The translations under genes were made by a program, and so were the position numbers. DNA of 64,000 nt from an uncultured Planctomycetia bacterium. GTDB lineage: Bacteria > Omnitrophota > Gorgyraeia > 2-02-FULL-51-18 > CAYJSE01. The DNA is taken from the NCBI GenBank assembly GCA_964372765.1, contig CAYJSE010000001.1:50755-114754 (forward strand), given 5' to 3'. Positions 1-64,000 of this stretch are shown here, piece after piece. Numbering within the stretch: position 1 is the first letter of the stretch; each line of letters begins with the position of its first letter. Under the pieces are notes generated by a model. That model searched no databases. It saw nothing but the letters and a program-made list of their open reading frames with translations, and was not told the origin of the DNA.

Positions 1-1224
1 ACCGTGGCGGAGGTGCTGATCGCCAACGGCCTTGAAGTGCTTTTATCAAAAAACGTGTGTCCGACCCCGGCCGTAAGTCTGGCGATAGTCTCCGAAAAGC
101 TCGACGCCGGCATTGCCGTGACCGCCAGCCACAATCCGGCCCGTTACAACGGCATCAAGATCAAAAATGATTTCGGCGGCTCGGCCGATAAGAAGTTTAC
201 TGAAGGCGTGGAGAATCTGATCGGCAAAAATCCCGTTAAAAAGAAGGGCTTCGGAAGCGGCTCTCCGGTCGTGCGTGATTTGAATGAACGCTATCTTGAG
301 TTTTTGAAAAGCTACGTCAATTTCGAGGCGATTCACCAGTCGCCGTATCGGGTGCTCGTGGACTCGATGCATGGCACCGGCGGCCGGCATGTCGAAAACA
401 TGTTAAAAGGCGGCAAGATCCGCGTAACGACGATTCGCAGCGAGCGTGACATCAATTTCGGCGGCATCAATCCCGAACCTATCCCCAAGAATCTCGCGGC
501 GTCCACCTCGATGATGAAAGGCGCCCAATTTGACCTTGGGATCGTGACGGACGGCGACTCCGATCGCGTGGGCGCTATCCGGCCCGGCGGCGAATTTATC
601 TCACCGGGGGTCATTTTGTCACTAATATTAATTCACTTTGTGGAGGATTTAAAGCGTACCGGCAGCGTGGTGACCACGATCTCCAACACCTCGCTCATTT
701 ATAAAATCGCGCGCAAGTACAATCTCAAGACGCACATCACGCCGGTGGGCTTCAAATATATCTGTGAAATCATGCGTCGGGAAAATGTGTTGATCGGCGG
801 CGAGGAATCGGGCGGCATCGGTTTCCAGAACTATCTTTATGAACGCGACGGACTTTTGTCGGGACTGCTTCTCATGGAAATGATGGCTGTGCGCCGGCAG
901 AGTTTTGAGGAAATCTTAAGCGGCGTTGAGAAGGAATTTGGCAAGCTCTACTACGTGCGAAAGGATATCGTCTATCCCAACGAGCTGAAGTCGAAACTGT
1001 TTGGGCTTCTGGCGGCCCATCCGCCGAAAGAGCTGGAGAAAATCCAGGTGGTTCGCATCGACAATCAAGACGGCTGTAAATGCGTGCTGGATGACGAGAG
1101 CTGGCTGCTCTTTCGACTATCGGGTACTGAACCGATCTTGAGAATCTATTCCGAGGCCACATCCCAAAAACTTGCCGAAGCGTTGGTGGCCGGCGGGGAG
1201 AAATTTGCGTTCAGTGTTCAATGA
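1..1224 (+). CDS. Phosphoglucomutase/phosphomannomutase (alpha-D-phosphohexomutase) family protein, 5'-partial; ORF runs off the window start
   Basis: Translation contains the active-site serine loop GIAVTASHNPARYNGIKI and phosphohexomutase-type C-terminal domains. The frame is open from position 1. The stop overlaps the lepA start (ATGA). Confidence 0.75.
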   Translation, partial: TVAEVLIANGLEVLLSKNVCPTPAVSLAIVSEKLDAGIAVTASHNPARYNGIKIKNDFGGSADKKFTEGVENLIGKNPVKKKGFGSGSPVVRDLNERYLEFLKSYVNFEAIHQSPYRVLVDSMHGTGGRHVENMLKGGKIRVTTIRSERDINFGGINPEPIPKNLAASTSMMKGAQFDLGIVTDGDSDRVGAIRPGGEFISPGVILSLILIHFVEDLKRTGSVVTTISNTSLIYKIARKYNLKTHITPVGFKYICEIMRRENVLIGGEESGGIGFQNYLYERDGLLSGLLLMEMMAVRRQSFEEILSGVEKEFGKLYYVRKDIVYPNELKSKLFGLLAAHPPKELEKIQVVRIDNQDGCKCVLDDESWLLFRLSGTEPILRIYSEATSQKLAEALVAGGEKFAFSVQ

Positions 1225-3017
1225 AAAAAGAGCTGATTCGAAATTTTTGTATTGTCGCGCACATCGATCACGGAAAATCCACGCTCGCCGACCGGCTTTT
1301 GGAGGTCACCGGCGCCATTGACGAGCGCACATTTCACAATCAGCTCCTGGATGACATGGATTTGGAGCGCGAACGTGGCATCACGATCAAGGCAAGTTTC
1401 GTCAAAATCAAATACCGCGCCAAAGACGGCCAAACCTACGCTTTAAATCTCATCGATACCCCGGGACATGTGGATTTTTCCTACGAAGTGTCCAAGAGCC
1501 TGCGCGCCTGCGAGGGGGCGCTGCTCTTGGTGGACGCGAGTCAGGGTGTGGAGGCGCAGACGATCTCGAATCTGTACCTGGCTCTGGAACACAATCTTGA
1601 GATTATCCCCGTGTTGAATAAGATTGATCTCGGGCATGCGGAGCCCGAGCGCGTGAAAAAACAGCTTCACAAAATCATCGGTATCGACGAACGCGACATT
1701 TTAGCGGTGAGCGCTAAGGCCAATATCGGGATCCGCGATCTATTGGAGCGCGTGATCGAAAAGGTGCCGCCGCCGGAAAGCGATGATGAAAAACCGCTCG
1801 AGGCGCTGATCTTTGACTCTAGCTACGACATCTACCGGGGCGTGATCATTTACGTGCGCGTTTTCAAGGGCGTCTTGAAGCACGGCATGAAGGTGATGCT
1901 GATGCAGACCGGCCGCTCCTACGAGGTGCTCGAGGTGGGCGTTTTGAGTCCGAAACCTGAGAAATGTTCCCAATTAGCCAGCGGCGAAGTGGGCTACATT
2001 ACTTGCAATATCCGTGATGCCAAGGAAGTGGACAACGGCGATACGGTGACCGGCGCCGACCGGCCCACGGCCAAGCCGTTGCCGGGCTACAAAAAGATCA
2101 AGCCGTTGGTGTTTGCGGGTCTTTACCCGGTGAACTCCAAGGATTTTCCGTTATTGAAGGAATCCGTTGAAAAGCTCCGTTTGAGCGATCCCTCGTTTGT
2201 CTATGAGGTGGAAAATTCAAGCTCGATCGGTTTTGGTTTTCGCTGCGGATTCCTTGGGCTTTTGCACATGGAGATCGTGCATGAGCGGCTGGAGCGCGAG
2301 TACGACCTGGATTTGGTGATCACAACACCGAGCGTTGTGTACCGCATCCGTAGGCACGATGGCGAGGAGGTCGAACTCGAGAATCCGTCCAAGATGCCGG
2401 ACCCAAGCCACATCGACGCGATTTTGGAGCCGTTTGTGGAGACGTCGCTGATCATTCCGCAGAGCAGCATGGGGGCGATTTTGGAGCTCTGCGAACAGCG
2501 CCGCGGCGTTTACAAGTCCACCGAGTACATCGACGAACAGCGCGTGAAGATTGCCTATGAATTTCCGCTTTCTGAAATCATCGTGGATTTCTACGATCGC
2601 ATCAAATCGATCACGAAAGGCTACGGATCGATGGACTATGAGCTGAAAGGTTACCAGGAAGGCAGCCTCGTTAAACTCGATATTTTGATCAACGGGGAAG
2701 TGTTTGACTCTTTTAGCTCGATCGCTCATCGCGATAAAGCTCAAAGCAAAGGCCGCGTGCTTTGCGAGAAGTTAAAAGAGCTGATTCCGCGTCAGATGTT
2801 TGAGGTGGTGCTTCAGGCCGCGATCGGCGGCAAGATCATCACCCGTGAAGTGGTGCGGCCGATGGGCAAAAATGTGACGGCCAAGTGCTATGGCGGCGAT
2901 ATCACGCGCAAGCGCAAGCTCTGGGAAAAACAAAAAGAGGGCAAAAAGCGCCTGAAGCAATTTGGGAAAGTCCAAATTCCGCAAGAGGCATTTTTAGCCG
3001 TTTTAAAAGTGGAGTAG
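1221..3017 (+). CDS. lepA: Elongation factor 4 (LepA), translational GTPase
   Basis: N-terminus IRNFCIVAHIDHGKSTLADRLL (G1 motif), DTPGHVDF and NKIDL motifs. Length 598 aa is typical for LepA. Confidence 0.95.
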   Translation: MKKELIRNFCIVAHIDHGKSTLADRLLEVTGAIDERTFHNQLLDDMDLERERGITIKASFVKIKYRAKDGQTYALNLIDTPGHVDFSYEVSKSLRACEGALLLVDASQGVEAQTISNLYLALEHNLEIIPVLNKIDLGHAEPERVKKQLHKIIGIDERDILAVSAKANIGIRDLLERVIEKVPPPESDDEKPLEALIFDSSYDIYRGVIIYVRVFKGVLKHGMKVMLMQTGRSYEVLEVGVLSPKPEKCSQLASGEVGYITCNIRDAKEVDNGDTVTGADRPTAKPLPGYKKIKPLVFAGLYPVNSKDFPLLKESVEKLRLSDPSFVYEVENSSSIGFGFRCGFLGLLHMEIVHERLEREYDLDLVITTPSVVYRIRRHDGEEVELENPSKMPDPSHIDAILEPFVETSLIIPQSSMGAILELCEQRRGVYKSTEYIDEQRVKIAYEFPLSEIIVDFYDRIKSITKGYGSMDYELKGYQEGSLVKLDILINGEVFDSFSSIAHRDKAQSKGRVLCEKLKELIPRQMFEVVLQAAIGGKIITREVVRPMGKNVTAKCYGGDITRKRKLWEKQKEGKKRLKQFGKVQIPQEAFLAVLKVE

Positions 3018-3025
3018 GGGCAATC

Positions 3026-3619
3026 ATGAACCCGCGTAAAATATTTACGAAAGAAAATCTTAAAAAAGAGGCCAAAGAATGGGCGCAGTCGCTCGTGTGG
3101 GCGCTGGTGCTGACGCTCATCATCCGCACATTCGTGATCCAGGCGTTCAAAATCCCGTCGGGTTCGATGCGGTTGACATTGGTCGAGGGGGACAAACTTT
3201 TCGTGAATAAATTCATCTATCGCTTCGAAGAGCCCCAGCGCGGGGATATCGTTGTTTTCAAGTATCCCGAAGATCCAAAGAAAGATTTTATCAAGCGGCT
3301 CGTGGCTTTGGAAGGCGAAACCATAGAGATTCGGGATGGTTCGGTGTATGTGAATGATCGAAAGCTTACGGATCCGGAGACTTTTGCCAAATTTTATTAT
3401 TTTAATCAGGGGCCTTACGGCGTTCCGGGAGAAAAAGTGACGGTGCCGGCTGACCACTACTACGTGCTCGGGGACAACAGCGCCTACTCGCGTGACAGCC
3501 GCTGGTGGGGTTTTGTACCCAAAAAAAATGTGATCGGCAAAGCGCTGGTTCGTTGGTGGCCGCCGACACGCATCGGTTCCATACGGCCGGAACCGGCGAT
3601 GTCCAAAGAATCGTTGTGA
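3026..3619 (+). CDS. lepB: Signal peptidase I
   Basis: Contains the catalytic Ser motif PSGSM, RGDIVVFKYP, and GDNSAYSRDSRWWGFVP (box E). An internal ATG at 3026 was chosen over the ORF-track start at 2885, which overlaps lepA. Confidence 0.88.
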   Translation: MNPRKIFTKENLKKEAKEWAQSLVWALVLTLIIRTFVIQAFKIPSGSMRLTLVEGDKLFVNKFIYRFEEPQRGDIVVFKYPEDPKKDFIKRLVALEGETIEIRDGSVYVNDRKLTDPETFAKFYYFNQGPYGVPGEKVTVPADHYYVLGDNSAYSRDSRWWGFVPKKNVIGKALVRWWPPTRIGSIRPEPAMSKESL

Positions 3620-4146
3620 ACCTGCCCAACCAGCTCAGCACGCTGCGTATTTTTCTCGTACCTGTTTTCGTGACGTCGCTTTTTTATTTTTCCCACTGGA
3701 GCGCCGCGATTTTTTTTGTGGCCTGCCTCACGGACGCGGTGGACGGGTACCTGGCAAGACTGTGGGAGCAGAAAACGGTGCTGGGCAGTTACCTCGATCC
3801 CGTGGCGGATAAGCTGCTTCTTTTAAGCGGATTCATCGCGCTGTCTTTCATGAGCCAACTGCCGGAGGCGATGCGCGTGCCGGCGTGGGTAACGATCACG
3901 GTGATTTCGCGCGATGTGATTATTCTGATCGGTTCGGTGCTGATTTTTGTAACTACGGGGACGCTGAAGCCGCAACCGCATCTCGTCGGCAAAGCGACCA
4001 CGGCGTTTCAGATGACCACGCTTTTATTTTCACTTTTGGGCGCGCCGGATTCTTTAAAGATGGGGCTATTTTACACAACATTTATTTTAACGGCGTGGTC
4101 GGGGCTCGTGTATTTGAGACTGGGAAGCCGCCTGTTGGGAACCTAG
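3616..4146 (+). CDS. pgsA: CDP-diacylglycerol--glycerol-3-phosphate 3-phosphatidyltransferase (CDP-alcohol phosphatidyltransferase family)
   Basis: Contains the motif DAVDGYLAR...G..LDPVADKLL and several transmembrane segments. A GTG start at 3616 overlapping the lepB stop gives an N-terminus NLPNQLSTLRIFLVP, typical of PgsA. Confidence 0.82.
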   Translation: MNLPNQLSTLRIFLVPVFVTSLFYFSHWSAAIFFVACLTDAVDGYLARLWEQKTVLGSYLDPVADKLLLLSGFIALSFMSQLPEAMRVPAWVTITVISRDVIILIGSVLIFVTTGTLKPQPHLVGKATTAFQMTTLLFSLLGAPDSLKMGLFYTTFILTAWSGLVYLRLGSRLLGT

Positions 4147-4147
4147 T

Positions 4148-4738
4148 ATGGAAATCACACTTTACTTTATCGCCTCTTTTTTAAGCGGTTCCATCCCGAC
4201 GGCTTATTGGATCGGGAAGTGGGCGGGTCGTATCGATATCCGCCGGCACGGCAGCGGAAATGTCGGGGCCACCAACGCGCTGCGCGTGATGGGAAAAGGC
4301 GCCGGCGCTGTTGTGTTGGGCATTGATTTTGTGAAGGGTTATCTGCCGGTTTATTTTTTTGGCGCGCTGTACCCGGAGCTTCGTTTGTGCTTTGGGTTTA
4401 GCGCGGTTCTGGGGCATGTGTTTACCCCATTTTTGGGTTTCAAAGGGGGAAAAGGTGTGGCGACGGGCGGCGGAGCACTGCTCGGGTTTTCGCCTTTTTT
4501 ATTCCTCAGCTCGCTCGGTGTTTGGGCGCTGGTTTTTTGGATGTGCCGCGTGGTTTCGATCAGCTCACTTGTGTCTTGTTTCGTGCTGGCGCCGATGGCC
4601 GTTTTAAAGGGGGGCTATGCGGTCTCCGAAGTATTGCTTTTAAGCAGTTTCTTTATTTTCAGCATCTGGACTCACCGATCAAACCTTGCGCGTCTCGGCA
4701 AGGGCCAAGAGCCAAAATTTAATAAACAAAAAATGTAG
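4148..4738 (+). CDS. plsY: Glycerol-3-phosphate acyltransferase PlsY
   Basis: SGSIPTAYWIGK...HGSGNVGATNALRVMGK is the PlsY signature. The protein is 196 aa and polytopic. Confidence 0.9.
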   Translation: MEITLYFIASFLSGSIPTAYWIGKWAGRIDIRRHGSGNVGATNALRVMGKGAGAVVLGIDFVKGYLPVYFFGALYPELRLCFGFSAVLGHVFTPFLGFKGGKGVATGGGALLGFSPFLFLSSLGVWALVFWMCRVVSISSLVSCFVLAPMAVLKGGYAVSEVLLLSSFFIFSIWTHRSNLARLGKGQEPKFNKQKM

Positions 4739-4862
4739 ATATTATTTGCATTAGGGGGTTTTTCAGGGCATACTTACCTTGAAGAGTTTTGTTTTTTAGG
4801 TTACTTTTTTAAAAAATTTAATATGTTATATTTTAATAGGTTATGATAAAAAAGGCAATTCG

Positions 4863-5237
4863 ATGAGGCAAATGGTGATTCAGACTAAAACGTCATCCAA
4901 CAACAAGAGAAAAAATCTCTCGATGGTGGAGATTATTGACCAGGACGGCTTCATCGCGCGTGCCGAGAAAAAGTACTCTTACTACGTGTCCGAGTGCAAC
5001 GCGCTTCCAAATCCGACCTCACTTCAAAACTGGATGGATAAACAGATGGTGTTTCCGGAGAAAAAAGACCGCCATGTTTCGATCCAGAAGATCTACGATA
5101 AAGACCATCAAGTGGCCCAGCTCATCTATCGCGTGATCGGCAGTTTCTACGTGGTTCAAAATCTCCACATTTTTGCGGTGGTATTTCTCCACAGTATCCG
5201 TTTTCATGTCTGGAAAGGCAGTAGTTTCCATTTTTGA
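4863..5237 (+). CDS. Hypothetical protein (orphan, lower-GC segment), hydrophobic C-terminus
   Basis: A 124-aa ORF directly after an AT-rich 124-bp intergenic region. Third-position GC (~60%) is higher than the local GC content, which supports coding on the + strand. I recognise no family. Confidence 0.35.
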   Translation: MRQMVIQTKTSSNNKRKNLSMVEIIDQDGFIARAEKKYSYYVSECNALPNPTSLQNWMDKQMVFPEKKDRHVSIQKIYDKDHQVAQLIYRVIGSFYVVQNLHIFAVVFLHSIRFHVWKGSSFHF

Positions 5238-5282
5238 TTTGATTCTTCAAAAACCCTCTGTTATACTCACGCCTAACTTTTT

Positions 5283-6290
5283 ATGTTCCCGCAGGATACG
5301 AAAGTCACGATTTTGGGCGATGGGGGCTGGGGCACGGCGCTGGCTCTCCTTTTAAGCAGCAAAGGCCGCTCGGTCAACCTGTGGGGTGCGTTTCCCGAGT
5401 ACGTTAAGATCGAAGCCAAAACCCGGGAAAATAAAAAGTTCCTCCCAGGCTTTAGAATTCCATCCTCCGTCACGTTTTACTCCGATGTTCACAAGGCCTG
5501 TTTGGCCGCTGATCTCATTGTGATAGCCGTCCCGTCCCAGCATCTTCGAAGCGTGATCCAAAAAGTAAAACGTGATAAAATCCACCACAAGGTATTTATC
5601 ACGGTTTCCAAAGGCATTGAAATCAGCACGCTGAAGGTGATGTCCCAGGTGGTGCACGATGAGCTGGGCAGTGTGCAGCAGTGTATTTTATCAGGTCCCA
5701 CGATCGCGCGGGAGGTGGCGCTGAAACTGCCGGGCGCGGCCTCGATCGCGTCCGTAAACCACGAGCTTGCCGGGCGCGTGCGGCGGCTTTTTACGACGGA
5801 CTATTTTAGCCTGTATGAGAGCGAGGATGTGCTGGGTGTTGAGCTCGGAGGCGCTCTTAAAAACGTGATTGCGATATCGGCGGGGATCGTCGAAGGCTTG
5901 GGGTATGGGTCCAATACGAGAGCCGTGCTTTTTGCGCGCGGCGTGGCCGAGATGGCCCGCTTAGGCCACGCGATGGGGGCTCGGCGCGAGACATTCATGG
6001 GGTTGAGTGGTCTCGGGGACTTGGCGACCACCTGCTTGAGTCCTCACAGCCGCAACCGTTCATTGGGTGAAGAGATCGGAAAAGGCCGTCGGCTGAAAGC
6101 GCTGTTAAAAGACACTGAAATGGTGGTGGAGGGTGTGGATACGGCCCGCGCCGCTTACCGTCTGGCCAAAAGGCACGAAGTGGTTATGCCGATTGTCGAG
6201 GCAGTGTATGGGATTTTATTCAACAGTCATAACCCGGGAGATGCGGTGAAAGCGCTGCTCAAGAGGGAACCCCACCGGGAATTGGATTAA
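5283..6290 (+). CDS. gpsA: NAD(P)H-dependent glycerol-3-phosphate dehydrogenase
   Basis: VTILGDGGWGTALALLL is a Rossmann fold. The remainder is GpsA-like. Being adjacent to plsY is a common arrangement. Confidence 0.9.
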   Translation: MFPQDTKVTILGDGGWGTALALLLSSKGRSVNLWGAFPEYVKIEAKTRENKKFLPGFRIPSSVTFYSDVHKACLAADLIVIAVPSQHLRSVIQKVKRDKIHHKVFITVSKGIEISTLKVMSQVVHDELGSVQQCILSGPTIAREVALKLPGAASIASVNHELAGRVRRLFTTDYFSLYESEDVLGVELGGALKNVIAISAGIVEGLGYGSNTRAVLFARGVAEMARLGHAMGARRETFMGLSGLGDLATTCLSPHSRNRSLGEEIGKGRRLKALLKDTEMVVEGVDTARAAYRLAKRHEVVMPIVEAVYGILFNSHNPGDAVKALLKREPHRELD

Positions 6291-6296
6291 ATTTTT

Positions 6297-6325
6297 AGCG
6301 GGCCGTAGGCCCGCTGCGCTTTTTA
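6297..6325 (+). terminator. Probable intrinsic terminator after gpsA
   Basis: Hairpin AGCGGGCC-GTAG-GGCCCGCT followed by GCGCTTTTT. Confidence 0.5.
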
Positions 6326-6326
6326 G

Positions 6327-6402
6327 CGGGGCGTGGCTCAGCTTGGTCTAGAGCGCTACCTTGGGGTGGTAGAGATCGGTGGTTCGAATCCACTCGCCCC
6401 GA
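6327..6402 (+). tRNA. tRNA-Pro (anticodon GGG)
   Basis: A 76-nt cloverleaf: acceptor CGGGGCG/CGCCCCG, D-stem GCTC/GAGC, anticodon stem CTACC/GGTAG with loop TTGGGGT giving anticodon GGG with G37, T-loop TTCGAAT. No CCA is encoded. Confidence 0.88.
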
Positions 6403-6442
6403 CGGCAAAACTGGGGACGGACCCGCCGGTAGTTTGGCGGGG

Positions 6443-6460
6443 AATCCACTCGCCCCGACA
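6443..6460 (+). repeat. Direct repeat duplicating the 3' end of tRNA-Pro (GAATCCACTCGCCCCGAC)
   Basis: An 18-nt exact copy of positions 6388-6405 (T-loop, 3' acceptor strand, discriminator and one flanking base) lies 55 nt downstream of the original. It is preceded by a GGGGACGG...CCGCCGGTAGTTTGGCGG hairpin. Confidence 0.6.
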
Positions 6461-6483
6461 GTTTAGCTTGGAGAAGGTGACAC

Positions 6484-7197
6484 GTGGTGGCATTTCAGGA
6501 ACAAATCAGAATCCTCGCGGATCTACAAACAATTGACGCGGAAATCTACCGGTTCCGCGTGGAACTGGCTACGTTCCCGCAAATCGAGAAAGACATTCAG
6601 GCCGATTTTGAAAGGAAAAGAGCGGGGCTTAAAGCGGCCGAAGATGAGCTAAAAACGCTGCAGTTGAAACACAAAGAGAAAGACATGGAGCTGAAGACTA
6701 AAGAGGATCACTCCAAAAAGCTCCAAGGGCAGCTCTATCAGCTCAAGACCAATAAGGAATATGCGACGATGGAGCTTGAGATCAAAAGTTTGAAGGCCGA
6801 CGCCTCGGTGCTGGAAGAGGAAATCTTGAAACTCTACGACGTGATGGACGCGGCCAAAAATAAATGCGCGAAAGAAAAGGAGGTTCTGTCGAGCTTTGAG
6901 AAAAAGGCCAAGGAGGAAGTAGAAACACTAAAGAGAAAAGCCGCCGAGATTCACGCCGAGATCGCGACGCTCGAAGATAAACGAAAGATCTTCTCGCCGC
7001 AGGTGGAGCCCAAACTTCTTTCGCAGTACGAGCGTATCTTGAAAGGCCGCGAAGGTTTGGCGTTGGTGCCCGTGGAAAAAGATTCTTGCGGCGGCTGCCA
7101 CCTGGAACTGCCGCCTCAGACGGTCAACGAAATTCAGATGAAAGACAAGCTCATTACCTGCGAGTCCTGCGCGCGCATCCTTTACTGGCCGTCTTGA
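6484..7197 (+). CDS. Coiled-coil / C4 zinc-ribbon protein (COG1579/DUF164 family)
   Basis: Long coiled-coil region followed by C-terminal CGGCH...CESC zinc-ribbon pairs. This matches the conserved 'zinc ribbon domain protein' architecture. Confidence 0.7.
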   Translation: MVAFQEQIRILADLQTIDAEIYRFRVELATFPQIEKDIQADFERKRAGLKAAEDELKTLQLKHKEKDMELKTKEDHSKKLQGQLYQLKTNKEYATMELEIKSLKADASVLEEEILKLYDVMDAAKNKCAKEKEVLSSFEKKAKEEVETLKRKAAEIHAEIATLEDKRKIFSPQVEPKLLSQYERILKGREGLALVPVEKDSCGGCHLELPPQTVNEIQMKDKLITCESCARILYWPS

Positions 7198-7619
7198 AGA
7201 AAAAAATTTCTAAATACCTGGTTCATATTGATGGCGCTTCGCGCGGCAATCCGGGAGCGGCGTCGGTGGGCGTGGTTTTTCAGGACCCGGAAGGGCGGAC
7301 GGCCGCCGAGATTTCTCAAAGCATTGGCCACGCGACCAATAACGTGGCCGAGTACTCGGCGTTGATTTTCGCGCTTCAGGAAGGTATCATATTAGGGGCC
7401 AAAGAGCTGGAGATTCGAACGGACAGCGAGCTTCTGGCCAGGCAGTTCCACGGTCAGTACAAGGTCAAGGATTCTTCGATTAAGTTTTTGTACACGTTCG
7501 TGCGTCATCTATTGCGTGGTTTTGATAAAGTGACCGTGACGCATGTTCCGCGCGAGCAGAATAAAACCGCCGATAGACTCGCGAATGAAGCCTTAGACGG
7601 GAAAGATCTTTTTTTGTAG
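7194..7619 (+). CDS. rnhA: Ribonuclease HI
   Basis: VHIDGASRGNPGAASVGVV...NNVAEYSALIFAL...TDSELL...HVPREQNKTADRLAN gives the DEDD catalytic arrangement. A TTG start at 7194 overlapping the upstream stop is preferred over the ORF-track 7086 start. Confidence 0.82.
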   Translation: MKKKISKYLVHIDGASRGNPGAASVGVVFQDPEGRTAAEISQSIGHATNNVAEYSALIFALQEGIILGAKELEIRTDSELLARQFHGQYKVKDSSIKFLYTFVRHLLRGFDKVTVTHVPREQNKTADRLANEALDGKDLFL

Positions 7620-7950
7620 ACCGAATGGTCGCCCCCGCTGCTTCGCTTTGCGAAGCAAAGCGGCGGGGGAGGAAAGTCCGGGCTCCAAGAGCAGCGCGAT
7701 GGGTAACACCCATGGCTATCACGCAAGTGGTAGTACGATTAGAGCAACAGAGACGAGCCCCCACTGCTTCGCAAAGCGAAGCAGTGGGGGGTGAAACGGG
7801 CAATCTCCGCGCGGAGCAAGGTCAAATAGGGAAGGAAGATGGGCGCGGCTCGCGCACAAGTACTTCCGGGTAGATCGCTTGAGGTTGACAGTAATGTCAA
7901 TCCTAGATAGATGATCATAGAAAACAGAACCCGGCTTATGGGTCTACAAA
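7616..7950 (+). ncRNA. rnpB: RNase P RNA (bacterial type A)
   Basis: Conserved blocks GGAGGAAAGTCCGGGCTCC (P4 5' strand), GGAGCAAGGTCAAATAGGG, GGGTAGATCGCTTGAGG and ACAGAACCCGGCTTATGGGTC (P4 3' strand) are present. P1 pairs GTAGACC with GGTCTAC. The order of the conserved blocks matches E. coli M1 RNA. Confidence 0.9.
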
Positions 7951-7962
7951 AAAGGTAAGAGG

Positions 7963-8034
7963 AGAGAGGTAAGAGGTGAGAGGAATTAAAAAAACAATTT
8001 TTGTTTTGCTAATTTCCTTTTTCCTCTTACCTCT
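7963..8034. repeat. Inverted repeat (13-bp perfect arms GAGAGGTAAGAGG / CCTCTTACCTCTT) spanning the start of the small ORF
   Basis: The arms sit within an imperfect tandem GGTAAGAGG repeat and are separated by an AT-rich segment of about 46 nt (AATTAAAAAAACAATTTTTGTTTTGCTAATTTCC). Confidence 0.5.
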
Positions 8035-8236
8035 TTCCTCTGGCCTCTCGCCTTCGTACGCGGAATACCTCCTCGATGTCGTCGAGACCGACGAGGAGTC
8101 CACAGAGGACAGTCTGAATCGCATCGCCGGAGAGATTGATTCAGGTTTTAGCAAGCCCTACCAGTCCTATCGGTCCGAAAGCCATAAGGCCAGCGGACCT
8201 ATCGATCGTTCAACCAGGGCCTACGACAACAAATAG
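7976..8236 (+). CDS. Small hypothetical secreted protein (predicted signal peptide, acidic)
   Basis: GTG start. The N-terminus is hydrophobic (IFVLLISFFLLPLSSGLSPSYA) and the remainder is Glu/Asp/Ser-rich. No homolog is recognised and it is embedded in the inverted repeat. Confidence 0.3.
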   Translation: MRGIKKTIFVLLISFFLLPLSSGLSPSYAEYLLDVVETDEESTEDSLNRIAGEIDSGFSKPYQSYRSESHKASGPIDRSTRAYDNK

Positions 8237-8337
8237 TCTTTGCAATAGCTGTCGTTCATCTGCTACTATACAAGATGTAGTACGCACTATTTTTAACTAC
8301 TTTTAACAGCTTATTTTTCCCATGGATAGGGAGAGGT

Positions 8338-9327
8338 GTGAAGGGCGGGGTTTTTTTAAAAACTAAGTTTTTTCAAATGGGAGGGTGTCTCTTGCCCTCC
8401 CTTTTTCTTTTTTGTACAGCCGTGTCGGCGGACACCGTGATCTTAAAAAATGGCCGGGAGCTGAAAGGCCTCGTGGTGGAGGAACATGAGGATCGCTTGA
8501 TCTTGAGTACCGGCGACGGCGAGGTGCCGATTTTACGCAAAGGATTGAAAGAAATCCGCTACGACGATCCAGCGCAAGCGTACCTTCAAATCGGCCAGGA
8601 GTTTGAGAAAAAAGGGCGTCTCGGCGAAGCGCTGGCTTACTTCGAAAAGGCGATCGAGAAAAATCCGAATCTTGAAGAGGCGCGCTCGGCCGCGGTGCGC
8701 GTGCGCAACCGTTTTTGGGCCGCGGCCACCGAAGGCCCGACAAGCGAAATTGAGATGAAGCAGGACTTGTACGACTCCTGGAGCCAGGGCCGCTCCGTGG
8801 AAGCGCTGATTAAAAAGCAGATGACGAATAATTCACAAAAGCTGCACGGGGGTCTGGGTGTGGCGCTTGAGAAAAAAAATGATTGGGTGCTAGTATCATT
8901 CACGGATCCAAAAAAAGCGGCGGCGCTGGCGGGTCTTCGCAGCCAAGATCGGTTCGTGTCTATCGACGGAAAGTCGCTTCGCTATTTAAGTGTCGAGGCG
9001 GTGCAGGAGCAGCTCTTGAAACCGCGTTTTTCCAACTTTATTCTTGAATTTGAGCGCGCTCTTTTCTTGAAAACGCCGAAGATGAAATTAAAAGACTTAG
9101 GGCTGAAGCTCAATATGGAATACCAGGGTCTCACGGTTGTCAGTATCCGGAAAGACAGCCCCGCCGAAACGACCGGATTTAAAAAGCAGGACCTTATCAC
9201 GCAGATTGGTGATACCGCAACGCGTTATTTGCCGATCAAGAAGGCTGTGTCTTTGATCGAAAGTAAAAAAGATGATGAAACGCTGGTTTTTACCGTGCGG
9301 CGCACGGTGTTGCTAACGAGGAGATAA
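8338..9327 (+). CDS. Secreted TPR + tandem PDZ-like domain protein (hypothetical)
   Basis: Signal-peptide-like N-terminus, a TPR-like stretch (LGEALAYFEKAIEKNPNLEEA), and two PDZ-like segments (GLGVALEKKNDWVLVSFTDP...; GLTVVSIRKDSPAETTGFKKQDLITQIGD). Confidence 0.55.
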   Translation: MKGGVFLKTKFFQMGGCLLPSLFLFCTAVSADTVILKNGRELKGLVVEEHEDRLILSTGDGEVPILRKGLKEIRYDDPAQAYLQIGQEFEKKGRLGEALAYFEKAIEKNPNLEEARSAAVRVRNRFWAAATEGPTSEIEMKQDLYDSWSQGRSVEALIKKQMTNNSQKLHGGLGVALEKKNDWVLVSFTDPKKAAALAGLRSQDRFVSIDGKSLRYLSVEAVQEQLLKPRFSNFILEFERALFLKTPKMKLKDLGLKLNMEYQGLTVVSIRKDSPAETTGFKKQDLITQIGDTATRYLPIKKAVSLIESKKDDETLVFTVRRTVLLTRR

Positions 9328-9328
9328 T

Positions 9329-9775
9329 ATGCCGAGCACCTTCCGTCGAAAACAATATTTTGTCGAGCGCGGTTTGCAGCTGCGCTTTGCGCGTTTTGTG
9401 ATCTTGTTCGTGCTGGTGTCCGTGCTGATCACGGGGCTGCTTATTTTTTACACGACGTTCATGCTGCTTGGAGAAAAACTCGCCGATGTGTACCCGCAGG
9501 GTCGGCTCGTTGCGATCTTCCGCGCCGTGCATCTGGCGATACTCGTGGACATGCTGATTTTACTGCCGATTATATTTTGGATGTCGATTATATTTTCTCA
9601 TCGCATCGCGGGGCCCTTGCCCAAAATTTATCGCACGCTGAAGGAAATCGGTCAGGGGAATTTTGATATCAAGTTGGTTTTAAGAAAAGGAGACGAGCTG
9701 AAAGACTTGGCGGACGGTATCAACGATATGGCCGCCAACCTCAAGACCCGCCAAAGTGTTGTTAAAAATAGTTAA
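9329..9775 (+). CDS. Two-TM membrane protein with a stand-alone HAMP domain
   Basis: Two hydrophobic helices followed by a HAMP-like segment (AGPLPKIYRTLKEIGQGNFDIKL...LKDLADGINDMAANL). There is no output domain. Confidence 0.5.
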   Translation: MPSTFRRKQYFVERGLQLRFARFVILFVLVSVLITGLLIFYTTFMLLGEKLADVYPQGRLVAIFRAVHLAILVDMLILLPIIFWMSIIFSHRIAGPLPKIYRTLKEIGQGNFDIKLVLRKGDELKDLADGINDMAANLKTRQSVVKNS

Positions 9776-9796
9776 AAAAATTTATTTATGCTAGCT

Positions 9797-9866
9797 ATTG
9801 ACAAACGAATCTCCCATGGGTTATACTTTCCCATGAAAGCCCAAAAAGTGGGGGGAAGTGGGGGAA
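9797..9866 (+). promoter_or_regulatory. Pmra-type promoter with a putative MraZ operator
   Basis: TTGACA (9797-9802), a 17/18-nt spacer, then TTATAC/TATACT. Tandem GTGGGGGAA direct repeats at 9848-9866 sit just upstream of the mraZ ATG. MraZ is known to bind GTGGG-type direct repeats. Confidence 0.55.
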
Positions 9867-9870
9867 TTCG

Positions 9871-10335
9871 ATGTTCTACGGAGAGCATGAACACAGCATC
9901 GACGGTAAAGGGCGCCTCATTATCCCCTCGAAGTTCAGAGAGGTATCCAAAGAACACTATGTCGAACGATTTTTTATCACTCGAGGCCTTGATCAATGTC
10001 TCTTTGTATTCACGGAAGATGAATGGCGTAAACAGGAAGCCAAGTTCAAAGGCGTATCGTTTACCAGCACCGAAGCGCGCAACTTCAACCGGCTCTTTTT
10101 TTCGGGCGCTTGTGAGGTGGCCTGTGACGGGCAAGGACGGATTCTGATCCCGCAATACCTGAAGGAATTTGCGGGTTTGAAACAGGATGTCGTGATTGTG
10201 GGTGTGGCGAACCGCATGGAAATCTGGAACAAGGAGCGCTGGGCTGAATTTTACGACAGAACCAAAGGTAGCTTTGAGTCGATAGCCGAGAGCATGTTTA
10301 GTGGCGAGGAGTCCGATGATGAAAAAGATGCTTAA
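9871..10335 (+). CDS. mraZ: Transcriptional regulator MraZ
   Basis: MFYGEHEHSIDGKGRLIIPSKFR, with duplicated MraZ/SpoVT-AbrB domains. Confidence 0.9.
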   Translation: MFYGEHEHSIDGKGRLIIPSKFREVSKEHYVERFFITRGLDQCLFVFTEDEWRKQEAKFKGVSFTSTEARNFNRLFFSGACEVACDGQGRILIPQYLKEFAGLKQDVVIVGVANRMEIWNKERWAEFYDRTKGSFESIAESMFSGEESDDEKDA

Positions 10336-10521
10336 GAGAGCTCCGGAGGGCAGTGTGTCGGGAGCGAACATGGAAAGCTTAAAGCGCCATCGGGCGCTGT
10401 TGACGAGCTGTGTGGATCTTGAGTCGATCCTGTATTTTGAGCGCGTCATGACGATCAAGAAAAAGTTTAATGATTTTGTGTTCATCACGAAGCGCGAGGC
10501 CGCAAGCCGTTTTTAGGGCGC

Positions 10522-11430
10522 GTGTCCTTAGCTTTGCACGAGAGCGTTCTTTTAAAAGAAGTCTTGGAGCTGTTGGCACCGAAGCCGGGCGACTGCATCG
10601 TGGACGCGACGCTCGGTTACGGGGGGCACGCTCAAGCGATCTGCGAGGTTCTGGGGCCCCGTGGCCGTTTGATTGGTTTCGATAAGGACCCGGAAGCGTT
10701 GCAGAAATCCAAGGAAACGCTCAAGAATTACGGCGATAGGTTGATTATGATACAAAGCGATTTTAGACACATCGGTTCGGAGCTCAAAACGCGCGGGATT
10801 TCGCGGGTTCAAGGCGCGCTCGCGGATCTCGGCGTGTCTTCGCCGCAGTTGGATAACGCCCGGCGAGGTTTTAGTTTTTCGAAAGAAGCTCCGCTGGATA
10901 TGCGCATGGATCCTTCGCAGGACACCACGGCCGGCAAACTAGTTAATTCTTTGTCCGAAAAAGAACTTTCGGATGTGCTGTGGCTTCTCGGGGAAGAGCG
11001 ATTTTCACGCCGCATTGCCCGGCGCATCGTGGAAGCGCGTTCCCAAAAGAAAATTGAGACAACGCTGGAACTAGCGCAAATCATCGCCTCCAGCACACCG
11101 GCGTCGTACCGGCATAGGCGCATTCACCCGGCGACGCGTTCTTTTCAGGCGATCCGCATGGCGGTGAATACGGAGCAAGAATCGCTGGATATTTTTTTAA
11201 AAGACGCGGTGGAAGTATTGGACGACGGCGCTCGATTGGCGGTGATCGCGTTTCATTCGCTGGAGGACCGGAAAGTGAAGCAAGCGTTTCGGGGCTACGC
11301 CCAGCAAGGACTCGGCGTGCTCGTGACTCGCAAACCGGTTCGGCCGAGCGAAGCCGAGGCCGAGACCAATCCACGCTCGCGCAGCGCGCGCCTAAGAGTT
11401 TTTGAACGAAGATTTGAGGTGAGAGCATGA
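10522..11430 (+). CDS. rsmH: 16S rRNA (cytosine1402-N4)-methyltransferase RsmH (MraW)
   Basis: HESVLLKEVLELL...DATLGYGGHA SAM-binding motif. dcw-cluster position after mraZ. Confidence 0.9.
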   Translation: MSLALHESVLLKEVLELLAPKPGDCIVDATLGYGGHAQAICEVLGPRGRLIGFDKDPEALQKSKETLKNYGDRLIMIQSDFRHIGSELKTRGISRVQGALADLGVSSPQLDNARRGFSFSKEAPLDMRMDPSQDTTAGKLVNSLSEKELSDVLWLLGEERFSRRIARRIVEARSQKKIETTLELAQIIASSTPASYRHRRIHPATRSFQAIRMAVNTEQESLDIFLKDAVEVLDDGARLAVIAFHSLEDRKVKQAFRGYAQQGLGVLVTRKPVRPSEAEAETNPRSRSARLRVFERRFEVRA

Positions 11431-11789
11431 CACGGTTTTTGGCGATTCTTGTTTCAGTCACGGTGGCCGGACTGCTTTACGTTTACACGGAAGTGGAGGC
11501 GGTAACGCTCGGCTATAGAATCCGCAAGCAAGAGGAAATGAAAACCCAAATCCTGGACCGAAGCCGCACGCTGCGGTATCAGGTGTCAAACTTGAAATCG
11601 GCTTCGGAGCTTGAAAAGACGCTTGCGGCGCGGCGTGTGGAGCTCGAGCAGCCGAAAGAGTGGAGGACGCTGGTTCTTGCGGGTGCGAAAGCGCCCGTCA
11701 CGGAGCCGGCCGTGACGTCGTTTTTTCGTCAAGGTTTATGGAATAAGTTCTTCATAGGCACAGCCCAGGCAGAAGCTCGGGAATCTTGA
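11427..11789 (+). CDS. ftsL: Cell division protein FtsL-like (single-TM, coiled coil)
   Basis: A 120-aa protein with an N-terminal TM helix then coiled coil. It sits between rsmH and ftsI in the dcw cluster. Confidence 0.6.
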   Translation: MTRFLAILVSVTVAGLLYVYTEVEAVTLGYRIRKQEEMKTQILDRSRTLRYQVSNLKSASELEKTLAARRVELEQPKEWRTLVLAGAKAPVTEPAVTSFFRQGLWNKFFIGTAQAEARES

Positions 11790-13498
11790 TCCGACTTTCA
11801 AAACAGAGAAGTTTAGCTGTATTTTTATTTTTTTTATCTGCCCTTATCCTACTCTTGGGCCGGCTGGCCTATCTCCAGCTCTTTCACGCGCCCAGTCTTC
11901 AGAGCCTGGCTAAAAACCAGTCCGATCTGATGATTCAGCTGGAACCCGTGCGCGGCAAAATCGTGGACCGCAAAAACCGCGAACTGGCCCTCGACGTGCG
12001 TCTCGACTCTCTCTACGCGGAATCCCGGAATATCCAAAATAAAGAAGAGCTCGCCGCGAAACTTTCCAAAATACTGGGTTTCAGTGAATCCTATATTCTC
12101 GAGCGGCTGCGGCGCGACAAGATGTTTGTGTGGATTGTCCGGCGCATTCCGGCCGCCCAGACCCGCGCGATCCAAGAACTAAAAATCCAAGGTCTCGGGT
12201 TTGTGAAAGAGTCGATGCGTGTGTATCCCAAAAACAAGACCGCCTGCCAGCTTATCGGTTTTACTGGCATTGACAATAACGGCTTGGAAGGCGTCGAACT
12301 GGACACTGACAGTTTGCTGAAAGGCGTGCCCGGTTGGCGCTTGAGTCAGCGTGACGCCAAACAGCGCGAGCTTATTTCCAAGGAACTGGAGACCGTGCCG
12401 CCGGTGAACGGATACAACGTGCATCTGGCGATTGATGAGGTGGTGCAGTTTATCACGGAAAAAGAACTGGCGGCAGCTTGCGAAAAGCATAGCGCGCTTG
12501 GCGGATCCATCGTGGTGATGGATCCAAAAACCGGCGATGTACTCGCGATGGCCACCTATCCGCTCTATGACCTCAACAATGCCCGCAATGCCAAACCCGA
12601 GCACCGCCGCAATCGCGCGGTGACCGACCTCTATGAACCAGGCTCGGTGTTTAAGGCGATCACGCTGTCCGGTATCCTGGAAGAAAAAACCATCAGTCTC
12701 GAGGAAAAGTTTCACTGCGAAAACGGTTCCTGGGCCGTGGCGGGGAAGGTGCTGCACGATCACAAAGGGCATGGTGTGATGAGCCTGCGTGAAATCATCG
12801 AAAAGTCGAGCAACATCGGCACCGTCAAGGCCGCGATGAAGCAGGGCCAGGATCGTATTTACAAATATATCAAGCTGTTTGGGTTTGGGGAGAAGACCAG
12901 GATCGCGTTGCCCGGCGAGATCAGCGGGATAGTGCCGCATCCGCGTTCCTGGTCGCGTAGCTCCATCATCAATATTCCGATCGGCCACGGTGTGGCTGTG
13001 ACCACGGTGCAGTTGGCGGCCGGTTTTGCGGCGATCGCCAATGACGGCGTGCTCATGAAACCGCGCATCCTGGCGTATATCGACGATGAGAACGGCCACG
13101 TGATTAAAAAGTTTGAGACCGAAAAAACTCGCCGCGTGATCTCCAAGGAAGCGGCGCTGCAGGTGCGCACGGTGCTGGAAGGCGTGGTGAGCCGCGGCAC
13201 CGGCAAAAAGGCGGCCGTGGCCGGTTTTAAATCCGCGGGAAAAACGGGCACGGCCCAGAAGCTGTTACCGGGCGGCGGTTATTCGCATGACGCGTTTATC
13301 GCGTCGTTTGTGGGTTTTGTGCCGTACGATGAGCCGCGGCTTGTGATCGCGGTGAGCATCGATGAGCCTCGACCCGTTTACTACGGTGGCGAGGTCGCCG
13401 CGCCCGTATTTTCGAAAATCGCCGGTCAAGTGCTAAGCTACTGGCAGGTTCCGCCGATTATTTTACCCGCCGCAAAGGCCGTTCCGGTCGCCCAATGA
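11786..13498 (+). CDS. ftsI: Peptidoglycan D,D-transpeptidase FtsI (PBP3 family)
   Basis: PBP dimerisation and transpeptidase domains with SVFK (SxxK), SSN and KTGT motifs. Confidence 0.9.
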   Translation: MIRLSKQRSLAVFLFFLSALILLLGRLAYLQLFHAPSLQSLAKNQSDLMIQLEPVRGKIVDRKNRELALDVRLDSLYAESRNIQNKEELAAKLSKILGFSESYILERLRRDKMFVWIVRRIPAAQTRAIQELKIQGLGFVKESMRVYPKNKTACQLIGFTGIDNNGLEGVELDTDSLLKGVPGWRLSQRDAKQRELISKELETVPPVNGYNVHLAIDEVVQFITEKELAAACEKHSALGGSIVVMDPKTGDVLAMATYPLYDLNNARNAKPEHRRNRAVTDLYEPGSVFKAITLSGILEEKTISLEEKFHCENGSWAVAGKVLHDHKGHGVMSLREIIEKSSNIGTVKAAMKQGQDRIYKYIKLFGFGEKTRIALPGEISGIVPHPRSWSRSSIINIPIGHGVAVTTVQLAAGFAAIANDGVLMKPRILAYIDDENGHVIKKFETEKTRRVISKEAALQVRTVLEGVVSRGTGKKAAVAGFKSAGKTGTAQKLLPGGGYSHDAFIASFVGFVPYDEPRLVIAVSIDEPRPVYYGGEVAAPVFSKIAGQVLSYWQVPPIILPAAKAVPVAQ

Positions 13499-14955
13499 TC
13501 CGTTTGAGGGAGCTGGTCTCCAAAGCACTGCCGCGGGAAGTGGACGTGGCGGGGTTGCCGGATATTGCGATAGACTCGATCGCGCACGATTCACGCGCGG
13601 TGAAGTCCGGATCGCTTTTTGTGGCCATTCCCGGCACGAAGCTGGACGGCCGAATGTTTATCGAGGAATCTATCCGCAAAGGCGCGGTGGCCGTGGTGAC
13701 GAACCCGGATGGAATTTTCCAGGGTCCAACGCCGCGTGTGTGCGTTTCGGACACGCGGCGGGCGCTGGGCCGACTCGCGGCGGCATTTTATGATTTTCCC
13801 TCCCAAAAACTAAATTGCATCGGTGTCACGGGCACCAACGGCAAAACAACCTCGACGTATCTTTTGGAACACTGTTTGACGAAGCAGGGCCGCCGTGTCG
13901 GCGTGTTGGGAACGGTGAACTACCGTTATCCGGGCAAGGAATGGCCCGCGTCGCAGACGACGCCGGACGCTTTGCGGATCCAACAAACTCTTGTCCAGAT
14001 GGTTGCCGCACGCTGCGATACGGCGGTGCTTGAAGTTTCATCACACGCGCTGGATCAAAACCGTACCGAGGGCATCGATTTTAAGTCGGCGATTTTTACG
14101 AACCTGACGCAGGATCATCTGGACTATCATAAGACGCTCGACGCTTACTTTGAATGCAAAGCCAAGCTCTTTACGGCGCTCGGGCCCTCGAGTGTGGCCT
14201 CGTTAAACGCCGATGACGCGTGGGCGATGAAGATCCCGGCGCGCACTTCCGCCAGCACGCGGACATTCGGGATAGACGGGCTTTGCGATTTCAAAGCCGG
14301 CGGTGTCCGGTGGGAGCGCTCAAAGACGTATTTTGAGCTGACACACCGGAAGGCCCGCATTTCGGTTGAATCGCCGCTGATTGGCCGGCATAATGTGTAC
14401 AATGTTCTAGGGGCGCTTGCGGCGCTGGAAGGCGCGCACGGGAACCTCGAAGACTTCGCGAAAGATATGGGTTCTTTTGCCGGCGTGCCGGGGCGTCTGG
14501 AGTCCGTACAGGCCGGGCAGAATTTTCTCGTGTTTGTGGATTACGCGCACACCGACGATGGATTGGAGAACGTGTTGTCGGCGCTGCGGCCGTACGCCAA
14601 GCGGCTTATCGTCGCGTTTGGCTGCGGTGGCGAGCGCGATCGCGGCAAAAGACCCAAGATGGCGCAAGTGGTGAGCCATTTTTGCGACACGGCGGTCGTG
14701 ACTTCCGACAACCCGCGATCCGAGGATCCGCGCGAGATCGCGAAAGAAATCTGCGCCGGGTTTCCGGAGAACTTTAAAAATTACACCGTGATGATCGATC
14801 GCCGCAAGGCGATACGCCAGGCGCTCTTGGCGGCGCGCGAAGGCGACATCGTTCTATTGGCCGGCAAAGGCCATGAAACGATGCAGGTGGTCGGCCGTGA
14901 ACAGATTCCATTCAACGACAAAGAGGAGGCACTTCGGGTTTTAAGTGGACGCTGA
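13495..14955 (+). CDS. murE: UDP-N-acetylmuramoyl-L-alanyl-D-glutamate--2,6-diaminopimelate ligase
   Basis: GVTGTNGKTTSTYL P-loop, DNPR motif, and Mur ligase domain order. Confidence 0.9.
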   Translation: MIRLRELVSKALPREVDVAGLPDIAIDSIAHDSRAVKSGSLFVAIPGTKLDGRMFIEESIRKGAVAVVTNPDGIFQGPTPRVCVSDTRRALGRLAAAFYDFPSQKLNCIGVTGTNGKTTSTYLLEHCLTKQGRRVGVLGTVNYRYPGKEWPASQTTPDALRIQQTLVQMVAARCDTAVLEVSSHALDQNRTEGIDFKSAIFTNLTQDHLDYHKTLDAYFECKAKLFTALGPSSVASLNADDAWAMKIPARTSASTRTFGIDGLCDFKAGGVRWERSKTYFELTHRKARISVESPLIGRHNVYNVLGALAALEGAHGNLEDFAKDMGSFAGVPGRLESVQAGQNFLVFVDYAHTDDGLENVLSALRPYAKRLIVAFGCGGERDRGKRPKMAQVVSHFCDTAVVTSDNPRSEDPREIAKEICAGFPENFKNYTVMIDRRKAIRQALLAAREGDIVLLAGKGHETMQVVGREQIPFNDKEEALRVLSGR

Positions 14956-16297
14956 TTTTGAGAAAATTTTAGCCGCGGCCGGCGGTGATGCGCGTCATAT
15001 TTCCACAGACACGCGCACGATGTCGAAAGGCGATGTGTTTTGGGTGCTGAAAGGCGCGCGTTTTGACGGCCATGATTTTTTGGCCGAAGCGCTCGCGAAA
15101 GCGTCGCCGCTGGTGGTGCTGTCCAATCCGAAGCGGCTGCCGCCGCAAAACGGCTTGAAATTTCAGTCCGTCGTCTTTGGGAACACGCTAGAAAGCTACG
15201 GCGATTTCGCGCGCTGGTACCGGCACCGCTTCAAAATCCCCGCGATCGCGATTACGGGTAGTTCCGGCAAGACCACGGTCAAGGAGCTCGTATCGCACCT
15301 CCTGTGCGCGTGTTTCAAAGTTTTAAAAAATCAAGGAACGGAAAATAATCTTGTCGGTGTGCCCAAGACGCTTCTGGCATTGGACGCATCGCAGGAGGTG
15401 CTGGTGCTGGAGATGGGTACCAATGCGCCCGGCGAGATCGCGCGGCTTTCGGCCATCATCGGACCGCAGGTGGCTGTGATCACGCAGATCGGTCACGGGC
15501 ACCTCGAGGGTTTAAAAAATATTGAGGGGGTGCGTGAGGAGAAGCTGAGTCTCTTAAAGTATTTGGAGCGCGGCGGGAAGCTTGTGGTGTGCGGAGAGGA
15601 CCCGGCTCTGAGAAAAGTGGAGAGCGGCGCGCATCACGTGGTGCGCTGCGGGTTTTCAAACGGCAACGAAGTCGTTGCGCGGGATTTTCATTATGACGAG
15701 CAAGGCAGTGTGTTTTGGATCGGGGAGCAGGGCCCCTTTCGAACGCAGCTCTTGGGCCGCCACAATATTTTGAACGCTCTGTTGGCGATCGCGGTGGCGC
15801 GGTCGCTGGGCGTCGAAATGGACGTGATCAGGGAGCGGCTCGCCGATTTTAAACCGGTGCCGGGGCGTCTGACAGTCAAGACAATCGACGGGATTCAGTT
15901 TATCGACGACTCTTACAATTCGAATCCGGATTCGTTTGGTGCGGCGCTCGAAACTCTTAAGGAGTATAAAAGCGCGGGCCGCAAGATCGTCGTGTGCGCC
16001 GACATGCTGGAGCTTGGGGATGAAAAAGAAGCCTGGCACCGAAAACTCGGGACGCTTTTGGCCGAGACGCGCGTGGATTTTATCGTGGCCGCGGGGACGT
16101 TGAGTCGTCTTTTATTGGAAGAGGTGGTAAAGTCCGGCTTTTCGGCGGACCGTATCCGGTATACTGAGGACAGCGCCGAGGCGGGCCGCGCGTGCCGCGC
16201 GTGGGCAAAACCGGGAGATACGGTGCTTGTGAAAGGTTCGCGCGGCATGAAGATGGAAAGGGTGATGGATTGCTTTACGAACTCCTGTACCCCTTAA
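14945..16297 (+). CDS. murF: UDP-N-acetylmuramoyl-tripeptide--D-alanyl-D-alanine ligase
   Basis: ITGSSGKTTVKEL P-loop and a MurF-like N-terminus (DTR...GDVFWVLKGARFDGHDF). Confidence 0.9.
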   Translation: MDADFEKILAAAGGDARHISTDTRTMSKGDVFWVLKGARFDGHDFLAEALAKASPLVVLSNPKRLPPQNGLKFQSVVFGNTLESYGDFARWYRHRFKIPAIAITGSSGKTTVKELVSHLLCACFKVLKNQGTENNLVGVPKTLLALDASQEVLVLEMGTNAPGEIARLSAIIGPQVAVITQIGHGHLEGLKNIEGVREEKLSLLKYLERGGKLVVCGEDPALRKVESGAHHVVRCGFSNGNEVVARDFHYDEQGSVFWIGEQGPFRTQLLGRHNILNALLAIAVARSLGVEMDVIRERLADFKPVPGRLTVKTIDGIQFIDDSYNSNPDSFGAALETLKEYKSAGRKIVVCADMLELGDEKEAWHRKLGTLLAETRVDFIVAAGTLSRLLLEEVVKSGFSADRIRYTEDSAEAGRACRAWAKPGDTVLVKGSRGMKMERVMDCFTNSCTP

Positions 16298-17358
16298 GAG
16301 ATTTCTTTTTTGGTTTCAACGTTTTCCGCTACATCACGTTCCGCGCGGCGATGGCCAGCATCACCGCGTTTGGCGCCTGTCTACTCATCGGACCCTTCGT
16401 GATCCGTTTTTTGGCCAATCTCAATCTACGGCAGACCATCGAGCGCGAGGGTTTCTCCAAGCTTTACGCGGCGCATGAGGGGAAGCAAAAAGTACCGACG
16501 ATGGGGGGGCTTCTCATTGTGGGGTCGCTTTTGGTTTCCACACTTTTGTGGGCGGATTTGAGAAATTTATTTGTGTGGCTGGCGCTCGGTGTGACGCTGG
16601 GCATGGGTTTCGTGGGTTTCGTCGACGATTATTTGAAGCTAAAAGAGAAAAATTCCAAAGGGTTGAAAGCCAGGATTAAATTTATCGGACAGTGGATGCT
16701 CGGCCTCGGGGTCGGTGTTTTTCTTTATTTTGACTCGCCGAACTGGCAGAATATCCACGTGCCGTTCGTGAAGCAGTTGGTCTGGCTGGCGGCGCCCGTG
16801 TACGTGCTGCTCGTGGCGTGCGTGATCGTGGGCTCTTCCAACGCGGTGAATCTCACCGACGGGCTGGACGGGTTAGCGATTGGGTGCACCTCGATGATCG
16901 CTTTTTTTTACAGCATTGTGAGCTATCTCTCGGGCCACGCGAAATTTAGCGGCTATCTGCAGATCCCATTTGTGCCGGGCGCCGGAGAGCTGACGGTGTT
17001 TTGCGGGGCGCTGTTGGGCGCCAGCATGGGATTTTTGTGGTTCAACTCCCATCCGGCGAGCGTTTTTATGGGCGACACGGGCTCTCTTGGTCTCGGCGGC
17101 GCGCTCGGCGCGGTAGCGGTATTCACGAAAAAGGAGCTTTTACTTTTCATCGTGGGCGGAATCTTTGTGCTCGAGGCGTTGTCCGTGATCCTGCAGGTGG
17201 TCTCGTATAAATTGAGAAGGAAGCGAATTTTTTTAATGGCGCCGATTCATCATCATTTTCAGCTTCGCGGACTCTCGGAGTCCAAAGTCGTGATCCGTTT
17301 CTGGATTGTATCTGTTATTCTGGTTCTCGTCGGTCTGTCTTCGCTGAAGCTGCAGTAA
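16270..17358 (+). CDS. mraY: Phospho-N-acetylmuramoyl-pentapeptide transferase
   Basis: LLYELLYPL... N-terminus with NAVNLTDGLDGLA and HHHFQ motifs. A TTG start at 16270 is proposed; the ORF-track start at 16192 overlaps murF. Confidence 0.88.
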   Translation: MLYELLYPLRDFFFGFNVFRYITFRAAMASITAFGACLLIGPFVIRFLANLNLRQTIEREGFSKLYAAHEGKQKVPTMGGLLIVGSLLVSTLLWADLRNLFVWLALGVTLGMGFVGFVDDYLKLKEKNSKGLKARIKFIGQWMLGLGVGVFLYFDSPNWQNIHVPFVKQLVWLAAPVYVLLVACVIVGSSNAVNLTDGLDGLAIGCTSMIAFFYSIVSYLSGHAKFSGYLQIPFVPGAGELTVFCGALLGASMGFLWFNSHPASVFMGDTGSLGLGGALGAVAVFTKKELLLFIVGGIFVLEALSVILQVVSYKLRRKRIFLMAPIHHHFQLRGLSESKVVIRFWIVSVILVLVGLSSLKLQ

Positions 17359-17359
17359 C

Positions 17360-18655
17360 ATGGATTTTAAAGCACGCACGGTCACAGTCGTCGGACTGGG
17401 CAAAAGCGGTTTGGCGGCCAGCCGATTTCTTGCCCGCCAAGGGGCCCGGGTACGCGTCACGGAAGCGCGGGATACCCCGGATTTGCGCGCGGCGGCGCGG
17501 GAGTTGAGGCGTCGCGGCGTGTGGGTGGAGCTGGGGGGACACCGTCCCGCGTGTCTTACGGGCGCGACGCTGGTGGTCACAAGTCCCGGCGTTCCCAAAG
17601 AAAGTTTGCCGATCCGCCGGGCTAAAAAAAAGCGGATCCCTGTGATCAGCGAAGTGGAGCTCGCGTCTTATTTTTGCCCGGGAATCGTGGTGGGAATCAC
17701 GGGCTCCAACGGCAAAACCACGACCAGCCATCTGTTCGCCGCGATGCTGCGCGCGGCCGGCCGGCCAGTCGTTTTGTGCGGCAACGTGGGCACTCCGTTC
17801 ATCGAGGCGCTTCCCAAGATCCGCCGCAATACAGTGGTGGTTTTGGAGCTGAGCTCGTTCCAGCTCGAGGATTGCGTGCGCTTCCGGCCGCGGGTGGCCG
17901 TGGTCCTCAACCTCAGCCCCAATCATCTCAATCGCCATGGCACGTTCGCGCGCTACGCGGCGGCGAAGGCCAATATTTTTAAGAATCAAACTCCGGCGGA
18001 CACGCTCGTCGTAAGCGCCGAAGACGCGCGCGTGCGCAAGCTCTCGCGGCGCGCCAGGTCGCGCGTCGTATTTTTTCACGCGTCAGACGCGCTTAAAAAA
18101 ATCAACCCCACAAAATGCCGCCTCCGGGGACAGCACAATTTGAGAAACATCGCGGCTTGCCTCGCGGCCGCCAAAGTGCTCAAGGTTCCGTTTCGGAAAT
18201 ATGAGCGCGCGATTTACGCTTTTAAGACGCTTGAACACCGCATCGAAGCTGTCGGACGCGTACGGGGTGTGACCTTTGTGAACGATTCCAAGTCGACAAC
18301 CGTGGACTCAACGCGCGCGGCGCTCGAAGCGATGGACGGCCGCGTGATCCTGATCGCGGGCGGTCGTGATAAGGGTTCGGATTTCAAAAAAATAGCGCCG
18401 CTTTTGCATCGACGCGCGAAGCGTGTGGTGCTTTACGGCGAGTCGCGTTTCAAGATAGCGGTTGCGTTGGGCCAAAGCGTTGTTTTGACGCTTGAGCCAA
18501 AGTTTGAAGACGCTGTGCGCGCGGCGTTTCAATGCGCCCAGCCGAAAGACACCGTGCTTTTGTCGCCGATGTGCACCAGTTTCGATCAGTTTTCCTCGTA
18601 CGAGGAGCGGGGGCTTGTTTTCAAGAAAACGGTCCGCGCTCTAAAGGGACCGTGA
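17360..18655 (+). CDS. murD: UDP-N-acetylmuramoylalanine--D-glutamate ligase
   Basis: VVGLGKSGLAASRFL Rossmann fold and GITGSNGKTTT P-loop. Confidence 0.9.
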   Translation: MDFKARTVTVVGLGKSGLAASRFLARQGARVRVTEARDTPDLRAAARELRRRGVWVELGGHRPACLTGATLVVTSPGVPKESLPIRRAKKKRIPVISEVELASYFCPGIVVGITGSNGKTTTSHLFAAMLRAAGRPVVLCGNVGTPFIEALPKIRRNTVVVLELSSFQLEDCVRFRPRVAVVLNLSPNHLNRHGTFARYAAAKANIFKNQTPADTLVVSAEDARVRKLSRRARSRVVFFHASDALKKINPTKCRLRGQHNLRNIAACLAAAKVLKVPFRKYERAIYAFKTLEHRIEAVGRVRGVTFVNDSKSTTVDSTRAALEAMDGRVILIAGGRDKGSDFKKIAPLLHRRAKRVVLYGESRFKIAVALGQSVVLTLEPKFEDAVRAAFQCAQPKDTVLLSPMCTSFDQFSSYEERGLVFKKTVRALKGP

Positions 18656-19752
18656 TGGAAGCGCTGAAGCGCGTCCGGACGCTGCTTTTCGGTGCGGCGA
18701 TGATTCTCGTGTGTCTGGGGATCGTGATGATCTACAGCGCGAGCGCTATCTACGCTTATGAAAATATGGGCGACAGCATGTATTTTTTGAAGCGTCATTT
18801 GATTTATCTGGCTGTGGGTTTTGGGTTGGCCTACGCGGCCGCGCGCGTGTCCTGTACGAAGCTTCGCCGGCACGTGAAGCCGATTTTGGGCGTGGCACTG
18901 GTGCTGCTCGTGCTTGTTTTGATCCCCCACGTGGGACACGCGACGGGCGGCGCCCGGCGCTGGTTCAAAATTGGCCCCCTCAGTGTGCAGCCGTCGGAAT
19001 TTCTGAAACTCGCGATTGTTTTTTACATGGCGGATTTTTTGGACCGCCGGCGTGAATACCTGTTGGACCTCAAACGAACCGTGTTGCCGGCGTTTTTTAT
19101 TTTGGGACTGGCCGCGGGACTTATTTTTCTGGAGCCCGATCTCGGTACTGCGGCGACGGTCGCGATGGTGGTGTTTATTTTATTTTTTGCGGCGGGGTTC
19201 AAGCTGAGACATTTAGCGACCGCGGTTTTGGTCGCTTTGCCGGCGCTTCTCTACGCGATGCTGGCCAAGCCCTACCGGCGTCGGCGGCTTTTGGCGTTTT
19301 TCAAACCCTGGGAAGATCCGCGCGGCGTGGGTTTTCAGGTGGTGCAGTCGTTTTTGGCGCTGGGGTCCGGCGGTCTCTTCGGCGTGGGTTTGGGTAAATC
19401 GCAGCAGAAACTGTTTTACCTGCCGGAGTCGCACACGGATTTTATTTTTTCGATCATCGGGGAGGAGCTTGGGTTTTTGGGCACGGCATCGGTGGTGGGG
19501 CTCTTTATCGTGTTTGTGTTTGCGGGCATGGTGATCGTGTTTCGCACGAAGACGCTATTTTCGCAGCTTTTGGCGCTGGGGCTCGTGACTCTGATCGGGC
19601 TGGAGGCCGTGATTAATATCGGTGTTTCCAGCGGCGCGTTGCCCACGAAGGGTCTGCCCCTTCCTTTTATCAGCTACGGAGGATCGGCGCTGATCGTAAA
19701 TCTCGTAGCGGTGGGGTTTTTGGTGAATCTGTCGATGGAGCCCCCCGAATGA
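18655..19752 (+). CDS. ftsW: Peptidoglycan glycosyltransferase FtsW (SEDS family)
   Basis: Polytopic SEDS protein with IYSASAIYA... The ATG at 18655 overlaps the murD stop. Confidence 0.88.
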   Translation: MEALKRVRTLLFGAAMILVCLGIVMIYSASAIYAYENMGDSMYFLKRHLIYLAVGFGLAYAAARVSCTKLRRHVKPILGVALVLLVLVLIPHVGHATGGARRWFKIGPLSVQPSEFLKLAIVFYMADFLDRRREYLLDLKRTVLPAFFILGLAAGLIFLEPDLGTAATVAMVVFILFFAAGFKLRHLATAVLVALPALLYAMLAKPYRRRRLLAFFKPWEDPRGVGFQVVQSFLALGSGGLFGVGLGKSQQKLFYLPESHTDFIFSIIGEELGFLGTASVVGLFIVFVFAGMVIVFRTKTLFSQLLALGLVTLIGLEAVINIGVSSGALPTKGLPLPFISYGGSALIVNLVAVGFLVNLSMEPPE

Positions 19753-20849
19753 AGATCGTGTTGGCCTGTGGCGGCACCGGCGGACATATCTTTCCGGCGA
19801 TCAGTGTGCAGGAAGAGCTAAAAGCGCGCGATTCCGGAGTCAAAATCGTGTACGTGTGCGGTAAAATGGACATCGAAAACGCGATTTTTAGGGCCATCCG
19901 CGGTGAGAAGCTTTATTCGGTGGAAAGCGCGCCGTTTCGAGGCGCGCGCTCTTTGGCGAGTCCCGCGTTTCTAGTAAAATTACTTCGGGGGTTTTGGCAG
20001 TCACTGGGTATTTTGCGGCGCGAAAAACCCCGCGTGGTGGTGGGGTTCGGTGGGCACTTTTCGTTTCCGATGATTGTAGCGGCGCGGTGTCTGGGGATTC
20101 CAACGCTTATTCACGAACAAAACGCGGTGCCCGGCATTGCCAACAAGGTATTGGCGCGCTGGGTGAACGGTGTGGCGCTCAGTTTCGCCGAAGCCCGCCT
20201 GCATCTTAAGACAGTGTCACCCACGCGTGTGACGGGCAATCCGATCCGCTCGAGCATCGAGAGGGATTGCCATGAGAACGCGCTTGGGTTTTTTGGGTTT
20301 TCGGCCGAGCGGCGGACGGTGCTGGTGCTGGGCGGTAGTCAGGGTGCGCAGTCGATCAACGCGGTGTTCTTGGAGATGCTTTCAAACATGCCGGAATCTT
20401 GGAAAGAGCAGCTGCAGTTTTTACATCTATGCGGAAAGATGCAGCCTCGCGAAGTGGAGATGTTGTTTAAGAGCCGGAACGTGATGGGACGCGCGTACTC
20501 TTTTTTTGACCGGATGGACCTTGTGTATTCGGCGGCGAACGTGGCGGTGGGCCGCGCGGGAGCCACATTTTTGGCGGAGATCGCCGTGAAAAATATTCCC
20601 GCGGTTTTGGTGCCGTTTCCGTTTGGCGGCGGCCATCAGCTTGAGAACGCGCGCGCATTTGGACGCGCGCACCCTGCGGCAGTGATTCTTCAGGAAAATT
20701 TAAATGCTGAGACTCTTTGGGCGTGTTTAGAGGATTTTTTAAAACATCCGAATCCCGAACCCCAGACGCGCGCGGTTTCGGCGGAGAGTGGGAACGAAAA
20801 TCCCCGCGTGAAACTGGCGGATTTTATTTTGGAGCTCGGCCGGCGTTGA
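19749..20849 (+). CDS. murG: UDP-N-acetylglucosamine--N-acetylmuramyl-(pentapeptide) pyrophosphoryl-undecaprenol N-acetylglucosamine transferase
   Basis: GGTGGHIFPA N-terminal motif and GT28 fold. Confidence 0.9.
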   Translation: MKIVLACGGTGGHIFPAISVQEELKARDSGVKIVYVCGKMDIENAIFRAIRGEKLYSVESAPFRGARSLASPAFLVKLLRGFWQSLGILRREKPRVVVGFGGHFSFPMIVAARCLGIPTLIHEQNAVPGIANKVLARWVNGVALSFAEARLHLKTVSPTRVTGNPIRSSIERDCHENALGFFGFSAERRTVLVLGGSQGAQSINAVFLEMLSNMPESWKEQLQFLHLCGKMQPREVEMLFKSRNVMGRAYSFFDRMDLVYSAANVAVGRAGATFLAEIAVKNIPAVLVPFPFGGGHQLENARAFGRAHPAAVILQENLNAETLWACLEDFLKHPNPEPQTRAVSAESGNENPRVKLADFILELGRR

Positions 20850-23101
20850 TGCGCGCGCCTAGAATTCACATGATCGGCATCGGCGGCATCGGCATGAGCG
20901 GGATTGCGCGCTTGTATTTGGAAAAGGGTTTTCACGTGCAGGGCTCCGACGTGAAGTCAGGACACATCGTCGAGGACCTGCGCCGCTTGGGCGCCAAGAT
21001 TTATGTGGGTCATGACGCGTCGCTCGTGGCCGGCGCAGATCAGGTGGTGTACTCGTCGGCTGTGGCCCTGGACCACCCGGAACGCCAAGAGGCTTTGAAG
21101 AGAGGCGTGCGGCTGGTGCACCGCGCCGAGGCGTTGGCCGAGCTCTGCCGCGGAAAGCGCACGATCGCGGTGGCCGGCACGCACGGCAAAACCACGACCA
21201 CCGCGATGATCGGTACGATTTTCAAGGAAGCCGGCCGCGATCCGTCGGTGGTGGTCGGCGGCTGGGTGGAGGGTTTAGGCGGGAATGCGCGTTCCGGGTC
21301 CGGCGCGGAGATTGTGATCGAAGCCGATGAGAGCGATGCCTCGTTTTTAGAATTTTCTCCTGTTGTCGAAGTGATCACCAACATCGAAGAAGAGCACATG
21401 GATCATTACGAGTCGCTCGAGAAAATCGTGGCGAGTTTCAGAAGCTTTATCCGCCGTCTGCCGGAAAACAGCGTGTGGATCGGCTGCGCGGAGGATGAGA
21501 AAGTGTCGGCGCTGGCGCGCGAACGTTTAAGGCCGTGCACGCTTTACGGATGGGATCCCGAGGTTTGCGACGTGTATGCGCGCGATTATGTCGAGTGTCC
21601 CGAAGGTCGGCGGGGCATCCGGTTTAGCGTGTGGCAGGGACCGCGGCGCTTGGGCGAACTGGAGCTGCGTGTTTTGGGCCGGCACAACGCGCTGAACGCA
21701 TTGGGGGCCGTGAGCGTGGCGTTGGCTTTCGGGATTTCTTTTGAAACGGCGGCACGGGCGCTGGCCGGTTACCAGGGGGTGGGGAGGCGATTTGACATTC
21801 GGTTTGAGAGCGCCCAATTTCTCGTCGTGGACGATTACGCCCATCACCCGACGGAGATACGCTCGACGCTCGCCGCCGCGAAGTCTCTGGGGAAAAAGAG
21901 GATTTTCGCGGTATTCGGACCGCATCGCTACAGCCGGACAAGAGATTTGTTTGAGGAATTTACACGCGCGTTTGATTTGGCCGATCGTCTCTTGGTGACG
22001 GATATCTACGCGGCCAGTGAGACGCCTCTGGAAGGCGTGACGGGTGAGAAACTGGCGTTGGCCGTGAAAAACTCAAGATCCCGCGATGCGCGTTACGTGC
22101 GCCGAGCGGAGGTGACCGAGACAGTCTTGCGTGAATTGCAGCCCGGGGATCTTTTGATCTTTCTGGGAGCCGGGGATCTCTACGCGGCTGCGGAAGAGGT
22201 GGCGCGGTTTTTAAAAACTGATGTTTTCCGGGCGCTTGCGGGAAAGGTTCTGACGGACGAGTCGCTTTCAAAGCACACGTCGCTGCGCGTGGGTGGACCC
22301 GTGGATTACTGGATAGAGCCGGAAGATCTCGAAGATTTAAAAAGAGCCGTGTCGCTCTGCCGGGAAAACCGCATCCCGTATCACGTTTTCGGCCTCGGGA
22401 GCAACACGCTTCCGCCGGACGCCGGTCTGCGCGGCGCGGCGATTTGCCTGGGTTCCGATGATTTTAAAAAGATGCGCGTCGAAGCGGATCGTGTTGTGGC
22501 CGGCGCCGGCGTTCCGAATAGCTTGCTCATCCAATTTGCGGTGGAGCAGGGGTTCGGGGGTTGTGAGTTTCTGTCTGGCATCCCTGGGAATCTGGGGGGC
22601 GCTTTGGCGATGAATGCTGGAAGCCACGGCCAGGCGCTGGATGCGCGCGTGGCAAGCGTGCGTGTGCTGGACAAGGATGGAGCGGTCCGGGAGCTCGCCC
22701 GAGGGGAAATCCCGTTTTCTTACCGGCATTGCCCCTTGGAAGATGTGATCTTTCTCGAGGCCGTGCTGGATCTGCCGCGTGCGCCGCGCGAAAAGACCCA
22801 AAAAGTCTTGGATGAGTACTACGGCTACCGCGCGCGTACCCAGGATCTGCAGCACCCAAGCGCGGGCTGCATGTTTAAAAATCCCGTTGAGACGGGCCGC
22901 TCCAGCGGTCAGCTGATCGAAGCGGCGGGTTTGAAGGGACACCGTTTAGGGCAAGCCCAAGTATCCACGAAGCACGCGAATTTTATCGTCAATTTGGGGG
23001 GCGCCCGCGCGAGCGACATTGCGCAGCTAATCCGTGAGGTTCAGGCGGCGGTGAAAGAAAAATTTGGGGTCTGGCTGGAGACGGAGGTTCGGATATTGTG
23101 A
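20849..23101 (+). CDS. murC: Fused UDP-N-acetylmuramate--L-alanine ligase / UDP-N-acetylenolpyruvoylglucosamine reductase (MurC-MurB)
   Basis: The N-terminal half is MurC (IHMIGIGGIGMSGIARLY...AGTHGKTTTTAM). The C-terminal ~290 aa is MurB (SLRVGGPVDYW...FGLGSNTL...). The reading frame is continuous with no stop between the two halves. Confidence 0.85.
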   Translation: MRAPRIHMIGIGGIGMSGIARLYLEKGFHVQGSDVKSGHIVEDLRRLGAKIYVGHDASLVAGADQVVYSSAVALDHPERQEALKRGVRLVHRAEALAELCRGKRTIAVAGTHGKTTTTAMIGTIFKEAGRDPSVVVGGWVEGLGGNARSGSGAEIVIEADESDASFLEFSPVVEVITNIEEEHMDHYESLEKIVASFRSFIRRLPENSVWIGCAEDEKVSALARERLRPCTLYGWDPEVCDVYARDYVECPEGRRGIRFSVWQGPRRLGELELRVLGRHNALNALGAVSVALAFGISFETAARALAGYQGVGRRFDIRFESAQFLVVDDYAHHPTEIRSTLAAAKSLGKKRIFAVFGPHRYSRTRDLFEEFTRAFDLADRLLVTDIYAASETPLEGVTGEKLALAVKNSRSRDARYVRRAEVTETVLRELQPGDLLIFLGAGDLYAAAEEVARFLKTDVFRALAGKVLTDESLSKHTSLRVGGPVDYWIEPEDLEDLKRAVSLCRENRIPYHVFGLGSNTLPPDAGLRGAAICLGSDDFKKMRVEADRVVAGAGVPNSLLIQFAVEQGFGGCEFLSGIPGNLGGALAMNAGSHGQALDARVASVRVLDKDGAVRELARGEIPFSYRHCPLEDVIFLEAVLDLPRAPREKTQKVLDEYYGYRARTQDLQHPSAGCMFKNPVETGRSSGQLIEAAGLKGHRLGQAQVSTKHANFIVNLGGARASDIAQLIREVQAAVKEKFGVWLETEVRIL

Positions 23102-24024
23102 GTTCGGAGTTTAGAGGAAAAAAGATTGCGGTTCTGGCCGGGGGGCCGTCGTCGGAGAGAGAAATTTCGTTTTTGTCCGGGCAGTGCGTGTACGAGGCGT
23201 TGGCCGCGAAAGGGTTTTCAGCGGTTCCGATAGACCCGATCGGAGATTTTATCCCCGCTTTAAAGAAGGAAGATATTTCATGGGCGTTTCTCGCGCTGCA
23301 CGGCGCTTTCGGGGAAGACGGAACCATTCAAAAGATACTCGAGAAAGAAAGGATCGCTTACACCGGTTCCAGCGCCGAGGCGAGTTTGAGGGCTTTTGAT
23401 AAATCCGTCGCTCAAGGTGTGCTGCGAGGTGCCGGAGTGCGGATTCCGGATTTCGTGACCATCGACAAGGAACATCATCGGTTTGAAGCGCCGATGCAGG
23501 CGCCTTTTGTCGTGAAACCGGCGCGTTCAGGCTCCAGCATCGGACTGACCATCGTGCGCAAAGAAACGATGTATCACACGGCGCTAGAGCGAGCGTTTGA
23601 ACATTCGGACGTCGCGCTCGTTGAGGAATATATCCAGGGCCGCGAGCTCACGGTGGGAGTGCTGGGCGACGAGCCGTTGCCGGTGGTGGAGGTGATCGCG
23701 GCGCGGGAATTTTACGACTATGAGGCGAAGTACAAAGATAATGGCACGCGCTATGAGTTTCCGGCAAAGCTCGACGCGGAAAAAACACGGGAAGTACAGA
23801 ATCTCGCGCTATCGACGTATCGGGCACTCGGCGCCCGTGTGATGGGTCGTGTGGATGTGATGCTGGACGCGCGCGGGGTGCCGTATGTATTGGAACTGAA
23901 CACCATCCCGGGTCTTACCAAAAAAAGTTTATTGCCTAAGGCGGCCCGCGCCCGAGGCATCGAGTTTGGGGATCTTTGTGTTAGAATTATGGAACTTTCA
24001 TTCGCGAAAGTGGGAGCTTTTTAA
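23098..24024 (+). CDS. ddl: D-alanine--D-alanine ligase
   Basis: ATP-grasp fold: KIAVLAGGPSSEREISFLSG...ELNTIPG. Confidence 0.9.
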   Translation: MSSEFRGKKIAVLAGGPSSEREISFLSGQCVYEALAAKGFSAVPIDPIGDFIPALKKEDISWAFLALHGAFGEDGTIQKILEKERIAYTGSSAEASLRAFDKSVAQGVLRGAGVRIPDFVTIDKEHHRFEAPMQAPFVVKPARSGSSIGLTIVRKETMYHTALERAFEHSDVALVEEYIQGRELTVGVLGDEPLPVVEVIAAREFYDYEAKYKDNGTRYEFPAKLDAEKTREVQNLALSTYRALGARVMGRVDVMLDARGVPYVLELNTIPGLTKKSLLPKAARARGIEFGDLCVRIMELSFAKVGAF

Positions 24025-24834
24025 GTGAAACCGATGAAAAACAAAGCGAAAAAAAAGTCGTCCCAACAGGGACTGGGTTTTAAAATCGCCTCAGGGTTGG
24101 GATGGGCGTTGGCTCGTTCGCTGCCGTATCTCTTGTCGCTGGCGCTTGTGGGGATGATGCTTGGCGGCGTGGTGGCGTACGCGATGAATTCGTCCACGTT
24201 TATGCTGGAAGAAGTGCAGATTTTGAATCTGGGGACGCTCAGTCAGGAACAGGCGTTTCGATTTTGTGAGCTGCGCAAAGGCGAAAATCTGATTGCGATT
24301 GACTTGGTGGCGGTTCAGGAGGTAATCAAGAGACGGCATCCCGAATTTAAAGAAGTGCAAGTGCGGCGTGTACTGCCTAACCGTATTGAGGTGGCGCTGA
24401 AGCGCCGCACGCCGATGGCGCAAATCGCGTTCTCCCGCTACGTGCAAGTGGACCGGGATTTCGTGATCCTGCCCGGCTCCAGCGTCGAACCGTTTCGGAA
24501 TCTCACCATTCTCGAAGGAGCCCCTACGCCGAGACAGGGAATTTTTGTGGGTGTACAGCTCGGCGACGCGGCGACACGCCGAAGCTTGAAACTCTCGGAG
24601 ATCATCCGACGCTCCAATCTCTTAGGTCACCGGACGTTGACGAAGATCGATATCTCCAACGTGGAAGATTTTACAATCACGATCGATCATGCCACCGAGG
24701 TGCATCTGGGTAAAAACCATTTCATCGAACGGTTGAAATTGCTCGCCGAAACTTTAAAAACGCTGGATCTGGATAAAAGTAAAATTCGGTCCATCGATCT
24801 GCGCTTTGACGATGTGGTGATCGTGCCGCAATGA
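24025..24834 (+). CDS. ftsQ: Cell division protein FtsQ/DivIB-like (POTRA)
   Basis: Single TM then a POTRA-like region. It sits in the dcw position between ddl and ftsA. Confidence 0.65.
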   Translation: MKPMKNKAKKKSSQQGLGFKIASGLGWALARSLPYLLSLALVGMMLGGVVAYAMNSSTFMLEEVQILNLGTLSQEQAFRFCELRKGENLIAIDLVAVQEVIKRRHPEFKEVQVRRVLPNRIEVALKRRTPMAQIAFSRYVQVDRDFVILPGSSVEPFRNLTILEGAPTPRQGIFVGVQLGDAATRRSLKLSEIIRRSNLLGHRTLTKIDISNVEDFTITIDHATEVHLGKNHFIERLKLLAETLKTLDLDKSKIRSIDLRFDDVVIVPQ

Positions 24835-25844
24835 AAAAACCGGTGGCCGCGGTCGATTTCGGCCTCGACAAAATCCGCGTTTTAATCGGGTTTCAGGACG
24901 AACGCAAAAATTTAAAAGTTAGGGGAGCCGCCGAAGTGTCCCCACAGGGGTTTGAGTCGGGCCGGCTGGTTCACGAGGCCGATGCGGCGGATGCCGTGTG
25001 GGAGGCGCTAGAGAAAGCGGTGCGCCATGCCGGTGTTCGTCCCGAAAAGGTGTATTTCAACCTGGATGAGCCGAATGTCGACAGCGTGTATTGTTTTGGC
25101 ACGCGGCGGCTGGGCGGTGAGGGGCTGATTCAAGCGTCCGATGTGGCCGAAACGATGGGCGTGGCGGAACGCTTCATCAATCACTTTGAGCGCCGCATCG
25201 TTTATTCAAGCCCGGTTTATTTTTTGATCGACGGTCGTGATCCGATGACCGATCCCGTCGGTGTGAGTGGGCGTGAGCTTACGGCCAAGGTTCACTTCGT
25301 GACGGTTTCTTCCGAGCGCTTTGAGCGCTGGCAAAAGATTTTTGAACGCGCGTTTTTACCGGACGCAGTGCCGGTTTTGTCGCTAGCGGCGACATGTTGG
25401 GCCATGCTGGCGGCCGAGGAAAAGACGCAAAACCGGTTTATCGTGGATGCCGGTTCTGACTTTATGAGTCTGGGAGTTCTGAGGCCGCAGGGTGTGGCGG
25501 CTTGCCGGATTTTCGAGTCGTGTTCCGTGACGAATGACGACTGCGCGCTTCGCGCGGCTGAGATTTTCAAGGCATGGCACAAGGATTATCCGGATACGGA
25601 GGAGATTCTTGTCACCGGCGATCGTTTGAGCTTACACTCCGCGGCGTGGCCGGCGATCCCGACGCGCGCGGTATCCCCGGCCGTGATTTTGGACCTGAAC
25701 CAGTCTCGCTACGCGTCGCTTGTGGGACTTTTAGGGGTTGCGTTGGAAACGAAAGGAAAGCGCGTGTTGACTCCGACGCGCCGTCCGGAGGCTTTGATCG
25801 ATTTAAAAAGCAAAGTCAGCGCGTTTTTGGACGAGTATTTTTAA
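24831..25844 (+). CDS. ftsA: FtsA-like actin-family cell division protein (short, divergent)
   Basis: dcw position after ftsQ. The N-terminus AAVDFGLDKIRVLIG matches the FtsA/actin phosphate-1 motif. At 337 aa it is shorter than canonical FtsA. Confidence 0.6.
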   Translation: MKKPVAAVDFGLDKIRVLIGFQDERKNLKVRGAAEVSPQGFESGRLVHEADAADAVWEALEKAVRHAGVRPEKVYFNLDEPNVDSVYCFGTRRLGGEGLIQASDVAETMGVAERFINHFERRIVYSSPVYFLIDGRDPMTDPVGVSGRELTAKVHFVTVSSERFERWQKIFERAFLPDAVPVLSLAATCWAMLAAEEKTQNRFIVDAGSDFMSLGVLRPQGVAACRIFESCSVTNDDCALRAAEIFKAWHKDYPDTEEILVTGDRLSLHSAAWPAIPTRAVSPAVILDLNQSRYASLVGLLGVALETKGKRVLTPTRRPEALIDLKSKVSAFLDEYF

Positions 25845-27038
25845 ATGACCCCGATTCCAGACATACTGAAAGATTTGAAAAAAGGCCGTGTCATTGTTGT
25901 CATGGATGACGCGGATCGTGAGAATGAGGGCGACCTCGTGGTGGCGGCGCAGCACGCGACGCCGGGCATCGTGAACTTCATGGCCAAGCACGGGCGGGGC
26001 ATTATCTGCGTGCCGATGGAATCGCGGCGTCTGGAGGAGCTTGGCATTCAGTCGATGGTGGCTGAAAGCGCCGATCACTTGAAAACCGCGTGGACGGTTT
26101 CCATCGACGCTAAGCACGGCATCACGACCGGTATCTCGGCGCATGACCGTTCGCGCACGATTCATGTGTTAATGGACGCCAAGACGCGCCGGGAGGATCT
26201 GGTGCGGCCGGGGCATGTGTTTCCGCTGAAAGCCCGTGAGGGAGGGGTGCTCGTACGCGCCGGACATACGGAAGCGTGCGTGGACTTAATGAAACTGGCG
26301 GGGCTTTATCCGGCCGGGGCGATCTGCGAGATCATGAACGACGACGGCACGATGGCGCGCACGCGCGATCTCGTGCGTTTTGCCCGAAAACATCGGCTTA
26401 AAGTTTGCACGATCCGGGATCTCATCGAGTATCGGCGCCGCAAAGAGAAGCTCGTGTCGCGTGTCGTCGAGACGCGTATCACGAACGAATTTGGCGAATT
26501 TCGTCTCGTGGCCTACGCATCGGTGGTGGACAAAGACTATCACATCGCGCTCGTGATGGGCGACATTTCCAAAGAAAAGGAAGCGCTGGTGCGTGTGCAT
26601 TCGGAATGCCTGACCGGCGATGTGTTTGGATCCCAGCGCTGCGATTGCGGCGAGCAGCTGCGCGACGGGCTGTACCGCATCGCCCAGCATAAAAGCGGCG
26701 TGCTTTTGTACATGCGGCAGGAAGGCCGCGGCGTGGGACTTATCAATAAACTGAAAGCTTACCGCCTTCAGGATGAGGGCCTGGATACCGTACAGGCCAA
26801 CGAGCGGCTTGGATTTGCGCCCGATTTGAGACACTACGGCGTCGGCGCGCAGATTCTCGTGGATCTGGGCGTGCGGCGCATACGACTTTTAACGAACAAT
26901 CCCAAAAAAATCGTAGGATTGGAAGGTTACGGTCTTCAAGTGGTGGAGCGCGTGCCGCTGCATGTGAAGCCCTCGCCGCATAACCGCAAGTATCTGCAAA
27001 CCAAAAAAAAGAAGATGGGGCACTGGATTGAAGCCTAA
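25845..27038 (+). CDS. ribBA: Bifunctional 3,4-dihydroxy-2-butanone-4-phosphate synthase / GTP cyclohydrolase II
   Basis: DHBP synthase N-terminal domain (DRENEGDLV) and GCHII C-terminal domain ([15 protein letters not shown] zinc site). Confidence 0.9.
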
Positions 27039-27507
27039 AAAAGCGCTGCATATTCGGGGCAGTTTCAGCGCGCGTGGGAGGCGCTTTCTTATCGTGGTGT
27101 CGCGTTTCAACGAGGTGCTGACAGCGCGTCTTTTGGAGGGCGCGCTCGACACGCTGACGCGTCATGGCGCCCGACCGAAGGATATCCGTGTGGTTCATGT
27201 GCCCGGCGCTTTCGAAATTCCGTTGGCCCTGAAGCGCGCGCTCGCGCGTTTTCGGCCCGACGCGGCGTTGACACTGGCGGTGGTGATCCAGGGAAAGACA
27301 CGTCACTTTGATCAGGTGGTGCAGCAGTCGGCGAAGGGCGTGCAAGCGGTGATATTGAAAACAGATATTCCGGTAATCCTGGGTATCATTCCGGCCAAAA
27401 CGATTCAGGACGCGGTAGAGCGCGTCGGTTTAAAGCAGGAAAATAAAGGTCGGGACTGGGCGCTCGCGGCGATTGAAATGGCCGATCTGATGCGTCGGGT
27501 GGCCTGA
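27028..27507 (+). CDS. ribH: 6,7-dimethyl-8-ribityllumazine synthase
   Basis: [21 protein letters not shown]...VPGAFEIP lumazine synthase motifs. Confidence 0.88.
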
Positions 27508-27965
27508 TGCGCAAGAGAACGCGCAGCCGCGAACTGGCGCTGCAGATGCTGTACCAGGCGGAGCTGGCCCAGGCGGAAGAGCTTGAGACGCTTTTTAGCG
27601 GTTTTTGGGAGCGTCTGGAAGAGGCCAAAACTCCCGCCGATGAGCCCGAGGTGCGTGAGTACGCCGAGAAGCTGGTGCGCGGCGTGATCGCGAACGCGAC
27701 AGCGATCGACCAAAGCATCGAACGCTTCGCCAAAAATTGGGATGTGCGGCGCATGGCGTACGTGGATCGCAATATCTTAAGGATGGCGACTTACGAGATG
27801 TGCTATACGGACGACGTGCCTGTCAAGGTGGCGATCAACGAGGCCGTGGAACTGGCCAAACGCTACGGTGAAGACGATTCCTCAAAATTTGTGAACGGCA
27901 TCCTCGATAAGATCGCCAAGACCGAATGTCCGCCAAAGAACATGGCGGATTTCACCGACTCATGA
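27507..27965 (+). CDS. nusB: Transcription antitermination factor NusB
   Basis: [12 protein letters not shown]...[22 protein letters not shown] is the NusB fold. ribH-nusB linkage is common. Confidence 0.85.
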
Positions 27966-29044
27966 GAGGCGGATCCGCCAAGCCTTATGGCGGACGGGAC
28001 ATCTTCTTCATGCGGAGGGCTTTGCGTCTGGCTAGGCGCGGAGAAGGAAAGGTGCATCCCAATCCGCTGGTGGGCGCCGTTTTGGTCAAAAACTCGCGTA
28101 TCATCGGCCGCGGATTTCATGAGCGCTTTGGCGGTGTCCACGCGGAAAGGGCGGCGATTTTGAGCGCCACCCAAGACACCCTAGGCGCGACGCTGTATCT
28201 GACGCTCGAGCCATGCTCGCATTTTGGAAAAACGCCGCCGTGCGCGGATTTTTTAATCCAAAAAAAAATACGTCGTGTGGTCGTCGCCTGCCCAGATCCC
28301 AATCCTGTTGTGTCAGGCCAAGGCATCGCCCTCTTAAGAAAAGCGGGTCTTCGTGTGGACGTGGGGGTTTTGGCTGAGGAATGCGCGAAGGTCAACCGCG
28401 ACTTTTTTTACTGGGTGCGGCATCGCCGGCCGTATGTGATATTAAAAATGGCTTTGAGTTTGGACGGACGCGCGGCGGCGGCGGACGGCGGCTCGCGCTG
28501 GATCTCAAGCGTCGCTTCGAGAGACGTGGCTCAGAAGCTTCGCGCGGAATCCGACGCGATTTTAGTCGGCGTGGAGACAATCTTAAAGGATAACCCGCGT
28601 CTTAGTGTGCGGGACCGAGGTCTAGAGCGCCAGCCGCTCAAAGTCATTTTGGATAGTCAACTTCGCACGTCTCTCAAGGCAAAAATTTTTGCCAAATCTT
28701 CTCCAGGCGCGGTGCTGGTAGCGACGACTCAACGGGCGCCGCAATCCAAAATAAAAAAAATATCCAAAGTCGCCGAGGTGAAAATTTTTCCATCTACGGC
28801 CGGTCGAGTAAGCTGGCAGGCGCTTCTTAAAGAGCTAGGACGTCGAGGGGTGGTGCGTGTTTTAGTCGAGGGGGGCGCTACGACGGCGTCCAGCGCTTTG
28901 GCGGCGGGAACAGTCAACGAAGTGTGCTATTTTGTAGCACCTAAGCTTTTGGGCGGCGCTCGGAAAATGTCCCAAGCGCTCGAGCTAAAAAAATGGAGCG
29001 TGGGTCTATCCGGAAAAGACCTTGTGATTCGGGGGCTCGTCTAA
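27962..29044 (+). CDS. ribD: Riboflavin biosynthesis protein RibD (deaminase/reductase)
   Basis: [28 protein letters not shown]...H(A)E...[13 protein letters not shown] deaminase zinc site, plus a reductase C-terminal domain. The ATG at 27962 overlaps the nusB stop. Confidence 0.88.
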
Positions 29045-29646
29045 TGTTTACCGGCGTCATCGGGGCTCGAGGGATGCTCCAATCCATCGCGACGGGTAAA
29101 AAGGGCTCCAAGCGGCTGGAGATCAAAGCGCCCGCGCATTTTAAAAGCCGCCCCATCGGTTCCAGCGTCGCCGTGCAGGGCGTATGTCTGACCGTGGTTC
29201 GCAAAAAAGGCAGCTCTCTTTATTTTGACGTTGTCCGAGAAACGCTGCGGCGAAGCACTCTTGGATTGCTCGTGGTGGGCGACCGCGTACACCTAGAGCG
29301 CCCCTTAGAATGGAAAGGGCGCGTGGAGGGTCATTTTGTGCTGGGCCACGTCGACGCGATGGGGAAGGTCGTGCAGATCCAACGCGTTAAATCAGACGCG
29401 AGTATGAAGATATTATTTCCAAAAAACTTGAAACGCTACGTTCGCGAAAAAGGCTCGATTGCTGTTGACGGCGTCAGCCTGACGCTGGGCAAAGTCAGCG
29501 CGCAATCCTTTTGGATTCACCTCATTCCGCACACCTTAAAAATGACGAATTTTGGCAGTCTTCGCGCAGGGGATCCCGTGAATCTCGAGATGGATTTTTT
29601 GCTCCGCTCAAACCTAAACAAACAAAACAAAAGGAGCGTAAGTTGA
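29044..29646 (+). CDS. ribE: Riboflavin synthase alpha chain
   Basis: MFTGVI...GVCLTV...HFVLGHVD duplicated lumazine-binding repeats. Confidence 0.85.
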   Translation: MFTGVIGARGMLQSIATGKKGSKRLEIKAPAHFKSRPIGSSVAVQGVCLTVVRKKGSSLYFDVVRETLRRSTLGLLVVGDRVHLERPLEWKGRVEGHFVLGHVDAMGKVVQIQRVKSDASMKILFPKNLKRYVREKGSIAVDGVSLTLGKVSAQSFWIHLIPHTLKMTNFGSLRAGDPVNLEMDFLLRSNLNKQNKRSVS

Positions 29647-29836
29647 GGCAAAACTTTGGTCGTAATAAAAAAAAGATTGAAGAAGATAAAAGGAAAAAAC
29701 GGGAGGAAAAGCGCAATAGGCGTTTAGCCGGAAAGAGTCCGGTTATTTCTTCTGACATAATGCTTGAGAGCGGCCCAGAAACGCCGGCCGCATAACGAAA
29801 CCGGACGGAGCTCGCGTTGACAAGGGCAAGAGGGCT

Positions 29837-30814
29837 ATGTTACCCTTAACGCTTATCGTGCGTAAATACACCCCAATTTTGCTTCTAGTTCTCACTCTGG
29901 GATTGACAGCCGCCGAAACCGCTTCGGCCTACTGGATTTGGAGCCCGGATATCGGCAAGTGGATCAATCCCAAGAAGAGCGCCAAAGACACGCCCGAGGA
30001 GCAGTTCGAGTGGGCGATGAGCTTTTACCAATCCAAGGACTGGGATCGCGCGATCGAAGAATTTGAGAAGCTGCCCGGCGCATTCCCCAATTCCAAGCTG
30101 TCGGCCGAGGGTGTTTACTACGCGGGACTGGCTTGGAAAGAGAAAAATGATATAGCCAAGGCATCCGATTCCTTCATGAAACTGATCGACCGCTACCCCT
30201 ACAGCGACCGCATCAAAGACGCCGTGGAGCAGGAGTTTGACATCGCAAGCCGATTTGCCGCTGGCGCAAAGATCAAAGTTTTGGGTGTCTCAGCGCTTCC
30301 AGGCACGGAAAAGGCACTCGAGATTTACCGGCACATCGTGAAAAACGCGCCGTTTGGCGACTTTGGAGCCCGCGCGCAGTTCCAAATCGGAGAGGTGAAT
30401 AAATCCATCGGCGAGTATCTGGAAGCCCAAAAGGCGTTTCAGGCCGTCGTCGACGAATACCCAACGTCAGAGCTCGTGACCCAAGCGCGTTATCAGATCG
30501 CGTACTGCTCGATGCAGGCCTCGAAGCAGCACCGCTACGACGAACAGGCCACGGACCGCGCGATCCAGGAGTTTGAAGGGTTCAAAAATCTGTCTCCAGA
30601 CAGTCAGGCGGCTGTCGAGGCGGATGAGTCGATCAAGGCGCTGCGCGCTAAAAAAGCCGAGAGCAATTTCGAAATAGCGTCATTTTACGAACGCCAGAAA
30701 AAGTGGATGAGCGCCAAGGTTTATTATCAAGAGATCACGGATCAATACCCCGATGCGCCCATCGCCCCCCAAGCGCAAGAAAGGCTTGTGAGAGTCCTTG
30801 AAAAAATCAAGTAA
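29837..30814 (+). CDS. bamD: Outer-membrane assembly lipoprotein BamD/YfiO-like (TPR)
   Basis: Signal peptide followed by several TPR-like repeats (FEWAMSFYQSKDWDRAIEEFEKL..., YYAGLAW...). The size and architecture are like BamD. Confidence 0.55.
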   Translation: MLPLTLIVRKYTPILLLVLTLGLTAAETASAYWIWSPDIGKWINPKKSAKDTPEEQFEWAMSFYQSKDWDRAIEEFEKLPGAFPNSKLSAEGVYYAGLAWKEKNDIAKASDSFMKLIDRYPYSDRIKDAVEQEFDIASRFAAGAKIKVLGVSALPGTEKALEIYRHIVKNAPFGDFGARAQFQIGEVNKSIGEYLEAQKAFQAVVDEYPTSELVTQARYQIAYCSMQASKQHRYDEQATDRAIQEFEGFKNLSPDSQAAVEADESIKALRAKKAESNFEIASFYERQKKWMSAKVYYQEITDQYPDAPIAPQAQERLVRVLEKIK

Positions 30815-31343
30815 CGCGCTGCCGGTTTTTCTTTTCACACTCGCGCTATTGGCGGGCTGCGGCTACACGACGAAGACGCTGTTGCCGGAGCACATTCGCT
30901 CTGTGAACGTGGAGCCGACGGTGAACGCGATTAACCTCTCGTCGGAAGCGAGCGACCAGAGTCACTTCCGCGTGTACCGGCCGGGGCTGGAGGTGGATGT
31001 CACGAACGCGATTCAAAACCGCTACATTTTTGATGGGCACTTGAAAGTAGCCGGCGCGGATAAAGCCGACGCGATTTTAAAAACAAAACTCATTGACTTC
31101 CGTCGGGATCCGGTGCGTTACACGGACGGAGACGAGGTGGCCGAGTATCGCCTGAATGTCACGGTCGACGCGGCGTTTTATGACGCGCGTACCCATAAAG
31201 TCGTATGGCGTCAGGCGAGCCTCACGGGGGATAGCACCTATTTTCTCTCGGGGCCGCTGTCGGTGAGCGAGGACGAGGCTGTCGCGAAAGCTGTGGAAGA
31301 TCTGGCGCGCCGCGTCGTCGAGCACACCGTCGAAGTCTGGTGA
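30798..31343 (+). CDS. Lipoprotein, possibly LptE-like
   Basis: Lipobox LLAGC|GY and ~180 aa. Being adjacent to bamD-like and holA echoes the lptE-holA linkage seen in Proteobacteria. A TTG start is inferred. Confidence 0.45.
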   Translation: MKKSSNALPVFLFTLALLAGCGYTTKTLLPEHIRSVNVEPTVNAINLSSEASDQSHFRVYRPGLEVDVTNAIQNRYIFDGHLKVAGADKADAILKTKLIDFRRDPVRYTDGDEVAEYRLNVTVDAAFYDARTHKVVWRQASLTGDSTYFLSGPLSVSEDEAVAKAVEDLARRVVEHTVEVW

Positions 31344-32308
31344 TGTCTCCCGCCTATCTTGTTCTCGGGAAAGAGCCGTTTCTAAAAAAAGAATTTGTCG
31401 GGAAACTGCGCGAAGCGTTTTTTCCAGGCGGTCAGGGCGCCGACCTTGACGCGCAGGATTTTCAGTTTCCGGATGCGTCGTTGTCCGAGGTGCTTGATTT
31501 TTTGAGAACCCGCTCATTTTTTGGATCGAAACGCCTCGCCGTGGTGCGCGACGCCCAGGAGATTGACCGCGAGGCGATGCCGGCGCTGCAGGCGTATCTC
31601 GAGAAACCCAACCCAGTTTCCGTTCTCGTTCTTATTTCCGAAGAGTCTACGCCCAAAAAGTCTATTTTTCCCGAAGCGGTTTTGAAAAAGTGCCAGGTGC
31701 AGGCGTTTTACGCGCCGCGAGACTCGGAATGGGCCAGATGGCTCACGTCCCGAGTGGCGCTGGGGAAGAAGCGTTTCGGGCCGCAAGCGGCGGACTGCGT
31801 GCTGGAACGCGTCGGAAAAGAGCCAGCTCTATTGGCATCCGCGCTGGAGCAGCTCTGTGTCTACGTGGAGCCAAAAAATACGATCGACCGCAAAGACGTG
31901 GAAGCGCTTCTTGGGCGCTCGTCGGGAGCGGACGCGTTTTTACTCGTGGATGCGGTGCTGGGTCGGGATGTACGGGCCGCGGCGCGGATTTTGGGGCAGG
32001 CGTTTCAGGAGGGGCAGAACGCCGTGGGGCTTTTGGCCGCGCTCGGCCGGGAGATGGAACGCCTTTCGCGCGCGCTGGTTTTGAAAAAACAAGGACGCTC
32101 GGCCGACGAGATCCGCTCCGCGCTCGGGATACACCCCTTTTATTTTGAAAAGTTTAATGAGGCGCTCACGCGCGCGCGTGAAACCCAGGTCGAGGCGGCT
32201 TTGCGGAGTATCTTGGAGTGTGACGAGGCGTTGAAATCCAGCGCCGCTTGCGAGGCGCGCGTCTTGGAACAGCTCGTTCTTAAGCTAGCTTCTGGATCTT
32301 TAAACTGA
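31340..32308 (+). CDS. holA: DNA polymerase III delta subunit
   Basis: N-terminus YLVLGKEPFLKKEFVGKL, ~320 aa, delta-subunit architecture. Confidence 0.65.
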   Translation: MMSPAYLVLGKEPFLKKEFVGKLREAFFPGGQGADLDAQDFQFPDASLSEVLDFLRTRSFFGSKRLAVVRDAQEIDREAMPALQAYLEKPNPVSVLVLISEESTPKKSIFPEAVLKKCQVQAFYAPRDSEWARWLTSRVALGKKRFGPQAADCVLERVGKEPALLASALEQLCVYVEPKNTIDRKDVEALLGRSSGADAFLLVDAVLGRDVRAAARILGQAFQEGQNAVGLLAALGREMERLSRALVLKKQGRSADEIRSALGIHPFYFEKFNEALTRARETQVEAALRSILECDEALKSSAACEARVLEQLVLKLASGSLN

Positions 32309-32543
32309 CGCGGGACTTGCGGCGGGAGGCGCGATTTTTATGAATCACACCTTTTTTGACCGCCTTGTCAAGACGCGAGAATAAAATCCGGCAAGCCTTC
32401 GCGGCTTCCGCTTTGTTTTTGGAAGCGATGAGCTCGGCCACCTTGCGGGAAACCGTTTTGAGCTCCGAAATGACGCGCAGGTTGTGCGTGTGGCGGCGTT
32501 CGTCCACCCGGATTTTCTTGATCGACTGTCTACGATTTGCCAT
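32280..32543 (-). CDS. rpsT: 30S ribosomal protein S20
   Basis: MANRRQSIKKIRVDERRHTHNLRVISELKT...RLDKAVKKGVIHKNRASRRKSR is the S20 signature. It is the only clear minus-strand gene in the window. Confidence 0.9.
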   Translation of the reverse strand: MANRRQSIKKIRVDERRHTHNLRVISELKTVSRKVAELIASKNKAEAAKACRILFSRLDKAVKKGVIHKNRASRRKSRVSLKIQKLA

Positions 32544-32575
32544 AACGCGTGCCATCCTATAGGAAAAAACAGGGT

Positions 32576-34102
32576 ATGTCAACACCGAGATCCATCCTGA
32601 AATCAGCCGGCGTGATCGGCGCGTTGACCGCCGTAAGCCGCGTTTTGGGTTTTATTCGGGATCTCATCATCGCGGCCGCGTTTGGCACCGGTATAGGCGC
32701 CGAGGCGTTTGTCGTGAGCTTCAAAATTCCTAATCTCTTAAGGGATTTGGTGGGCGAGGGGGCCACGAACGCGGCGTTTGTGCCGGCGCTCACCGAGTGC
32801 CGACAAACACGTCCCGAAGATTTTTGGAAGCTCGTGAATACGCTGTTTGCGGTGATGACTGCGGCGCTGCTCGTTTTATCCGTGCTGGGCGTCGTCGGCG
32901 CGCCCTGGATCGTGCGGCTCGTGGCACCCGGTTTTATGGATTCCAGCGATCCGGAAAAATTTCCACTCACCGTACATCTCACGCGCGTGATCTTTCCCTA
33001 CATTTTGCTCATCGGGCTTTCGGCGCTCGCCATGGGCGTTTTGAATTCCCTGAAAGAGTTTACCAGTTCCGCCGCGGGCCCCTGTCTTTTAAACCTTTCG
33101 ATGATCGTGGCGGGGTTTTTTTTCGAGAAACGCTACGGTCCGATGGCGCTGGTTATTGCGGTGCTCGTGGGGGGCGCATTGCAGCTTGCCTTTCAGATCC
33201 CGCCGCTTTTCGGGCGCGGGTTTCGCTGGGCGTCACCCGATTGGCATCACCCGTCGCTTAAAAAGATCGGGAAACTCTTGGTGCCCCGGGCTCTCGGTTC
33301 GGCGGTTTACCAGATCAATGTGTTTGTGGACTCGATCCTGGCTTCGTTCGAAAAAGTGGTGGGTTTCGGGGGGCAGTCCGCGCTGTACTACTCCAACCGC
33401 CTTTTTCAACTGCCGTTGGCCATCTTTGGCGTGTCCCTGGCGCAGGCGTTGTTGCCGACGTTTTCGGAACACATGCTGCGTGGTGACGGCAAGGCGTTCA
33501 AAGAAACCTTCGCGGCGTCGGTGCGGACACTGGGTCTTGTGGTGCTGCCAGCGGCGGTAGGACTGGTCGTTTGGGCGAAGCCCATCGTGCGCATCGTGTT
33601 TCAGCACGGGCAATTTGACGCGTATTCCACCGAGATCACTTCGAGGGCTCTTTTTTTCTACGCGTTCGGGCTTTTATCCTGCTGTCTCATTAAGGTGTTT
33701 GTGAACATGTTCTATTCGATGCAGGACACGCGCACGCCGGTGAAGACGATGGTCTTTTCGGTGGCGGTGAACATCGCTTTGAGCCTGGTTTTGATGCGGT
33801 TTCTAAAAATTGGGGGACTGGCGCTGGCCTCCTCTATTTCGGCGACGCTGAACGCTGTGCTGTTGTACCGGGCGCTCAAGAAACGGTTGGGGGATCTGGG
33901 GGAAAAGGCGATCGTGGGGAGCTTCAGCAAACTGTTTTTAGTGGCGCTGGGCATGGGGGTGTTGGCTTTTTTTTATAATGCGTACGTTTTAAACACGGTC
34001 ATTCTCTCCACAACGCTGGTGCAGGCGACTGCGCTTCTCGCAGGTATCGGAATCTGCGCCGCGTTTTATTTTGGCGTTGTTTTCCTATTTCGTCTCCGAT
34101 GA
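32576..34102 (+). CDS. murJ: Lipid II flippase MurJ (MviN)
   Basis: ILKSAGVIGALTAVSRVLGFIRDLIIAAAFGTG...FVVSFKIPNLLR is the MurJ signature, with 14 predicted TMs. Confidence 0.9.
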   Translation: MSTPRSILKSAGVIGALTAVSRVLGFIRDLIIAAAFGTGIGAEAFVVSFKIPNLLRDLVGEGATNAAFVPALTECRQTRPEDFWKLVNTLFAVMTAALLVLSVLGVVGAPWIVRLVAPGFMDSSDPEKFPLTVHLTRVIFPYILLIGLSALAMGVLNSLKEFTSSAAGPCLLNLSMIVAGFFFEKRYGPMALVIAVLVGGALQLAFQIPPLFGRGFRWASPDWHHPSLKKIGKLLVPRALGSAVYQINVFVDSILASFEKVVGFGGQSALYYSNRLFQLPLAIFGVSLAQALLPTFSEHMLRGDGKAFKETFAASVRTLGLVVLPAAVGLVVWAKPIVRIVFQHGQFDAYSTEITSRALFFYAFGLLSCCLIKVFVNMFYSMQDTRTPVKTMVFSVAVNIALSLVLMRFLKIGGLALASSISATLNAVLLYRALKKRLGDLGEKAIVGSFSKLFLVALGMGVLAFFYNAYVLNTVILSTTLVQATALLAGIGICAAFYFGVVFLFRLR

Positions 34103-35391
34103 GATCAAACGCGCCCTCTGCGTACCTGCAAGCCGCGATCCGTTCCCTGCCGGCCACGCCGGGGGTTTATTTTTTTAAAGATCGAAAAGGCTGCCCCGTT
34201 TACATCGGCAAAGCCAACGCGATCCGCAAACGCGTGCAGTCCCACTTTCGGCACTGGGCGCGAACTTCCCGCGCGGTCACGAAAGAAGAGCAGATGCTGG
34301 CCGAGACATCCCGCATCGATTTTGTGCCGACGCCGACGGAGTCCGAAGCGCTGCTTCTCGAGGCGAGCCTCGTGCGCGAGCATCAGCCCAAGTACAACCA
34401 GGAACTGAAAGACGATAAAAGTTATCCGTTTCTGAAGATCACGAATGAGCGTTTTCCGAGATTGTTGGTGGTGCGAGGCCGGAAACCGGACGGCGCGAAG
34501 TATTTTGGGCCGTACACCAGCGTGTATCTTTTGCGGCAGGGCGTGCGGCTTTTGCGGCGGCTTTTTCCGATGCGCACCTGCAACCCCATTCCCGACAAGG
34601 TTTGCCTGATGTATCATATAGGGCAGTGCCGGGGTCCCTGCGTCGGCCTTATCGGCGAGAAAGAGTACGGCGCCATCGTGCGGGAACTGGAGCTCTTTTT
34701 GGACGGGCGCCGTGACGTGCTGGTAAAGAGTCTGATGCGGCGAATGCGTGAGCACTCTGGGAAGCGCGAGTATGAAAAAGCCAAACTTCTGCACGACCAG
34801 ATCCGGGCGCTTTCCGTCATCCCGCAGGGAGCCGGGCCAAAGCCGCAGGTGGACGTGCCGGCTCTGCTGCAGACGGAGCTCGGGCTCGAGAAGCGGCCGC
34901 GGCGCATTGAGGCGTTTGATATTTCCAATACATTCGGGCGCAAGGCCGTGGGTTCCATGGTCGTATTTGTGGATGGAAAGCCGGCCAAGTCCGAGTATCG
35001 GCGTTTCCGCGTGCGCACGGTGGAGGGAATCGACGATTACCGCATGCTGCAAGAGGTGCTGCGGCGTCGTTACGGCGGCACTTTGGCACGCAAGGAGGAC
35101 TGGCCGGATCTTGTGCTGATCGATGGGGGCAAAGGCCATTTGTCGGCGGCTTTGAAAGTGCGGCAGGAGCTGGGCCTTGAGGATTTAGACATGGTTTCGA
35201 TCGCCAAACAGCACGAGCACATTTTTCTTCCGGGCCAACCCGCCCCCAGGATTTTTCCGCTCAACTCACCCGTGTTGCAACTTTTTCAATATCTGCGGGA
35301 CGAAGCGCATCGTTTCGCGATCGCCTATCATCGTCACCTGCGTCGCAGGGAGTTTTTGGGAGTTTCCACCCGCAAAGGAGGCCGTGCGTGA
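34099..35391 (+). CDS. uvrC: Excinuclease ABC subunit C (short form lacking the C-terminal HhH region)
   Basis: GIY-YIG domain (PGVYFFKD...VYIGKA), UVR motif (EYEKAKLLHDQIRAL), and UvrC endonuclease domain (IEAFDISN...LIDGGKGHL). At 430 aa it stops before the (HhH)2 segment. Confidence 0.8.
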   Translation: MRSNAPSAYLQAAIRSLPATPGVYFFKDRKGCPVYIGKANAIRKRVQSHFRHWARTSRAVTKEEQMLAETSRIDFVPTPTESEALLLEASLVREHQPKYNQELKDDKSYPFLKITNERFPRLLVVRGRKPDGAKYFGPYTSVYLLRQGVRLLRRLFPMRTCNPIPDKVCLMYHIGQCRGPCVGLIGEKEYGAIVRELELFLDGRRDVLVKSLMRRMREHSGKREYEKAKLLHDQIRALSVIPQGAGPKPQVDVPALLQTELGLEKRPRRIEAFDISNTFGRKAVGSMVVFVDGKPAKSEYRRFRVRTVEGIDDYRMLQEVLRRRYGGTLARKEDWPDLVLIDGGKGHLSAALKVRQELGLEDLDMVSIAKQHEHIFLPGQPAPRIFPLNSPVLQLFQYLRDEAHRFAIAYHRHLRRREFLGVSTRKGGRA

Positions 35392-35612
35392 AAAGACTGC
35401 TCTTTCCGATCGTGATCGTATTTGTACTGCTCTATATTTTTATTCAAAGCAATACGCTGGAAATGTTCCAGGAGGATGTGCAGAAGGAGGGAGGTGCTTT
35501 GAGCTACACAAAAACCCGCTACTCGCTGCACTGGGATCGGTTTGTGGATTACTCCGAGGAGATTCCAGACAGGGTAGGACGCTTTATCAAACAGTGGACG
35601 AGAAAATTTTAA
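35388..35612 (+). CDS. Small hypothetical protein with an N-terminal hydrophobic helix
   Basis: A 74-aa ORF overlapping the uvrC stop (GTGA). No family is recognised. Confidence 0.3.
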   Translation: MKRLLFPIVIVFVLLYIFIQSNTLEMFQEDVQKEGGALSYTKTRYSLHWDRFVDYSEEIPDRVGRFIKQWTRKF

Positions 35613-35713
35613 ATTTTAATAGGATAAATATCGTTGACATAGACGATTATTCAATTATAGGATGAGTGACACGCCGTGGCACTGCGGCGGATGAAAATCA
35701 GAAGGAATTTTCG

Positions 35714-37432
35714 ATGAAGAAGTCCATTTTTGGTTTTATTTTTGTTTTCACTTTATTTCAGTTTTTACTTTCCCAGTCAGTTTTCGCGCTGAACCCGGCG
35801 ACAGGTCCCGGAACCGAACAAGAGCGTTTCGAGTCCGGCGAGAAAACAAAAGAGGTTTCGCGGCGTTTGGAAGAGGAAGCGCCGGCGGCCGTCGAGGTGC
35901 AGGATAAAGCGGAGGCGCCCGCCGAGGCCCAGCTCGAGGAAGTCCCTTTTTTTGTCGAAACGATCAACATCACCGGCAACACGGCGATTCCCACCCAAGA
36001 ACTGCGGCCGATCGCGGCGCCGCATGAGAATAAAGAGCTGCGCTTGTCCGAAGTGAAGAAGATCGCGGAGGACTTGACCGACTATTACCGTTCCAAAGGC
36101 TACATCACCAGCCGTTGTTTCATACCGGCGCAGAAGTTGGAATCAAAAATACTTGAGATTCGCGTGCTGGAAGGGAAACTGGGTAACGTCGAAGTCCAGG
36201 GCAACCGCTATTTCCAAAAAGCGAACATCTCGCGTTTTTTGAAAATTCCGCAAGGCGGTGTGATTCGGTATGAGGATTTAAAGCGCGATGTTTACACAAT
36301 GAATCTGCATCCGGATCGTGAAGTGAAAGCCGTGATTTTGCCGGGCAAAGAGCTTGGTACGTCCGATCTTCTGCTGGACGTCAAAGACAATTTCCCGCTT
36401 CACATCGGCGGTGAGATCAATAATTTTGGCACCGAGCTCACCGGCGAAGAGCGCTACAGCGTGTCCTTGCGACACAACAATCTCTTTGGGTACGATGATA
36501 TTTTTGTCAGCCGCATGCAGTTTGGCGAAGAGGTTTTTGCCGTGGGGCTGCAGTACGCGTTGCCTGTGGGGCCGTGGGACACGCAGGTGGGTGCGGCGTT
36601 TAATTATACCGACGTTTCTATCGGCGGAGATTTTTCGATTCTGGATATTGCGGGCGAAGCTTTCCGCTACTCAATTTTTTTCAACCAGCCATTTTTGGAC
36701 ACCCAGCACATCGACTTGACGTGGACCGGGTCTTTTGAATCCAAGGACATCAACAACACGATTTTGGGTCAACCCTCCAGCACCGATGATCTGCGCATGC
36801 TGCATACCGGGATCAATATTGATGAGATTGATTCGCACGGGCGGATGTTTATCGTCAACGATTTGACTTTTGGATTGGACGCGCTTGGGGCTTCCACGGA
36901 CAATGACCCGCGTGTATCGCGGCAGGGCGCCGGCGGGAGTTTCTTTAAATACAACGGTTCTTTGAACCGCATTCATCCAGTGGTTGACTCGACCACCCTT
37001 TATTTGAGGGGGACCGCGCAACTGTCGGGTGACAAGCTGGTGTCGGCTGAACAGTATGACATCGGCGGTATTTATTCGGTGCGTGGTTATCCGCAGAGCG
37101 ACTATCTGGGAGATTATGGTTATGGCGGGAGCGCGGAACTGCGCGTGCCGATGTATTTTATTCCGCGCGAGGCTGAGACTCCGTGGGGGGATAAGCCGCT
37201 TTGGAACAGCATCAATTTTGTCGGATTTTTTGACGCGGCCCACGCGACGCTGCGTAACCCAGCCGTCGGTGAAAGAGCCGAAAAAAATTCTGTGGGTGTG
37301 GGAGCCGGTATTCGCGTGGATCTCCCAAGAAACTTTACGGCGCGAGTGGAATGGGCGGTTCCGGTGGGCGATGACCCGACGGATCGCTCCAACAGTCATG
37401 TCTATTTCAGCATCGCGGGCGATCTTTTTTAA
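35714..37432 (+). CDS. Two-partner secretion outer-membrane transporter (TpsB; ShlB/FhaC/HecB family)
   Basis: Signal peptide, a POTRA-like region (FVETINITGNTAIPTQEL...), and a C-terminal beta-barrel ending in a terminal aromatic (F). It sits immediately upstream of the TpsA gene. Confidence 0.85.
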   Translation: MKKSIFGFIFVFTLFQFLLSQSVFALNPATGPGTEQERFESGEKTKEVSRRLEEEAPAAVEVQDKAEAPAEAQLEEVPFFVETINITGNTAIPTQELRPIAAPHENKELRLSEVKKIAEDLTDYYRSKGYITSRCFIPAQKLESKILEIRVLEGKLGNVEVQGNRYFQKANISRFLKIPQGGVIRYEDLKRDVYTMNLHPDREVKAVILPGKELGTSDLLLDVKDNFPLHIGGEINNFGTELTGEERYSVSLRHNNLFGYDDIFVSRMQFGEEVFAVGLQYALPVGPWDTQVGAAFNYTDVSIGGDFSILDIAGEAFRYSIFFNQPFLDTQHIDLTWTGSFESKDINNTILGQPSSTDDLRMLHTGINIDEIDSHGRMFIVNDLTFGLDALGASTDNDPRVSRQGAGGSFFKYNGSLNRIHPVVDSTTLYLRGTAQLSGDKLVSAEQYDIGGIYSVRGYPQSDYLGDYGYGGSAELRVPMYFIPREAETPWGDKPLWNSINFVGFFDAAHATLRNPAVGERAEKNSVGVGAGIRVDLPRNFTARVEWAVPVGDDPTDRSNSHVYFSIAGDLF

Positions 37433-37491
37433 TCACAACTATGCGCAGCCAAAAAAATCCAAAACCACGCTTCACCACAGGGGGTTCCTCT

Positions 37492-40400
37492 ATGTTTTTT
37501 AAATTTATTTCCACACTGCTCGTGATCACGACCACACTGACGTGGTCGGTGCCGATTTATGCTGAGGGTGAGCTCCCTAGCGGCTACGTGCCTGTGGTGG
37601 GCAGTTCCGAGTATTCCGTGAGTCCGGACGGGCTGGTGGGTAATCTGACGGCGCATGACAATGTCACGATCGGCAACTGGGAGATCTTCAATATCGGCGC
37701 TCCCAACACATTCAACGCGCTCTTGCCGGGCGCGGACAGCGCGCATCTGTCGCGTGTGGTGGGCACGGACCCTTCCTCTATATTTGGGGCCCTGAACGTT
37801 CCCCAAGGCAAATTTTTTCTCGTGAACCCCAACGGAATCTTTTTTTCATCCACGTCCCAGGTCAATGCGGCGGGACTTGTGGCCTCGACGCTGAATGTCA
37901 CCAACGAAGACTTTTTAAATAAAAATTTTAAATTTTCCGAAGCGTCGTCGGGCGCGGCGGCAGTCATTAACGCAGGGCTGATGAATATCGGATTGGGTGG
38001 CGTGGCGCTGTTGGGCGGCGCGGTGCAGAATCTGGGTTTGATCCAGGCCCGCGAGAGCAGTGTCGCGATGGCCAGCGGCAAAGAGATGACCTTGAGTTTT
38101 GACAATTCTGGGCTCATCCATGTGGCGGTGGACAAGGCGGTGGCCGAGAACGTCGTGGGAGTGGATGGGGCGGCTATTGTGGATGGCGTGTCGAATGCCG
38201 GCATTATCCGGGCGGACGGTGGTAAAGTTTTGATGACCACCGAGGCTGTGAAGGGTGTATTTGATCATCTGGTGAACCAGGAGGGTGTGATCGAGGCCAA
38301 CTCGACAGTGGTGCGCAACGGTGTCGTAGAGCTTTCGTCCAATTTTAGCGAAGGTGTGGTGGCGAGCTCAGGAACGATCAGCGCGCAAGGACTTGAGGCG
38401 GGCTTGACGGGCGGCACCATCAAGATTTCAGGTGAAAAGGTTGGGATTTTTGACGGAGAGATTAATGCCTCGGGTGACGCGGGCGGCGGGACGGTTTTGA
38501 TCGGTGGAGATTATCAGGGAAAAGGCGCTTTGCGGAACGCCGATTACACGTATGTCGGTCCCGACGCGGTAGTGAAGGCGGATGCGTTGACGGCGGGAGA
38601 CGGCGGTAAAGCGATTTTTTGGTCGGATAAAATCACGCGTTTTAACGGCACGGTTTCCGCGAAGGGTGGTGAGGTGAGTGGCGACGGCGGTTTTGTGGAG
38701 ATCTCAAGCCATGATAACTTGGTCTACCGCGGTCTGGCGTATTTGGGAGCCACGGATGGCAAGGCGGGTACCATCCTTTTCGACCCTAGAGATATTACTA
38801 TTAGCAATGGACCAGATGCCAATACCACCGGATTTACGGCAGGCACGGATAATACAGAAGCATTTGCTGACGATACCCCGTCCAGCAATACCGACAGCAC
38901 CTTTGACGTGGACAATCCGGGAGGCAGTTTTATCGGTGTGGGCAACGGCGCAACCATTGAGCTTCAGGCGAACAGGAATCTTTCTGTGACAAGCGCTTTT
39001 AATGTCGGCACGGCAACAGGTAATTCCAATGTGAATTTGATACTGCGCGCTAACAATGATATGAACATAAATGCTCCGATCACTTTGACCGGCACAGGCT
39101 CTCTTACTTTAAGCGCGGACAATAATTTAAATAACAATGGTGTCTTCACAAGCGCGGCGGCGGGGGATATCACGACCTCAACCGGCAGTGTGACAATTAG
39201 CGGCGCGGACGGCATGTCCTTGGCGGGCACCATCACCACCGCGGGCGGGAATGTTTCAATTACCAACCGTGATACCGGCGGAGGCGGGGGAGAAGATGTC
39301 ACGATTTCCGCCGCGATCAGCACAAGCGGTGGAAAGGTTACGATTAGCGCTAACGATGACGTTATTCTAAGCGGAGCCGCGGCTGATGTGACGACCGGTG
39401 GCGGTACCTATACAGTCAACGCAAATTCGGATGGTGATGCTAATGGGACTTACACCCAAAACAATGCAGGCTCGGCTGTTTCCACGACCACCGGCGCGGT
39501 TTCTATCACAGCGACTGGTCTTAGTCTCACCGGAACCATCGCCGCAGGCAGCGGCAATGTAACGCTTAAGACGGCAGCCACTGCCAACTCGATCGGTGTG
39601 GGGACAACCGCCGGCACCACGATGGATATTTCGGACGCGGAGCTTGACAATATTACAACCACCGGCACGATCGAAATCGGCGACACCGCCAACACCGGCG
39701 GCATCGTTGTCGGTGGTGCGCAGGCTTTGACTCAAGGCGCCAAAAATTTTGAGCTTATTACGGCGGGTACTTTAACTACGCAGACCAACACTTTTACAAC
39801 CACCGGCGACGTTGCGTTCACGGCCGATAACATGACTTTGGGGATCGGATTAAACGCCAATAATGTCACCTTGCAACCAGCGGCGGTTGCCAGAACTATT
39901 GCGGTGAATGATGCGACGGGATCTCTGTCTTTGACGGACGCGGAGCTTGATTTCATCACCGCGACGGGGACATTGACTGTTGGCAGCGCCGCCGCGGGGG
40001 CTATTTCTATCGGTTCGGCGGGAACTTTGACGCAGAGCAATAGTATTGAGTTCACCTCAGGCGGCAACGTGACCCTCAATGGCGGCATCACCACAACCAA
40101 TGGCGGCACTGTCACCGTCACCAACGCCGGGACGTTGAATGTCAACGCTGGTGCCGACATGAACCTGGACGGCGCCTTTTTGCAGGACGGCGCGGGGGCC
40201 TTTAATCTTTCAGCGGACATCACGACCACGAATGACAATATTCAGTTTAACGCGGTGACGCTGGGCGACGACGTGACTCTGGGCGCCGGAACCGCTTCGA
40301 TTTTGGCGATGCAGTCGGTCACGGCTGGCGCGAACAATCTGACGCTCACGGCCGATGAGATCGACCTTTTAGGGGGCGACGGCACGGTGAGCGGCAGCGG

Positions 40401-43400
40401 AGATTTGGTGCTGCAGCCGTTCACGCCCGGTTTATTGATCGATATCGGCGGCGCCGGTAACACGGCGGCGCTGGATTTGACTGCTTCCGACGGCGGCGCG
40501 CTCGTGGATGGTTTCAATAGCATCACCGTGGGCCGTGCCGACGGCACCGGCGGGATTAATTTCAGCAGCGCCATCAGTTTTTCGGATCCGATGCGTTTTC
40601 TATCGCCCTTGGGCGGTGAGATCAATGTATTTTTTGCTTTGCGCGGCGAAGATAACGCGACGCTTTTCTTTGACGGCTCAGGCGCCACGACGAATCTTTA
40701 CGACAACATTGTGACGACGGGTTTATTGATCGAAATCAGCGACAGCGTGCGGCTTTTTGCGGACGTGCTTTTGGACACGACGGACGGCGGCGGGTTTGCC
40801 GGCGATGATATCCATATCTTGGGGACCATCGATGCCGACGCGGCGGCCAACAATCGGTCGCTGACGCTCACGGCCGGTACGTCCGGCAGCGTTCTCCTGG
40901 ACGATGCCGTCGGAAGCCAAGAAGCGCTTCAAAATTTTGAGGTCACCAGCGCCGACGACGTCGATTTGAACGGCACCGTCGACACGCAGGCCGCGATTTC
41001 CATTCATGATGCGAACGCCGTGAATATAAAGGCCAACGCTGATTTAACCGCCGGCACCTCGCTTACAATCAACAACGTAACGACCGTAGACCTAGCCGAC
41101 AACGTGGACTTAACCGCCCAAAACGGTCTCTTAGACGTCGCCACCGGTGTTGGCACGATCAATTTAAGCGGCGACGCCACCACAAACATCATTGACGGCA
41201 ATGGGGATGCCCTCGTGGATTTAGCGGCCGTCACCGCCACAAACGACGTGAACCTCACGGTCAACTCCGAAGGTGATCTCAATAGCGTCTCTGTAGACAT
41301 CAATAATGGCAATTTGGATGTCAATGTTGACAATGATGATGACGGAGCCCAGGCCGGTACTTTCGGGAGCATCACGGCCGGTGATTTAAGTGTCCGCGGT
41401 TACAATGCCGCCAGCGGCGATGAGACGTTTACCTTCAACGGTGCCATTAATGTGTCGGGCGGTCTGACGCTGGGCGGTGTCGGTATTCTAACCCTAAATA
41501 ATGACGTGATGGCCGGTACTTTCTTAAGAATTGAGGACGTGGCGGTTCGGGTAGAGCTAGGCTCCGATGTTGATCTGACGGCGCTCAATGGTGACCTGTC
41601 CGTTTTTGACAACGTGACCTTGATTCAGCTAAACGGCGCCGATGGCACGACGGATATTTTAAATAGCCTGGGTGATTTTGCGTTGACTTTGGGCCCTGTC
41701 AGCTCGCTCAACAACGCGAATCTCACGATCTGTTCGGACGGCGACGTGGTTTTGGACGACCTGGATACGAACGACGGTTCTTTGCTTATCAAGGTGGACC
41801 AGGATGATGACAGCGTCGGAGCCAATTTCGGCAGCTTCGCGCTTTTGTCTTCGGGCGATCTGACCGTGAACGGCACCAGCGGCGACGACACATTTACATT
41901 TAACGACGCCGTGACAACGACGGTGGACGGGATATCACTGGACGGCAACGGAGACGTGAGTTTTGAGAGCACCGTGGATTCGGCCGGCGATTTGACCCAA
42001 ACCAACGGTGGCGGGACCACCCTGTTTAAGGATGCCGTGACGACGGATGGCGATGTCGATATCACGACGGACGCGATCACGTTCAGCGGCGCCGGGCACA
42101 TGATCATCGGCGCCGGCGGCGGTCTCGCGAAGTTAAAAGCAAATACAGGTTCTATTACGAGCGGCGGTGCTGTGGCGGACGTGACGGCGCATAGTCTGGT
42201 GGCCGACGCGGCGCAGGGCGGTGTCGGCGGACCCGCCACGGCCGACTGGCTGCAGAGCCGGGTGGACCTATTGGAAGCTGTCGGCGGTTTGGGCGGTGTT
42301 CATTTATTGAATGACGGCGCCTTGAAGATCGGCGGGATTAGCGCGCTCACGGGTGTTTTTGCTGGCGGCGGCGGAGTCGGTATCCACGCCAAGAGTCCGA
42401 TCACCGTCGATGAAGAGGTTACCGACGATGCGGGCGGCGACGTAGAGCTCGCAGCGCTGGGTGCCACGGCGGCGGATGATCTGACGCTGAACGCCAATGT
42501 GACGGCCAGCGGCGGCGATGGCAATATCGAGCTGGTGGCCGGCGATACCGTATCGATCGCGGGTGGGGTGACCGTGCAGGCTGCGAATGGCGGCAACGTC
42601 ACGATCGTTTCCGGCGAAGATTTGACGGATGACTTGTTCAATCAGGACGGCAACGCGGATGGGGATGTTCAGATGATTTTAGGTTCAACTGTCGCATCGG
42701 ATGACGGGGATGTCTCATTGGATGCCGCGAGGAACATCGATGTGAGCACCGTCACGGCAAACGCGGATTTGGACGGGGACGCGGGCGATGTCACGATGAT
42801 CGCGCGCCAGGGGGCGATCAACGGTTCCAGCGACGATGCCGACGCGGATATTATAGGAAATAACATCGGTTTAACAGCTTCAGCGGGGGGCATCGGAACT
42901 AGCACGGTACTCGATGTCTCCGCGGCCACGGCCTTGAACGCCGACACCACCAATGACAACTCCAATATCTTTATTGATTCGATTGGCAATCTACCCCTTG
43001 GTTTGGCGGACGCGGGTTCGGGTGATATTGATCTGGATTCGACCGGAAATATAACAGACGCCAACGGGGGTGCTCTGAATACCAATTCGGACGATCTTGA
43101 TTTGACAGCCGCGACGGGCATTGGAGTGGGTGACGCTCTGGAAGTGATTGCCACGACACTGACGGCCAACACAATACTCGGCGACATTATCATTGATCTT
43201 GACCCAGCCTCAGCGGGGCCGACAACGATCTTGAATGCCCGTGTCACAGGCGGAATAGGTAATATTGACATCAGCCAGCTGGCGTCGTTTACGCTATTTG
43301 TCAATGGCGTCTCGACAGTTGCCGGAAGCGTGCATGTGGATTCCATCGTCGATCTATTCATCAATGGACCGCTGGTGTTTTCAGGCGGGAATCTAGGCCT

Positions 43401-44487
43401 CACACTTTGCGCGGATTCCGACAATAACGGTACAGGAGATCTCACGATTGGCGCCGCAGCCACGGTGAACGGCGATATTGGACCTGTGACACTTTGCGGC
43501 GTGAATATCAATATTATCGGATCGATAATTTCCGGCGGGGATGTCACGATCAACGTGCTTGGGGATCTTTTCCTCGGAGTTATCAGCGCGCACTCGTTCA
43601 ATATTTTTGCCGGCGGTAACATTATCGATACCAATGGTGATACGGGTAATCTTTTTGGTGAAGTTACTTCTTCGCTGGGTGCGGGAGGATTTATCGGCAG
43701 GTTTTTTGACACGATTGATATTCTTCTCCAAAGCGGTGATCTTTTGCTTTTTGCCGGCGGCCAGAGTGACGGAGTGTCCGCCAATCTCCATGCGGGTATT
43801 CCCGGACAATTGATCATCACCAACACTCCGCCCGGTCTTGTGATTTTGAATAATATCGCGGTCGGAGGGGCGACGCTTCCGCTACTCAGCATTGGCCTAG
43901 CGACGGTTTTTAATACGATCGCGTTCCAACCGGATTTATCCGCTTTCCAGAGGCCCTTAGGGTTGCTTGCAGGGGTTATTGACTCATCGCGTGTGTCTCA
44001 GCCGCTGGTGATCGTCGATCCAGAGCAGGAACAGCGCTTGAGCCGTCGCCGTGTACCGACCGTGGTCCCTGTGGTCGAAGTGGTCCCACCCGTGGTTCCG
44101 GTGCCGACACCCGAGCTTCCACCTGCAGTCGAGCTACCCGTATTGGCTCCGGAGCTGGCGCCACGGCCAACGCCTCAGCCCACACCGACTGGATTGCAGC
44201 TACCCTTCGAGCTTCAGCCACAGCAGCAACAGCCGGTTTTGACGCCGCCGCTGTCGGGCCCACGGCTTTTCCAGCAGTCTGTCGAAGAGCAGGCTATTGA
44301 GGAAAAACCCAAAACCCAGGATTCAGAACAAGGCCGGACGGACAAGATGCGGGAATGGTGGCAGGCAAGATTTAGCGCCGGCAAGCCGGCCGGACAGCCT
44401 CTGGTTACGCCGCCTCCTTTTGGCGGAGGAAAGCTCTTCCAGCATGAGGTGGAAGAAACCCCACGCGCTGAAGACGATACTCAGTAA
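37492..44487 (+). CDS. Filamentous-haemagglutinin-like TpsA exoprotein (2,332 aa): TPS domain, beta-helical repeats, Pro-rich C-terminus
   Basis: Signal peptide MFFKFISTLLVITTTLTWSVPIYAEG. The TPS domain carries the LVNPNGIFF (NPNGI) motif at nt 37822-37839. Over 1,800 aa are Gly/Thr/Asn/Asp-rich beta-helix repeats. The C-terminus is Pro/Val-rich and ends with two LFQ(Q/H)xVEE motifs. Confidence 0.85.
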   Translation: MFFKFISTLLVITTTLTWSVPIYAEGELPSGYVPVVGSSEYSVSPDGLVGNLTAHDNVTIGNWEIFNIGAPNTFNALLPGADSAHLSRVVGTDPSSIFGALNVPQGKFFLVNPNGIFFSSTSQVNAAGLVASTLNVTNEDFLNKNFKFSEASSGAAAVINAGLMNIGLGGVALLGGAVQNLGLIQARESSVAMASGKEMTLSFDNSGLIHVAVDKAVAENVVGVDGAAIVDGVSNAGIIRADGGKVLMTTEAVKGVFDHLVNQEGVIEANSTVVRNGVVELSSNFSEGVVASSGTISAQGLEAGLTGGTIKISGEKVGIFDGEINASGDAGGGTVLIGGDYQGKGALRNADYTYVGPDAVVKADALTAGDGGKAIFWSDKITRFNGTVSAKGGEVSGDGGFVEISSHDNLVYRGLAYLGATDGKAGTILFDPRDITISNGPDANTTGFTAGTDNTEAFADDTPSSNTDSTFDVDNPGGSFIGVGNGATIELQANRNLSVTSAFNVGTATGNSNVNLILRANNDMNINAPITLTGTGSLTLSADNNLNNNGVFTSAAAGDITTSTGSVTISGADGMSLAGTITTAGGNVSITNRDTGGGGGEDVTISAAISTSGGKVTISANDDVILSGAAADVTTGGGTYTVNANSDGDANGTYTQNNAGSAVSTTTGAVSITATGLSLTGTIAAGSGNVTLKTAATANSIGVGTTAGTTMDISDAELDNITTTGTIEIGDTANTGGIVVGGAQALTQGAKNFELITAGTLTTQTNTFTTTGDVAFTADNMTLGIGLNANNVTLQPAAVARTIAVNDATGSLSLTDAELDFITATGTLTVGSAAAGAISIGSAGTLTQSNSIEFTSGGNVTLNGGITTTNGGTVTVTNAGTLNVNAGADMNLDGAFLQDGAGAFNLSADITTTNDNIQFNAVTLGDDVTLGAGTASILAMQSVTAGANNLTLTADEIDLLGGDGTVSGSGDLVLQPFTPGLLIDIGGAGNTAALDLTASDGGALVDGFNSITVGRADGTGGINFSSAISFSDPMRFLSPLGGEINVFFALRGEDNATLFFDGSGATTNLYDNIVTTGLLIEISDSVRLFADVLLDTTDGGGFAGDDIHILGTIDADAAANNRSLTLTAGTSGSVLLDDAVGSQEALQNFEVTSADDVDLNGTVDTQAAISIHDANAVNIKANADLTAGTSLTINNVTTVDLADNVDLTAQNGLLDVATGVGTINLSGDATTNIIDGNGDALVDLAAVTATNDVNLTVNSEGDLNSVSVDINNGNLDVNVDNDDDGAQAGTFGSITAGDLSVRGYNAASGDETFTFNGAINVSGGLTLGGVGILTLNNDVMAGTFLRIEDVAVRVELGSDVDLTALNGDLSVFDNVTLIQLNGADGTTDILNSLGDFALTLGPVSSLNNANLTICSDGDVVLDDLDTNDGSLLIKVDQDDDSVGANFGSFALLSSGDLTVNGTSGDDTFTFNDAVTTTVDGISLDGNGDVSFESTVDSAGDLTQTNGGGTTLFKDAVTTDGDVDITTDAITFSGAGHMIIGAGGGLAKLKANTGSITSGGAVADVTAHSLVADAAQGGVGGPATADWLQSRVDLLEAVGGLGGVHLLNDGALKIGGISALTGVFAGGGGVGIHAKSPITVDEEVTDDAGGDVELAALGATAADDLTLNANVTASGGDGNIELVAGDTVSIAGGVTVQAANGGNVTIVSGEDLTDDLFNQDGNADGDVQMILGSTVASDDGDVSLDAARNIDVSTVTANADLDGDAGDVTMIARQGAINGSSDDADADIIGNNIGLTASAGGIGTSTVLDVSAATALNADTTNDNSNIFIDSIGNLPLGLADAGSGDIDLDSTGNITDANGGALNTNSDDLDLTAATGIGVGDALEVIATTLTANTILGDIIIDLDPASAGPTTILNARVTGGIGNIDISQLASFTLFVNGVSTVAGSVHVDSIVDLFINGPLVFSGGNLGLTLCADSDNNGTGDLTIGAAATVNGDIGPVTLCGVNINIIGSIISGGDVTINVLGDLFLGVISAHSFNIFAGGNIIDTNGDTGNLFGEVTSSLGAGGFIGRFFDTIDILLQSGDLLLFAGGQSDGVSANLHAGIPGQLIITNTPPGLVILNNIAVGGATLPLLSIGLATVFNTIAFQPDLSAFQRPLGLLAGVIDSSRVSQPLVIVDPEQEQRLSRRRVPTVVPVVEVVPPVVPVPTPELPPAVELPVLAPELAPRPTPQPTPTGLQLPFELQPQQQQPVLTPPLSGPRLFQQSVEEQAIEEKPKTQDSEQGRTDKMREWWQARFSAGKPAGQPLVTPPPFGGGKLFQHEVEETPRAEDDTQ

Positions 44488-44517
44488 AGATTATTCGCTG
44501 TAACTGGCTTAAAGAGC

Positions 44518-44561
44518 TGCCGGTTTCCCAAAAAGTAATCCGGGAAATCGGCAGTTTTTTT
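44518..44561 (+). terminator. Intrinsic terminator downstream of tpsA
   Basis: A 13-bp stem (CTGCCGGTTTCCC / GGGAAATCGGCAG, one mismatch) followed by TTTTTTT. Confidence 0.7.
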
Positions 44562-44599
44562 GTTTGGGAAATGCTGCCGGCTATTCAGATAAAATTCGT

Positions 44600-44629
44600 A
44601 ACAGGTTTTTAAATGACTAATGATAGAAT
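44600..44629 (+). promoter_or_regulatory. Putative prfB promoter with an extended -10
   Basis: TGATAGAAT (TGnTAGAAT) at 44621-44629. A GGAG RBS at 44644 and a GTG start at 44653 follow. Confidence 0.45.
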
Positions 44630-44652
44630 GGTTGGAATTATTTGGAGAAGCG

Positions 44653-45751
44653 GTGAAAAAAGAACTTAAGGAAAAATTGAAGGCGGCGACTGAGAAGCTC
44701 GAGGGCTTAGGGAGGTATCTTTGACGCGCCGAGACTCGAGAGGCGTATCGGGGAGCTGGAGGCGGAGATCGCGGATCCCGGCTTTTGGAATGGCGGGAAA
44801 GAGAAAGATCCGGTTATCAAGGAGCTGAAGAGTCTTAAGAGCCAGTTTACTCCATACCACGAGTTGAAAAAGATTTTGGGAGAGCTGGAGGGCCTGATCG
44901 GGATCGTGGAGGAAGCCGACACACGTTCGCTGGAACATCTCGATAAAGAGATTCGGGGGCTTGGCGAAAAGATAGAACTTTTGGAGTTTCAGCGGCTTCT
45001 CGGTGATCCCGTGGACCGGAACAGCGCCATTTTAAGCATCAATGCCGGCGCCGGCGGCACCGAGTCCTGCGACTGGAGTGCCATGCTGCTACGCATGTAC
45101 ACGCGCTGGTCCGAGGATCAGGGTTATAGAACGAGCATCATTGACATTCTGCCGGGCGAAGAGGCGGGGATAAAAAACATCACGATTTTGATAGAGGGAA
45201 ATTTTGCGTACGGTTATCTTAAGTCTGAAAATGGCGTGCACCGCCTCGTGCGTATCTCGCCTTTTGACGCCAATAAACGCCGGCATACGAGTTTCGCGTC
45301 CGTCGAAGTGATCCCCGAAGTGGAAGACGAGATTAAAATTGATGTGGATGAGAAGGATATCCGTGTGGATGTATTTCGTTCCAGCGGCAAAGGCGGTCAG
45401 GGGGTCAACACCACGGATTCCGCGGTGCGCATCACGCACCTGCCCAGCGGGCTCGTCGTGCAGTGCCAGCAGGAGCGCTCACAGCTAAAGAATCGCGGCA
45501 TGGCGATGAAAGTTTTAAAAAGCCGCCTCTATGAGCGTGCGATGAAAAAACGCGAAGCCGAAGCCCAGGCGGGTTACGCCCAAAAGGAGGAAATCGCCTG
45601 GGGTAGCCAGATTCGATCCTACGTGCTGCACCCTTACAATAAGGTGAAGGACCATCGCACGGAACACGAAACGTCGAACGCGACGGCGGTGCTGAATGGG
45701 GAGATTACGGAATTTCTGGAAGCGTATTTAAAGATGCGGGCGGCACAATGA
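44653..45751 (+). CDS. prfB: Peptide chain release factor 2, with a programmed +1 ribosomal frameshift at codon 24 (join 44653..44721, 44723..45751)
   Basis: The frame-0 [26 protein letters not shown] terminates at CTT TGA C (44719-44725), preceded by the SD-like GGGAGG. This is the canonical RF2 autoregulatory frameshift site. The +1 frame continues [13 protein letters not shown]...GGQ...SPFD. An alternative upstream in-frame ATG at 44620 lacks an RBS. Confidence 0.9.
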
Positions 45752-48309
45752 TCGGTTGGATTTTAAAGAAAGTATTCGGCACGCAGAATAACCGCACGCT
45801 GAAGCGTCTTGAGCCTGCGGTGCAAAAGATCAATGCGCTGGAGCCCGCGGTCTCCAAGCTCTCAGATGCCGAACTGCGGGCGAAAACCGATTTTTTCCGC
45901 GAACGGCTTAAAACGGGGCAAACCCTGAACGATATTTTGCCGGAGACGTTTGCGGTGGCGCGTGAAACGGCGAAACGTGTGCTCAATATGCGCCACTTTG
46001 ACGCGCAGTTGGTCGGCGGCATGGTGCTTCACGAGGGCAGAATCGCGGAGATGGCCACCGGCGAAGGGAAAACACTCGTGGCGACGCTGTCCGTGTATCT
46101 CAACGCTCTCACCGGCAAGGGTGTGCACGTGATCACGGTGAACGATTACCTCGCCAAGCGCGACCGCGAGTGGATGGGACCGGTGTATGAATTTTTGGGG
46201 CTGACGGTGGGAGTCATCCAACACGAAATGCGTCCGTCGGATCGCCAAAAATCTTACGCCTGCGATGTGGTTTACGGCACGAATAACGAGTTTGGTTTTG
46301 ATTACTTAAGAGACAATATGGTGATGCGCATCGGGCATCGCGTGCAGCGCGCGCTTCACTACGCGATCGTGGACGAAGTGGACAGCATCCTGGTCGATGA
46401 AGCGCGCACACCGCTCATCATTTCAGGCCCGAGCGAAGAATCCACCGACAAATACTACGAGATCAATACCCTTATTCCGCGCTTGGCAAAAGAGGGCGAC
46501 TACACGATCGAGGAAAAAACGCGCACCGTGGCGCTGACCGAGGCCGGCATCAAAAAGATGGAGACTCTCTTGGGCGTGGAAAATCTCTACGACCCGGCGC
46601 ACTATGAGCTGGTGCACCACGTGAATCAGGCGCTGCGCGCGCATACGCTTTTCAAAAAAGACGTGGACTATGTGGTCAAGGACGACGAGGTCTTGATCGT
46701 GGATGAGTTTACGGGGCGTCTCATGCCCGGCCGACGTTACTCGGATGGTCTGCACCAGGCGCTGGAGGCTAAAGAAGCCGTGAAAGTCGAGGAGGAAAAC
46801 CAGACGCTTGCCACGATCACGTTCCAGAACTATTTCCGTATGTACTCCAAGCTGGCCGGCATGACGGGCACAGCCTACACGGAAGCGCAGGAATTTTTCG
46901 AGATCTACAAACTGGGCGTTGTCGTGGTTCCGACGAACCGTCCCATGATTCGGCAGAATTTTTCGGACCGCATTTATCGCACCGAACGCGAGAAGTTTAA
47001 CGCGGTGGTGGACGAGATAATTGACCTGTATAAACAAGGTCGTCCGATTCTCGTGGGCACGGTGTCGATTGAAAAGTCGGAACTTTTGTCCCACATGCTG
47101 CGCAAACGGCAGATCGTGCACAATGTGTTGAACGCCAAGTACCACGAACAGGAGGCCGAGATTATCAAGCAGGCCGGTCAGCGGCAGGCGGTGACTATCG
47201 CGACCAACATGGCGGGTCGCGGAACCGATATCGTGCTGGGTGCCGGCGTGAAGGAGGTCGGGGGCTTGCATGTTTTAGGCACGGAAAGACACGAAGCGCG
47301 CCGCATCGACAATCAGCTGCGCGGCCGCTCCGGCCGTCAGGGAGACCCCGGTTCTTCGCGATTTTACCTGTCGCTCGAAGATGATCTCATGCGTATTTTC
47401 GGATCCGAACGCATTTCGGGATTGATGCAACGACTCGGCATGGAAGAGGGTCAGGAAATCGAGCACCCATTTGTGACGCGCGCGATCGAGACGGCGCAGA
47501 AACGCGTCGAAGGCCGCAATTTTGAAATCCGCAAACAGCTTCTCGAGTACGACAATGTGATGAATAAACAGCGCGAGGTGATCTACGCCGAGCGCCGCCG
47601 CGTGCTGGAAGGGGAAAATTTAAAAGAACACTATTTGGGAATGATGGAGGAAGTGGCGGATGAATTCGCGGCCGGTTTCGGTCCGAACGATGAAAACGCG
47701 TTTGGCGCTTTCGTGGAAATGGTGCGCAAGATTTTCCCGGTGAACGTGAACGATCTGGAAGGTTTCACGGGGGAGGCGTTGTCGGACCGGCTGATTGAGA
47801 AACTGAAAGCCGCTTATGAAGTGAAGGAAAAGGAAGTCGGCGCGCCCTTTATGCGGCATCTGGAGCGCGTGATTCTGCTCGATGTGGTGGACTCCAAGTG
47901 GAAAGATCATTTGCGCGGCATGGACGATCTGCGCGAAGGCATCGGCTTGCGCGCCTATGGCCACAAAGACCCCTTGGTCGAGTACAAACGCGAGGCGTTC
48001 GGGGCGTTTCAGGAGATGATCTTGTCGATCAAGGAAGACGCGCTCGCGTTTATCTTCCGCGTGCAACCGGCCGCCGAAGCGGAAAAGAAAATGACCGAGG
48101 CGCCGGCACGGAAAGAAGCGCCGCTCAAATTTATCCATCCCGAATCTACGAGCGCCTTGAAATCCATGCCGCAAACGGCTCCGACGGCGCCGAGCAGTGT
48201 CCAAGAAGCCATCAAGGCCGAGCCCGTTCGCGTGGGCGACAAAGTGGGTCGCAACGATCCTTGCCCGTGCGGCAGCGGTAAAAAATACAAGAAATGCCAC
48301 GGCAATTAG
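45748..48309 (+). CDS. secA: Protein translocase ATPase SecA
   Basis: [21 protein letters not shown]..., DEAD-like motor domains, and a C-terminal zinc-binding [14 protein letters not shown] tail. Confidence 0.95.
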
Positions 48310-49787
48310 TCCTGGTCGGTGTTTCGGCCGGGCTTTTGGCATTGCCGTTTCACTTCGGCGAGCTCTACGGTCTCGCGTTTTTCGCGTTTCTGCCCTATTT
48401 TTTCGCTATTCGCGATCAATCTGCCGGTGATGTTTTTAAATATTCTTACCTATTCGGGATAGGCTTCTTTTTATTGCTCGGATTTTGGCTCGTGTATGTT
48501 TCGGTGCTGGGATTTATCTTGATGGTGCTGTATCTGGGGCTTTATTTCGCGTTGTTTGGCGCGGCAAGCGGGTATTTTCTAAATACGGCGCCGCTTGGGA
48601 TGCGGACGGCTATTTTTCTGCCGGCATTTTGGGTGGTGGCGGAGTGGCTGCGCGGATGGCTGATCCTGGGTGGGTGTCCGTGGGCGCTTTTGGGCTACAC
48701 GCAGTGGAAAAATATTCCGGTGATCCAGATCGCGGATATGGGCGGCGCGTACTTCGTTTCATTTTTTGTGCTGCTTGTCAATGTCGCGTTTTACGTGATG
48801 ATCCGCCGGCGCGCGCGGCCATTCTTGGTATTTTTCGTTTTCGCGTGGACACTGGTGCTGGGCTACGGCTTCTGGCGGATTGGCTCTTTGGAACCGCGCC
48901 AAGGAACGTTTAAAATTTCTGTGATTCAAGGCAATATCCCGCAGGAAAAAAAATGGGATAAGCGCATCAAAAGCATCATTTTTGAAAAGTATAAACACCT
49001 GACGCTGATGGCCGCCGAGGAGAGGCCGGACTTAATCGTGTGGCCCGAGACGTCGTTTCCGGGGTATCTCGAGGATGAACCGCTTCTATCGGTGCATCTA
49101 CGCGCGCTGGTGCGCGCGGCGAGAACCGAGCTTCTGGTCGGTGCGCCGACATTTGGAAGCATGGCTCAGGGACTCAAGTTTTTTAACAGCGCCATCTTTT
49201 ACGGCTCGAATGGCGAAGAGAAAGCGCGCTACAACAAGGTGCATCTGGTGCCCTTCGGGGAGTATGTGCCGCTGGAGTCGGTGATCGGGTTTATCCGGCG
49301 CTTTGTGGCGATCGGGCGCTTTAGTCCGGGCCAGACGCAGACGGTTTTAACGACGGCAAAAAAATATAAGTTCGGCGTTCTCATCTGCTACGAAGACACG
49401 TTTCCGAGTCTTGTACGAAATCTCGCGGGGAAGGGCGTCGATTTTGTGGTGAACATCACGAACGATGCGTGGTTTGGGAAAACCACGGCGCCGTATCAGC
49501 ACGCGCAAGCGTCTGTATTTCGCGCGGTGGAGAATCGGATTCCGGTGGTGCGCGCGGCGAACACGGGGTTGTCCTGCTTTATCACACCGGAGGGGAAGAT
49601 TTTGTCATCCGTGCAGGATCAAGGGGAGGAAATTTTCGTGACTGGATACAAAACACAAGACATCTATTTTGTAAAGGCCAAGACGCTCTACACGCTCTTC
49701 GGCGACGTGTTTGTCTATCTCTGCATCGGTTTATCGGCGCTTGCCTTTCGCGACAAATCCCTCTCGACCCCCTACACTAGAGTTTAG
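48294..49787 (+). CDS. lnt: Apolipoprotein N-acyltransferase
   Basis: N-terminal polytopic membrane domain followed by a CN-hydrolase domain (E...K...C triad context VIQGNIPQ..., [17 protein letters not shown]). Confidence 0.85.
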
Positions 49788-49865
49788 CCAATAAAACTTA
49801 CCGTTAATAGAACGTTAATTGATAATAAAAATTCCTCTAACCTATTGGTGATTCTTGAGTTGTAG

Positions 49866-49889
49866 AGGGACAGTCCCGGGACTGTCCCT
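49866..49889. promoter_or_regulatory. Perfect 24-bp palindrome AGGGACAGTCCCGGGACTGTCCCT (putative dimeric regulator operator)
   Basis: Exact dyad symmetry. A third GACAGTC half-site recurs at 49904-49910 inside the lysS -35. No T-tract follows, so an intrinsic terminator is unlikely. Confidence 0.5.
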
Positions 49890-49902
49890 GGTTATGGTTA
49901 AT

Positions 49903-49931
49903 TGACAGTCTACGGCTAAGCCGCTAGAATA
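49903..49931 (+). promoter_or_regulatory. Consensus sigma70-type promoter upstream of lysS
   Basis: TTGACA (49903-49908), a 17-nt spacer, then TAGAAT (49926-49931). The lysS ATG at 49941 lies about 9 nt after the -10, implying a leaderless or very short-leader transcript. Confidence 0.5.
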
Positions 49932-49940
49932 AGACTTTTT

Positions 49941-51401
49941 ATGGAAGAATCCAGCGACATCCTCCAAGCGCGGCGTAAAAAACTCGAGGCGATACAAGCC
50001 CTGGGTGTGTACCCTTATGGCGGTCAGTTTCCCAAGGGGAAGCTATTGGCGTCGCTGGTCGAAAATTTCCAGGAAAACCAAAAAGTGGAGACGGCTGGGC
50101 GGCTCGCGGCTGTGCGCGCGATGGGTAAAAGTGTTTTTTGCGATCTGCGTGATGAGTCGGGGCGCATCCAGCTTTATGTGAAGCGCGATCATCTGTCCGA
50201 GGCGGACTACGCGCTTTTCGAGCATCTCGATATCGGCGATATCGTCGGCGTGCGCGGGGAACTCTTTAAGACTAAAACCGGTGAGATCACGATCCGCGTG
50301 GAGGGCCTCCAGCTTTTATCGAAGAGCCTGCGGCCGATGCCGGAAAAGTGGCACGGCTTAAAAGATATCGAGGCGCGCTACCGCCAGCGGTATCTCGATC
50401 TTATATCCAACCCGGAGTCCAAAGAGATTTTTAAGAAACGCTCGCTTGTGATCCGCGCGGTGCGCCGCTACCTGGATGATCACGGATACCTCGAAGTCGA
50501 AACGCCGATGATGCACCCGATCCCCGGCGGCGCGGCCGGCAAGCCGTTTAAAACGCATCACGAAGCGCTGGACATCGATTTATTTTTACGCGTGGCGCCG
50601 GAACTTTATTTAAAACGGCTACTCGTGGGCGGTTTCGATAAAGTGTATGAAATCAACAAAAGTTTCCGTAACGAAGGCATCTCGACGCGACACAATCCGG
50701 AGTTTACGATGCTTGAGGTGTACACGGCCTACAGCCATGTGGAGGGTGTGATGGCGCTCACCGAAGAAATCGTAAAAAATGTCGCGCAAGAGGCGTTTGG
50801 GACGCTGAAGCTCGAGTTTCCGGGCGGCACCGTCGATTTGTCACGCTGGGAACGCGTATCGTTTGCGGAGCTGATGGAAAGAAATTTTAACATTCAGGCC
50901 GCGGACCCGATCGAAACTTGGCGAGAAAAATTAAAAACCAAAGGCCATGATATCCCCAACGTTTCGCGCACACAGCTCATCAATATCGTGGGTGAGCTGA
51001 TCCAGCCGGAAAAGGATCTTTCTAAAAAAGGTCGCCCGATTTTCGTGACCGACTATTTTACCGAGCTTTGTCCGTTGGCCAAGAAAAATCCAAAAAACCA
51101 TTTTTTAAGCGAACGCTTTGAGCTCTACATCGGCGGCATGGAGATCGCGAACGGTTATTCGGAGCTGAACGATCCCGTGGAGCAGAAAGAAAGACTTTTG
51201 GAAGAACTGCGCGAAAAGGGCAAAAACGCCACGGCCGACACGCTGGACGAGGATTTCATCGCGGCCCTGGAGTACGGCATGCCGCCGGCTGGGGGCCTGG
51301 GCATCGGCATCGATCGGCTCGTTATGATTTTGACGGGGCAGGAATCCATCCGCGAAGTGATTTTATTTCCACAGATGCGCCCGGGAAGTCCCGCCGCATG
51401 A
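49941..51401 (+). CDS. lysS: Lysine--tRNA ligase (class II)
   Basis: OB-fold anticodon-binding domain (VETAGRLAAVRAMGKSVFCDLRDESGRIQLY) and class II motifs (FRNEGISTRHNPEFTMLE; GGLGIGIDRLVM). Confidence 0.95.
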   Translation: MEESSDILQARRKKLEAIQALGVYPYGGQFPKGKLLASLVENFQENQKVETAGRLAAVRAMGKSVFCDLRDESGRIQLYVKRDHLSEADYALFEHLDIGDIVGVRGELFKTKTGEITIRVEGLQLLSKSLRPMPEKWHGLKDIEARYRQRYLDLISNPESKEIFKKRSLVIRAVRRYLDDHGYLEVETPMMHPIPGGAAGKPFKTHHEALDIDLFLRVAPELYLKRLLVGGFDKVYEINKSFRNEGISTRHNPEFTMLEVYTAYSHVEGVMALTEEIVKNVAQEAFGTLKLEFPGGTVDLSRWERVSFAELMERNFNIQAADPIETWREKLKTKGHDIPNVSRTQLINIVGELIQPEKDLSKKGRPIFVTDYFTELCPLAKKNPKNHFLSERFELYIGGMEIANGYSELNDPVEQKERLLEELREKGKNATADTLDEDFIAALEYGMPPAGGLGIGIDRLVMILTGQESIREVILFPQMRPGSPAA

Positions 51402-52579
51402 GCTGGGAGCTGTGGCTTTCGATGCGTTATCTCTGGAGCCGTAACCGGCACCCATTTGTGGGCATCGGCGGCACGGTGTCTATTTTGGGAATCGGCGTGG
51501 GTGTGGCTGCGTTGATCGTGGTGCTGGCCGTGATGAATGGTTTCGACGAGGATCTTCGCAGCCGTATTATCGGAACACGGGCGCATCTCGTGGTTGAAAA
51601 AGATGGGGCGTTCACCGATTTTGAGGCGACCGCCGGGCGCGTCAAGTCGCTGGACGGCGTCAAAGGCGTGGCGCCCTATGTGGAAGGCCAAGCGCTGGTA
51701 CAAAAGGCTGACTGGACGCAGGGCGCCCTAGTGCGCGGCGTGGATGTTGAAAAAGAAAAAACCGCCACCGATTTTTTTGATTACCTGACTGAAGGGACGC
51801 TCACGGACGTGCCGGGACGCGTGGTGGTGGGTTCGGAGCTGGCAAAGCGTTTTCATCTCGGCGTGGGTTCTTCCGTTTCAATTGTATCGCTGGCTACTAA
51901 GAAACCTGCCGCTTATGAAGTCGAGGGGATTTTTCAATCCGGGCTCTACGAATACGACGCAAATCTTATTTTTCTAAATTTCGCAACCGCACAAAAACTT
52001 TTGGGATTTCAATCCGCCGCGAGCGGCCTCTCGGTGGCGATTCAGGATCCGCAGAAAGCCGCGGAGTTTAAGACGCGGATACAGTCAGAACTTCAGTATC
52101 CGTACTACGCGCGCACGTGGATGGAAATGAACAAGACGCTTTTCGGCGCGCTCAAACTCGAAAAAATCGTGATGTTTTTTATCTTATCGCTCATCGTCCT
52201 CGTCGCGTGTCTTAATATTGCGGGTAGTCTCACGATGCTCGTGATGGATAAGACCAAGGATATCGGGATCTTAAAGGCGATCGGCGCCGCTTCGGGCAGC
52301 ATCGTGACGATCTTTGCACTGGACGGTTTTTTGATCGGTGCCGTGGGTGCCGGGCTGGGACTCGGCGCTGGTGTCGGCCTGTGTGAACTTTTGAAATGGT
52401 ATTCGTTCGTCGAACTGCCCAAAGAGATTTACTATTTTGACCGCTTGCCGGTTGCGATGTCTTGGAATGACACCGCGATGATCGTGGGCGTCGCGGTGTT
52501 TTTAAGCTTTTTATCCGCGATCTATCCGTCGCTTCTAACGGGCCGGTTGGATCCGGTGAAGGCGCTGCGCTGCGAATGA
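51398..52579 (+). CDS. lolC: Lipoprotein-releasing system permease (FtsX-like, LolC/LolE family)
   Basis: 4-TM FtsX-type permease with a large periplasmic loop, ~390 aa, followed by lolD. Confidence 0.8.
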   Translation: MSWELWLSMRYLWSRNRHPFVGIGGTVSILGIGVGVAALIVVLAVMNGFDEDLRSRIIGTRAHLVVEKDGAFTDFEATAGRVKSLDGVKGVAPYVEGQALVQKADWTQGALVRGVDVEKEKTATDFFDYLTEGTLTDVPGRVVVGSELAKRFHLGVGSSVSIVSLATKKPAAYEVEGIFQSGLYEYDANLIFLNFATAQKLLGFQSAASGLSVAIQDPQKAAEFKTRIQSELQYPYYARTWMEMNKTLFGALKLEKIVMFFILSLIVLVACLNIAGSLTMLVMDKTKDIGILKAIGAASGSIVTIFALDGFLIGAVGAGLGLGAGVGLCELLKWYSFVELPKEIYYFDRLPVAMSWNDTAMIVGVAVFLSFLSAIYPSLLTGRLDPVKALRCE

Positions 52580-53271
52580 CGTCTCTTGTGACCTTAACCC
52601 AAACAGTTATTGAAGTTAGGGCTTTAAGCAAGGTATACTGGGACGGTGGCTGGCGTCTTGAGATATTGAAAAATATTTCATTGGCGGTCGAGGAAGGCGA
52701 GGGAGTCGCGATACTCGGCCCCTCGGGCTCCGGTAAAACGACACTGCTCAATTTGCTGGCCGGGTTGGACAAACCGAGTGCCGGTTCGATCTTTTTAAAC
52801 GGGAAAGCGACGCAGGGACTAAGCGCAGGGGCGTGGGCACGAATAAGAAACGAAAAACTCGGCCTTGTTTTTCAATCGTATCACCTTCTATCCGAACTCA
52901 CAGCGCGAGAAAATGTGCTGCTGCCTGCGCTTTTTTATCCCAAGCGTTCGCGGCGCGAAAATAACATCCGGGCCGAAGAACTTTTGCGGCGCGTAGGGCT
53001 CGGGAGCCGTTTGGGACATTTTCCGGCTCAGCTCTCCGGCGGCGAGCGGCAGCGCGTGGCGATCGCGCGCGCGCTCGTGAATGATCCCGAGATCGTGCTC
53101 TGCGACGAGCCAACCGGTAACCTGGATCTTGGCACCGGCGCCGAGATCGCGGAGCTTTTGAGAAGTCTGTCGAAGGCGCACGGAAAAACGGTGCTCACGG
53201 TCACGCACGATGAGCGTATCGCGAAAGGCGCCGATCGGGTTTTGGAATTACCAAAATTAAATGAGGGATAA
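52576..53271 (+). CDS. lolD: Lipoprotein-releasing system ATP-binding protein LolD
   Basis: ABC ATPase: GPSGSGKTTLLN Walker A, LSGGERQRVAIARAL signature, VLCDEPTGNLD Walker B. Confidence 0.8.
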   Translation: MTSLVTLTQTVIEVRALSKVYWDGGWRLEILKNISLAVEEGEGVAILGPSGSGKTTLLNLLAGLDKPSAGSIFLNGKATQGLSAGAWARIRNEKLGLVFQSYHLLSELTARENVLLPALFYPKRSRRENNIRAEELLRRVGLGSRLGHFPAQLSGGERQRVAIARALVNDPEIVLCDEPTGNLDLGTGAEIAELLRSLSKAHGKTVLTVTHDERIAKGADRVLELPKLNEG

Positions 53272-53273
53272 CG

Positions 53274-54152
53274 ATGGGTTTTAAAATTTACATCAACGGA
53301 AAGCTGGTGGAGCGCGCTGAAGCGGTGATCAGCGTGTTTGACCACGGACTTCTGTACGGAGACGGAGTGTTTGAAGGAATTCGTTCCTACAACGGCCGCG
53401 TGTTTAGACTGCACGAACACATTGACAGGCTTTTTCAATCGGCGCGTTCGATCATGCTGGAGATCCCCATGACGAAACGCGAGCTGGAATCGGCCGTGAT
53501 CCACACGCTTCAGGCCAACCGTATCTGGGACGCCTATGTCCGGCTCATCGTAACCCGCGGCGTCGGAGACCTGGGATTGGATCCACGCAAGTGCCCGAAG
53601 CCGACGATTGTTATCATCACCGACAAAATCATGCTGTATCCGAAGGAACACTACGAAAAAGGCATCGAGCTTGTGACGGTGCCGACGGTGCGCAATCACC
53701 CCGAGGCGCTGAACCCCCAGATCAAGTCGCTCAATTACCTGAATAACATCTTGGCAAAAATAGAGGCGACCAATTCCGGCGTGGATGAGGCGATTCTGCT
53801 CAACGCTCAAGGCTATGTGACCGAATGCACCGGTGAAAATATTTTTTACGTCAAAGATCACACGGTGATCACGCCGCCGACGTATGTGGGTATCTTGAAA
53901 GGCATCACACGCGATGTCGTGATGGATCTCGCGCAAAAACTAGGGGCTCACGCGCGCGAAGATGTATTCTCGCGGCACAATCTTTACACGGCCAACGAAG
54001 TGTTTTTAACCGGAACGGCCGCCGAGATCGTGCCGGTGATCAAGATCGACAATCGGCCGATCGGCGAAGGCCGGCCCGGGCCGGTGACGAGGAAGCTCAT
54101 GACGCAGTTTCGGAAATTGACCGCGAAAGAAGGGATTCCCTACAGAACGTGA
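53274..54152 (+). CDS. ilvE: Branched-chain amino acid aminotransferase (PLP fold type IV)
   Basis: HGLLYGDGVFEGIRSY...E(A)ILLN...GITR motifs of class IV aminotransferases. Confidence 0.8.
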   Translation: MGFKIYINGKLVERAEAVISVFDHGLLYGDGVFEGIRSYNGRVFRLHEHIDRLFQSARSIMLEIPMTKRELESAVIHTLQANRIWDAYVRLIVTRGVGDLGLDPRKCPKPTIVIITDKIMLYPKEHYEKGIELVTVPTVRNHPEALNPQIKSLNYLNNILAKIEATNSGVDEAILLNAQGYVTECTGENIFYVKDHTVITPPTYVGILKGITRDVVMDLAQKLGAHAREDVFSRHNLYTANEVFLTGTAAEIVPVIKIDNRPIGEGRPGPVTRKLMTQFRKLTAKEGIPYRT

Positions 54153-54685
54153 TGCTCTGCGACGCTTGCGGCAAAAATAAGGCTACGGTTCATCTGACCG
54201 AGATCGTGAACGAGCAGATTACGAAACTCAACTTGTGCGAGACCTGCGCGAAGGAAAAAGGCTCTGAGATGGAGCAACACTTTGGAATCGCGGATCTTTT
54301 GTCCGGTTTATCCGACGTGGAAGCGGCGCCGGCCACCGAGACCGGCGGCGTGACGAAAGCCAAGTGCGGTCAGTGCGGCATGGTGTACGAAGACTTTAAA
54401 AAACTGGGTAGACTCGGCTGCAGCGGGTGCTACGCGGTGTTTAGGCCGAGGCTGGCGCCGCTTTTAAAGCGTATTCACGGCTCCAGCCATCACATGGGCA
54501 AGTCGCCGAACCCGGAGTTCGCGAAGGAGTACAAGGCGACCACGAAGGTGCGCGATGAATTGGAGGCCGCGAAGGCGCAGTTGGAACGCGCGGTGAAGGC
54601 CGAGGAGTTCGAAGAGGCCGCAGCTCTGCGAGACAAGATTAAATTTTTAGAGAAAAAATTGACGGATCCCAAGGCCAAGGTATGA
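54149..54685 (+). CDS. mcsA: Protein arginine kinase activator McsA (zinc fingers + UVR motif)
   Basis: Four CxxC pairs (CDAC, CETC, CGQC, CSGC) and a C-terminal UVR motif EEFEEAAALRDKIKFLE. It is immediately followed by mcsB. Confidence 0.75.
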   Translation: MMLCDACGKNKATVHLTEIVNEQITKLNLCETCAKEKGSEMEQHFGIADLLSGLSDVEAAPATETGGVTKAKCGQCGMVYEDFKKLGRLGCSGCYAVFRPRLAPLLKRIHGSSHHMGKSPNPEFAKEYKATTKVRDELEAAKAQLERAVKAEEFEEAAALRDKIKFLEKKLTDPKAKV

Positions 54686-55737
54686 CAAAACTAGACCATT
54701 TGTTGCGCCACACCTGTGAGTGGCTGAAAGGCACGGGCCCCAACTCCGATATCGTGCTCAGCTCGCGCGTGCGATTGGCGCGCAACGCCGAAGGGTATGC
54801 TTTTTCGCACTGGGCCAACAAAAAAGAGGCCAAGGAAGTGCTGTCGCTGTTGGAGGAGTCGGTGCTGTCGGTGGATCTGATGCGCGGGAGCTTGGTCGTG
54901 CATATTCAGGAAATCGACGACGTCGACAAACAGTTTTTATTGGAGCGGCATCTCGTGAGCCGCGAATTTATCGCCCACGCGGAATTTAAAACCGCGATCG
55001 TGAGCGAGCGCGAGATCACCAATATCATGATCAACGAGGAAGATCACCTGCGCGTGCAAGTGATGCAGTCGGGATTCAATCTACAGGAATGCTGGCGCAT
55101 CGCCAACCGCGTGGATGATGAGCTGATGAAGCGCGTGCGTTTCGCGTTTATCCCGGAGTGGGGTTATCTCACCGCATGTCCGACCAATACCGGCACGGGC
55201 TTGAGAGCGTCGGTGATGATGCATCTTCCGGCGCTTGTGATGACCAAGCAAGTGAACCGCGTGCTGCCCGCGATCACCAAGCTCGGCATGACGGCCCGCG
55301 GGCTCTACGGGGAGGGCACCGAGGCGGAGGGTAATTTTTTTCAGATTTCGAACCAGATCACGTTGGGTTCTTCCGAGGAAGACATCATCGATAACTTAGA
55401 GCGTATTATCCGCCAGGTGGTGGGTCATGAGGAGAACGCGCGGAAAACTCTGATGAAGCAAAATCGCGATGTGCTTCAGGATAAAATCGGCCGCGCCAAC
55501 GGAACCCTGCGCACCGCGCACATCATCAACACGAAAGAAACGTTGGGTCTTTTATCCACGGTGCGGCTCGGCGTGGATATGGGGCTGATCAACGATATTG
55601 ACCGGCGCGCGGTGAATGAGCTTTTTATTTTGACACAGCCGGCGCATCTGCAAAAAATCGAGGGGAAGATTTTAAGTTCGGCGCAACGGGACGTGAAACG
55701 CGCGTCGCTGATACGACGCCGCTTAGAGGGGAGATAA
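54682..55737 (+). CDS. mcsB: Protein arginine kinase McsB (ATP:guanido phosphotransferase family)
   Basis: Phosphagen-kinase-like catalytic domain with [12 protein letters not shown]. Confidence 0.85.
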
Positions 55738-55738
55738 C

Positions 55739-58231
55739 ATGTTTAATAAATTTACCGAACGGGCGCGGAAAGTGATCCTGCTTTCCAAGCAAGAAGCCAA
55801 GCGGTTCAATCACGACTATATCGGTACCGAGCACGTTTTGCTCGGGCTTTTGAGAGAAGGCGAGGGCGTGGCCGCCGCGGTGCTGCAAAGTCTGGGCATG
55901 AATCTCAACAATATTCGCATGGAAGTGGAAAAGCTCGTTCAGCCGGGACCGACCACTGTGGTCTCCGGAGATCTGCCGTTTACGCCCAAGGCCAAAAAGG
56001 TGATGGAGATCGCGATGGAAGAGGCGCGCGCGTTGGGTCATAACTACATCGGCACCGAGCATCTGCTCCTGGGATTGATTCGCGAAGGTGAGGGTGTGGC
56101 GAGCCAAGTTTTCTTGAACATGGGGATGGATCTTGATCGCGTGCGTGAAGAGGTGATCAAGCTTCTGGGTTCCACGACGCCGGGTATTCCGCCCGGTCCT
56201 CCGCAAAGCGGGGGTCCGTTGCAAGGCGGCAGCGCGCCGACATCGGGGACCAAGGTGAAAACGCCGGCGCTAGACGCGTTCGGCCGGGATCTGACCAAGT
56301 TGGCGCGCGAAGGAAAGCTGGACCCCGTGATCGGCCGCGAAAATGAGATCGAGCGCGTGATGCAGATTCTCTCGCGCCGCACAAAAAATAATCCCGTGTT
56401 GCTCGGTGAGGCGGGTGTGGGAAAAACCGCGATTGTGGAAGGGTTGGCCCAGAAGGTAATCTCCGGGGAGATTCCAGAAATCCTGCGCAACAAACGCGTG
56501 ATCACGCTGGATCTGGCGCTCATGGTGGCGGGCACGAAATACCGCGGCCAATTTGAGGAGCGCATCAAGGCCGTGATGGACGAGATCAAGCGCTCGGAGA
56601 ATGTGATTATGTTTGTGGATGAGCTGCATACGCTGGTAGGCGCGGGCGGCGCCGAGGGTGCCATTGACGCCTCCAATATTTTGAAGCCGGCGCTGGCGCG
56701 CGGAGAGATCCAATGTGTCGGGGCCACGACGCTCGACGAATACCGTAAGTATATCGAAAAGGACGCGGCGCTCGAGCGTCGCTTCCAAACTATTATGGTG
56801 GACCCGCCTTCGGTGGAGGAAACGATTCTTATCCTGCGGGGCTTGAGGGATAGATACGAGGCGCATCACAAGGTAAAAATTTTAGATTCCGCGCTCGAGG
56901 CGGCGGCCAAGCTTTCGGACCGCTATATTTCGGGTCGTTTCCTGCCGGACAAGGCGATCGACCTGATTGACGAGGCGGGCGCCAACGCGCGGCTCTCGGC
57001 GCATACGACGCCGGAAGAGGTCAAAGAGTTTGAGAAAAAACTGGATCTTTTGAAGCGCGAGAAAGAAAACACGATCAAAGATCAGGATTTTGAAAAGGCC
57101 GCGGCGCTGCGCGACCAGGAGCGGGAGCTCCGCCGCCAGCTCGAAAAAACCAAGCGTGACTGGCGCGAATCGCGTTCGCAAATTGAGCTGGAGATCGGCG
57201 TCGATGAGATCGCGCGGATTGTGGCCAAGTGGACGGGAATTCCGCTGTCGCGTTTGGAGGAAAAGGAATCCGCGCGGCTACTGCGCATGGAGGACGAGAT
57301 CTCCCAGCGTGTCGTGGGTCAGCGGGAGGCGATCACCGCGATCTCGCGCGCTGTGCGCCGTTCGCGCGCGGGCCTGAAAGATCCCAAGCGCCCGATTGGT
57401 TCATTTATTTTCTTAGGTCCCACGGGCGTTGGCAAGACGCTGCTGGCGCGCGCGCTGGCCGAGTTTTTATTCGGCGATGAAAACGCGTTGATTCAGTTTG
57501 ACATGTCCGAGTATATGGAAAAGTTTAACGTCGCGCGTCTTGTCGGCGCCCCTCCGGGCTATGTGGGCTACGAAGAGGGCGGACAGCTTTCCGAGCGTGT
57601 GCGGCGGCGGCCGTACTGCGTGGTGCTATTTGACGAGATCGAAAAAGCGCATCCGGATGTATTCAATATTCTGCTCCAGGTTTTGGAGGACGGGCGTCTC
57701 ACGGATTCCATGGCCCGCAAGGTGGATTTTCGAAATACGCTGATCATCATGACCTCGAATGTCGGCGCCGATCTTTTAAGAAAACAGGGCAGTATCGGTT
57801 TCAAGAGCCAGGACGCGGTGGTGGATTATCAGGATATGAAAACGCGGCTCTTGGATGAGGTGAAGAGAGCGTTTAAGCCCGAGTTTTTAAACCGCATCGA
57901 CGATACGATCGTATTTCAGCGGCTGACGCGCGAGCATCTCGAGTATATCATCGACATTGAGGTGGACGGTTTGAAGAAGCGGCTGAAAGAAAAGGAAATC
58001 GAGCTCCAGCTGGACGCCAAGGCCAGGGATTTTTTGATCGATAAGGGGTTTGATCCCATATTTGGTGCGAGACCCCTGAAGCGCACGATTCAGCGTTACC
58101 TCGAGGACCCACTCTCGGAGGAGCTGATCGCCAAGCGCATTAAGCCGAACGATCTTGTCCGCGTCAGCGTCAAAAACGACGATCATCTTGTTTTTGAACA
58201 GAGCGCCACAAGCGTCGGCTCTTCGGGTTGA
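55739..58231 (+). CDS. clpC: ATP-dependent Clp protease ATP-binding subunit ClpC
   Basis: Duplicated Clp_N repeats, two AAA+ modules ([15 protein letters not shown]; [15 protein letters not shown]), a middle UVR motif, and the ClpP-binding loop region. The protein is 830 aa. Confidence 0.9.
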
Positions 58232-59586
58232 AAGTACTTGACCGTAAAAAGAAACACGCCTTTTGGCTGCGAGCGTTATGGGTCGGGGCTTTCGCGGCGA
58301 GTCTCTTTTTATTTTTGAAGGAGCGCCAAACGTTTATCGTAGAGCAGGCGTCCAACGCGCTCGAGAGCTGGATGAGCCGCGAGGTGGGTCTGGAGATCGA
58401 GATTGAGAAAACGGCCGGTGATTTGCGCGGCACCGTGACGTTTTCCGGCGTGCGGGTGCGGGACGAGGATTGGCAGGGGAAGCCGAGGGATGTTTTTTTG
58501 GCCAAGGCGATTATCGTGCGCTACCGCTTGCTGGATCTCATCTCAAAAAACCTGGTGCGGCGCATGGAGATCGAGGTGCTGGAGCCCGTGGTTTACTGGC
58601 GGCCGCGGCTGCAGGTGAGGAACTCGAAATTTTCTTTCTTCGCGTGGATGCATGAACTTCAGCTTCCGGAAACGCGGCAGGTGTATTTGACCGTGAAGAA
58701 TATGACGCTGGTGCTGGGGTCCGGGGAAAATCCGCTAACGGGAATTGACATGATGGTGAATCCTCCGACATTTCATATCGACGCGCCGATCCGGCATTGG
58801 CCGCTTGGGCGCTCAGACGTGTCCACGTTTTTTCGCATCGCCGGTCTCTACGAGCGGGGTTCGGGGCTGGTGGAAGAGGCGTTCGTGGGACATCTGGCGA
58901 CCGAAGGCACCGTGGTGAACTGGATGCCGGTTTCCAAAGAGTCTATTTTCGAGTTTACGTTTTCGGAAGCCGATTTTGTGATGCACTCCACCGACGCGGT
59001 AGGAGGGTTGAAAGTCGAAGCGCGGGTGGATTTCCAAAGCGAGTACGATCTCGAGCTTCAGGTGCACGGGCAGGATTATCCGCTGTCTTACTTGAAGCCG
59101 TTTGTGGCCGCGGTCGAGGGCGCGACGCTGCCGGAGCGCATGGATCTGGATCTCGGGCTTCGGGGCGCGCCGTGGGCGCCGCAGGTACGGCTCGACGCGC
59201 GTGTCTACCGGGGGTTTATGGGCTCCCAGTTTTTTAGAGTCATGGATGTTCACGGAGACGGCGTGTATCCGACGCTGGTGCTTTCGGGCTCACGTATCGT
59301 CACCGAAGACGGAACCGCGATGCGCTTCGCGAACAGCGTCGTGGATATGAAAGAACTGCTCGACTCCGCGACCTACGAGCGGCTGGTGGCAGAATCGGGC
59401 CAGGACGCGGTGGCCTGGGGCCGTTGGCAGTTGAGCCGCGAGAACTCGGTTTTAGAGGGACCCAACGCCGAATCGGGTCTGGAGTACAGCTTGAAATCTA
59501 AAAATTTGATAAAGATCGGCGTTCGCGAAGAAGAGGGCTTCAAAGACGAAGGTTTCGTGGGCGTTGAACGCAAAATGAAATTCTAG
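58228..59586 (+). CDS. Hypothetical membrane-anchored protein (N-terminal TM, beta-rich periplasmic body; AsmA/TamB-like is speculative)
   Basis: A 452-aa ORF with a single N-terminal hydrophobic helix. It lies between clpC and the mla operon. No motif is recognised. Confidence 0.5.
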
Positions 59587-59598
59587 GGGAGAGCTTTC

Positions 59599-60378
59599 GT
59601 GAAAGAACTGGTGCAAAATACAGGCCGCCGCACACTCGGCACCGTGCATTACGCGGGCGGAATCGCGACGCTATTCTTTCAAACGCTGTTCTGGATCAGC
59701 CTACCGCCGTTTCGGGCGAGTCAAATTTTTGGTCAGATGGTCAAGATTGGCATACACTCCCTGCCGATCGCGACGATGACGAGTTTTTTTACGGGGGTGG
59801 TGCTGGCGTTTCAAAGCGCTTACCAGATGCAGAAAGTGAACGCGGAGATATTTATCCCGAGCCTTGTCTCGATTTCGCTGGTCCGGGAGCTTGGGCCGGT
59901 GTTAACCGCGCTGGTCGTGACGGGCCGCGTGGGCGCCGCGATCACCGCGGAAATCGGCAGCATGAAAGTCACCGAGCAGGTGGACGCGCTGGAGGCGTTG
60001 GCCACGAACCCGATCAAGTATCTCGTGGCGCCGCGCTTCATCGCGCTTTTTACGATGCTGCCGCTTTTGGTGATCTACGCGAATGTGGTGGGTATTTTCG
60101 GGGGGTATCTCGTTTCCATTTATAAGCTAGGTCTAACCTCTTCCTACTATATCAAGATGTCGTTTGAGGCGCTGCTGCTGAAAGATATCTTTACGGGTTT
60201 ATTTAAAACCATCGTGTTCGCGAGCATCATCTGTATCGTGTCGTGTTTTGAGGGTATGCGGGTGGAAGGCGGAGCGGAGGGGGTGGGTCTGGCGACGACG
60301 CGTGCGGTGGTGACGTCGTTTGTGTTGATCATCGCGTCGGACGCGCTGTTTACCGTGATCTTTTACTTTATCACATGA
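59599..60378 (+). CDS. mlaE: Phospholipid ABC transporter permease MlaE
   Basis: MlaE/Ttg2B-type permease (~260 aa, 5-6 TMs), followed by an ATPase and an MCE protein. Confidence 0.85.
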   Translation: MKELVQNTGRRTLGTVHYAGGIATLFFQTLFWISLPPFRASQIFGQMVKIGIHSLPIATMTSFFTGVVLAFQSAYQMQKVNAEIFIPSLVSISLVRELGPVLTALVVTGRVGAAITAEIGSMKVTEQVDALEALATNPIKYLVAPRFIALFTMLPLLVIYANVVGIFGGYLVSIYKLGLTSSYYIKMSFEALLLKDIFTGLFKTIVFASIICIVSCFEGMRVEGGAEGVGLATTRAVVTSFVLIIASDALFTVIFYFIT

Positions 60379-60388
60379 CGGGCGTGGC

Positions 60389-61156
60389 ATGATTCAGGCG
60401 ATCGACTTGATCAAAGCGTTTAACGGGTGCCTCGTTTTGGATAGAATGAATCTCAATATCGAAAAAGGCGAGACGCTCGTGATCCTGGGCCGTTCGGGCT
60501 GCGGCAAGAGCGTATTTTTAAAACACATCGTCGGGATTATGAAACCGGACAGCGGCGATCTATTGATCGGTGGAAAAAGCGTCGTAAAGCTTTCGTATCG
60601 GGAGCTGAACGAAATCCGCATGCGCGTGGGGCTCGTGTTTCAGGGGGGCGCTCTTTTTGACTCGCTGACGATCGGCGGGAACGTGGGTTTTGCGCTCTAT
60701 GAGCACACGGATTTGAGTCGCAAAGCGGTTGAAACGCGCGTCGAAGAAGCGCTGGAGCTCGTGGGTTTAAAGGGCGCTCAAAACATGAAGCCCTCTGAAC
60801 TTTCGGGCGGGATGCGCAAGCGCGCCGCGCTGGCGCGCGCCATTTGCATGCGTCCGGAAATCATGCTCTACGATGAGCCGACAACCGGCATTGATCCGAT
60901 CATGGGCGACGCGATCAACGATCTTATTGTCCAGCTTCACGATAAGCTAAAGGTGACCTCGATTGTGGTGACGCATGACATCGTGAGCGCCTACAAGGTG
61001 GGCACGCGTATCGCGATGATGTACCAGGGCAGGATCATCCAAAGCGGTTCGCCTGATGAGATCCGAAATAGCGCCGACCCGGTGGTGCACCAGTTTATCA
61101 CGGGCTCGGCGACGGGACCGATCACGGATATTCACTTTAAAAAGCTTCAAGGATAG
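60389..61156 (+). CDS. mlaF: Phospholipid ABC transporter ATP-binding protein MlaF
   Basis: GRSGCGKSVFLK Walker A, LSGGMRKRAALARA signature, MLYDEPTTGIDP Walker B. Confidence 0.85.
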   Translation: MIQAIDLIKAFNGCLVLDRMNLNIEKGETLVILGRSGCGKSVFLKHIVGIMKPDSGDLLIGGKSVVKLSYRELNEIRMRVGLVFQGGALFDSLTIGGNVGFALYEHTDLSRKAVETRVEEALELVGLKGAQNMKPSELSGGMRKRAALARAICMRPEIMLYDEPTTGIDPIMGDAINDLIVQLHDKLKVTSIVVTHDIVSAYKVGTRIAMMYQGRIIQSGSPDEIRNSADPVVHQFITGSATGPITDIHFKKLQG

Positions 61157-61193
61157 AATGGGGGTGTCCAATGGCGCACAATGAGGTGATGGA

Positions 61194-61928
61194 GTGAAGA
61201 AAGAGAATCTGGAGATCCAAGTAGGAATCTTTGTCATCGCGGCTGTGGGGCTCTTGACGCTGATGGTGGTGAAGGCCGGCGATTTTTACCTGAAGCCGGG
61301 TTATATGATCCGATTTGTCTTCGGGTCCGTGAGCGGGATTGAGCAGGGTTCTCCCGTGCGGCTGGCCGGTGTCGAGATCGGCGAGGTGACCGATGTCGGG
61401 GTGATGCGTTCGGGCGAAGGCTTGACACAGGTGCAGCTCATGGCGCGCATCACGCAAGGGATCGAGATTGAAGAAGACGCCCAGGTGCGTGTGGCGAGTT
61501 CCGGACTGTTGGGCGAAAAATATATCGAGATCATGCCCAGTCAAAGCGGCGCGGCGCTGCTTTCCGACGGGGGATTGATCGTGGGCAAAGGCAACGCGGC
61601 GCTTCAAGATCTGGCCAATCAAGGCAGTCAGCTTTTGACGAAACTGGATTTCGCGATGGATCACATCAACGAAGTGGTCGGGGATGCGGAGTTTAAGCGG
61701 AGCGTCAAGGGAACTTTCGTGAACGGTGAGCAGGTCGCGCTTAATCTGAAAGAAGCCACCGAAGATTTGAAAGAGACCATGAAGGCCGCCCGGGTCGTGA
61801 TGACGCGTTTGCGCGACGGCGAGGGCACGATCGGCAAACTGCTGATAAGCGACAAAATAGCGCGGGATTTGGAAGCGTTTGTTGAGGATATCAAAAAGCA
61901 TCCATGGAAACTCTTTAAGAGGTATTGA
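61194..61928 (+). CDS. mlaD: MCE-domain phospholipid-binding protein MlaD
   Basis: N-terminal TM then an MCE domain (GSPVRLAGVEIGEVTDV). Confidence 0.8.
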   Translation: MKKENLEIQVGIFVIAAVGLLTLMVVKAGDFYLKPGYMIRFVFGSVSGIEQGSPVRLAGVEIGEVTDVGVMRSGEGLTQVQLMARITQGIEIEEDAQVRVASSGLLGEKYIEIMPSQSGAALLSDGGLIVGKGNAALQDLANQGSQLLTKLDFAMDHINEVVGDAEFKRSVKGTFVNGEQVALNLKEATEDLKETMKAARVVMTRLRDGEGTIGKLLISDKIARDLEAFVEDIKKHPWKLFKRY

Positions 61929-62932
61929 TCATGGCGTTTAATTTCTTACGCGTTTTATTTATCTTGCTCTGCTCGGTGATCGGGTTTCAGCTGGGCAGTG
62001 ACTTGAGAGGTTACGGGACGCCCTGGGGAGTGATCGGATCCGGAATCGGGGCGGGCATCGCATTTTTAATCGTGCTCGTTGAAAAGGCGTTGGGCAAAAT
62101 ATCCTTACGGGGTCTCTCAGCCGCCGTGTTCGGACTTTTATTTTCGCTCATTATCGCGAAATTTTTGACGGGCGTTATCGATCTCGTTCCGGAGCTTGAT
62201 CCCGGAACGGCTTCCGTTATTAAACTGGCGCTTATTTTGATTTTGTCGTATCTCGGAATGATCTTCTCCATGCGCGGCCGCGACGAATTTAGTCTGATCA
62301 TTCCCTACATCAAGTTTGACCGGCAGGACCAGAAAGACACCGTGATGATTTTGGATACGTCGGCCATTATTGACGGACGCATTTCCGATATCTGCCAGAC
62401 CAAGTTTTTAGAAGGGCGCTTTGTGGTGCCGCGCTTTGTCTTAAAAGAACTCCAGCAGGTGGCGGACTCGCAGGATCCGTTGAAACGCAACCGCGGCCGG
62501 CGGGGTCTCGAGGTGTTGAATAAGCTTCGCAAGGATACGCATATTTCGGTGCGCATCAACGACGAGGACTTTCCGGAGCTGGGCGCCGTGGATGAGAAGC
62601 TGATCAAGCTTTCCAGGCTCTTAAGCGCCAAGATCATCACGAACGATTTCAATTTAAATAAAGTCGCCGAATTTCAGGGTATCACGATTTTAAATATCAA
62701 TGAGCTCTCGAACGCGCTGAAACCCGTGATTCTGCCGGGCGAATCGCTCGAAGTCAAAATCGTCAAAGAAGGCAAAGAGCAAAATCAGGGCATCGGCTAT
62801 CTTGACGATGGCACGATGGTGGTGGTCGACAACGCGCGGCGTCTCCTGGGCCAGACGCTTCGCGTGACGGTGACGTCCATTTTACAGACGGCCGCCGGAC
62901 GCATGATCTTCGCCAAAACTGATTTTCACTGA
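61925..62932 (+). CDS. yacL: Membrane-anchored PIN + TRAM domain protein (YacL-like)
   Basis: Hydrophobic N-terminal segments, a PIN domain (VMILDTSAIIDGRI...ITNDFNL), and a C-terminal TRAM-like beta domain (GESLEVKIVKEGKE...LRVTV). Confidence 0.7.
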   Translation: MIMAFNFLRVLFILLCSVIGFQLGSDLRGYGTPWGVIGSGIGAGIAFLIVLVEKALGKISLRGLSAAVFGLLFSLIIAKFLTGVIDLVPELDPGTASVIKLALILILSYLGMIFSMRGRDEFSLIIPYIKFDRQDQKDTVMILDTSAIIDGRISDICQTKFLEGRFVVPRFVLKELQQVADSQDPLKRNRGRRGLEVLNKLRKDTHISVRINDEDFPELGAVDEKLIKLSRLLSAKIITNDFNLNKVAEFQGITILNINELSNALKPVILPGESLEVKIVKEGKEQNQGIGYLDDGTMVVVDNARRLLGQTLRVTVTSILQTAAGRMIFAKTDFH

Positions 62933-62933
62933 T

Positions 62934-63623
62934 ATGAAAGTGACGGCGATTGTCCCCGCGGCCGGACAGGGCAAGCGGCTGGGGAGTCGGACCCCGAAAG
63001 CGTTTATCCCTGTTTTTGGCAAGCCCCTTTTGATCCATACGCTCGAGGCCTTGAGCCGGGCGTATTTGTTTGACGAGATCCTGGTGCCGGTGCCCAAGGC
63101 TTATCTGGAGCGCGCGCAAAGAGTGATCCAGGGTTTCAAAAAAGCCCCGACGCGCGTGATCGAGGGCGGCCAAACGCGCGCGCAGTCCGTGAGGCGGGCG
63201 TTGGACGAGGCGCATCCGGATACCGAGTGGATTTTGGTGCACGACGCCGCGCGCCCGTTGGTGGAGTCTCGACACATCCAGGAGCTTTTAAAAGAGGTTA
63301 AGAGCCACGGCGCCGTGGTGCTGGTGGAGCCCGTGTCAGCCACAGTCAAAGAGGTGGATCTAAAGAGCGGGTTGGTGCATAAAACCCTGGAGCGCTCGAC
63401 ACTGTTTTTGGCCCAGACACCGCAGGTGATGAAAAAGGATTTGCTCGAGAAGGCGTATAAAAAACTGGGCACCGAGGCGCTGGGCATGACCGATGAGGCG
63501 GCGATCGTGGAGGCGGCCGGCGGGAAAGTAAAAATCTTGACCGGAGACAGGCACAATATCAAAATCACAACCCAAGAAGACCTGGAGCTTTTTAAATATT
63601 ATGCGAGTCGGAATAGGGTATGA
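62934..63623 (+). CDS. ispD: 2-C-methyl-D-erythritol 4-phosphate cytidylyltransferase
   Basis: MKVTAIVPAAGQGKRLG...VHDAARP motifs. Confidence 0.9.
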   Translation: MKVTAIVPAAGQGKRLGSRTPKAFIPVFGKPLLIHTLEALSRAYLFDEILVPVPKAYLERAQRVIQGFKKAPTRVIEGGQTRAQSVRRALDEAHPDTEWILVHDAARPLVESRHIQELLKEVKSHGAVVLVEPVSATVKEVDLKSGLVHKTLERSTLFLAQTPQVMKKDLLEKAYKKLGTEALGMTDEAAIVEAAGGKVKILTGDRHNIKITTQEDLELFKYYASRNRV

Positions 63624-64000
63624 CATTCACGCCCTTAAAAAAGGGCGGCCGTTTATTTTGGGGGGCGTCCGGATTCCGTTTGCCAGGGGATCCGTGAGTC
63701 ACTCCGACGGAGATGTGCTGCTTCACGCGATTGTCGACGCGCTGCTCGGCGCCGCCGCCGCCGGTGACATCGGGAGTTTTTTCCCGGATACGGATCCCCG
63801 TTGGAAAGGGGCCAGCAGCCTCGTTTTTATCCAAAAAACGCGGCAGCTACTTCGCAAAAAAAAGTTGAAGATTATGAATATTGATTCAGTGGTGATTGCC
63901 GAGGCGCCTAAACTTTTATCTTATCGGGATAAGATGCGCCGCGTGATCGCCAAGGCGCTTGGAGTTTCGACAGCACGGGTTTCCGTGAAGGCCAAGACGC
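63601..64000 (+). CDS. ispF: 2-C-methyl-D-erythritol 2,4-cyclodiphosphate synthase, 3'-partial; continues past the window end
   Basis: MRVGIGYDIHAL...HSDGDVLLHAIVDALLGA zinc-site motifs. It overlaps the ispD 3' end. Confidence 0.85.
   Translation, partial: MRVGIGYDIHALKKGRPFILGGVRIPFARGSVSHSDGDVLLHAIVDALLGAAAAGDIGSFFPDTDPRWKGASSLVFIQKTRQLLRKKKLKIMNIDSVVIAEAPKLLSYRDKMRRVIAKALGVSTARVSVKAKT

Follow-up and report, generated by a model that had tools for sequence, protein, structure and literature searches.

Sequence analysis of a two-partner secretion locus encoding a probable surface adhesin between uvrC and prfB in an Omnitrophota-like genome

The locus consists of two co-directional genes, tpsB and tpsA, which occupy approximately 9 kb of the plus strand between uvrC and prfB within the 64,000-nucleotide stretch of DNA that was analysed as a whole (the window). 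The two genes lie on the same strand with a gap of 59 nt, and the same pairing is found in the relatives L081–L088. Family membership, as judged from the sequences, supports the assignment of the locus as a two-partner (type Vb) secretion system composed of a TpsB transporter and a TpsA exoprotein. The flanking genes were identified as uvrC and prfB, as stated in an earlier reading of the sequence alone (the first-pass annotation), which had also described the rest of the window as housekeeping. In agreement with that description, every other scanned open reading frame (ORF) of the window with a Pfam match is a housekeeping gene, and two ORFs have no match at all. The features of the locus are listed in Table 1.

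Table 1. Positions of the genes, protein regions and signals at the tpsBA locus, numbered from the first letter of the window.
Feature	Position	Strand	Description
orf74	35388–35612	+	74 aa; possible small membrane protein with a hydrophobic N-terminal helix
Sigma-70-like promoter string	35634–35663	+	TTGACA-18-TAGGAT, 10/12 matches; AT-rich gap upstream of tpsB
tpsB	35714–37432	+	Omp85-family TpsB transporter, 572 aa
Parts of TpsB			Signal peptide, aa 1–26; POTRA domains, ~aa 79–215; beta-barrel, last residue Phe
VRGY motif, loop L6 of TpsB	37079–37090	+	aa 456–459, within SVRGYPQ (aa 455–461)
tpsA	37492–44487	+	Exoprotein, 2,331 aa; mature form ~230 kDa, pI ~4.05
Sec signal peptide of TpsA	37492–37563	+	MFFKFISTLLVITTTLTWSVPIYA, ~24 aa; predicted cleavage before EGE
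Conserved N-terminal beta-helix of TpsA	37567–39555	+	aa 26–688; homologous to EtpA, HMW1 and HxuA
TPS secretion domain of TpsA	37642–38346	+	Pfam PF05860, TIGR01901
Acidic variable beta-solenoid shaft of TpsA	39556–43557	+	aa 689–2022
Diverged 155-aa duplication in TpsA	41104–41484 and 41569–41952	+	aa 1205–1331 versus aa 1360–1487
C-terminal end block of TpsA	43558–44010	+	aa 2023–2173; last beta-helix rungs, capping helix and linker
Capping alpha-helix of the end block	43879–43923	+	aa 2130–2144
Proline-rich region of TpsA	44050–44277	+	aa 2187–2262; 29% Pro, predicted disordered
Terminal tail of TpsA	44266–44457	+	Two LFQ(Q/H)x(V)EE copies, 44266–44289 and 44434–44457
Intrinsic terminator	44511–44562	+	GC-rich hairpin then U-run, 24 nt past the tpsA stop

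The ShlB/FhaC-type transporter of the first-pass annotation is borne out by the Pfam search, in which TpsB matched ShlB (7e-26; 91.8 bits, cutoff 22.7), POTRA_2 (3e-20; 72.3 bits, cutoff 24) and Omp85 (2e-11). Among solved structures, the best match to TpsB was CdiB (6wim), with an E-value of 2e-22 over aa 27–471. The VRGY motif, a hallmark of TpsB proteins (PMC5422565), is invariant in the three aligned orthologues. TpsB is identical to the NCBI protein P0267, and its orthologues are 53–67% identical, the named ones coming from Candidatus Omnitrophota. In a metagenome scan, the TpsB query alone returned no relatives (0), and a query made of a three-sequence alignment returned three loci.

A Shine-Dalgarno-like GGGGG is located 8 nt upstream of the ATG at 37492, none is found at the ATG at 37441, and the NCBI protein for TpsA likewise begins at 37492. 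Because the start is placed at 37492 on these grounds and no match to the ESPR (PF13018) was obtained with Pfam, TpsA is predicted to have an ordinary signal peptide instead of the extended one that had been proposed, and the protein is one residue shorter than the 2,332 aa originally given. TpsA is rich in Gly (13.9%), Ala (10.8%), Thr (10.7%), Asp (8.9%) and Asn (7.5%), and has Cys only at positions 1414, 1973 and 2002.

The TPS secretion domain matched PF05860 with an E-value of 5.8e-18 (66.1 bits, cutoff 33.5) and TIGR01901 with an E-value of 4e-14 (52.2 bits, cutoff 29.1). The NPNGI motif is found at aa 112–116 (37825–37839), so that both the domain and its motif had been correctly recognized from the letters. 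The N-terminal beta-helix part is common to more than 100 database relatives. In a comparison with solved chains, aa 26–688 matched EtpA (8vba, 1e-57; 8cpk, 2e-52), and the N-terminal part also matched HMW1 (2odl, 2e-29) and HxuA (4i84, 6e-14). None of the Fha30, HpmA, ShlA and CdiA chains matched the N-terminal 700 aa of TpsA at E ≤ 0.01. The NPNL motif, which is confined to the FHA/HpmA family of TPS domains (PMC5422565), was absent from TpsA in a motif search. Based on these sequence matches and the absence of NPNL, TpsA is placed in the HMW1/HxuA/EtpA branch, which represents the second TPS-domain family. No FHA repeats (PF05594, PF13332) were detected in TpsA; PF05860 was the only family found at E ≤ 0.01, and searches with fragments were empty at E ≤ 5. 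The earlier term “FhaB-like” therefore holds loosely, in that TpsA is a large exoprotein of this class, and is imprecise by sequence because TpsA lacks NPNL and the FhaB repeats and belongs to the other branch.

The shaft that follows is covered by few homologues and is strongly variable between orthologues. No Pfam or NCBIfam family was found in it. An AlphaFold2 (AF2) model of aa 1150–1960 is all-beta, with a pLDDT of 81 and a pTM of 0.76. BLAST revealed no internal repeats in TpsA, and the sole clear internal repeat is the diverged duplication, which scored 248 as compared with 57 ± 9 in shuffled sequences. Of the beta-helical repeats described previously, the all-beta nature of the shaft is thus supported by the model, but the repeats themselves are degenerate. 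N-x-S/T sequons are not enriched in TpsA (34 versus 30.5 ± 4.8), giving no hint of HMW1C-type glycosylation. An antisense ORF at 42669–43892 (407 aa) matched no family and is taken to be a side effect of how tpsA is composed.

Homologues of the C-terminal part of TpsA were sought by an exhaustive profile search. The PPG of a “PPGLVxxN” motif is invariant in the end block, which is not represented in Pfam or NCBIfam but recurs in about 270 protein clusters. In the AF2 model of aa 1951–2126, a beta-helix that includes Cys1973 and Cys2002 is predicted with pLDDT values above 90. A marginal phmmer match of aa 2035–2122 to PGRP-SA (E = 0.04) was discounted because this segment is confidently modelled as a beta-helix. 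The tail comprises approximately 190 aa in all and is largely disordered in the predictions, with a predicted helix at aa 2280–2294. It has no cysteine, as none occurs after aa 2002. The LFQQxVEE motif also occurs close to the C-terminus in the proteins P0003, P0004 and P0152, and the motifs in the tail are conserved among orthologues. The C-terminal fragments matched no family in Pfam or NCBIfam. No toxin fold was found in the C-terminal part, its folded portion being a plain beta-helix.

EtpBA(C) of enterotoxigenic E. coli has the same gene order, B then A, and EtpA (PDB 8vba, 8cpk), to which the first 690 residues of TpsA are most closely related among solved proteins, is likewise a three-sided beta-helix rod. 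EtpA has a conserved secretion part followed by more variable C-terminal two-thirds (PMC11463764), and TpsA is built in the same way. In contrast, the four tandem repeat modules of EtpA have only the one diverged duplication as an equivalent in TpsA, and the lectin activity of EtpA resides in its C-terminal repeat modules, which have no counterpart in TpsA. EtpA also lacks the PPGLV end block, the proline-rich tail and the LFQQxVEE motif, its alignment with TpsA ending at aa 688. Whereas EtpA and HMW1 depend on a linked HMW1C/EtpC N-glycosyltransferase, none is encoded at the tpsBA locus itself. HMW1/HMW2 and HxuA of Haemophilus influenzae share with TpsA the TPS-domain family, the presence of NPNG and the absence of NPNL. 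However, the hmw1 locus is ordered A-B-C with the glycosyltransferase gene, whereas the order here is B-A without a third gene. HMW1 and HxuA are retained on the cell by a short C-terminal segment that remains periplasmic (PMC5422565). This anchor is a small disulfide-bonded loop, unlike the long, proline-rich and Cys-free tail of TpsA.

FhaB/FhaC of Bordetella is also a TPS system, and FhaB is a very long beta-helical adhesin. It ends in a region rich in proline (PRR) plus a short conserved extreme C-terminus (ECT), which are periplasmic and control maturation (PMC4542190). The PRR and ECT of FhaB resemble the TpsA tail, in which a PRR is combined with conserved terminal motifs, and the likeness is one of architecture. 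In contrast to FhaB, TpsA has no prodomain of approximately 1,200 aa and lacks the Fil_haemagg repeats, the ESPR and NPNL, and Fha30 is not among its sequence matches.

If the pair works as its family does, TpsB and TpsA would both cross the inner membrane by the Sec pathway, and TpsB would form a beta-barrel with POTRA domains in the outer membrane. The POTRA domains would bind the unfolded TPS domain, and TpsA would be threaded through the barrel. Outside the cell, TpsA would fold into a right-handed beta-helical rod of approximately 2,100 residues, which would be very acidic (pI ~4). Type Vb export from this locus is predicted from the genes, and its dependence on TpsB from the family. Judging by the proteins related to it and by the lack of toxin features, we consider with moderate confidence that TpsA is most likely a surface adhesin or fibre of the Omnitrophota-like bacterium. 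An adhesin is the default role for a TpsA without a toxin. The locus taken as a whole is, in our judgement, likely to be a type Vb pair that exports a probable Omnitrophota surface adhesin and forms an accessory module. Knowledge of two-partner secretion is good for proteobacterial pathogens, but candidate phyla have hardly been studied in this respect. The present Omnitrophota-like genome carries a TPS pair of the HMW1/EtpA branch that is both complete and canonical. As a predicted surface rod of 230 kDa, TpsA is a reasonable candidate for the cell–cell attachment of Omnitrophota.

In analogy to HMW1, HxuA and the prodomain of FhaB, the tail of TpsA may possibly stay in the periplasm or in the TpsB pore and thereby tether the rod to the cell, which we propose tentatively. 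It is a more doubtful idea that the end block, a basic patch, the proline-rich spacer and LFQQxVEE together form an undescribed and widespread module for the retention or controlled release of environmental TpsA proteins. Were this so, the tail would be periplasmic and the rod would be held without a disulfide loop, so that the tail would be a case of functional convergence with the anchor of HMW1 and the PRR/ECT of FhaB. The tethered rod would then be an organelle that attaches the very small Omnitrophota cells to a host or prey. The PPGLV end block with its proline-rich tail is the practically useful result; a family model could be made from it, and it is a candidate surface-retention signal.

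TpsA might instead be a non-adhesive fibre, either a CdrA-like matrix or S-layer-like scaffold or a protein for HxuA-like ligand capture, which is released or held by its tail. TpsA is related to HxuA in both sequence and structure, the Asp-rich and extremely acidic shaft (pI 4.05) would be suitable for binding cations or forming a matrix, and the shaft varies strongly between orthologues. However, neither a specific binding domain nor a loop insertion can be recognized in TpsA, and we regard this alternative as unlikely.

A host-dependent or predatory way of life is widely suspected for Omnitrophota, which would agree with a cytolysin of the ShlA/HpmA/ExlA type that lyses or permeabilises a host or prey cell. 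Cytolysins are among the known functions of TpsA proteins, and they too are large and beta-helical and need no immunity gene (function table, PMC5422565). Such a role is nevertheless quite improbable for TpsA: neither HpmA nor ShlA appeared among the chains matching its N-terminal 700 aa at E ≤ 0.01, NPNL, which is common to the FHA/HpmA family, is missing, no amphipathic or pore-forming domain was detected, and the C-terminal fold is a plain beta-helix.

CdiA-CT toxins are typically polymorphic, and the conservation of the TpsA tail motifs between orthologues does not conform to this pattern. CdiBAI-like contact-dependent inhibition (CDI) or another form of toxin delivery, with an unrecognised C-terminal toxin and an immunity gene that is elsewhere or unneeded, is suggested by the B-A order shared with cdiBA, by the solved CdiB as the closest structure to TpsB and by the last 190 residues of TpsA, which have no known family, but it is very improbable given that a motif search of TpsA found no VENN, PT-VENN, ELYN or YD motif, that neither a toxin domain nor a repeat family of the FHA-1 or FHA-2 kind was detected, that TpsA has a TPS domain of the HMW1/EtpA type instead of the CdiA/FHA type, that the tail is predicted to be disordered except for two short helices, with 29% Pro in its core, and that the terminator and prfB follow directly, without an immunity ORF. 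The first-pass annotation had likewise noted that VENN, YD elements, a toxin domain and an immunity ORF are missing and had preferred an adhesin or exoprotein to CDI; the motif, family and fold searches of the C-terminal part agree with it, and the adhesin role itself is judged from the relatives and the missing toxin features.

The setting of the locus was compared with that in related genomes. In the closest genome found (L001, an Omnitrophota MAG), all nine flanking genes recur in unchanged order (bamD-like, lptE, holA, murJ, uvrC, prfB, secA, lnt and lysS; 37–76% identity), and uvrC directly adjoins prfB there. The tpsBA orthologues in L081 and L084–L088 have a common upstream neighbourhood of mutY/PMT/PIG-L/UDG/flavin-reductase genes, and PTPS and SDR genes lie downstream of tpsBA in L081 and L082. 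Because the pair is absent from the uvrC–prfB junction of L001 and is located elsewhere in other relatives, the comparison supports tpsBA as an accessory module at a lineage-specific position, consistent with the accessory status proposed at first sight. The pair appears to be movable, with a chromosomal site that differs from lineage to lineage.

The codon usage of tpsB and tpsA is mildly atypical: the RSCU correlation of the tps genes with the window genes is 0.78–0.81 as compared with 0.94–0.96 for three control genes. Their GC and GC3 values are unremarkable, and there is therefore no compositional support for a recent foreign origin. A search for flanking direct or inverted repeats gave only short, chance-level matches inside tpsA, and no integrase or transposase family was found among the scanned ORFs. 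The sole tRNA gene, a tRNA-Pro at 6327–6403, is far from the locus.

The strong terminator reported downstream of tpsA was confirmed, with a hairpin at 44511–44560 of −29.4 kcal/mol (z = −4.55) that none of 200 shuffled sequences equalled. The tpsA stop at 44487 is separated from the GTG start of prfB at 44653 by 165 nt, which are partly taken up by this terminator and leave no room for an immunity ORF. The −35/−10 string previously assigned to the locus as its own promoter is present, but it is only a consensus match, and the region contains seven promoter-like sites as compared with 5.9 expected from shuffled sequences, which is a chance-level frequency.

The lineage-specific segment, which is missing from the syntenic relative, also contains orf74, a small ORF absent from the first-pass annotation. 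It has no match in L001 or L081–L083, belongs to no Pfam or NCBIfam family and is an uncertain gene prediction. An ORF in an overlapping frame (35384–35665, 93 aa) was rejected because its translation is not protein-like; its Pfam search was empty, and orf74 is the more plausible of the two. The GTG start of orf74 overlaps the TGA stop of uvrC, and its GC content is 0.449 (z = −4.7 relative to the window genes).

The interval 35666-44487 is filled by two long co-directional ORFs, tpsB and tpsA. TpsB matches the Pfam families ShlB (7.3e-26), POTRA_2 (2.9e-20) and also Omp85. A signal peptide is present, loop 6 carries the motif SVRGY, and the last residue is Phe. Among proteins with a solved structure, TpsB is closest to the CdiB transporter 6wim (2.4e-22, aa 27-471). 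The NCBI protein for TpsB (P0267) comes from a deposited 188-kb contig. A GGGGG string lies 8 nt 5' of the tpsA ATG at 37492, and none precedes the alternative ATG at 37441; the 2,331-aa NCBI protein for TpsA (P0001) likewise starts at 37492. TpsA matches Pfam TPS over the gathering score (5.8e-18) as well as TIGR01901, and carries NPNGI at aa 112-116. Because of the family matches and motifs of both ORFs, we assign the locus as a bona fide TpsB/TpsA pair, in agreement with the first-pass annotation of a two-partner secretion (TPS) transporter and exoprotein. The "extended signal peptide" described there is an ordinary one of approximately 24 residues, with no ESPR match in the Pfam search. 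The locus is real, well formed and ordinary, and its kind is already known.

Coordinates of features in the window and in TpsA
Feature	Position	Strand	Details
tRNA-Pro (GGG)	6327-6403		
RNase P RNA, bacterial class A	7613-7954		221 bits
238-aa ORF	9772-10488	-	
154-aa ORF	9871-10335	+	
dcw cluster	10522-27038	+	
MurC/MurB ORF	20717-23101	+	794 aa
ftsA-like gene	24831-25844	+	ribBA begins at 25845
uvrC	34099-35391	+	430 aa
74-aa ORF	35388-35612		GC 0.449 (low)
tpsB	35714-37432	+	572 aa; ATG 35714 is best start; P0267 end-to-end identical
tpsA	37492-44487	+	2,331 aa; stop 44487
Terminator	44511-44560	+	hairpin -29.4 kcal/mol, z = -4.55, U-run after
prfB	44653-45751	+	start 44653
prfB frameshift site	44719-44725	+	CTT TGA C
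452-aa ORF	58228-59586		
TpsA end block	aa 2023-2173		invariant PPG inside PPGLVxxN
TpsA tail			basic patch RLSRRRV; 76-residue region, 29% proline; two copies of LFQ(Q/H)x(V)EE

EtpA, from enterotoxigenic E. coli, aligns with residues 26-688 of TpsA at 1e-57. The first 690 residues also match the HMW1 secretion domain (1.6e-29) and HxuA (5.5e-14), and no Fha30, HpmA or CdiA chain at E<=0.01. The NPNL motif, which is common to the FHA/HpmA family only and is missing from the second family including HMW1 and HxuA (PMC5422565), was not found in TpsA. Fil_haemagg repeat families were detected neither in the whole protein nor in fragments at E<=5. Therefore, the designation "FhaB-like" holds only in a generic sense; as to family, the sequence places TpsA in the HMW1/HxuA/EtpA branch. 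Unlike EtpA and HMW1, the locus has no linked glycosyltransferase gene, and the N-x-S/T sequons of TpsA are not in excess (34 versus 30.5 +/- 4.8). Lectin modules in tandem, as in EtpA, are also missing.

Database relatives of TpsA (1,353 at E<=1e-5) cover mainly aa 1-700, and the shaft (aa 689-2022) is covered by only a handful of them. In the shaft, which is strongly acidic (pI about 4.05), the residues G, A, T, D and N are abundant. Modelled with AF2 from a six-sequence alignment, aa 1150-1960 are all-beta with short strands (pLDDT 81, pTM 0.76). In the second model (aa 1951-2331, 30 sequences), a beta-helix reaches approximately aa 2126 (pLDDT >90) and is capped by an alpha-helix (aa 2130-2144). 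Past this cap, the chain is mostly disordered apart from two short helices (aa 2177-2184 and aa 2280-2294). The repeats reported in the first-pass annotation are not regular: BLAST gave no internal repeat, and only one duplication stands out inside the protein, a diverged 155-aa module (aa 1205-1331 versus 1360-1487) scoring 248 against 57 +/- 9 in shuffles.

The one mildly novel element in the locus is a recurrent, unmodelled C-terminal end block with a conserved Pro-rich tail. The end block aligns to the C-termini of several giant proteins that are otherwise divergent, and no model in Pfam or NCBIfam represents it. A profile search against 1.84 billion representative proteins gave 445 clusters at E<=1e-3, 270 of them at E<=1e-10. 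Among the carriers listed, a median of 59 residues separates the end block from the C-terminus, and of the 71 carriers that exceed 1,000 aa, 35 show a TPS-like N-terminus in a single-sequence search. A subgroup adds a Pro-rich tail of 130-170 residues; the LFQ(Q/H)x(V)EE motif also lies close to the C-terminus of the relatives P0003, P0004 and P0152.

From the family, both proteins would be exported by Sec, and POTRA-TPS recognition would bring TpsA to TpsB, through whose barrel it would be threaded to fold outside the cell. HMW1 and HxuA keep a short C-terminal segment in the periplasm, which anchors the protein to the cell (PMC5422565), and in FhaB the prodomain, which includes a PRR and the extreme C-terminus, is likewise retained (PMC4542190). 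By analogy, the TpsA tail might be held in the periplasm or pore and tether the rod, a tentative proposal. Unlike the HMW1 and HxuA anchors, the tail has no disulfide loop, which counts against a tether.

An adhesin or surface fibre remains the best reading of TpsA, from its relatives and the absent features of contact-dependent inhibition (CDI), as the first-pass annotation had favoured. A ShlA-type cytolysin is unlikely because of the TPS family of TpsA and its plain beta-helical C-terminal end. A CDI system is very unlikely, because VENN, ELYN and YD motifs were not found in TpsA, its last 330 residues match no family of any kind, no toxin-like fold was found for the C-terminal part, and the terminator between the tpsA stop and the prfB start leaves no space for an immunity gene; each of these absences that had been noted earlier (VENN, YD, toxin domain, immunity ORF) was confirmed. 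At the sequence level, the analysis establishes which families the two proteins belong to, that the modelled parts of TpsA are beta-helical, and that CDI features are lacking.

The terminator is as strong as had been described. The proposed promoter of the locus (TTGACA, 18 nt, TAGGAT; 10/12 matches) does exist as a string, but sites matching this well are no commoner than in shuffled sequence (7 seen versus 5.9 expected); its place in the AT-rich gap upstream of tpsB, not the statistics, makes it plausible. In prfB, a Shine-Dalgarno-like GGGAGG precedes a classical programmed +1 frameshift site, and CTT TGA C is also present in the orthologue of L001, a Candidatus Omnitrophota MAG.

Among the other scanned ORFs with a family match, the window is housekeeping, as had been stated (glmM-like, lepA, lepB, pgsA, plsY, gpsA, the dcw cluster, rib genes, lolCD-like, mcsAB, clpC, mlaEFD and ispD), and all family-matching genes lie on the plus strand. 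The locus is preceded by bamD-like, lptE, holA, murJ and uvrC and followed by prfB, secA, lnt and lysS. L001, the closest genome in the species-representative collection, has these flanking genes in the same order (37-76% amino-acid identity); prfB directly follows uvrC there, and tpsB, tpsA and the 74-aa ORF are absent from the junction. Those TpsB orthologues whose source is named belong to Omnitrophota. Six other contigs carry orthologous tpsBA (TpsB 53-67% identical) in a neighbourhood different from that in the window. Contigs L081 and L084-L088 share upstream mutY-like, PMT, PIG-L, DUF6580, UDG and flavin-reductase genes; on the downstream side, L081 and L082 carry PTPS and SDR genes. 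Because of its absence from the L001 junction and this other neighbourhood, the TPS module is an accessory unit within the clade, at a site specific to the lineage; it may have been inserted here or lost in L001. In codon usage, tpsB and tpsA follow the window's genes less closely (r = 0.78-0.81) than three controls do (0.94-0.96). Their GC and GC3 are normal, and a search at the locus turned up neither flanking repeats nor mobility genes.

Several TpsB orthologues (P0269, P0273, P0277 and P0279) are ~780 aa long, with a ~200-residue insertion between the signal peptide and first POTRA that the window TpsB lacks. In L082, DUF6290 (80 aa) and a 92-aa ORF directly follow the orthologous tpsA (P0003) at 14957-15470; they resemble a toxin-antitoxin pair more than a CDI immunity gene and have no counterpart in the window. 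The metagenome contigs L085 and L086 have an extra 902-aa TpsA-like gene (6371-9079) upstream of tpsB besides the giant tpsA downstream, and thus two cargo genes for one transporter.

The 74-aa ORF starts with a GTG that overlaps the stop of uvrC, and a hydrophobic helix lies at its N-terminus; it has no family match and is absent from L001 and the other tpsBA loci. The short uvrC encodes GIY-YIG and RNase H-like endonuclease domains and no C-terminal HhH part, and that of L001 is similar (410 aa). No Pfam family was found for the 452-aa ORF between clpC and mlaE (E<=1e-4) or for the 238-aa ORF. All other long minus-strand ORFs are nested within plus-strand genes. The 238-aa ORF overlaps the 154-aa ORF and lies immediately 5' of mraW, where GC is lower (0.469). 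The dcw cluster contains mraW, ftsI, murE, murF, mraY, murD, ftsW, murG, murC-murB, ddl, ftsQ and a weak ftsA-like gene, which runs straight into ribBA; no ftsZ follows ftsA in the window. Its 794-aa ORF, with MurC-type Mur ligase domains and MurB (FAD_binding_4 and MurB_C), is an apparent murC-murB fusion.
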